DNA of 44,357 nucleotides, counting the filler, from Jimgerdemannia flammicorona (taxonomy: Eukaryota), in assembly GCA_003990765.1 (NCBI GenBank). It is 2 parts of 2 records of this genome, joined end to end, with 100 filler letters (N's around TTAATTAATTAA, not from the genome) between each part and the next. Parts side by side here need not be neighbours in the genome. Positions count along the whole stretch, not along the records: positions 22,232 to 44,357 come from RBNJ01001331.1; 1 more part is not named here. One strand, 5' to 3'. Under the pieces are notes generated by a model. That model was not told the origin of the DNA, did no database searches, and saw nothing but the letters and a program-made list of their open reading frames with translations. The position numbers and the translations under genes are program-made. Positions 1 through 44,357 of the stretch are shown one piece after another (the first letter of the stretch is position 1; each line of letters begins with the position of its first letter).

Positions 1-478
1 AAAAAAATGAGACACGGATTCCTGTAACAATGCTTCTCTCATAGACGCTCCAACGCGATGCACCAACTCTCATATCTTCAGGAGGTAAGATCACAGCACT
101 AACCTGAAGGTTATCCTTATCCCCCCGAGACTCGAATTTAGGGCCAAGGCTTTTGATGGATGATATGAGGTCAATATTCGAAGTAAGATGAGTAGTGAAT
201 TAAGCGAACAGGTGTTATTAAAGCGAAAGGACACCAAATGACCGTAGTTCAATATTCGTCTTATACGTATGTATCAGCTCATGCGGACTCCTATTACACG
301 ACATCCCGGAGGTTTGGTATCAAATACCTGTTATCAATTTTAGTCATTTGATTCAAAACGCAAATAACTATCTGTACACAAAGCCTTTTTACGTTGCATT
401 TGAAAACATTCCAAGCCGAGACAAAAGCACATCAAACTCAACTACCTATCTAACAAGTCACACCACCCCCGCGCGAAG

Positions 479-1969
479 CTAAATCTTTGCCCTTCCACCC
501 GACGCATCCTGCAACGACCTCTCAACCCTCTCCTGTCCTGTAGGATACAGATCATTGCGTCCCCAAAACGGGCACAACGGCCCGAGCCCTCCAGCCATGG
601 CTTGGTTAAAATACGGCACCTGCGAGTTGAGCCACCCGTGGACGATGTGCGAGGACATCAATTGGGATTGGGCCTGGAGTACATCCGTCTTTGCCGTTTT
701 CCCGCTGCGCTTCCTCCTTAACTCATTGCTTTCTGTGGTCGGCTGTTTGAAGACTTGACTATTTCTGAAGTTTGCAGCTCTTAGAATACTCTTCTTCTTC
801 GTCAACAGCACGGTGACGACGCGTGGCGAGTTCGCGAGGGAGGTGATGGTAGACTCACCACGTTGCCGTACGGTGGCCAGGGGTTTGGAAAGCCACGGGG
901 GAGGGGGGGGGATCGGGGGCAGGGGTTTGGGATCCAGGGGTGGCAATGTAAACGGGTGCATGCGTTCAACATTTTCCACGAGGACAGTACCTTCCATCAA
1001 CACCTCCTCACAGTCGGTTATACTCTGCATATCATCCTCGTTCCGGTCGGTCTCAAACTCCAAACCTCCCATCACCATCTGCACGAGATAATCCCAACAG
1101 GAGAAGTATCCCCATGTGCTGATGCCGTCATCGGCGATGATGGTCATGGGAAAGGCTGGGATCTGGCCGTAGACGTGCTGGTACATGTCATGCAAAAGGT
1201 CCGGGTCGCGTAGCTCGTGCGAGCAGAGAAGGCGCAGGCGGGTCACAAGTATGCGGAAGCGCGGTGTCCTCGTGTAGAGAGGAGGAGGAGCGCGCGAAGT
1301 GAGAGTCAGGAAGGTGAATGGGGTGGAGGAGACGCTATTGGTGAGGTGGACGAGGGAGAGAAGTGGGGGCTTTGGCGAGGTGGAAGTGAGGAGAGCGTGG
1401 TAGATCTTGGGGTGCTGGGGAAGGTAGACGTGGTTGAATGAGCAAGTGAGTCAAAACTTTTGTAAATATATATTATGTATAATAGTCCATCCCACCACAA
1501 TGCCAATATTCGTCGACACCTACCAACCCATTCTCATATTCCTCCCCGCCGAACTCCCCCAACGCCCGGCGGTATTTATGGAAGTACCATTCTTTCAGGC
1601 ACGAAATGTGCGTCGTCAAAGGCGCCGGCCACCTTGTGGGCGGTCTCTGGGTCGTGTAGATTGTCCCAGCAGTTAGCGGCCCGTGCGGTCGCTGCGTTGC
1701 GGTGAGTTTGTTGTACTGTTTCCGTTGGCATTAAGCCTCGGTCGGTCGGTGGGTTGGTCGGTTGTTTATCTTTTTGCCACGCGTCTGAAGGTTTTAATAA
1801 TAATAATGCTGACGTAATGAAGATTGTTCTCAGTGACATTGTGTATCTCTTGCTTGAAGGCTAATATATATTTTTTGAAAGGAAATGTGATGCGATTGTT
1901 TTTTGAAGGGCATGTTGGCGCGATGTGTTTGGCGTTTGGTGGTCCTAGCGCAGGTAATTTAGGTGACAT
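479..1969 (-). CDS. Hypothetical protein, 3 exons (1969-1814, 1691-1524, 1414-479), ~419 aa, with a Pro-rich segment
   Basis: ORF 479-1246 stays open upstream to ~1450. Donors GTCAGC (1813) and GTAGGT (1523) and CAG acceptors (1694-1692, 1417-1415) join three phase-0 exons with no stops: MSPKLP...NLHY|RPHGPL...ENGL|HPKIYH...GRAKI*. TATA-like TATTTAAATA lies ~30 bp upstream. CpG is retained. No domain recognised. Confidence 0.65.
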
Positions 1970-2613
1970 AATTATTCAATGTGTCATGGACGAGAGCCTA
2001 TTTAAATAAATTCTCCCGGAAATTACTTCTTACTCTGATAAATAGTCTTCATTATATAGAAAAAAAATCCCTAAAAATCATACTCATATATCTTTTAACT
2101 AGTACAAAATAAAAATATTACTATTATACTTTTTTAAAATATAATATACATTTATATAATTATATCTTCTTCAGCAGAATGAAAATTCTCAGCCCAATTA
2201 TTGACACATATAGGCATAGCAGTCCCTGGAGACGTGTGATATATTGATGTCATGAAACCTTGACATGACTGTGAAACCTCGATATGACTGTAAAACCTTG
2301 TGGCTGACGTACAGTTTTTCTCGTTGATAACTTTTTCAACAACAATTTACAAAACTTAACAGATGAGCATTCCAATCAACCAATTTAGCTTCCCAGCTAA
2401 TATTTGAAACCACATCTATGAAATCCAAATCTTTCTTATTAAATCACTATTGAAAGAAGTATGAATTACAGTCAATGAAGGAATATTTTATATAGTATCA
2501 CTCTTTCACTAACTTTAGCTAAGAATGAGAATACTTCTGATGATGATGAGCATATTTGGATGAAGTAGAAAGCCAAGACAAGTACTATATGAAATACCAG
2601 AATATAATGAGTG

Positions 2614-2850
2614 AAGAAAGCTATTACTGTTACTATCTCTATTACTGCTAAACAGAATATTAAAGAGAATATCAAATAAGCTTAGAAGAAAGCTACTACT
2701 ACTGCTATCTCTATTACTACTAAACAGAAAGATGAAGAGAATGTCAAATAAGCTTAAAAGAAAGCTACCACTACCACCACCACTACTGCCATCTCTGCTA
2801 CTACTAAATAGAAAGCTGAAGAAGATATTAAATAAGCTTGAAAAAAAGCT
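2614..2850 (-). repeat. Tandem repeat of 72/72/84-bp units, probably once coding a Gly/Phe/Pro-rich low-complexity repeat
   Basis: Units start at 2614, 2686 and 2758 (aagaaagctactact...aaataagctta). Lengths are multiples of 3. The minus frame is stop-free (SLFDILFIFLFSSNRDSSSSSFLL). Confidence 0.7.
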
Positions 2851-3990
2851 AAAAATAATAAAAAATATAATAAATTAGTATAGCTTTATAAAAAGTCCAA
2901 GAAGTAATTCCAGCCCAATATTCACAACCTATTATTAGAATATATAAAGATTTATATCTCCAGACTATCAATATTACTCCTGAAAATATTCTTAAAAACT
3001 ACTATATTTTTAGAAAAGTTTTATACTGAAACAAATATAAACAAAAAGAAGAAATAGATTTAGAATAAGAATAAGCCATTATAAAACTAATCAAATCAAC
3101 ACTATACATTCTTGACAATTCAGAGAATAAATCAAAAGATAAATTAGAAATAAATAAGAGTATTTAGGAGATATAAAAATATATAATATTACTATTTAGC
3201 TGATCCTAAATTAAGTATAAAATATAAAAAATAACTAAATTCAATTTAATTAATATTATAAAAGATTGTATTTCAATATGCTATATATATTTGTAAATAA
3301 TAATAATCTCACTATATCTATTATATATATATACTATAAATATTATAAACAATATATAATTATAATAAAAATATATAAATAAATTATTACTTATAATAAT
3401 GGATAATTTGGTAAGTTCTAATATATTATAGAAATTCAGTAAGATTAAGGTTATATTCTACTTCAAAGACTCAGCTAGAGTATATATCTTCTTATTACTA
3501 ATATAGTATCCTAAGAAATGATAGAAGGGAATAAGTAAATATATATATATTGTAAGCTTGATTTTATTATATAACTGTATCTATTGCTTTATATAGTTCT
3601 AACATATTTTCATATTTACTTCATAAGCTTGATTCTATTATACAGCTATACTTATTACTTTATACAGTTCAGTTCTGATATATTAAAGAATCAGAGAGAT
3701 CAAGGTTATATTTTACTTCAAAGACTTAGCTAGAGTATATGTTTTCTTATTACTAATAGTACTGTTATTGACTGAGAAATAAATAGAAGGAAATAAGTGA
3801 ATATATATATATATATTATAAGCTTGATTCTATTATACAGTCATATGTATCTATTACTTTATATAGTTCTAACATACCTTTATATTTACTTTAAAGACTT
3901 AGCTAAAGTATATACCCTCTTATATATAACTGATACTATTCTCTGAGAAATAAATAGGAGAGAATGAGTAAATATATATATTATGAGTTT

Positions 3991-3994
<4 letters not shown>

Positions 3995-4036
<42 letters not shown>

Positions 4037-4044
4037 TTTTTTTT

Positions 4045-4091
<47 letters not shown>

Positions 4092-5685
4092 GACTCATAG
4101 TTCTGCAGATTTTTATTAAAAGGGAACCTAGACTATATAGGCCAAAACCCTCCCCTACTACTCACTGAACAATATCCCCCTATTAACCTAGGCTACTAAA
4201 TTGTCCAGCAGTTCCACCACTCCAGCTATACCTATCAAATATTGGCTACATTGACCCCTATGATATAAATCAGACTTATCTACTCACCAGGGCTGAATCA
4301 TCATTTACATGTGAGAGCACACCTATACATCAAATCTAGCAGTACTGGGACTGAATAAAGAATAGCTCCCTGAACCTCAAAAAAAAGCCTGAGGCAAAGA
4401 AAAAACCCCCTAATCAACCAATAGAGAGCAAAGCAGATTCAAAGCAGGTGAGTAAAGAACTTATGTACAGAACTTTCCACAAAGGACTTACACATGGGTT
4501 AGAGCCAAAAAAGACCCCACTCTCACTCCTTGAGCATGTGAGCCTTGATCACATTACCATGTTAGCTCTCAGTTCCAGTTGGATACTACCAAATGAGGAA
4601 GGCCCCACTTCTCAAGTCTGCAGGCCTAGATTGCATTACTATGTCAGCTCCTGGTTCCAGTTGAGTATAGTCAGGATGCTGGCCCCTATACCACCCCACT
4701 CTCTACCAGCCAATCAAAAGGCCCCACTGAAATATTGTCCACTCCAGCCCCAATGACTACCCCCAGCCTGGCATCCCACTGGTTTACTATTATTATCTAT
4801 TCTCCTATCTGTGACAGCCATCTCCCCTCCCATCCTAACTAGTGCTCCCAAATAAGTTGAATTAATTCAAATTGAATTGAATTGAGAGTTAAATGAGTCA
4901 AATCAAATTGGGGATTTTTCAATTTAAATCAAATCGAATTGAGGGTCTAATTTGAACCCTAATTTTCAAAATGCAATAACTCAGCGTAAACTCATCCAAA
5001 TCTAACATACTTTAGCTTGTTAGAATCACATTAATATGGTGAATCTAATAAGCTAAAATATGTTAAATTTGAATAAGTTTTCATCGAGTTATTATATTTT
5101 GAAAATTAAGGTTTGAATTAAACTTCAAATCGAATTGGACCTTTGATTCGATTCAAATCAAATCGAATTGGACCCTTGATTCAATCGAATTGAATTAAGT
5201 TTGAACCAAATTTGATTTGATTTGATTTATTGAGAGTACTAATCCTGACAATATCCAAAAAGCAGTCACTTATACAGAACCGTACTTGCTGGAAAGCTTG
5301 CCAAAGCCAGAGGGCTCCACTATAGGCATTGAGGATCTGCAGATAACCTACACTGAGCACTTGATGCCTAAGGTCAGCTGACTCTCTATATAGCCTGAGA
5401 TATACTGAGACAACACTATATTAGTGATGGTAAAAGGAAAAAGGTACCGTACTAAAACAGATATACTCCAGATGTAGCCAAAGATACCAGAAACTGTGAA
5501 AAAGTAGAGAAGACATTGATCTGACACCAATAAAGGAGCAACTCATCACCATTATCTCTCTCCCACTACTCTGCAATAGGTACAGCAAACCAACCCAAGA
5601 TAGAGAGGGTAATAATTGTGGAAAGTAGACTTGGAAGATTGTCTATCAAACCATTGTGACTGGTAAGGTAGTAGAGAAAGGAGTA
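3995..5685 (-). mobile_element. 5'-truncated non-LTR retrotransposon (LINE) 3' fragment with poly(A) tail
   Basis: ~95-nt poly(T) on + (3993-4087). AATAAA lies on - about 25 nt before the tail. Flanking ~19-bp duplication atatattatgagtttaatt (3976-3994) / atgtattataagtttaatt (5686-5704). Body is GC-richer and CpG-depleted. Confidence 0.7.
4840..5241. mobile_element. hAT-type MITE (fold-back), nested in the LINE fragment
   Basis: TIRs TAGTGCTCCCAAATAA / TTATTGAGAGTACTA. 8-bp TSD atcctaac (4832-4839) / atcctgac (5242-5249). Central palindrome at ~4961-5108 and subterminal AATCGAATT repeats. Confidence 0.85.
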
Positions 5686-6036
5686 ATGTATTATAAGTTT
5701 AATTTTATTATATAATTACACTTATTGCTTCACATAGTTCAGTTCTGATATATATCAGAGAGTCAGAGAGATCAAGATCATATTTTGCTTCAAAGATTTG
5801 ACTAAAGTATATATTCTCTTATTACTAATACTATTGACTAAGAAATAAATAAGAGAGGATAAGTAAACATATATATATCATGAGCTTGATTCTATTGAAC
5901 AGCTATATCAATTGTTTTATACATCTTTATATTTGCTTTAAAGACTTGGCTAGAGTATATGCCTCCTTATAGTTAATACTATTTCCTGAGAAATGAATAA
6001 GAGAGAATGAGTAAACACATATATACTATGAGCTTA

Positions 6037-6438
6037 TATAATGGTTCTAGTTTCTAAATAAGGAAGTGACTAATTCTGGTAGTCCTAAGTAACTCAAAGA
6101 GATACTAAGGATTCAAGTATTCTTGAAGAATTTTTGAGAGAAAATATTCTGAGGCTTTATTCATGAGAACAAAGGGGATATTTATACAAGATCTGAAAGA
6201 AGGATCCAGAAGAATCTGAGAATCGAAGGAAAATGCCAAGAGGAAAGTTCTTGGTAAAGATGACAAATGATGACAAATAAAGTTTTACAAGTTTCCAGGA
6301 TATTCAGTGACTAACTAAATAAGTACTAGTTAATGCTTGGTACCAAGAAAGGATTTCTAAGTATTCAGAAAGTACCAAAAGGTTGTAGAATATTGAAGAA
6401 AAATAAGAAAAAGGAATAAACTATGCTAAAATGTTACA
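6037..6438 (-). repeat. 3' LTR of element A (402 bp)
   Basis: Aligns end to end with 11656-12059. + strand termini are TA(from TG)...CA. Adjacent to the PPT. Confidence 0.95.
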
Positions 6439-6751
6439 TCTCCCCCTCCTTAAGAATCAACATCCTCGTTGAATTCTCAAAGTTACACATAATAAACAAT
6501 AAGACTAAAAGAAACTTCAAATTAAATATACTGACTCATTGGCAAGGATTGGCCATCCTTGTATAAGGTGAGGACCAAAGTATCATCTTGATCGGATGAG
6601 AACTGGTTCAAACCTCATTGGTTGCAGAATTTATAGGGTTCTCCTGTATCTCTTGCTTCTGATGCTATATCCCTTAGAGAGCCCCAATGTGTAATGTACC
6701 TGATCAGTACAGTAGATCATCTACTATCCAAGGGGAGAACCTCACAGGCAG

Positions 6752-9700
6752 TCAATGAGTTCCTTTTTGCTCGAACTCTTGGATGAGATCTTGAGAGTTC
6801 TTGAGATTGGCAGCAGGTTCTCAGGTGGCATCATATTCAGGGTAACCCATCCACTTGACTAGGTATTCTGTGTGATGGTATCAGACTCGCTTGTCTAAAA
6901 TTTTCTTGACTTCATACTTGATGTGGTCTTCAACTATGACTGGTGCTGATGGTGCCAGAATTCGGCCAGGATATAGGGGTGACTGGTTCCAGACCTTGAG
7001 TTGTGACATATAGAATACTGAGTATATATGCATGGTTATTGGCAAGTTGAGATGGTAAGACCAGGTAGAGACTTGCTCAGTGATCTCGAAGGGTCCAAGA
7101 TACTTGGGCTGGAATTTGGCTAACTAGCGGTTGACTTGAGATTGAGCCTTGATGTCGGCTTTGAGTAAAACCATATTACTAATATTGTATATGATATCTC
7201 ACTGCTTCTTATCTGTATACTTAGCTTGATGTTTCTGAGCCTTTTGCAGATTTGTAGTGGTGATCTTGAGAAGGGAATCCATTTTGTCGATAAGGTTCTG
7301 GGCTGTGGGGACTTGAGTGTGACTGGATTGCTGGAATTGGACTAGACTTATAGGGGTCTCAGGGTTTTGACCGTGAAGTAGCTGAAATGGGAAAAGACCA
7401 GTTGATGATTGGTTGGTATTATTGTAGGTGAACTCAGCATAGGTCAGATAGTGGTCCCAATTATCTTGCTCATAAGATACATAGTTTCTGAGCATTTGTT
7501 CAAGTGTTCTATTCATTTGCTCTGTCTGTCCATCAGTTTGAGGATGGAAGGCAGTGGACATAGCAATTTGGGTTCCAAGGGTCTTGAAGAGTGCTTGCCA
7601 GAAGTGACTTGTGAACTTGGGGTCATGGTTACTAATGATTACTCAGAGAAGTCCATAATGGTGGAAGACTGTTTTGAAGAAGATTCTTGCAATTTTTGGG
7701 GTAGTAGTATTGGTTGTGGTTGGCTCGGCGATTGTAATCTTGGTGAGATGGTCTACAAACACAACAATAGCATTATAGCCTATTTTGGTTTATGAGAGTT
7801 ACATAATGAAGTCCATTGTGACTTGTTCAAACTTCTTGGTCAGGATTGACAAGAGTTGTAGAAGACCAGTGGGTACTTAGTTGCTTGATTTGTTTCTTTG
7901 GTAAAGATCATAGCTTTGGACATACTCCTTGATTTCCTTGAGCATATTTGACCAGTAGTAGTCTCATTGGATATTCTTGATGGTTTTCTCAGTTCCAAGG
8001 TGGCCAGCTAGTGGGGAGTCATGATGTTTATAAAGATCTTGTACCATAGTTCAGGGTTGGCAGAAATATATACTTTGTCTTGATAGTACATGAGGTTGTC
8101 CTTAATGGTGTACTTTTCCTTGAATTTCTTAGTATTCTTTTGTAGAACCAGAGAGTCTTGTTCATATGCCTTCTTGATCTGGTTGAGGAATTCAGATGCT
8201 ACAGTAACTTGTAAAATTGTGGCAAGATCAGGTCTCCTTAAAAGTACATCTGGTATAACTAGAGTTTTGCCAGGCTTATAGATGATGTTTGGAGTAAAGG
8301 TCTGCAGTAGTTGACTCCACTTGGCTTATTGGCGAGAAAGGGTTGGTTGAGTATTGATATACTGAAGGGACCTGTGATCAGTGATTACATCAAACTCAAC
8401 TCCTTCTAGATAGTGTCACCAGGTCTTGAGGGCATACATGATTTCCAAGAGTTCCTTTTCATGAGTGGCCAGCTTTTGTTCCACTGGAGACAATTTTCTT
8501 GACTCAAAGGCAATAGGTTGGTGTCCTTGATCATCATCTTGAGAAATGACTGCACTAATGACAAAGTTAGATGCATCTGTAGTAACCATGAACTTCAAGT
8601 TTGGGTCCATGTTTCTAAGGACAGGTGCATGGGTCAGGTAGTTCTTGAGTTCTTGAAAAGCTTGTTGACAGAAGGCATTCCAGATGTAGGGGACATAGAG
8701 GTCAGAGTTGGGTTCCTTTTATAGGAGATTTGTCAAAGATTCTGCAATACCAGAGAAGTTCTTGACAAATCAATGGTAGTATCCAGCCAGACCAAGGAAG
8801 GACCTGAGTTCAGTAAGGTTTGCTAGTATAGGCCACTGTTCAATGGCTTGTATTTTTCTTGGGTCTACTTGAATTTCTTTGGCTGATATAATATATCCAA
8901 GATATTCAACTTGATCCTTGAAAAATTCACATTTCTTGAGCTTTGCATAGAGCTTGTTCTCACAGAGAATCTTGAGGACTTGTTCAATGTGCTTGAGATG
9001 TTCTTCTTCAGTACTGCTGAAGATCAGGATATCATCAATATATACAAGTACAAAGATATAGAGCTGATCCTTGAAGACAGTTTGCATGAGGTCTTGAAAG
9101 GTTGCTGGTACATTGGTGAGACCAAAGGTCATGACTAGAAATTTGTAGAGTCCAAAGAGTGTCATAAAGGCAGTCTTGGGTATGTCTTCTGGCTTGATTT
9201 GAATTTGGTGATATCCAGAGATAAGATCAATCTTGGTGAAGTACTTTGCATTCTTGAGAGCATCAAAGATTTGATCTATGAGTAGTAGTGGATAGTGGTT
9301 CTTGACTGTGATCTTGTTGAATGTATGGTAGTCTATGTACATTTGCAGAGTATCATCCTTTTTCTTGACAAATAGGACTGGGGAGCCAAAGGGTAACTTG
9401 CTTGGTTGAATGGCTCCTCACTCAATAAGTTCATTGAGTTTCTTCTTGACTGCTTCAATTTCGAGTAGAGACATGTGGTACATTTTCTTCTTAGGTATAG
9501 CTGCATCAGGTACCAACTTGATTTCATAGTCATAGTCTCTTGAAGGTGGTAGACTAGGTAGTTTGTCTGGGAAGACATCCTTGTACTTGTTCAGTAGTAA
9601 CTTGATGCTTTCACTAATTGATAGCTTCTTGTCTTTTTTCTTTGGTCAGATCAGTGCCACAAAGGCATAGGTAGCTTTCTTGAGGGCCTTCTTGAACTGA

Positions 9701-11600
9701 ATTGCTGAGAGGGTAGCAATTGGGGTTCTTGTCTGAGTCTTGTCTGGCTTGATGGTAATGTTGGCTCCATCCTAGATCAAGGTGACTTCATTCTTGGTCC
9801 AATTAATCTGAGGGTTGTGCCATGTAAGCCAGGGTTTGCCTAGGATCAGGTCATGGTCTCCTAGTGGTGCTACCTTGAAATCTAAACATTCCCAGTACTT
9901 CTGGATCTTGAGGGAAAGTTTAGTAGTAATTGAGTTGATTGGTAAGGTAGTGCCATCTGCAGTGACAACTCCACCATTCTTGCTAGCTAGTTTGGTAAGA
10001 ATCTTGAGCTTATCGATGAGGTTCTTGTTGATGAAGTTCCCAACAGCTCCACTGTCTATGAGAACATCTAGTTCTTGTCCCTTGACTAGACCTTTGAAAA
10101 TGAGCATTGAATTGGCTCAGTTCTCAGCTATGCTTGCAACTTTATCAGTACTGCCAAAGCCTTTCTGATCTCACTTGGTTGAAGACAGCTTGGTGACTTC
10201 TTTGACAACTGGTAGGGTGGCTCACTTCAGAATGAGCTGTGCAATTCTATCTCCTTCATTGATGGTATATGGCTGGTTCTTGTGGTTGACTAGCAGGACT
10301 TACATTTCACCTTGGAAGTTAGGGTCTATGACTCCAGCACCAACATCCAATGAGTGCTTGAAGCTGAGGCCAGGTCTTGGTGCAATTCTTGCATAATGTT
10401 CCTTGGGGATTTCTACTGAAAGGCTAGTTGGAATGAGCCTTCTCTCATGTGCTAGAATAGTGACTTATTGTACTGCTTGAAGATTCAAACCAATGGCTCC
10501 TTCTGACTATACTTGAGGGATCTGGGCCTTAGGATTGACTTGCATGAAATTGAGTACAACTTCTTGTTCAACTGATTGACCTTGGGTGTCTTTGGACAGG
10601 ACCAGAATCCTCTTTAGTTTGGCAGTTTTCTTGGGACATTTGGTTGCAATGTGACCAGGCTGATAGCAAAAGAAGCAGGCTCCAGCCTTCTTGAGGCACT
10701 CCTTTTCCTTGGGTGTAAGCTTGCCTTTCTTGTTCTTGTCAATAGTGTCTAGGTCCATGGGAGCAGGTCCAACAGTTCTGACTTTGGGTTCCTCTCTTCT
10801 GTGGTTGTTGTTGTTATTGAAAGGTAGTCTCTTCCATTCAAAGCAGTGACCATAGGTGATGATATCAAATCTATCAGCAATTTTCATTGCTGTATCTAAG
10901 TCCTTGGATTCTTCTAGTTCAACATGAACTCAGGTTTGACCTTTCAGGCCTCAGATGTACTTGTCAACCTTCTTGTCTTCAGTGATATGTGGTAATTCTA
11001 GCAGGATTGACAGGAATTATACATTGTATGCTTACACAGACTTGAGTTGTTTGACATTTGCCAGATGGTCTCATGCAGCCTTAGTGCTGTTGACTGGTTT
11101 GAATTGACCTTGAATAGCATCAGAGAATTCACCCCAGGTCTTGATTCAGCCAGAGAATCTGGTATTTTGGATATAATTTTGCCACCAGATTGCAGCATTC
11201 CCTCAGAGGAGTGTGGCAGCAAATTAGACTAGTGTTGTTTCTTCCAAATTGGTCAGTTCTCCATATTGCTCCAATTGGAAAAGCCAGGCATCAGTAGACA
11301 GTCCTCCTCTTTGACTATCAAAGGTATCGGGCTTCTGAGGCTTGATAGTGACTACTGTTGGATATATTAAGATACAGAGGTATGAGCAGAGGCCTTGCTT
11401 TCCTTTCTTTCTATGTATTCTTGAAGTTGAGCAATCTGAGCTAATGCTATTTGCAAAAGACTCTTGATGGCCCCATTTGACTAAGTAGGGTTTTGCTGTT
11501 CCTCTTCTTCTTGCTGATTGTACTGATTGTATGAGGTATTGCCTGGACCATAGGTACTATATGAAGGGTTCCACCCATTGTCCTCTATAGTGTTGTGACT
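6752..11600 (-). pseudogene. Gag-dUTPase-protease-RT-RNase H-integrase-chromodomain polyprotein of element A (many stops; start approximate)
   Basis: Zinc knuckle CFFCYQPGHIATKC, protease LIDSGA, RT FGLTN...YIDD, RNase H TDAS, integrase HPQTDGQTE and YLGPF, chromodomain YEVKKIL...EYLVKWMGYPEYDAT. The Gag, PR, RT and RH ORF fragments share one frame. Confidence 0.92.
10148..10555 (-). pseudogene. dUTPase domain of element A
   Basis: All five trimeric dUTPase motifs are recognisable: AIGLNL, RIAPRPGL, GAGVIDPNFQGE, GDRIAQL, DQKGFGST. Confidence 0.92.
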
Positions 11601-11655
11601 GATATCTTGAGAGGTGTCTTAATAAGGCTAGATATAACTACCCACTGCTACTAAG

Positions 11656-12059
11656 TGTAATGGTCCTAGTTTCTAAATAAGGAAGTGACTAATTCTGATA
11701 GTTCTAAGTAGCTTAAAGAGATACTAAGAATTCAAGTATTCTTAAAGGATTTCTGAGAGAAAATATTCTGAGACTTTATTTATAAAAACAAAGGAGATAT
11801 TTATACAAGATCTGAAAGAAGGATCTGAAAAGATCCAAGAAATCAAAGGAAAAATGCCAAGAGGAAAGTTCTTGGCAAAGATGACAAATAATGACAAATA
11901 AAGTTCTACAAGTTTCCAGGATATTTAGTGACTAACTAAATAAGTACTAGTTAATGCTCGGTACTAAGAAAGGATTTCTAAGTATTCAGAAAGTACCAGA
12001 AGGTTGTAGAATATTGAAGAAAGACAAGAAAAAGGAATAAACTACACTAAAATGTTACA
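11656..12059 (-). repeat. 5' LTR of element A (404 bp)
   Basis: TGTAA...TTACA termini, TATAAATA on the minus strand, followed by a PBS-like sequence. Confidence 0.95.
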
Positions 12060-13290
12060 GCTTGATTCTATTATACAGTCATACTTATTACTTAATATAG
12101 TTTAGTTTTAATATATATTAGAGAGCCAGAGAGGTCAAGGTTATGTTCTGTTTCAAAAACTCAGCTAGAGCATATATCCTCTTATCACTAATACTATTGA
12201 CTGAGAAATGAATAAAAGGAGATGAATAAATATATACATCATAAGCTTGATTCTATTATATAGCTATACTCATTACTTCATATAGTTCTGATATATCTTT
12301 ATATTTATTTCAAAGACTTAACTAGAGTATATATATAAAATAAATTAAAACTAATATTTTTTGAAAGCTCTAGGGTTACTAAATTATTAGTTATAATATA
12401 AATTTAATAGAACTCATATTTAAGCTATAATAAAATGAAATAATAATAATAAGATGACATTTAATCACTTTTGTTCCTCACTGTATCTAATAGTAAATTC
12501 ATACTATATCTTAATATAATATGAGAACAAATATAGTTTCTTTGTCTTAATAGATCTGCTTTTTTCAATATTTAGTATATTATTATAGAGCTAATATTAA
12601 TATATATTTTGCTATCATCTTTACTACCATCTTTACTATATCTTTAAGTTATTTTACTATTATTTATTTTATCTATTATTATTTGACAAATGATCCATAT
12701 CTTATTATAAATAGAAAGCTTATATAGGTGGTCTTATTTCATATACTTTTTTGATATTAATATACTTGATCTTTTATATATATTTTATAGTTACTATACC
12801 AATCTTTATTTATTATATAATCTGTTAATTTTCTTATCAAACTTTAACTTACTGATAATATAATTTCAGATATCAGTAGACAACCTTTTTATTATTTAAA
12901 AGAAGTTAAAATAGTATAGAGAGATAGAGGATATTAAAATAAATATATAGAAAGAATTTTAAATATTTAGCTCTATTATAAAATAAATTATGGTATAAAG
13001 AATATTAAGATAATAGTAAGAAACAAAAATGAGCTTATGATTAATTTAACTTTAAATAGTAATAACTATATAATTAATTAATCAAATATAGATAAATTAT
13101 ATATTTTCTAAAAAGTATATAATTACTTTATTATTAGTTAAAATATCAATTTAATAATATTTATATTTAAATTATAATAAATTTATAAAATAATAATTAT
13201 ATAATATTGACCTATTTTTATCTCTCACTATATTTCATATTCTTTAAGAACTTTCTTTATTAAAAGAAGTTGATACTAAAATAGCTATAT

Positions 13291-13720
13291 ATATATATAT
13301 ATATATATATTTATAAGTCTTATGAACTTCCAATTTATTATCTAACTATCTAAAATATATTGCTAATATATATGTGCCCTTCATCCAATCTCACTTAAAA
13401 AGTCTCTCTCCCCCTCACTATTATTTTAAAACACTACTCTCCACTCTTGCTACCCTAATTCTCTTTCTGCTCTTTATATAAATTGTCTTACCACTTATTC
13501 AATATGTATATCCAATATCAGCCATTCTCATTTAGCTACTCTTCTCCCCAGTTGTAGCCTTCAATCCTTCTCAAATACTGAAAGCCAATATTCAGCTATG
13601 CTAACCCAGATTGCCAGCACTCATCCTAATGTCAGCCACTCATCTCCCACTCCCCCCACTATCCTCCTTTGGAGATTGCCCCACCTCCCTCCAGCCTCTG
13701 GTCCTGGTGAGTATATCCCT
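13291..13720 (-). mobile_element. Short GC-richer insertion with a (TA)n end, probably a truncated non-LTR fragment
   Basis: Direct repeat ctaaaatagctatata at 13276 and 13721 flanks a C-rich, CpG-poor segment inside very AT-rich DNA. Confidence 0.5.
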
Positions 13721-14399
13721 CTAAAATAGCTATATATATATAACTGACAGCAGACCAGAAGTGATCAAACTCAAAGAGATTGAGACTGATCTTGAGAACT
13801 TATAGCTGTAAATTAGCTAACAAGATATCATCTAAATTCTAATAAGTAGTTAAATAATAATATTATAAACAAGTATATTAAATAGTATATATTTAAAATT
13901 TTATATTTAATAATCTGCATATATTATTAGAGTCTATTTATTTATTTATTTTCCATTTTATCAGATACATATGATACTTAATAGTTATTCAACTAACTTA
14001 TAATCTTTTTTTTCTCTTCTGATGAACAAAACACTAATCTTCTCAAGAACAGATTTTTATTGATTTCAATCAATCAGAAAGAGTAAATATATGTTGATGT
14101 TTTATTTTTCCATCAATAAAAATATATAAAAATAGTCATTTATATTAACTAAATACTATCTATAATATTACAGCATACATTGATTCTTAGTAGTTCTTTG
14201 TAACATGCATTCATTACTTGATACAACTCTGTCAGAAGATCCATTGCAAAGGTTGGTATCAAATATACAAGATTTTTAGACTTGGAATTGCATCCCTATA
14301 ATCGAGATAACACCCAAACCATTGGTAGAGTATGGCCATCATGGCAGAGGCAAGAGCATTGCCAAAAGTTTTTTGACATAAACCCTTTTTATTTTTTGG

Positions 14400-14752
14400 A
14401 TCCCATATTTGATTATGGAGCCATCCGAGTTGCATCCCTTCCCTCTCATCCACTAGTGTTATGTCCGTCGCCACTGTGAACCCCAAAATATGGCTAGAAA
14501 TTGCCCCGCCATGGCCTACTATACTACCCAATCTACATCTTGATCAACATTCTCAATTCGCAATTGCCACCCATGTCTGTCTGCAAGTTCACTTTTGACG
14601 GCACTGCCATTGACAATTGCGACCTCGAGCGTCTGCTTGAGATCCCCGTCTTCCGCAACATGCGAGAATCATCCTTGCTTGGTTGCAAAAATATTGTCCT
14701 GAAAAGGACCCTACAACAACATCTTGGAGCCGTCCGTCCCTCGACCTCCTGA
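14400..14752 (+). pseudogene. Possible F-box/LRR-type gene fragment
   Basis: SLSSTSVMSVATVNPKIWLEI resembles an F-box C-terminal end. In another frame, FTFDGTAIDNCDLERLLE...LLGCKNI resembles a Cys-containing LRR. No complete gene model. Confidence 0.25.
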
Positions 14753-15488
14753 TTTTCTCACCGAGCTCAACATGACTCAATGTGAAACACGATCTCAGCC
14801 CATGTTTACGGTGCAGGTGCTATGATATCATCCCCGGATGCGGCGCGAGGTGCAGGAGCCTCGGAGGCGATGCGGTCCGCTCACATTTTGATTGACCTAG
14901 CAACCGCAACAATGGTAATAAAAAAATTTACGCCTCACATCATGCAGGAATCGGGATACGGTAGCAACATACAAATACAATTACTGTCAAACCTACGACA
15001 CTACTTCTATTTCATTCCGTAAGAACTTGCATAGTTTAATTAATGCTGTTCACGCAGTGCTGGTCAATGGGGTGGCACGACGCGCAAAGAAAGTTTGACG
15101 TGCGAGGTAGTCCAAGCCATCAGTACATGAAAGCAAATAATTAGACAGCAGATATTGTCCATCGGCCTCCTCACAACGTGAAATTATCATTACAGCACGA
15201 CCCTACCCCCTCCCTCCCAGAATAACCATGGCGTGCATGGAAATGACAGGTTCAACACGTGGGTAAATCTTCCCATGCGACGAGCGATGGACGATAATTA
15301 AATCATATGTGATGTATCTTGGTGGCTTTAAAACTACATCCCTTTTAGAGCTGAGGCTGAGCCAGGCTCAGAAATAATTTCATGACGCTTCGGTCTGGAC
15401 GCGAGCCAACAAACAATGCAAAGGGGACAAATTTTCGATATTTAAATCCAAGGTAGCCCCACCTATCTGAATTCAACACATCCACACA

Positions 15489-16325
15489 ATGAAATTCATC
15501 CTCCCCATCCTCGCGCTCTGCGCTTCCGCCTCCGTTGCCCTCGGCGACACTTCCTACCACCACACCAATACTTCCTACCACCACACCAACACCTTCCCCG
15601 TCTGCGAAAACGTTCCGTCCCTCATCACGACGACGAACAAGGACATCGACGCCCTCTACAAAACCTCGACCAACTTCTACGCTGCCGGCCGTGTGCTCCA
15701 CACTGTCGTCAAAGGCTATGCGACCTTTACTGGCCGCAAGCTCACAACCAACGTGTTCAATTACCTCCCCGCCAAGCACGTCTTCTCTTTGGCCATCCCC
15801 CAGATCAGGAACTTCGTCACCGCGGCGAGCCACCTCGTCGAGAACGTGATCGACATTGTCGGCATGCTCGAATCCTTCGCCACGAAGTACCCGGAGCTGG
15901 CCGAGGTCGCCGTCTCCATCCGTGCCGCCGTTCGGTCCACCAGCAAGGTCGTCGAGGTCTCCCAGACTCTGATCCTCAACATCGATACCATCGGCACCGT
16001 CGTCGCTACCATGGCCTCCCTGCCCAAGTCGGACTCCATTTACCCGATCACCTATCACGGTAGCGACCATGATATAATTGCCTACCTGCCTCAGTCCCTC
16101 GCGGATTGCAAGGCTGTTGTTGAAGGGCTGGATGGATTGAGGACGTATCTGGTTTACATGAACGAGTATTGTGATCCCAATGGGAAGAGGTTGACGGCCT
16201 CGGAGCTTGAGCGCCTGAAAGTTGTGTTAGGGCATATGGCGCAGGGGGTCGAAAAATTGGTGGCTAGTGGAGGGGTATTGGAGACAGCTTTGGATAACGT
16301 CAGGAAGTCTATCATTGAATTTTGA
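15489..16325 (+). CDS. Secreted protein of unknown function, 278 aa, single exon
   Basis: ATG in caca context. Classical signal peptide MKFILPILALCASASVALG. Strong C-ending codon bias. TATA-like TATTTAAA ~45 bp upstream. Duplicated TSYHHTN follows the signal peptide. Confidence 0.85.
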   Translation: MKFILPILALCASASVALGDTSYHHTNTSYHHTNTFPVCENVPSLITTTNKDIDALYKTSTNFYAAGRVLHTVVKGYATFTGRKLTTNVFNYLPAKHVFSLAIPQIRNFVTAASHLVENVIDIVGMLESFATKYPELAEVAVSIRAAVRSTSKVVEVSQTLILNIDTIGTVVATMASLPKSDSIYPITYHGSDHDIIAYLPQSLADCKAVVEGLDGLRTYLVYMNEYCDPNGKRLTASELERLKVVLGHMAQGVEKLVASGGVLETALDNVRKSIIEF

Positions 16326-17295
16326 TATCCGCAGAGAACGAATACAGGTTTTCTCTCCGAAATATAATTAGGCCTTTGCTTACAATCACGAGTAAGATAA
16401 CTTTGACAAACCTTCCGCGAAATGTTAAATAAACCATTTCCAATTGCGTTGGCGATGACAGCAGCTTTCCATATTGTTGGGTGGCTAATGAAAAAGCCAA
16501 CATTGACATGAATTCCAGATTCTGTGCTTGACATCGCGGGGAAAGAAAACATATCACCTGAGCAAAATCGGCGAGATGGCTGAGCACGTTCGGAACGGAA
16601 ACGGAATCGAACGAACCCCCGAAAATGGCAGGAAACACCACATCCCGCGTTCAATTGAAAGAACCCGAGGAGGACGTGCAAGGTGGATTATACAAGTTAT
16701 GAGATGACGAAACATCTTGGCCCATCCTCCCAGCCGACAGGACCTAGGTTCTCTGCGCTTACGCAGAAAAAAGGCCCAACGTCACCTCGTCATTGTCGCC
16801 ACTATTGTGGCATGTTCCTCTCCGCCATTGGGATTCAAAGCACAGAGTCGGTCCGTGATTGTTGGGGTTTACGCTTAGATTGATAGATTGCTTCTTTGCT
16901 AACATAAGCGGGTAAAACGAAAATTATATTGTGAGTTACAAGACAATCAATAATGTACATGAACTGCACAGGTAAGATATATTTGCGCAGGCTGCAAGAT
17001 CAACGGCCGTTCGTGTAACTACGATACATAATGTTTTGAATATATCTACATCACTGTCTTCGCCTGTGTCGTTTGCCAGGTAAGGATCCGATCATTCGGA
17101 TCGCCCAATAAGGATATCTGGGAGATGGCGTGATTACGTAATTACATTCTTGTGGTTCTACCAGCGTGGTCGAGGGGAAAAGAAAAAAGAAAAAGAAAAA
17201 AGTCTTGGGACGGCCTATTGGTATGGTACAGAATACGACCGTGGATGGGTTTTGCAAAATTTACTAGTCATCACACAAAAAGCGATCTTGACTGT

Positions 17296-17774
17296 TTACT
17301 TCCCTTCCAGGTCCCACAGCAGGGTCCACAGGAAGATGTAGGTAGCAAGGGTAACTACAGTGGTGAGGAGGACCCAGTTCCCACCGGTCTTGAAAGGGGC
17401 GTTGAGGTTGAAGACATCACCAGCGGTGTGGCGCCTCCACACAGCGATGGCGAGCATTGCGGCGCCGAACACGAAGAACGTGATGCCGATGCGGTAGAAC
17501 TCTCGGGTGAAGATCTTGAGGACGAGGAGGCCTGTGGAGAAAGAGGCGAGAGCCGTGCGCCAGTAGGCGCCCTCGAAGGTGCGCTGGCGGGCTGTGAAGG
17601 GTATAGAGTGTCAAGTTAGGGGTTGCAGTTGCAGATGGGTTTTCGAACAAGAGCAGGTGGTTCGGTATGCATGCCTCGAATCTCGAGCAGCTCAGCGTCA
17701 GTGAGCATGACGCTCTGCTTGCGGTGACCACGTATGAGAGTCTCCTCGCGGTGAAGTTGGGCGTTCAACCTCAT
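17296..17774 (-). CDS. DUF202 (YidH-like) membrane protein, 131 aa, 2 exons (17774-17675, 17591-17296), GC-AG intron
   Basis: Spliced product ...ELLEIRARQRTFEGAYWRTALASFSTGLLVLKIF... matches the DUF202 pattern (ARxRTFxxxxRTAL) and is followed by three hydrophobic helices. Branch point CTAAC and CAG acceptor are present. Confidence 0.85.
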
Positions 17775-17941
17775 GGCAGAGAGCAGAGAAAGGGTAGAAG
17801 GGAGTGAGTGAGTGAGCGTGACTGGCGGATTTTGCAATATAACTATAATGTGACGTCACCCTGACACACTAAGACCTTGCTGCAGCGTCTTTATCTCCCC
17901 ATTCCTCTCCTCCCTCTCCCCGCTCCATCTATTCAAAGAAA
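17775..17941. promoter_or_regulatory. Compact bidirectional promoter with a palindromic CRE/ATF site GTGACGTCAC (17850-17859)
   Basis: 167 bp separate the divergent ATGs. The palindrome is almost exactly central, and CT-rich tracts precede each ATG on its own strand. Confidence 0.55.
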
Positions 17942-20900
17942 ATGCTTGACTCGACACCTCAGCTCTCGCACCCCGCCTCTTCTTCCATTGACACAAACGC
18001 ACATAACCCCATCGCCGCAATACTCGTCGTTGGATTCCACCACGCCTTCGGCCCCATCCTTGAGTTTTGTGACCCACCTTTGCCCGACCAGAAACCCCAG
18101 ACCACCCTCTCCAAACTCGACCTTCCGGAGGAATGGAGTTTCTTACCATTCTTGGCGCTTCCTGGTACGCTTTAAATCGCTGGTCTGTTGATGCAAGCTG
18201 CCATAAGAGAATTTCTGGAATGATCGTCCAAGTTTCTTGGGTGTGCCCTGGTATTGTCTCATTCGGTTTCGCCTGTTCCCATAACGAAGACGGTGCCCAC
18301 CAAAGCGACGAAGACTTCGCCTACTTCCATCTACCCCCAGTCCAAGGTTGGTCAGTAGCACAAACGACCTTGTTCGGCGTGTCATGCAACAGACAGATCA
18401 CCGTCAAGGTACCCAAACCTGCTACCCAGCATCAATGAGTGCCCTGAGTTCTCCGGATTGGTCATTTTGCGTGGTGCAGTGTTCGCTCGTCCTTTCCTTT
18501 ACGCCCGACTTCTGCACACTGCAATTATAGGAGCTGAAAGTTACGACGCCCGAGTTCACGCGCACAATCGTCCAGAAGGCCGTTGTTGTCCTTGCGCGAC
18601 AGGTACGTACACGAAGTCTCGCTGTCCAAAACATGTAGCCACGTCATACACTCACTCACCCTTCTTCATAACCCAGCCCATCTTTGGTCCCATCCGCGCG
18701 AAGCTCGCTGTTGTGACAGCGGCATGGTTTGCGCAGGGCGACTTCACGAATACTGATATACTGAACGTATGTAGCCCGCACGAATTCCTGCATTCGCTTC
18801 CGTTTTGACCGTCTGATATGATCAGTTTTCCAAAGTTCTGTCATCGTTTAACTGTCACCATGCCTCTCAAATCCACACAGGGTTTCTACTCAAGCCTCAA
18901 CACGGTCCTGGCGGGAGAGATTGACGACGCTTCGCTCTACATTGGCACGTCGTTGCGTGAGCTTGTCCACAAGTTCAAGTCAAAAACGCTCACGCTCCTC
19001 AAACTGCTGTTGCTAGAGAAGAGGGTGCGTTGTATTCATATGTTCACGAAACCAACCACGCCAACGAGTTTCTGTCTATCGATTGAGTCTCGATGATTTT
19101 CTTGTTGATTGGAGCGACATCGAAAAGCCTAATTTCTTATCATCAAATATTTTATCTATGCAAATCCACACCGCCCCAACTCTTTCTATGCATGCCCGAA
19201 ACCACTTTTTATCAATCACCGTCCAACTAGATCCTATTTTATGGTTATCCCGTCGAGCGCCTTTGCACGCTCCAGTACTCGCTGATATCGCTGATACCTG
19301 GTATGCCATAAACCATTCTCCCAACGTACATTCGCTCTCGGTCATCTGTTTCCGACCGGCTGACCGTTCCAAAACTACCCCAGGCTTGCTTCGGCACCTC
19401 CAGGACTCGGGTGCCCCTGAGCTCGACACCTCCCGCGACAACTTCCGTCTCACGGAGGCACGCGAGCTCAAGAGTGGCGACAAGCAGAGTCTGCTGAGCT
19501 ACATGGGGTTGCCGCTGTACGTCTTTCAGAAGGTGAGCGGAAGGTTACGCGTTGGGACAGAAAGCCAGGCGAGACGATCAAAGGGCGATCTCTGAGCTTA
19601 ACACGCTGTTCATTCCGCTTCGTAGGGCGCTTTCTTCCAACCCTATCTGCCATTGCAGCAGATAGATATTCTCTCGGCCCCGACTACGTCGGCATATCTC
19701 GTCGGCACAACGAACCAGATCTTTTTACATCATAAAGCGGAGATTGGAGTGGATGTACTGGTCAATGTGAGTCATACGTCATGAATATGATGGGTTGGTG
19801 GGTAGAATTGTATTGCTAACTCTGTGCTGCTTCTACCAGGTGGAACAAGGTACGCTCGAGTTCTACAACCAGGGGCTCTCGAGCCTCGTCGGATTGACTA
19901 TGGCCGACCGGCGATGGATGGATAAGATCTTCAAGACCGTGAACGATACGTGGGACGTGAATGGTAGGTACATGGGCATAGAGGTCGGCGTGTTATACAC
20001 AGAACAGATCGTGAGGTCAAGAGACGAGGATGGGTAGAAAACCCATGGGGTGACGAAGAGCACTTGGTGTTTTATTCCCTATCTTCTAGATCCCACCAGA
20101 CCCACCACAAACTCGTACTCAGGCTCCGACGACTTCCTCCGTGCCCGGTTTGAAGAGTACGTTCTCTCGCTCCTCTCCAGCGTCAAGCATGCACAGTCCC
20201 AACAGCAGGGGGCACAGAGTCGCGAAGAGTCGGCAATGCAGATAATGCAGCAGCAACAGCAGCAGGCTGCGGCGGCGGCGGCGTTGGGCGTCGAGGATGG
20301 CGCGTATGAGATCCCTGCGGGACCTGGAGAGAGAGACACGTTGGGAAGTGGGATGGTGGCGGAGAAGGGTAAGTTGTGTGGGTGTAGAGAAGAGGGGGGG
20401 CAATAATTGCATTTTTGTGTGGAATCCTTTGATTAACGTATCACGTTGTTTTGTTTTTTTTGTTGATGTAGAGAAAAACTATTTGACCGATTACAATACC
20501 AACTGGATCACCGCCTGGTACGCGACGAATAACTACAAGGTGTGGGACGATTATACGGATCACGAGATTTATGAGATTGTCGAGCCAGGGTATGTAATCC
20601 CACAATTGTCTGGGGTTTTGTGTAGGTCGTGCCGTCGTACTCGATGCTATGCTTATCATCGAATCGCGTTCTACTTGGCATGAACGCAGACATCCAGGTC
20701 AAGGCAACTTTTCCATTGAAGACATTCAGAACCAGCTGTCAAAGTACGTCCCGTTAAGTGGACATTTCCTAATTTCGATGCCTAACTTTTCGTTCTTTTC
20801 CTCTTCCTCTTACGTTACATACATCCCCCTACCCCAATGCGTACCGTTACCACCCGTCGCTTCGCTTGCTTTACGTCATCACAGGAATTCACCCCTTTTC

Positions 20901-21995
20901 TACATTCCATTTCCACCCACCACCTGAACCCTAATCCTCCTCCCCCCCTCCCGGCTCCCCTTACCCCACACTCGTTTCTCTCCTCCCCTGAACTTGACTC
21001 GGATTTTTTTTGTCTGAACCGAATCGTCCATATTTCTTTTTCTCCCCTCCTCTCCTCCACCAGCCGGTTCAAGGACCTGAACCTAGACCAGAATCTGGCG
21101 CCGCTCAAGCACTCTCTCGGGAAGGCTGTGACGACGGGCGGAGAAAAGCTGTCGCGCGCCGTGACGAACGGGTCCAAGGGGATTGGAAAGGCGATGGAGG
21201 TATTGTGGGCCGAGTTGGAGAAGGGGTTGGATTCGGGGGCGAGTAGTGCGGCGGGGCCGGGTGAGTTTCTCGGATTTGGGTTCCATTTTGGGGTGGATGG
21301 ATGGATGATGTGATGGGTGGTGGGTGGGGGAATACAGGAGTTGTCCTGTGAATTGGTCTCATGACTCGCTATTTTTGCTTGTCGTTGCAGATCGGGAAAA
21401 GGAAAAGAAGAGACGGTCGCTCGGACCAGTGTATAAATCAGAGGTAGGTTTCGGTGCAACGGTATCGCCAGCGGCAACCTATTTACAGTTTGATCCACGT
21501 CAGTCATTTAACATCTCATACCCTCGCGGATCCCAGACCGACCTAAACCGCTCCCCACTCTCAAGCTACCCCCCGCGCCAAATGACGCCGCTCCGAACCT
21601 CCACCTCCAACTCCGCCTCGACCTCGGGCGATGGCACGATTCTGGGCGCCATCAACCTCGAGGCTACCACCCAGCAGGCCGGCAAGCTACTCTCCAATGT
21701 TGGCACCTTTTTCCGCAACCGCCAGCGCGAGATTGCCACCGCTGTCCGCGAGGGATGGGAGCCCGATCGATCCGCTCCAGCCACAGCCTCTGCGCCACCA
21801 CCCTCCAGCAGCAGCGGTAATAACTACGGCAGGCGCGCCGTTTCGCTCCGATTGCCGACAGTGATGCGGCCCGCATCAGGAGCGACACCCGAGTCGCAGG
21901 CGGGATCGAGATCGGTAAACACCAGGAAGACAAACTTGTTGGGGGAAGAGGGGAAGAGGGTTGAGTCAGGAGCGGGCGGCGGGAGAGAAGCCTGA
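17942..21995 (+). CDS. AVL9: Late secretory pathway protein Avl9 (DENN-related), 14 exons: 17942-18164, 18290-18408, 18531-18602, 18677-18766, 18881-19024, 19231-19300, 19384-19532, 19626-19766, 19840-19963, 20090-20368, 20472-20589, 20690-20743, 21064-21260, 21391-21995
   Basis: Avl9 motifs VVGFHHAFGP, LPFLALPDGAH, TLFGVSCNRQI, VQKAVVV, LLLLEKRILFYG, YSLISLIPGL, FQPYLPLQQ and GSDDFLRARFEEY join across GT-AG introns in frame. The 3' exon structure is less certain (possible in-frame 45-nt intron near 21444-21488). Confidence 0.93.
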
Positions 21996-22131
21996 ACGGG
22001 ACCGGCAGAAATCGGCGATGACGTACCCACCGTCACCGCCGAGGGATGGGAGGGCGTAGGTAGGTGGGATTGGGTTGGGGGGATTTTATTATCTGTCGTG
22101 TGGGCGTTCAGTATCTCGCCAGGGTGCTTGC

Positions 22132-22231
22132 NNNNNNNNNNNNNNNNNNNNNNNNNNNNNNNNNNNNNNNNNNNNTTAATTAATTAANNNNNNNNNNNNN
22201 NNNNNNNNNNNNNNNNNNNNNNNNNNNNNNN
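22132..22231. other. Artificial scaffold linker (44 N + TTAATTAATTAA + 44 N)
   Basis: Exactly 100 nt; the central 12-mer gives stops in all six frames. Confidence 0.97.
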
Positions 22232-22329
22232 CTTCCCGATGAAAGACCACTTTGTCTAACACTATCGCCATCCTCCCACCACTCTGCTCACAGATCCTTA
22301 CCACCAGACTGCGACGTCGTCTCCCCTGA

Positions 22330-25300
22330 GGACCCCAACCCACCCACCACCCAGTCAACAGATCCCCCAACAGCCCCTCTCACCTCAACACCTTTTCTCG
22401 CAGCCCCAACTGCTGCCCCTCCTCAAATACAAAAAGCCAATGGCCCGCCAGGCCCACCCATACTGCTAACACCCACCCTACAGTAAGCCAACTATTATCC
22501 ACCCCACCCACAAGCCGAGATCTCAAGTCCTCCCAGCAACCCCCCTCCCCCACCAGTCTATGCCCCACACCCAGTCTATCCCCTATCTCAGCCCAATATT
22601 CCCCCAAAACTTCACACTCTCCCAGTCAATGTTCTGGTGTCTGTACATGACCCCCAGCTCGCCCAACATCGTAACACTCCTCACAGTCGAATTGTCCACC
22701 ATCTACCAAATGCTCTGTGCGGAAATTCAGTATGACATTCCTCCGCAACATTCTCCACCATATCACCCAGAACTTGAGAGGAAGCCACCACCATACCTCT
22801 ACACTCCAAGACCAGATACTGGCCCAGTCCCACTCCTCACTGATCCCTGCCACCTGCCACCCACTCAGCCAAAGATCCTGGCCCAGTCCCTGCTGACACT
22901 CTACTCCCTCCCCAATATCAAACATAGTGAGTGGAGCACCCCCCAGGAGCAGTCTATCCCAACACCACATACTAGGTCCCCACACTGTCTCCCCCTCATT
23001 GTCCTGCCAGCACAGGCCAATTTGGTGTGCCCCATCAGCCACACTCCACCAAAAGCCCTTGAACCACAGCCTCCTAATTTCATTCAGCCCCACCAAAGAG
23101 AGCAGATCTCCAGAGGATCCTCAAGGGGATGTTCGCATCTCCCATACCTTCTGCAGCAGAGGCACTCAACCTCCGCCCTGCAGTTCCACAGCTCTTTTCA
23201 ACCACCAGGCTCGCAAGCAATGCAGCCTCTTAGGGAAATCCACCAGGCCAAGACCACCCCTGACTACTGGTCTTGCAAGAGTATCCCAACTGACCTGAGA
23301 CCTCCTCCCCACCCAAATCCAATCCCTAGCCACCTTCATCAGCTTCTTCACCATCCACGCCAGGAAGTCGAGGTGATATGCCACATACCATAGCTTGGGG
23401 AACCAATATATATTCAGGATTAACACCTGCCCTGCTAGAGAGATATGGTGGCCTCCCCAGCTTTGAAGGGCCTCTCCCCAAATATTCACCCTGCTCTCTT
23501 ACCATACTCATGGTAAGACAGAACCATATATAGAGAGGAAGATACCCAGATACTGCACCACCTCACCAGTAGGGACAATTGTTCCAATGACGTCCCCACC
23601 CACTAGCCCATTCCCTAGCACCATCATCTCACACTTATGCCAGTTGAGCTTCACCCCTGAGTGAGCCTCATACCATTCCACAGTCTCCTGAAGTGCCTCC
23701 ACATCCACCACAGACCCAAGTCTAACCACCATATCATCAGCAAAGGCCCCCACCTTCTACACTATACTATAAATAGAGAGCCCTGCTACCTTCCGGCGAA
23801 TCCTATCCATCAATGGCTCCAGCGAAAGGGCATAGAGAATAGGAGACAGAGGGTCCCCCTGAGGAACTCCTCTTCCCAAGGAAAATGCCCTCCCACAGTG
23901 ACCATTACATGTCAGAGCTGCCCGACTGCTTTCCAGCAGACTCAACATTGAGACCCTAAATCTTGGGGGAACCCCAATTCGGTCCAATACCTTGCCCAGT
24001 CACACCCACCATACATGGTCATAGGCCTTCTCCTGGTCCAAAAAGACCAACCTTCCATCCAGTCCACAGGCCTGGGCCCCTTCAATGATACCATGAACTC
24101 ATGCAGTCCCATCTCTTATAAGTTGGCCCCCAACAAAGCCCCACTGCTCCTCCCCCAGCACCTGTTGGGCAACTTTCTGCAGCCTTGTAACAATCACTTT
24201 AGTCACCATCTTTCTATCTATGTCCAGAAGCATGATCGGCCTCCAGTTCTTCCAGTCTTCCCTCCTCCCCTTGTCTTTGTACAATAGGGCCACCAGTCCG
24301 AGATCCTGCTCTCCAACCCACTCACCACTCTGAAGGATATGGTCACAGAGAGCAGCCATCTCACCCAAAACTCCGGAGACATTTACCATCTTCTTCCAGA
24401 AGTCCCATGGCAATCCATCCTCCCCTGGTGCCATCCCAAGTTTAGTAGCTGCCAGGATACTCTGAATCTCCTCTCCCTGTACCGGTAAGATCAAGTCACC
24501 CAGTCCAGCTACCTGCAGTGGCCCCCACTCTTCTAGTGTATCCACAATCGCCATCTCATCAGCACCCCCTTCTCCCTCACTCCACAAGCCCTGCTATCTC
24601 TCCTTCAAAACCCCTAAGATTTGTTGTGTGCCATGTACCATATCCCCATCAGCATTCAGGACCCCATCCCACCGATGTCGCACTCTCCTAGCTTTGAGAA
24701 GTCTTGATAAGTACCTAGTAGGCTGCTCACCCTCCTCAAGTCCCTGCCACCTTAACCTAGCAGCCATGCCCTGCATATGGGTCTCCTCCTCTTCCCTCAA
24801 CACCTGTTGTAGTTCCACTATCTCCAATTTCACCCTCTCTATCCTCCAGTCCTCCACCCCATCAACAGTGAGCAAATCTGCCCAATCCAATTGTAGTCTC
24901 CTCAGCCTACTGGAAGCACACCTTGTGTGCCTCCTCCTCTACCTACTGGCCTCTCTACCAGCTCCTCCCCAATAAACTCTTACAGCCTCTTTCAATCTCA
25001 TCCAGTGGACAGCCACAGGCAAACCCTCACACCTCCAGTGAAAAACTTTTGCCTGAATGTCCTCCACCCACAATTCCCACAACCTCTTCTTGGACAGCAG
25101 GAAGGAGTTAAGGCGCCAATGTCCAGGTCCATCTCCACTCCCCCCAAACTGCCCCTGCCCCACCAGTCCCCAGTGATCAGACCATGGGCACCACTCCACT
25201 TCCAATGCCTTCCAAACATCCGAACCCCAGCACTCCACTGTCAGAATCCAGTCAATCCTTGTACCCAAGCCATTCACCCAATGTGTGTAGATCCTGGCAT

Positions 25301-25853
25301 CACCCCACTTTGTTCTGCCTATATCCCCCAAGGAGCTCAACACCTCCACCTCCTCCCATGCATCCAGACCTCCACTTCTACCCCTGACACTCCTCCCTCC
25401 ATCAGTTCTGTCCAGACACTGATCCCAAACTATATTAAAATCTCCACCAAGCACATCGACCCCTTCCTCCAGGAGAATACCCTCCTCCAGCAGCCCCCTA
25501 ATCCATGCAGTCCTCTCACCCCTATCTGCAGGGCAGTAGCAAGAGCCCACCTTCACTGATTCTCACCCTGGCCAATGCCAATCTCCCCAGACCAAGCGAT
25601 CGCCCCAGCTCCTGATTCCCCCCAAGTCTCCTCTGCTCTTCCTCACCAAAATCGCTACCTTTCCAAACCAAGCAGTAGCCCCATCCCATTTCCTAGTTCA
25701 CTCTACCTGATCATCCTCATCCTCACACTGAACATCCTGTAGTAAAAAGAGATCAGCCTCCAATCCCTTGAGCTAAGTAAAAATGTTCTTATGCTGCCCA
25801 GAGCCCCTTAACCTATTCACATTCAAGGAGAAAATGTTGGTTATACTGTTCAT
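22330..25853 (-). pseudogene. LINE ORF2: APE endonuclease, reverse transcriptase, C-terminal Cys/His finger (end approximate)
   Basis: SLNVNRL, LLQD, GGDFN, RIDWI, SDH (endonuclease). APGEDGLP, WRPIMLL, GVPQGDPLSPILY, AFADD, YLG (RT). CEEC...TPEH...EC (finger). Several stops and frameshifts. Confidence 0.92.
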
Positions 25854-25884
25854 AAAGAAAAATAATATATCATAGTCCCATCCT

Positions 25885-27918
25885 CTACAAGTCCGCACTC
25901 TGCTCCTCCTGCACCAAGTCTAAGTTACGTTCAGCAGCTAGTTCCCTCTCCCCAGCTTCTCTTGCTGCCAACTCTCCCAGAAGTTCCACCATTGCCCCAT
26001 CTTCATGCTCCTCAAAATCCTCACGATATTCTAGACAGGCCTTCTGCCAGAGCTGCAAACCATGACACTCTGCCCAGCAGTAGGCCACCTGCTCACCAGC
26101 AACCACCCCCAGCTCTGCCTTCCTCACCTCATCAACCTCATATCCCTCCTCCTCCATGAAAATTTCCAGAACCTCCACCTTCAGTGCCTCCACCATTCCA
26201 TCACCCTGCAGAATCTGTGCCCAATGCTCCTGAGGCATCGCCCACAGGTCCACTTCTCCCAAAGCTTCTGCTGCGAGATTATCCATCACCTTGCACATCC
26301 ACAACAAGTTCCCCACCTCCTTCCCTCCTGGAGTCCCTGGCTGCCCTGCATTCAGCATCGTAGTGTCAGCTCCTACACTGGCAGCCTCATTCCACTCCTT
26401 CTCAGGGACATCCACCAGCTCATCCTCACCAACTGCCACCACCTGACCCCCTTGCTCCACATCAGGGACCCCAAAGTGCACCTGCTGGGCCCCCTACATC
26501 TGTGTATCCTCCATTGCCTCTCTCTTTCCAATTGGGCCCCTCCTGATAAGAGGGGGGGGGGTGGCATCCAACTCCAGCTCCCACACTTCAAAGGTACCAT
26601 CAGCAAATGGGTCCTTGTTCAGCTTCTTCCCAGCCTCTGCCTCCTTCGCCTCCACCTCTTCTCCTTCTTTATCAGCCCAGATACTAGCCTTAACACCTCC
26701 AGACTTCTCAGCTCCAATCAACATCTTCTTTACCCCTTCTATCATACTTGCCAACAGTTCCCTCTGCCTCTTGCATCTCTGGGCCTGCTCCCACTGCTTC
26801 TTATCCATATGGATATGCCTCTTGCCCACAACCTCCAGATGCATCGACTCCTCATACAGTTTCCAGGCCTTCATCCTCCTCTCCACAGTACCACTCAACT
26901 CCTCCAGCACCTCCAACAAGTTCTCCTCCTCCTCCTCACTCCCTTTCACCCTCGACACCTTGCAGACAATGGCCCCCCACATCAGCACTGAGGGCCAGTC
27001 ACTTGTCTTCCCTGTAGCCTCCTTCCCTGCCAACTGAATCCTGACATTGACATCGCCCATCCTAAAAGATGTCCCCTCCCACAACTGAAAGCCAATGTCC
27101 ACCACATCACCATACTCGACCATCACCTCTTCTACCCTCCTCCTAGTCTCCTCCTTAGTCACTGTGAGCACTCCTCTCACCAGAAGCTGCACCACTCTGG
27201 GGTCCCACCTTAAGCACCTCACCATAGAGACCACCACCTCCCCCACCACCACCCCAGTCTTCATCGCCTCATCCAGTGGGCCCGCCTCCTCAAAGCCCAC
27301 CTCAACCCCTTCCAGTCCCTTCAAAAACTTCACTGAGGCCACCCCAGCCACCTGCTTCGAAATCAGCCCCAGCACTATCCTCACCATTACTGCCAAGCCA
27401 CAGAAGCACAAGGTAACTGTGAACTCCGAGATTGACTTCTTGAGCAATAGGGCCACTGCCAGTCCCGTTACACCATCTGCCAGGTCCCCCTTCTGCATCG
27501 AGAACCCCTGCCCCCCCTGACTATCAGCCGTCACATCTCATTTTTTTTTCTGATTTGCCATCATGCCACCATCAGCAGTCCTGCCACTACCTCCAGCAGT
27601 CCCTTCACTTCCCCCACCTCCTGCCAGCGAAGGCCCAGCTCCCCCAGCATTCTCATCCTTCTGCTTCCCCTTCCCTCCTACCTGTCCACCATGAGTGCCC
27701 ATCAGCCAGCCCCCATCCCTCAGCATGTCTGCAAAGCTCCTCCCCTGCTTCTCTCCAGCCCCCCCACCAGTGCCACCTCCACTACCCGAGCTGCCCTGCC
27801 CACTCAAGCTACCCAAAGACCCCATTCCCAATCCATACCCTCTCCCGACATGCTGCCAGTTGAAGGCCCCAGGTCCACCTGACCTAGTACATATGTCAGC
27901 TTGCTTGCTGGTTGACAT
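25885..27918 (-). pseudogene. LINE ORF1 (~680 codons, two internal stops)
   Basis: ORF pieces 27538-27939, 26494-27534 and 25885-26481 are in the same frame. Gly-rich N-terminus, RRM-like segment (VQLLVRGV...YGDVVDI...GDVNVRI) and acidic/coiled C-terminus. Confidence 0.7.
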
Positions 27919-28013
27919 CTCCTTAATCTCTTTCTCCAATAAATGATTTGAAAGTGTGTTGGAAAGTATGTGTAACGTGAATTATAGCAGAGAGAGATGG
28001 CTTCTTCTTTTTG

Positions 28014-28396
28014 GAGAGAGCCAATCCCAGTTGTAGGATAAAAATCACAAACAAACATAAACAAAACAAATCCAAATTGAGATTAAAAAACATTCTTACC
28101 CCCTCTGGAGTCTCATGCTCACTCTGGGGTCTCAGTCTTCACTCTACTCCCCTCTACTGCCTTTGACCCCTCACTTCACTTGAGCTTACTCTGGGGTCTC
28201 AGCCTTTACTCTACTCCCCTCTACTGCCTTTAGCCTCTTACTTTACTTGGACTTACTGTGGCTTACTCTGTTTTGGCCTCACCCCTCACTCACACTCACT
28301 CCTCTGGAGTCTGCAGATGTTTTTTAATCTCAATTTGGATTTGTTTTATTTGTATTTATTTGTGATTTTTATCCTACAACTGAGATTAGCTCTCTC
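28014..28396. repeat. 80-bp inverted repeat (28014-28093 / 28317-28396) enclosing two 67-bp tandem units
   Basis: Arms differ by ~6 transitions. Tandem units at 28118-28184 and 28185-28251. Direct repeat cctctggagtct at 28102 and 28301. Confidence 0.9.
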
Positions 28397-28599
28397 TTTA
28401 TCTCTACTTATCTCCAGTAATCATGTGGTTCCTAATTCAGTTACTCCTATGTTGTGGTATATCTTTTCTTTTGAGATATCATATTTTGTATATAAGGATC
28501 ATACTTTTGCATGGCAATAAACAGTTGATGCATTTTTGGTTATATTCTTTATTTGTCCCCCTTATATATGCCTTTCTATATATCTTCTGTCTGCTTTGA

Positions 28600-30400
28600 T
28601 CATAGCTCTGGATTTATTCTCCTGGCTCCCACTGGGCCTTCTTCTTCCACTAATATTCATTAAGTAGTACTTCTATATCTCATTACTAGTTCAGACTGAA
28701 AAAATACTTGCAGATTAAGATATACTATTAACTCAATTTAATAAACTAAAAGAACAGTTCATAGAGATCTTATCAAGTTTGTTGAACTTTGAAAAACTTT
28801 ACTCTCTGTAGCATATTTCTGAGTCAACTTGAACATTTAGTATACTAGATAATACTGATATAGAGTTAACTAAACATCAATATTGTATGGAAGTTAAGAT
28901 ATTATATCAATAAACAAATAAATATAATTCTCTCTCTAAGTTGTCAAGTTTGTAAAGTACTGAACAGCACTTAAGAATAAGCTTAATCATGTTACAACAA
29001 GCAAGTTTGTGGACATCTCAAGCTCACTAATAACTGAGAAATACTAGTATCTGAGTGCTAGTATCTCTGAAGGTATACTCTATATCAATAAAGTTTCCAA
29101 ATTTTTTGGGCTATATATATGACCTTGAACTTGCCACTTAGATGTTTTTTCATAACTTCCAGTTTATATCTAAAATGAATATCATTATCAAGTGAATAGA
29201 AAGAATCTTCTCAAACTTTCAAATCCAACAGTAAGTTATTTATACTAAACCAGCCTATGAACTTTTTTTATGATATTTCTAATACATATCTCTCCTTGAT
29301 CTCTATAGATTGATGTCTTTACTACTTTATCAATTGGAGTTTATGACCCATTTATGGATACAAAATTAGGTTTGGCTATATTTTACCAACTTGTTCACTG
29401 TAAGTGATAGTTCTACAAGAGTCTACAATATAACTAGGTAGTATTGTATGATCTCATAGATAAGCAGTTTGAGATAAGACAAGGTATAGATAAATATCTT
29501 TTTACCCAAGTTTGCCTTCTTTTCAAAATTGAGCATAATCACTAAGTTCATCAACTTGTATACTTGGAGTAGTACAATATAGTAGATATTAAGAATTCTA
29601 GTACTAAAAACATGGTCTCTCATAATTGTGAGACAGGAATAGCTATTACTATATAGACTGGGCAATTCAATATTATATCTATAATGTAATTGTTTATATA
29701 ATATATATGTAACCCTTGTTTGAGAAATGTGATTCAGCAAGAAAGTACTTAGTGAGTGGATTGAATATATATTCTTTTTATTTATATATATTTTATTTGT
29801 AAACATATAGTTAGACTAAATAGCCAAATATATAGACCAAAAATACAATTATACAAACTTGGCATTACTTGTAATTGTAACCAGTTTTCATTCAAGAAGT
29901 GTGTAGTAATATTAGGAGTATATATTCAATAATGAATTATGAATAATACAAGAGTCTATAGATTATTAAAACCAAATCTTTATTGACATAAATTGAGATT
30001 TTTGTACATAGTATTTGTGGTATTTATTGTTCATAGTATTCATAGTATAGTAGTATTCATAATATAGATCATAGATTTATTACAGATATATTTCACATAG
30101 TAAATATATCTCATCTTTTTATATTCAAGTTAAATCTCATTTACTTACTTCTTGTAGATAGTAAATCTAATTTGGCATTAGGTGAGAAGTTATATCACAA
30201 ATCTGATATACTTCTTTGACTATATTGTTTTGCTTTTAGTTTTTTTCACTTTTAGTAAGATAAGATGGTACTTTTTTGACCAGTTGGGCAATTATTATTT
30301 CTCATCTTTTTTCAGTCTTACATATTGCACTAAATTTATTTATTATATTATAATTTTTTACTAAATAGATAATTTTCTATAATAACATCTTTGGAGGTAG
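28600..30400 (-). mobile_element. Heavily degraded coding relic, possibly a Mutator-like (MULE) transposase
   Basis: Fragments PNFVSINGS...EICIRNIIKK (~29260-29380) and LQRY*H...MSTNL (~29000-29075) resemble the MULE P-x-x-x-x-x-D...CxxH and W...TN motifs after transitions. No TIRs found. Confidence 0.3.
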
Positions 30401-31486
30401 TATTGGTAGCATATTTATACAATTCAGAGTATATTCTGATTGAGTTTGTTGGCTCTGAGTTTTGTTCAGAAACTACATCTTGAGCTTATCTAAGGGCAAT
30501 ATTAATTTATTTAAGTATTTTATTGACTTTGTTAGTCTGTTTGGCTTTTTAGAAGTTGCTGTCACTTTTGGTATTTAGCATTTTGTTTGGTGCTAACAGT
30601 AGTTTTTCATTTCATCAAGATTTATTCTTTATCATCAGAGGACTCTTCATCACTAGCTAGAGGTGGTAATGGTATTATTTCAGTTTTACTTATATAAAAC
30701 AATCCTTTATTGGCTATAATTTATATTTTTTTTCCATCTTATCTATATAATAATAAACATCTGGATTTTATTGATAATATTAAGAATATTATTTGAGAAA
30801 TTAGAATGGTTGAGTCACAGATTTATTCTGCTAATAAATATTATTTGATTATCTTTTTTCTTATCCAGATAGTCATACTTACTAGTTCCAAACTAAGTCT
30901 TAAATTTCTAAACTAAATTGCTAAGAATACAGACAGAAAGTATAATATATGAACTATAATTTCATGATACAAATTTGAATAACTGCAGACATGAACTAGT
31001 AGATGCTAATAGATTTATTTTCTTGAAGACAGCTATATAAACTAAATAATAAGTATACAGATAGAAATATATAGTAATATGAACTAAATAGCTGTAAACT
31101 TGAACTATATTAAATAACATAAACTCAAATAGCTATTGTGACGTATGGTATGAAATAGAAACAGGAAATAGACATTTGATCATAGTACCTGAATCCAATT
31201 TCCGATTTAGTATAGTCTTTTACTGCGGACACTGCATCTAAAACATTATCAGTGAAACTCTTGTTACTTTCACGAATTTCAGATAGGATTTCACATGAGA
31301 TTCTACCTGAGAATTTCACATGAAAAGACTTAATACTTAGCCACATATTTAGTAGCAGAATTAGCGCACAAATCTGTATAAATAATCAGTATTTTAGAAT
31401 AAACCTCAGTCAGAACGAGTCAGATCAAACCAGTCCAATTCCAAAATCCATCCAACTTACTAAATTCCGCGTCCACTACGTTACAC

Positions 31487-32954
31487 TATAAATATAAACT
31501 AGTAAATACAAACTGAAGTTTTTTTTCCTGATAAATTACTTAGTTATTTGTTAAGAACTTATTTCTTAAATAGTTCTACCAAGATTCTATTGATTACTAA
31601 TCAATGATTAGTAACTCTTTATAATATTCTACTAAGTTCTACTAAGTATAACTCATTACTTAGTATCTAGCTTAGTAATATTCTATTTGTTTCTTCTTCT
31701 TTCTATTTCTCTTATATAAATATCTTTTTAAAATATCTCAATAAAGCTCAGTTTAGTTAGTTATTATATATTTACTTAAATCTCCTAAAGGTAATTAAAC
31801 TTCTCAAGTTTCATTTCTTAAATCTAGTTATATATTTCTATTTAGACATTTACTAACATATAGTCTAAAGCCTTAGATTTTATCTGACTTAACTATATTG
31901 AAGCACTCTTGTACTTCAATAAGCATAATTATTCTCTATAATATATATATTAATTATAATTAATAGTAGTAAAAAAGTTAAATCTCACTCCTTTACTAGA
32001 ATAAATTCTTTTCAATATTATAGCCTCTATAGAAGATATATGTATAACAGCTCTAAGAACAAATAGTACAGCTGATACAGGTCTATTAAGAGATACAAGT
32101 AAAGATATAAGTAATAGAGACAGTATCAGGTTCTAATGATAAAGAACTAATAGCAGATCTCTTTATTAAAAATAAAAAGACTCACCTCAAGTTACCACTA
32201 CCTGAACCCTATAATAGAAAAAGTAGTAATGTTGAAACCTGACTCTTCAATCTGAATTAGTACTTAGCAATAATATATATATCAAATGAGATATCAGTTG
32301 CTTATACAGAAGTACTACTATATATGAGGAGATATAGCTATTTGATAGAAAACAAAAGTCCAAATAGTCAGAGATGAAGAGAAAGACCTCTCAGACTAGG
32401 ATAAGTTTTAAGATTAACTTATATAGTAGTTCAAGCCCATTAATTCAAAAAAGATAGCCAGAGACAAGTTGGCATCTCTGTGATAAATAGGATTAGTTAA
32501 GATCTATACTACTATCTTCATGAGTATAGTCTTAGAGATTAATGATATTAACAAAGCTAAAAGCTTAATATATAGATATATACAGAGACTCAAGGATTAC
32601 ACTAGATAAGAAGTAGAACTATAAGATTCAAATACTATTAAAGAAGCAATATTGATTACTAACTACTTTAATATAATATCTTTTGGAAGAAACAATTTTT
32701 CTAAATAACTCAAAAAATCCCAACAAGGATACAAATACTCTAAAAAGATTGCAGGCTCTGCTCTAATAGACCTAGATATTATTACTAAATCAAGACTTAT
32801 ACTAGAAAAAAAGGAAAAATTACATAAAAGTAAAGCCTATTTCTACTACTGAGAAGAAGGACACATTGCTGCCAAATGCTCAAGAAAGATCAAGAATAAA
32901 ATATAAATAAAAAAGGCCCTGACAATTACTAAGAAGAAAATAGTAATACCTATT
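31487..32954 (+). mobile_element. Very degraded Gypsy element D: probable 5' LTR (~31487-31958) and gag, cut by element B
   Basis: Gag remnants FKPINSKKIARDKL, EVEL, GSALIDLD and knuckle YFYY*EEGHIAAKC are homologous to element A gag. LTR limits are approximate. Confidence 0.7.
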
Positions 32955-35900
32955 TATAATGGTTCTAGTTTCTTTAAGAGGAAGTAGCTAAATCTAGAAG
33001 TTCTAGTAAGTCTAAAGTAGCTTGAAGAGATACTTAAAGATTCAAGTATTCTTAAAGAATTTCTAGGAGAAAATATTCTAAGCTTTATTCAGATAGAGAA
33101 TATAGATATTTATATATAATTTGAAAAAAAGATCTGAAAGAATCTTGAAAAGAAAGAAAAATACCAAGAAATAGATTCTTGGCAAAGCTGATTAATATAA
33201 TTCTACAATATTTCAAAAAGTTCTATAACTAGCTAAAATAAGATACTTGGTACTGAGGAAAGACAAGAATGTTCTAATAGTGTCTAGACACTGAGAGGAG
33301 ATTTTCAAGCAAGTAGAAGGTGCTGAAACATAGTAGAATGTTCAAGAAATAATAAGAAAAGACTAGCTAAAAGATATATACAAAAATATACTAAGACTAA
33401 ATATGACTGTAAAATTGTTACATCTCTTCCTCCTTAAGAACCAACATCTTTAATAAGTTCTTAGGTAACATAAGACTAGATATACTTAACCAAAATTTCT
33501 CAAACTTGTATTGGCACATTGGTGAAGATTAGCTACTCTCATATAGAGCAGAGGACCTATTACCAGACTAATCAACATAGAGAGATTCAAATCTAGCTAG
33601 TAGCTTTATTTTTAGTAGACTTCTTGTTTATTAAATATTCTGCTAGTTCTGAGGTCCCAAAGTAAACTTCTGATGCATAAGACACTGGTTATTACTATAG
33701 ATCATCAATAATCCAAAGAAGTCACTATAGGAATTAGGTAATATATTTTGTCTTAAAGTCTTAAACTAGATCTTGAGAGTTCTTAAGATTGACCAATAGT
33801 TCTCAGATAGTATCATATTTAGGGTAGCCCATCCACTTAACTAGATATTCAGGACAGCAGTAATAGATTCATTTGTTAAGGATTTTCTCAGCTTTATACT
33901 CAATATGATCTTTAATAATCACAGGAGTAGATGGCTTGAGAATTCAACCAGAATAGAGTAGTGACTGGTTCTAGGTCTTAAGGTGTGATACATAAAAGAC
34001 TAGGTATACTCTCATGGTTTCAGGTAGCTTGAGATAGTAGGAGAATGTAAAGACTTATTTGATAATTTCAAAAGATCCAATATACTTAAATTGGAACTTG
34101 TTTGACAGACAATTGACTTGAGATTGTATCTTGAGATTTTTGGTAAAAAGTAGGACTTGATCTCTAATAGTATAAGTGATATTGTGGTATTTCTTATCAG
34201 TATACTTAGCTTGATGTTGTTTGGCTTTCTGAAGATTCACAGTGGCAATCTTAAGTAGTTTGTCCATTTTATCTATAAGGCTCTTAGCAGTAGAAACTTA
34301 TATTTGACTGTTTTTTTTTTTGAAAGAAACTAGACTTATAGAGGTCTTAGAATCTTGACCATGGAGTAACCAAAAAAGAGAAAGGCCAGTAGATGATTAG
34401 ACAGTATTATTGTATACAAACTCCATATAAGTCAGATAGTAGTCCCAATTATCTTGCTTATAATAAATATAGTTTCTAAGCATCTGTTCTAGAGTTCTAT
34501 TCATATACTCAATTTGTCCATCAGTTTGTAGATAGAAGGCAGTAGATATAGCCAATTGGGTTCCCAGAGTCTTGAAGAGAGTTTACCAAAGTAACTAGTG
34601 AACTTGGGGTCATGATCACTGATAATTACTTGTGGTAGACTATAGTCTTGATCAGGTAGTCAATGAATATGATGATAGCATTAGTACCAGATTGAGTTCA
34701 TGGTAGTTAAGTTATAAAGTCTATTGTAACTTGCTCAAATTTCTTGATGGAAATTGGCAGTAGTTATATATAGCAAACTAGCTAGTGTTTGGTTAGTAGA
34801 CTTGTTGCACTGATATAGATCACAGCTAGTAATATAGTTCTTGATTTCCTTAATTATACTTGGTTAATAATAGTGGTATTGGATGTTCTTAACAGTTTTC
34901 TCAATTCTAAGATAATTGGTGAGAAGAGAGTCATAGTATTCTTACAAAATCTTATAATATAGGTTCATGTTTTCAGATAGATAGACTTGATCTTAATAAT
35001 AGATCAGGTTGTTCTTGACAGTATATATATCCTTGAGCTCATTTGAGAAAATTCTAATAGTGACTATATCTTCTTTGTAAGCTTGTCTAATTTGATCTGA
35101 AAATTCTGATACCAAGGTGACTTGTATGATTGTGGTAAGGTCTGGGCATTATAATAAGATATCTGGTACTGTAAGTATCTTTTCAGGCTTGTAGATGATC
35201 ATTGGGTTGAAGGTTTGAAGCTTAAGGCTCTATTTGGCTTGTAAATATAACAGAGTAGATTGGGTGTTAATGTACTTGAGAGATTAATGGTCAGTAATGA
35301 CATTAAACTCAATACTTTCTAGGTAATATCATCAGTAGTCTAGTACATATATTATTACCAGTAGTTTCTTCTTGTAGGTGACTAGCTTTTATTTAGCTAG
35401 GGCCAGCTTGTGGGACTCAAAAGCAATAGAGCAATGTCCTTTATCATCATCTTATAACAGAACTGCTCCAATAGTAAAATTCAATATATTGGTAGTGACT
35501 ATGAATTTTAGGCTTTGATCTGCATTATACAGGACTAGAGTATAGATCAGACAGTTCTTGAGTTCTTAAAAGACTTGTTGACAGAAGAGATCTCAGATGT
35601 AGAATATATAGCAATCTGAGTATAAAACCTTTCTCATGAGGTTAGTCAGTAGCTCAGCAATACCAGATAAGTTTCTGACAAAGTAACAGTAGTAGCCAGC
35701 TAGATCAAGGAAGAATTGGAGTTCTATAAGGTTTAATAGAATAGGCTATTCTTGAATTGCCTCTATCTTATGTGGGTCTACTTGAATTCTTTGTGCAGAG
35801 ACAATATAGCCAAGATATTTAACTTATTCTTTGAAGAATTCATACTTCTTGAGCTTGTCATAAAGCTTGTATTTTTACAGGATCTCCAGAACTATTCAAA

Positions 35901-36492
35901 TATATTCAAGGTATTCTTCTTTAGTTATACTAAAGATCAGAATATTATTAAGATATACTAATAGGAAAATAAATAGTTAGTTCTTGAATATCTTGTTCAT
36001 TAAGATCTAAATTATAGTAGATATATTGGTAAGACCAAATACTAAGACTAAAAATTCATAGAGTACAAAGGAAGTTATAAATGCAGTCTTGGAAATATCT
36101 TCTGACTTAATTCAGATCTGGTAGTATTCTGATATGAGGTCTAACTTGGTGAAGTACTTGGCATTCTTGAGAGTATCAAAGATTTGATCAATTAAGAGTA
36201 GTAGATAGCAGTTCTTGATAGTAAGCTTGTTGAGTATATAGCAGTCTATGCATATTTACAGAGTATTATCCTTCTTCTTAATAAATAAGACTAGTAAATC
36301 ATAAGGAGATTTGCTTGGCTGAATAGCTCCTCATGCAAGTAGTTCTTCTAGTTTCTTCTTAACTGCTTCAATTTTGAGTGGTGACATACAGTATATATAT
36401 TTCTTGGTTAGTACAGCTCCTGGGATCAGTTTGATTTCATAATTAACTTCTTATATAGGTAGTAGACCAGATAGCTTGTCTGGAAAGATATC
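32955..36492 (-). mobile_element. Gypsy chromovirus element B (relative of A): 3' LTR 32955-33422, PPT, chromodomain, IN, RH, RT; cut by element C
   Basis: LTR begins like that of A (tataatggttctagtttct) and ends TGTTACA. PPT at 33423-33434. pol is collinear with element A until it stops abruptly at 36492. Confidence 0.9.
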
Positions 36493-37169
36493 TGTAAGAG
36501 GGTTGCTTTTTAGGGTAACCATTATATAGTTCTGAAAGGGTTTTCTGGAAGTTCTGGATATTCTGGAAGACTGTTTTCTTATGGTCAAGATCAATTTCAT
36601 ATAGAGTATGTCCTCTACACTTATTGATTTCAAGATCAGATTGACATCTCAACCAAAGTCCTTCTTCGGACTAGTTCTGGATGTTCAGGATTTTCCATAT
36701 TTCAGAAAGTTTAAGAAACTAAGACCAGCTTAGTTGAATTGGCATATCGCTGCAGACAATACCCAATTAGGAAATTTCATGATGGGGTTAGGAGTGGGAC
36801 CTAACAGGAAGCAGATTTACTTAAGAGTGATTTGTGGGTTATTAAATAGGTTTATTTGCTATTCATGATATTGCTATACTAGGAGTAGTTGTATAAAGGA
36901 ATATTGTGGAGAAGTGTTCAGGAATGTGTTTGGATTGTTCAAGTCTGAGATTCTGAGGTCTGGGGGAGGGGGTATTTATACTAGTGAGGGGCTATCTAGA
37001 CTATGCTAGATATAGATGTAGCACTAAGTATTTTGCTGAGTCAGAATGCAGTCACATAGTACAAGTGTGATCTGATATGTCAAGAGATTGTCTGACTGCT
37101 GAGTCAGTTTACAGTTATATCATACAAGGCTAATCTAACTATACTATGACTGCTAAGCTATTTATAGGC

Positions 37170-38267
37170 TTAGACACTGTCTGGGTAGTCTTCGATGACA
37201 TCACCATCAATGATATCATCTCTGATGAAGTAGTCATCTAGGAAGAGTAGTTCGCAGATTACTTCTCCTTGTTCACTGAGGTAGTAATACATTGGGACTT
37301 CATCACCATCCAACAGAATAGCATCATCTGTCTCATATGCTGGATAAGGTGTTGGTGGACAAAGGGGTGGTACACCATCTTCACTTTCATCAAATTCACT
37401 GTCTGCATATCTTCTATAGGTTATAGCACTATGAGTCACAGGGTTGTAGTAAGCTGGCGGCTGTGGTTCATATCGCTTGTACTCAGGTGGTGGAGTTGTT
37501 GGTTTGATCTCAAGGGTTGTCTGAAAGTACAGGTTGTGTTCTTCGGTTTCTTCATTGTAGTTGAAGTAATCGGAAGTAAACGCGGGTTGGTATTCATGCC
37601 AGTGGTCATTGTCCTAATAAGTCTCGTATGTGGTTATGAACTATTATAAGTTCATTGGCAAGGTTGGTGGTATGATCAGGGTTGGTAGAGATTCTTGGCT
37701 TGAGGTCATGTCAGCATCAGAGGGATCATTGTCTTCTGCTTTGTCTTCATCAAATTGGATTATATTGTAGATGTCCTTTATTGCATATCCGACTTGAGGC
37801 ATTTGCAAGATGTGGTCATCAGGGTGTAGGAAGGTTCTGTCTGTGGTTTCAATATACTTGAGGTACTTGTGGTTGAGTTCTTGTATCATGTCATTGATTT
37901 GGCCATAGGAAAGGGTAGCAACCATTTTGCTAGTAGTAACTCAGAGGCAGGAAATAAAGGTGCTGTATTCATAGAAGAGTTCTCAGTATTTGCAGGTGAT
38001 GAGCTTCTGGTGTTGAGACATCTGGGTGATATCTGTATCATGGTGGTGTTTGACTATATCTTCTAGAAGGTGGCCAATCTGGTAGTAGCTTGAGATTTGT
38101 CCAATTTAGTAGGCCTTGTTGAGCATGTTCAGGGCATTCCATTGGGCTTCCACAAAGTAAAGAGGTGCTAGACTATGGATATTCATGAGGGGCAGAGGAG
38201 GTGTGGCTCAGTTGACAATAGCATTCCAAATGTCAGCGCGGATGCAGTTATAGATCTCAGTGGTCAT
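37170..38267 (-). pseudogene. 365-codon accessory ORF within the U3 of the element C LTR
   Basis: ATG at 38267 and ORF-track pieces 37644-37925 and 37170-37439 are all in one frame with no frameshift. All 7 internal stops (TGA x3, TAA x2, TAG x2) revert by a single C>T. Acidic C-terminal half with PPEY and PPAY. Confidence 0.75.
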
Positions 38268-38460
38268 GTTTGTGTGTTTGGAAGTTATGATTATTATTTG
38301 TTTTTGGTTCTCTGTTTCAACATATCTCAGTACTCAGTATATATATATTTGGTTCTGATTGGTAAGATTTTGTTTGTGTAAGTCTTGTGTTCCATGACTT
38401 CATATTAACTCAGCTTTGTATGCTGTGACTTCAGTTTGACTCAGCTTTGTGATCAAGCAG

Positions 38461-38570
38461 GTGATTTCCAGATTTGTTCAGAGGTCGTATGTGATTTCGG
38501 TGGCTTGTTCAGAGGGTGATATGTGATTTCGGTGGCTTGTTCAGAGGGTGATATGTGATTTTAGTGGCTT
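38461..38570. repeat. ~32-bp tandem repeats (about 3.5 copies) at the U3 start of the element C LTR
   Basis: Unit gtgatttcggtggcttgttcagagggtgatat at 38491 and 38523, with partial/degenerate copies on either side. Confidence 0.85.
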
Positions 38571-40104
38571 GGAGGTTGTGCGCTTACAACTCTCCTCTTC
38601 TTAGCTTTCAACGTCCTCATTGGGGTCTTCTAATTTTATTCTAGTATTGTTACACCATTCAGGAGGTCAAAAGTCTGGTAAAGTCCATTTTTTTTCAGAA
38701 AGTGGCATGCTCATAGTACAGTTGCCTAATGTATTGGATTCATATATTAAAGGGTTGTGTATTCAATATCATGCACCAGAAGTGATTCTGATGTTATTCA
38801 CTACTAGAGAATTTCCTCTAAGGAATCTTCTTAAATATCTATGCCTTGTTTCCCATCAGTGGTATAGGGAGAATAGGCTGGCTTTCAGTTTTGCTATTTT
38901 TCTAGAGGATCAGTATTCTTTTATCTTGACTTGCTGAGTTCTTGATTTTGTTCGTGATAATTATAATGTTCAGGAGATAATATATAGTATGTACTGATAG
39001 GTGTCAGAGTATTCAGATTTCAATTGTTCAAGGAATCATATTCCTGAACTAAGTCAGTAGCATTCTGGAGATTGGTCTTGGGTTCCCATGTTGCATCATA
39101 GATCAGGTATTCTTTCCATTTGACAAGGTACTCAGGGTGGTTCTTGTTGCCACATTTGTTGAGGATTTGTTCAACTTTATATTCTTCTTGACCATTAACT
39201 ATGACAGGTGCAGGTGGTTCAGTGGTCCGGTTTGGGAATAGCTCATTGTCATTTTCATTATATCACTTGAGACATTGGACATTAAAGACTGGATAGATCT
39301 TAATGGTGTCTGGTAGTGCCAATTTGTAGAAAGTAGGAGAGACTTATGTGATAACTTCGAATGGTCCAATGAACTTACTGTTTAGCTTTGTAGATAGTCT
39401 GTGCTTGAGGCTATCAACTCGGTATCCTCAGATATCTAGTAGAACTTTTTCTCCAATATCAAAGGTTTCTTCTCGGTGATGTTGGTTAATGTACTGTGAC
39501 TATTGTTCTTGAGCTCATGATAAATTCTCGATTGTGATCTGGCTTAGATTACACATTCGAAGCAGGAATTCTTCAACAGCTTCAACTGTGGAGGGTTCTT
39601 CAGTGGTTCGGATAAGTGTCAAAGAGGTGTTTGGGTTTTGTCCAGTATTGGCGAAGAATGGGGTCATTCCAAGAGAGGCTTGCTTGCTGTTGTTATAGGC
39701 AAACTTAACTGCAGTGAGGTGTTCATGCCAATCATCTTGTCTGTAGGAAATATAGTTCCTCAGTATTTGTTCCAGAGTTCAGTTCATTCTTTTAGTTTAG
39801 CCATCAGTTTCAGGGTGAAAGGCTGTGGATAGTGCAAGTTTTGTTCCAAGGTGTGCATAGAGGGCTTTTCAAAAATGGCTGGTGAATTTCAGATCTCGGT
39901 CACTAATAATGATCTTAGGAAGACCATGATAGTAGAAGATATTGTCAAACAAGAGTGTGGCTATGTCTGGTGCTGTTGCAGTGGTGGTGGTTGGTACAAA
40001 GTGGGCTTATTTGCTGAGATAGTTCACAAAGACAATAATTGCATCTTTCCCATTCTTGGTTTGGGGTAGTTGTACAATGAAGTCCATAGAGATTTGTTCC
40101 CAAT

Positions 40105-40200
40105 GGAGGGGGGGGCCCCCCTAGGGGGATTGGATAGGGGTGGTTTCATTGTAATTATATAGGATAGATGAGTATTAATAAAGGAAGGAAGTCCAAGCGA

Positions 40201-40268
<68 letters not shown>
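40105..40268 (+). mobile_element. Short poly(A)-tailed retroposed insert (LINE 3' UTR or SINE-like) in the element C integrase
   Basis: Perfect TSD agagatttgttcccaat (40088-40104 / 40269-40285). AATAAA at 40177-40182. ~66-nt poly(A). Confidence 0.9.
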
Positions 40269-40272
<4 letters not shown>

Positions 40273-42854
40273 ATTTGTTCCCAATTAGCAGATGATACTG
40301 GGATAGGATGGAGTAGGCCAGGTTTTGCTAGTATTGAGGACTTGTTCCATTGGCAGGTATCACAGGAAGTGATGTAGGTCTTGAGTTGATCTGCCATATG
40401 GGGCCAATAGAAGTTTCAGGAAATAACTTCATAGCATTTGTCAAATCCTAAATGTCCAGCTGTAGGTGCATTATGATATTCAAATTGGATAGTCCTTCGG
40501 AGGTCTCAGTTGTTTGGGACATATAGTCTGTCCTTGTAGTAGATAGCATTATCCTTGAGTTGGTATTGATGGTACCAGGTATACTTGTCAGTATCATCAC
40601 TATTCAGAATTTCTCGGAATGCTTGGGCTTCTTTATCATCAGCACATGCTGTGATAATTTGTTCCATGATGGAGTTTATAACCAGGGTGAGAGTTTGGAT
40701 AACTTCTTCAATGGGTGGTCTGGAGATTGCATCTGCAACAATGTTTTCCTTGCCAGAGTGGTACTGGATTTCATAGTCAAAGTTGGTGAGGACTTTTATC
40801 TATCTGGCTTGCTTTGAGAAAGGGTAGCCTGTGTGTTGACTAATGACTTATGGTCAGTTAATACAGTGAAGTGTGCTCCTTCTAGGTAGGGTCGCCATTT
40901 GATCAGAGTGTCTATGATGGCTAACATTTCCTTCTCGTGAGTTGTGTAGTTGATTTCAGTATCATTGAACTTGTGGGAATGATAGGCCACAGGGTGTCCT
41001 TCTTGCATGAGTACTGCTCCAAGAGCTAGGTCAGAGGCATCAGTAGTAACTTCATATGGTAGAGCAGGGTTTGCCACTTGAAGTACTAGAGTGGTTATCA
41101 AGGCATCTTTCAATGCTTGAAAGGCTGTATCTTGTTCAGGTCCCCAATTTACAAGATTGTTGAAGTCTTTCTCTTGTTTCATGATCCAGGGTTATTCTTT
41201 TTTCTTACTATGCTTGGTCATTTGGGTAAGGGCAGTGGTAATTTTGGTGAAGTTGGTAACAAATCACCTATAATAGTTTGTTAATCCCAGGAATGACTGG
41301 AGGTCTTTCAGCTTCTTGGGTCTGGGCCAATCTTTGATTGCAGAGATTTTGCTGGGGTCTACTTTGATTCCATTCAGTGTAACAATGTGTCCAAGAAATT
41401 GGATTTCCTTCAGGAGAAATTCACACTTACTGAGTTTTGCAAAGAGTCAGTTTTCTTGGAGTTTTAGTAGTACTAGTTCAAGGTGTTCAAGGTGTTCCTC
41501 CAGAGTTTTGCTGAAGACTAGAATATCATCAATGTAGACAACAATGAATTTGTCTAGGTATGGGTGCAGAATGGTGTTCATCAGGGTCTGGAAGGTTGCA
41601 AGAGCATTAGTTAAGCCAAAGGGCATAACCAAAAATTTGAAGTGTCCATAGCGAGTTCAGAAGACTGTCTTGTAGATATCTTCTTCTTTTATGGCAATTT
41701 GCCAGTAACTACTTCACAGATCAAAAGAGCTCATAAATTGCAGGTTGGTAAGCCTATCAAATATATCATCAATTCTGGGTAGTGGGCAATAGTTCTTGAT
41801 GGTCTGTTTGTTGAGATCTCAGTAATCAATGCACATTCGTAGATCTCCTCCTTTCTTCACAACAAAGAGGACTGGTGCACCATAAGGTGATATACTAGGT
41901 CTGATGAATCCTTATTCTAGGAGTTCATCAATTTCTTTCTTGAGTGTATCAATTTCTCTCAGAGACATATAGTAGATTGACTTGAAGGCTGGCTTGGCAT
42001 CTGGGATGGTCTTGATGGCATGGTCTACTGCTCATTTAGGAGGTAGGCCTTTCAGAAGCTTCTTTGGAAATATGTCTCTGAATTTCTGGAGTAGTGGTCT
42101 AACATGGCTATCAATTTTGGAAAAGTCTTCTTCAGAGTTCTCGGGTTCTTCTTTGGATGGGCGAATGGAGATAGCAAAGAGAGGGCATTTTTTGGCTAAT
42201 TTCTTGAGTTGTAGCTTGTTGATATGGGTGATCTTTGGTCCAGGGTTGCTAGAACTGAGTGGGTCCTTTTCGCCTTGCAGTTTGAAGTTGTGGCATCCTT
42301 TCTTGATAGTCAGAGAATGGTTTACCCAATCAATCATGGGGTTCTCTTGTTTCAACCATGGGGTTCCAAGAATGATCTCATTGTCAGGAAGTGGTATGAT
42401 CTGGAGGGTAATATGTACTCGATAGTCACCAATTCAGAAGGGTAGGTTGCAGACTTCCTTGCTAATGATATGTGAGGTTCCATTAGCTGTAGCAACTGCT
42501 TGAGTTTGTTGTACTGGAGAGGTGAAGACCTTGAGTCTATTGGCTGTTTCTTCATTGATGAAGTTGCCTGAGATACCGCTGTCTATCATAATCTTGACAA
42601 GTGCTCAGTTAATAAAAGCTTAGAGTGTAAGCAGTTTGTCTGATCCAATGGTGGTGATTTTGGTTGTAGGAGTTTTCCTTCTCTTGATTCTTCTTTGAGC
42701 CAATTCATTGATACAAGAGAAGCAATCATCAATCATTCGGGAAGAGTACATTCCAATGCCATGAGGGCATCAGCCACTTAGTACATATCCATCTTCAATT
42801 TTCTTATAGAATTGTTCTTCTTTGTTCAAGATAGATTGGACTGGGGCCTTGTTT

Positions 42855-43265
42855 GATAAGCCAAATCCTTTGGATCCTTGGATGGTAGGTAGTAGTTCAG
42901 GGACTTTCTTGACTATCAGGGTTGATTCGATTTTTTTGAATAGGATCTGGGCAATGCAGAAACCAATAGGGATCTTGAAGGGTGTCCAACTATGGTTTTG
43001 GATGAGAATAATGATTTTGCCTGTGTAATCTTTATCAATGACTCCTCCTTCTACTGAGAGTCCTTTCAATACTAGGCTGCTGTGACAGCATATTCTTCCA
43101 ATATGTCCTTCAGGAATTTAGATGCTGATTCCTGTGTAGACTTGCTTGACTTCTTGGTTGGAAACTGTAGCTTCTTCGGCTGCATACAGGTCATATCCAG
43201 CTGCTTTTTGACTTCCTTTGGTTGGGGCCTTGGTAGTTTGTCTTAACTTGACAAAGTCCAGTATT
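42855..43265 (-). pseudogene. dUTPase domain of element C
   Basis: AAGYDL, GRICCHSSL, GGVIDKDYTG, GFCIAQI, QGSKGFGLS. Confidence 0.92.
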
Positions 43266-44195
43266 CTGGTGGTCAGATTGTTGAGGTGGTGCAGAGTAGT
43301 AATAGTTACTTGTATTGCTGTTCAGGTTTTTCAATTAGGGCAGGCACTGGCCATGTGTCCTGTCTTTCAGCAATAGAAGCATGCTTCACTTCTTCGAAGT
43401 TCATTTCTTTCTCCTTCAGTGAGTTTCTTGAAGGTACTCAGCTGGGTGGGTTCATAATTTCTGGGTATCCAAGAGGTGGATGTTAAGGGAGCTCGGGATG
43501 CTTCATGCTTGGGTTCTTCTTTCTTGGTCCAAGTCTTTTCCTTGTTGTTGAATTGTCTTTGAGGCAGAATTGGTCCAGCTGTTAGAATTTGCTTGACCAT
43601 GGTCTTGATTCTTACCAGGCACCATTGTTGGTGATCACAACCAACTGGGTGGCCTTGTTCTCAGATTTTTCTAGTAAGCCATTCAGATAGTGCATTGAAT
43701 AAATGGTCTGCTCTTGTACCATTTTGTGCTTCATCATTGGCAATATATCCTAGGCCAATAGTGTTCAGAAGTGACTCGAGTTTTGTATAGAAGGTTTCAA
43801 ATTCTTCCTTGTCATGTATATCGAATTTGAGGTTGTGGAGTTTTACTCAAGATTCAGCAATCATGGTTTCGCTGCGGTATTGAGCAATTATGAGTTGTTT
43901 GAGTCCAGGGGCTGCAGGATGGACTCCATATCCTGGGGTATTGTTTGCTGCATTCTAAGCAACTACTGTAGGTCAGGTGTCCCATGTGAGGGGTTTTTCA
44001 GGAAGGGTTCGCCACCATTCTTTGGCAGGTCCTCGGAAGAATGTAACAACTTGGCAGACATAGGCTGTAGTGGTAGCAAAGAGTTATTCTAGAGTGTGGT
44101 CTTGATTGTTTATCAGGAGGCGGTCAGCAACTTGCTCATTGGTCTATTGATTGACTTTGAAGTTGGTGTCAACTACACTAATGAAGTGTTGGACT

Positions 44196-44197
<2 letters not shown>

Positions 44198-44246
<49 letters not shown>

Positions 44247-44332
44247 GTCTCTTGGACTGCCCTTTATTTCCGAGTCTATAGTGTTTACAATATTATTCAC
44301 CCACCCATTCATTCAATGCCCCGGGGGCCTTT
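44198..44332 (-). mobile_element. Second short poly(A)-tailed insert, related to 40105-40268, in element C gag
   Basis: Minus strand ends AATAAAGGGCAGTCCAAGAGACTAT-poly(A). TSD not resolvable at the window edge. Confidence 0.7.
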
Positions 44333-44357
44333 TCTTTTTTTTTTTTTTTTTTTTTTG

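Follow-up and report, generated by a model that had tools for sequence, protein, structure and literature searches.

Results

Retrotransposons in the window

The window analysed here, a stretch of 44,357 nucleotides (filler included) from the genome of Jimgerdemannia flammicorona (GCA_003990765.1), contains three retrotransposons that bear on the present analysis, referred to as elements A, B and C. The internal part of element C (38603..44190, minus strand) carries gag, dUTPase, protease, RT, RNase H, integrase and chromodomain sequences, with Pfam E-values of 5.6e-29 for RVT_1, 2.3e-31 for RT_RNaseH_2, 1.2e-16 for Integrase_H2C2, 2.8e-13 for Chromo and 1.2e-28 for dUTPase; the match to rve (5.9e-05, 23.7 bits) fell below the cut-off of 32.6. 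The gypsy-type order of RT, RNase H and integrase, together with a C-terminal chromodomain, identifies element C as a chromovirus. The element is decayed, with pol terminating near 39020, and its 5' end is either buried in homopolymer tracts or located beyond the window. C>T and G>A transitions, a large number of which fell at CpG, inactivated it along with the open reading frame (ORF) described below.

Element B (33000..36492, minus strand) is an older gypsy copy with RT, RNase H and integrase, and both the Pfam matches and a break in homology show that it was split by the insertion of element C. Element A is a complete relative with 405-bp LTRs that are 91% alike, in agreement with the initial annotation, which had described the neighbouring LTRs as short. 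It is flanked by a 5-bp target-site duplication, and is built in the order polypurine tract (PPT), 1 nt, TGTAAC ... ATTACA, 2 nt, PBS. There were no tRNA genes within the window, and two LINE-like frames at 24-25.6 kb had no Pfam match at E up to 1e-4.

Ends and boundaries of the 2096-bp block

Within element C, the sequence reads on from the internal part into a block of 2096 bp, which extends from 38588 to 36493 on the minus strand, as do all of the features described below. We annotated this block as the 3' LTR of element C, based on its ends, on the homology break between elements A and B, and on contigs from sequencing run X2. The block begins with TGTAAG (38588-38583) and terminates with CTTACA (36498-36493), giving TG...CA ends within a short terminal inverted repeat in which 6/6 positions are paired. 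It is preceded by a 13-nt polypurine tract, AAGAAGAGGAGAG (38590..38602), and a single T; when positions 36400-39100 were scanned, this was the sole purine run of at least 9 nt with TG behind it. The succession of PPT, 1 nt and TGTAA is common to the block and element A. At the other end, homology of element A to element B breaks off exactly at 36492, indicating that 36493 is an insertion boundary. Past CTTACA, at position 36492, the sequence is that of the protease-RT linker of element B, and the Pfam RVT_1 domain of this element begins 71 residues further along. The 3' flank of the block reads GATAT (36492-36488). All coordinates assigned previously, including those of the block ends and the TATA box TATAAATA, were correct on the minus strand, and the proposal that the block follows the PPT of element C and interrupts element B was likewise borne out.

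The GC content of the block (0.401) was near-equal to that of the internal part of element C (0.403), compared to 0.315 in element B, and the CpG observed/expected ratios of the three were 0.23, 0.16 and 0.0, respectively. A second copy of the 2.1-kb block was not found within the window, and an Rfam search of the block with an E-value limit of 0.1 gave no match. Scanning the block for bacterial promoters and terminators, a type of scan that is not relevant to a eukaryote, gave results at shuffle level.

These boundaries could also be read differently, with a much shorter LTR (~37200 to 36493), an ORF that is internal and lies between pol and a downstream PPT, and a TGTAAG at 38588 that is coincidental. 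A TGTAAA at 37113 could mark the beginning of such an LTR, the LTRs of neighbouring relatives measure only ~400 bp, and the 5' LTR of element C is outside the window. However, no purine run precedes 37113, and the only PPT with TG behind it is the one at 38602-38590, where the spacing matches the build of element A and where the 6/6 inverted repeat pairs 38588 to 36493. In addition, an X2 contig links 38586 to unrelated LTR-internal sequence, as the end of a mobile element would. We therefore regard a short LTR as improbable. Most likely, the block is the LTR of a decayed gypsy-type retrotransposon with a lineage-specific coding frame ahead of its promoter.

Other copies in sequencing runs

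Contigs from sequencing runs provided a view of further copies, none of those listed on the block being longer than ~400 nt. Two X2 contigs pass from 36493 into 3 nt followed by TGGTAGCAGCGG, a PBS of the kind present in element A, which presumably fits a tRNA 3' end (...CUACCA). The evidence for a PBS next to the LTR is thus indirect, consisting of these contigs and of a decayed copy of the PBS behind the 5' LTR of element A. Another X2 contig joins 38586 to a foreign position, 37930, of another copy, and reads as a nested insertion. In a further contig from the same run (joint 38642 to 38930, side 80), the post-pol spacer continues through the PPT into at least 25 nt of LTR sequence. Taken with the PPT and 5' end, which are arranged as in element A, the PBS beyond the 3' end supports the view that the block acts as one LTR of chromovirus element C.

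The same contigs bear on the possibility of an ORF segment foreign to the replicating element, whether an unrelated mobile element or other DNA, which would have entered a single ancestor's 3' LTR. Weak inverted repeats of 41-45 nt (71-73% complementary) do surround the ORF, at 37035-37138 and 38401-38445, but the inverted likeness is centred on a palindromic TGASTCA site, and an insert bounded by terminal inverted repeats is no more than a minor alternative. Both the start of the ORF (38125-38344) and its stop (37132-37346 and 36943-37224) are bridged in X2 and X4, and contigs from four runs in three studies tile the U3 start, the ORF and the TATA region contiguously, while none of the 10 joints listed removes the ORF. 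Moreover, when DNA is inserted between the PPT and R, replication of the element places it in both LTRs. A foreign insert of this kind is accordingly a poor candidate, to which we assign little probability. One contig record from X4 (record 27) matched only from 37224 downwards, suggesting that some copies differ upstream of this position by more than 20%, or altogether.

None of the runs containing the block was among those on record as RNA. Summed contig depth was greatest over 36536-37205, lower over the ORF and lowest over the internal part, in a measure that cannot rank the parts. In X4, which is only guessed to be RNA, depth stepped from 12 to 5418 at ~36938, approximately 35 nt behind the TATA box. 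These two observations, which hint at LTR copies outnumbering internal ones and at a start site at ~36938, were not counted as evidence. Most X4 bins over 38546-40000 were without cover and 3/11 held 0.89-7.67, values that carry no evidential weight. Searches for DNA relatives in metagenome_contigs, in genome_contigs and, with the ORF and the RNase H piece of element C, in viral_contigs gave pattern matches, none of which was confirmed as a relative.

Features within the block

At the 5' end of U3, a 32-nt unit is tandemly repeated 3.1 times (38474..38571). The number of copies in this array differs in other runs, with X2 joints skipping 63, 64 or 88 nt. Next come two 31-nt repeats, each with a TGAGTCA-type site (38385..38446), which we propose as an upstream promoter module of the ORF, and a TATA-like (TA)n run (38337..38348), a putative ORF core promoter ~70 nt ahead of the ATG. 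The ORF itself (37170..38267), identified by frame reading and by its relatives, comprises 365 codons and is a pseudogene here, with 7 internal stops. Behind it, two 40-nt repeats with TGACTCAGC in each (37034..37136) lie upstream of the LTR TATA box, TATAAATA (36973..36980), the presumed promoter of the genomic RNA, with the U3/R border ~30 nt downstream. The same TATAAATA occurs in the LTR of element A, with C/T-rich bases behind it. A candidate polyadenylation signal in R, AATAAA (36851..36856), was annotated from sequence only. The ORF sits between the LTR start at 38588 and TATAAATA at 36980-36973, and must therefore lie in U3 if this TATA box is the promoter.

Coding status and decay of the ORF

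The initial annotation had described one sense frame, 38267-37170, maintained for 1.1 kb upstream of the TATA box, and we confirmed its 365 codons, with a terminal stop in addition to the 7 internal ones. The five alternative frames over the same interval contain 9, 17, 26, 28 and 37 stops. A search of 1.84 billion representatives in public protein sets turned up only two relatives, each a singleton on a contig of ~1 kb. P0003 (128 aa) is intact, starts with MTTEIYN as the ORF does and shows 84% identity to it; 19/21 of its residue differences from the window copy are attributable to C>T or G>A changes on the window side. P0002 (247 aa) is also intact, with the same C-terminus as the ORF and 62% identity (156/251 residues identical, 201/251 similar, and two in-frame 2-residue gaps). 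It begins at a Met aligned with ORF residue 115, suggesting that the N-terminal part may be absent or separate in the P0002 subfamily. Conservation of an intact ORF is thus seen in part, through two partial relatives that cover its start and its end; a full-length intact copy was not found in the protein sets searched.

At the 7 stops of the window copy, P0002 and P0003 read R, Q or W. Judged against these intact relatives, the claim of a C>T reversion at each of the 7 stops holds for five sense-strand changes, R20, R95 and R109 (from CGA), Q208 and Q209. It fails for W218, which was lost by G>A, and for R54, where both changes are needed to convert CGA to TAA. In most contigs of all four runs, stops 209 and 218 (places 37643 and 37615) read CAG and TGG. 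In simulations of neutral drift to 62% identity, with indels not counted, the frame remained open in 8/1000 runs at kappa 2 and 19/1000 at kappa 6. These comparisons indicate that the 365-codon frame is no product of chance but genuine coding sequence, specific to the family and open in less decayed copies. The window copy is a pseudogene, inactivated by CpG-type C>T changes.

The ORF product

The product of the ORF has a helical N-terminal part to about residue 141 and a very acidic (pI 4.05), Pro/Tyr-rich C-terminal part that is probably disordered. The initial annotation did not recognise this protein, and neither did our searches for a family or fold in Pfam, NCBIfam, the PDB and the Atlas. 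The best Pfam match, RAMP, scored 17.6 bits, below the cut-off of 27, and there was no Pfam match to P0002 or P0003 and no NCBIfam match to the ORF product. A PDB sequence search gave a best E of 0.065, and P0002, whose model had a pLDDT of 0.39, had no usable feature match in the Atlas (TM 0.30 or less). An AlphaFold2 model of the ORF product, built from a 3-row alignment, was unusable, with a mean pLDDT of 31.1. The 1.84 billion representatives yielded 4 matches, consisting of the 2 relatives and 2 repeat-inflated chance matches to bacterial-type proteins, and an alignment-based protein search restricted to 30-69 aa found nothing. Two PPxY motifs in the window copy raised the idea of a late domain, which was rejected because P0002 has none. 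As judged from its sequence, the ORF product is an orphan protein that falls into no family searched, and the lack of relatives outside its own family suggests that it may represent de novo or fast-evolving gene birth in a mobile element.

The long LTR may be genuine and its frame nevertheless a non-working relic, left for instance by a single capture of a fragment into U3, that looks open in a few young copies only for want of time to decay. This account fits the finding of just two database relatives, both singletons, the absence of any fold, family or motif match, the biased composition of the C-terminal half, and the antisense frame over the same interval, which also has just 9 stops. The relatives are furthermore subject to ascertainment bias, because protein databases contain only open frames. 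Against a relic, P0002 is 38% diverged and yet open for 247 codons, with gaps in-frame and 80% of residues similar; neutral drift kept the frame open in only 0.8-1.9% of simulated runs, even before indels; and start and stop are both preserved. We consider a relic unlikely, albeit with an appreciable chance of being correct.

Discussion

The interpretation that we favour, with somewhat better than even confidence, assigns the block to a Ty3/gypsy chromovirus (gag-dUTPase-PR-RT-RNH-INT-chromo) as its 3' LTR, in which a U3 of ~1.6 kb carries, in sense orientation, a family-specific 365-codon gene. That the block is a true, gene-carrying LTR with a U3 of this length is very probable. The initial interpretation is therefore upheld in part, with respect to the LTR behaviour of the block, the reality of the coding frame and its location upstream of the TATA box. 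Since reverse transcription copies whatever lies between the PPT and R to both ends of a replicating element, the gene would be present twice in each new copy and would be retained in a solo LTR. The 5' LTR would likewise be expected to repeat the full 2.1 kb, given this mechanism of replication and a block that is contiguous in other runs.

We propose that in element C, U3 became enlarged to ~1.6 kb and holds the 365-codon gene. The first U3 promoter module, formed by the 32-nt repeats, the two TGAGTCA-type repeats and the TA-run ~70 nt before the ATG, would drive an mRNA that covers the ORF, continues through the second module, consisting of the two TGACTCAGC repeats and TATAAATA, and terminates at the polyadenylation site of the LTR itself. 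The second module would drive the genomic RNA. The product would have a helical N-domain of ~140 residues, followed by an acidic tail. By likening it to the 3'-end accessory proteins of complex retroviruses, we can postulate an element-encoded regulator that either activates the LTR promoters through its acidic tail or blunts host silencing, a guess that is more likely wrong than right by a wide measure. It is conceivable, if still doubtful, that this chromovirus lineage has made its LTR into a self-contained cassette, comprising a dedicated promoter module, the acidic orphan protein of 365 residues and a shared polyadenylation site, present twice per element and persisting, possibly in active form, in solo LTRs, with the protein as a regulator (LTR activator or silencing antagonist).

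Solo LTRs are the commonest remnant of LTR retrotransposons. A gene located behind the PPT would be doubled at every transposition and would outlive its element in these remnants, which would change how solo LTRs are annotated, as possible carriers of genes and not just of promoters. To our knowledge, a gene ahead of the promoter in an LTR is otherwise known mainly from a few retroviruses, and our phrase searches of the literature for retrotransposons with an ORF in the LTR or in U3 gave no example.

In its coding content, gag-dUTPase-PR-RT-RNH-INT-chromo, element C resembles the dUTPase-bearing fungal chromoviruses, including PosPlaTy3 and the Phanerochaete and Tuber elements. PosPlaTy3-3 of Postia placenta has its dUTPase at the N-end of Pol (PMC2864245); in contrast to element C, an LTR-borne ORF is not mentioned in the accessible portion of that account. 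The additional ORFs (aORFs) of LTR retrotransposons occupy the internal region and lie for the most part between pol and the 3' LTR, according to the accessible portion of PMC7264820, a paper from which the phrases 'in the LTR', 'within the LTR' and 'inside the LTR' are absent. The ORF of element C is comparable to the aORFs of Grande, RIRE2 and Retand and to env-like ORFs, in being extra and family-specific, and aORFs occur in most copies of a family. It differs from the aORFs described in that portion of the account in lying behind the PPT.

Among retroviruses, HIV nef and foamy virus bel/bet are accessory genes that start upstream of the PPT and merely overlap U3. They share with the ORF of element C a position at the 3' end in LTR sequence, and the acidic tail of its product would be compatible with an activator, but the ORF lies entirely behind the PPT and no homology to these genes was found. 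The closer parallel in layout is sag, the superantigen gene within U3 of the mouse mammary tumor virus (MMTV) LTR. As in MMTV, a whole sense ORF of ~1 kb would lie in U3 upstream of the presumed LTR promoter, a location that places sag in both LTRs. The initial comparison with sag is apt for this layout and does not extend to the protein, which has no sequence or predicted structural likeness to Sag and no evident transmembrane segment. Element C also differs from MMTV in that its host is not a vertebrate and it has no env. It could offer a non-viral system for asking why retroviruses put accessory genes in U3 and, if the LTR is indeed a self-contained cassette, would be the first example among LTR retrotransposons of a counterpart to the accessory genes that retroviruses carry in U3.

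Setting and boundaries of the block

The initial annotation had described a 2096-bp block with TGTAAG...CTTACA ends, lying behind the polypurine tract (PPT) of the chromovirus element C and breaking element B. These coordinates were confirmed on the minus strand, where the 13-nt PPT (38602-38590) is followed by one T and then by the block, from TGTAAG at 38588 to CTTACA at 36493. A chromodomain near 39020 closes pol of element C, and a non-coding spacer of about 430 bp leads to the PPT. Past 36493, the block is adjoined by the protease-RT linker of element B, an older gypsy copy in which Pfam RVT_1 begins 71 residues farther along, followed by RNase H and integrase. Nucleotide homology between element B and element A, a complete relative of elements B and C, ends exactly at 36492. 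This marks 36493 as the boundary of an insertion, and the PPT and the insertion site of element C thus enclose the full 2096 bp. The block has no second copy within the window, and the 5' end of element C either falls past the window edge or disappears in unusual homopolymer tracts.

The domain order of element C is gag, dUTPase, protease, RT, RNase H, integrase and chromodomain. Its dUTPase (about 42770-43240, minus strand; Pfam 1.2e-28), lies between the gag zinc knuckle and protease; fungal chromoviruses such as PosPlaTy3-3 are likewise described with a dUTPase at the N-end of Pol (PMC2864245). Read on the plus strand of the window, element C has an A-run of about 69 nt (40203-40271) and T-runs of 49 nt (44195-44243) and at least 23 nt (44335-44357); about 90 nt of G+C-rich sequence separate the two T-runs, and the start of the gag frame is lost there. 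Expansions, assembly artefacts or the retroposition of inserts carrying poly(A) tails could account for these tracts. In element A (6039-12062, minus strand), the LTRs are 405 bp long and 91% alike, in agreement with the short LTRs noted earlier for neighbouring elements; it also carries a 5-bp duplication (CAAGC/TAAGC) and a decayed primer-binding site (PBS) of the kind matching a loose contig end in public run X2.

The entire block is, in our view, probably a single LTR, given its build as in element A, its sole PPT, contigs from other runs and its shared composition. In element A, a PPT and one base precede an LTR that opens with TGTAAC and closes with ATTACA, two bases ahead of the PBS, and this build recurs in the block, which supports the LTR reading. 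Between 36400 and 39100, the only purine run of at least 9 nt followed by TG is 38602-38590, and the other TGTARR words, at 37113 and 36619, have no preceding purine run. Contigs matching the block at 80% likeness or more were aligned from four public runs, X1-X4 (a pair of soil metagenomes from a single study, plus "organism A" and "organism B"). In two X2 contigs, 36493 continues into three bases and TGGTAGCAGCGG, a decayed version of which stands behind the 5' LTR of element A; in other copies, the 36493 end therefore terminates a 5' LTR. Another X2 contig, with its joint at 38642 to 38930 and 80 letters on the shorter side, runs through the post-pol spacer and PPT into no less than 25 nt of the LTR; the junction of this internal region with this LTR start thus also exists outside the window. 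In one X2 contig, 38586 is connected across 8 intervening letters to 37930 of another copy, an arrangement we interpret as the end of one LTR inserted inside a second. The start of the 365-codon ORF inside the block is bridged by an X4 contig (38125-38344) and its stop by contigs of X2 (37132-37346) and X4 (36943-37224), and none of the 10 joints listed removes the ORF. In G+C content (block 0.401, C interior 0.403, element B 0.315) and CpG observed/expected ratio (0.23, 0.16 and 0.0, respectively), the block fits the interior of element C, unlike element B, which further supports the LTR reading.

Coding potential of the frame

The frame at 38267-37170 (minus strand) was verified as 365 codons with 7 internal stops, and a search with its product, stops read as X, found two intact relatives. 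P0003 (128 aa) has the same MTTEIYN start and 84% identity, and is truncated by the end of its 1180-bp contig. P0002 (247 aa, on a 998-bp contig) has its C-terminus in common with the window ORF, with 156/251 residues identical, 201/251 similar and two in-frame gaps of 2 residues each. At the seven stops, the relatives have R20, R54, R95, R109, Q208, Q209 and W218. Window-side C>T or G>A changes account for 19 of the 21 residue differences from P0003, and in nine of these 19 a CGN codon has become TGN, CAN or TAA; it is therefore the copy in the window that has decayed. Two stops, those present among the 40 of 835 rows listed, are sense codons in most contigs of the four runs, with sense-codon depths at 37643 (A>G) of 434.9/525.3 in X1, 57.2/57.2 in X2, 18.7/18.7 in X4 and 12.7/12.7 in X3, and at 37615 (T>C) of 957/957 in X1, 42.3/46.3 in X2 and 12.7/12.7 in X3. 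In a simple neutral-drift simulation taking window codons 115-365 to 62% protein identity, indels left out, the frame was still open in 8/1000 cases (kappa 2) and 19/1000 (kappa 6).

Several observations count against a gene. A complete HMMER search of 1.84 billion protein representatives returned only P0002 and P0003 as relatives, both singletons, and no full-length intact copy; protein databases contain open frames only. The first Met of P0002 aligns with window residue 115, and one X4 contig has likeness only downwards from 37224. Two further HMMER matches, bacterial-type proteins, were rejected as repeat-inflated chance. On balance, we favor the ORF being a protein-coding gene in intact copies, with less assurance than the block being one LTR; that both hold jointly is only somewhat better than an even bet.

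The ORF product had no Pfam match above cut-off, no NCBIfam match and no relative among solved structures (best E 0.065), and P0002 and P0003 had no Pfam matches. P0002 also had no feature match in the Atlas, where its model has a pLDDT of 0.39. The AlphaFold2 model of the ORF product, with a mean pLDDT of 31.1 that is too low for a fold search, tentatively puts nearly all helices within residues 3-141. The C-part (142-365) has a pI of 4.05, with 49 D+E against 9 K+R, 24 Pro and 21 Tyr, and P0002 has the same composition there. P0002 lacks the two PPxY motifs of the window copy. With low confidence, we suggest that the product is an element-encoded regulator, which might be an LTR activator of the acidic type or a protein that counteracts host silencing.

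Promoter-like modules and proposed expression

By sequence, two similar promoter-like modules appear to flank the ORF on the minus strand. Upstream are a 32-nt repeat (3.1 copies, their number varying in X2), two 31-nt repeats with TGAGTCA-type sites (38385-38446) and a TA-run about 70 nt ahead of the ATG; downstream are two 40-nt repeats (37034-37136) with TGACTCAGC, then TATAAATA. The block, 4.7% of the window, contains 4 of the 13 TGASTCA sites in the whole window, which we take to be AP-1/Gcn4-type, and three are in the two modules. The repeat pairs at 37034-37136 and 38385-38446, both with TGASTCA sites, are inverted around the ORF and 71-73% complementary over 41-45 nt. Judging from these motifs, the upstream module would drive an ORF mRNA ending at the polyadenylation site of the LTR itself (candidate AATAAA, 36856-36851), and the downstream module would drive genomic RNA. 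None of the public runs containing the block is recorded as RNA, and contig depths are no measure of transcription here.

Decay of the transposable elements

Elements A, B and C and the 22-28 kb repeat have CpG observed/expected ratios of 0.0-0.23, against 0.97 in the host-like stretch 14000-22000. The decay is therefore CpG-directed C>T change of the methylation type rather than classical CpA-directed RIP. The 22000-28000 stretch (G+C 0.52, strong negative GC skew, CpG ratio 0.21) has long minus-strand frames that look RT-like by eye, two of which had no Pfam match at E up to 1e-4. Where this G+C-rich repeat meets the A+T-rich nest of elements, a 67-nt tandem duplication (28117-28250) lies within an 80-nt inverted repeat whose arms (28014-28093 and 28317-28396), 223 nt apart, are 93% complementary.

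Comparison with known systems

Reverse transcription copies everything between the PPT and R to both ends of a replicating element. From this mechanism and contiguity across many contigs of several runs, we infer that all 2.1 kb are repeated at both ends of element C. The proposal of an LTR-borne gene stands in part: the block behaves as one LTR and the frame is coding-like. A review, in the part consulted, locates additional ORFs of LTR retrotransposons internally, for the most part after pol and before the 3' LTR, and nowhere uses the wording "in the LTR", "within the LTR" or "inside the LTR" (PMC7264820). Among the listings and abstract openings of open-access literature covered, we found no case of an ORF in the LTR or U3 of a retrotransposon; any novelty would be conditional on a confirmed 5' LTR.

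Among retroviruses, the MMTV sag ORF is entirely within U3, and nef and bel/bet merely overlap it. With no sequence likeness to any of these, the ORF resembles nef and bel/bet more loosely and MMTV sag in layout, its whole length lying in the presumed U3.
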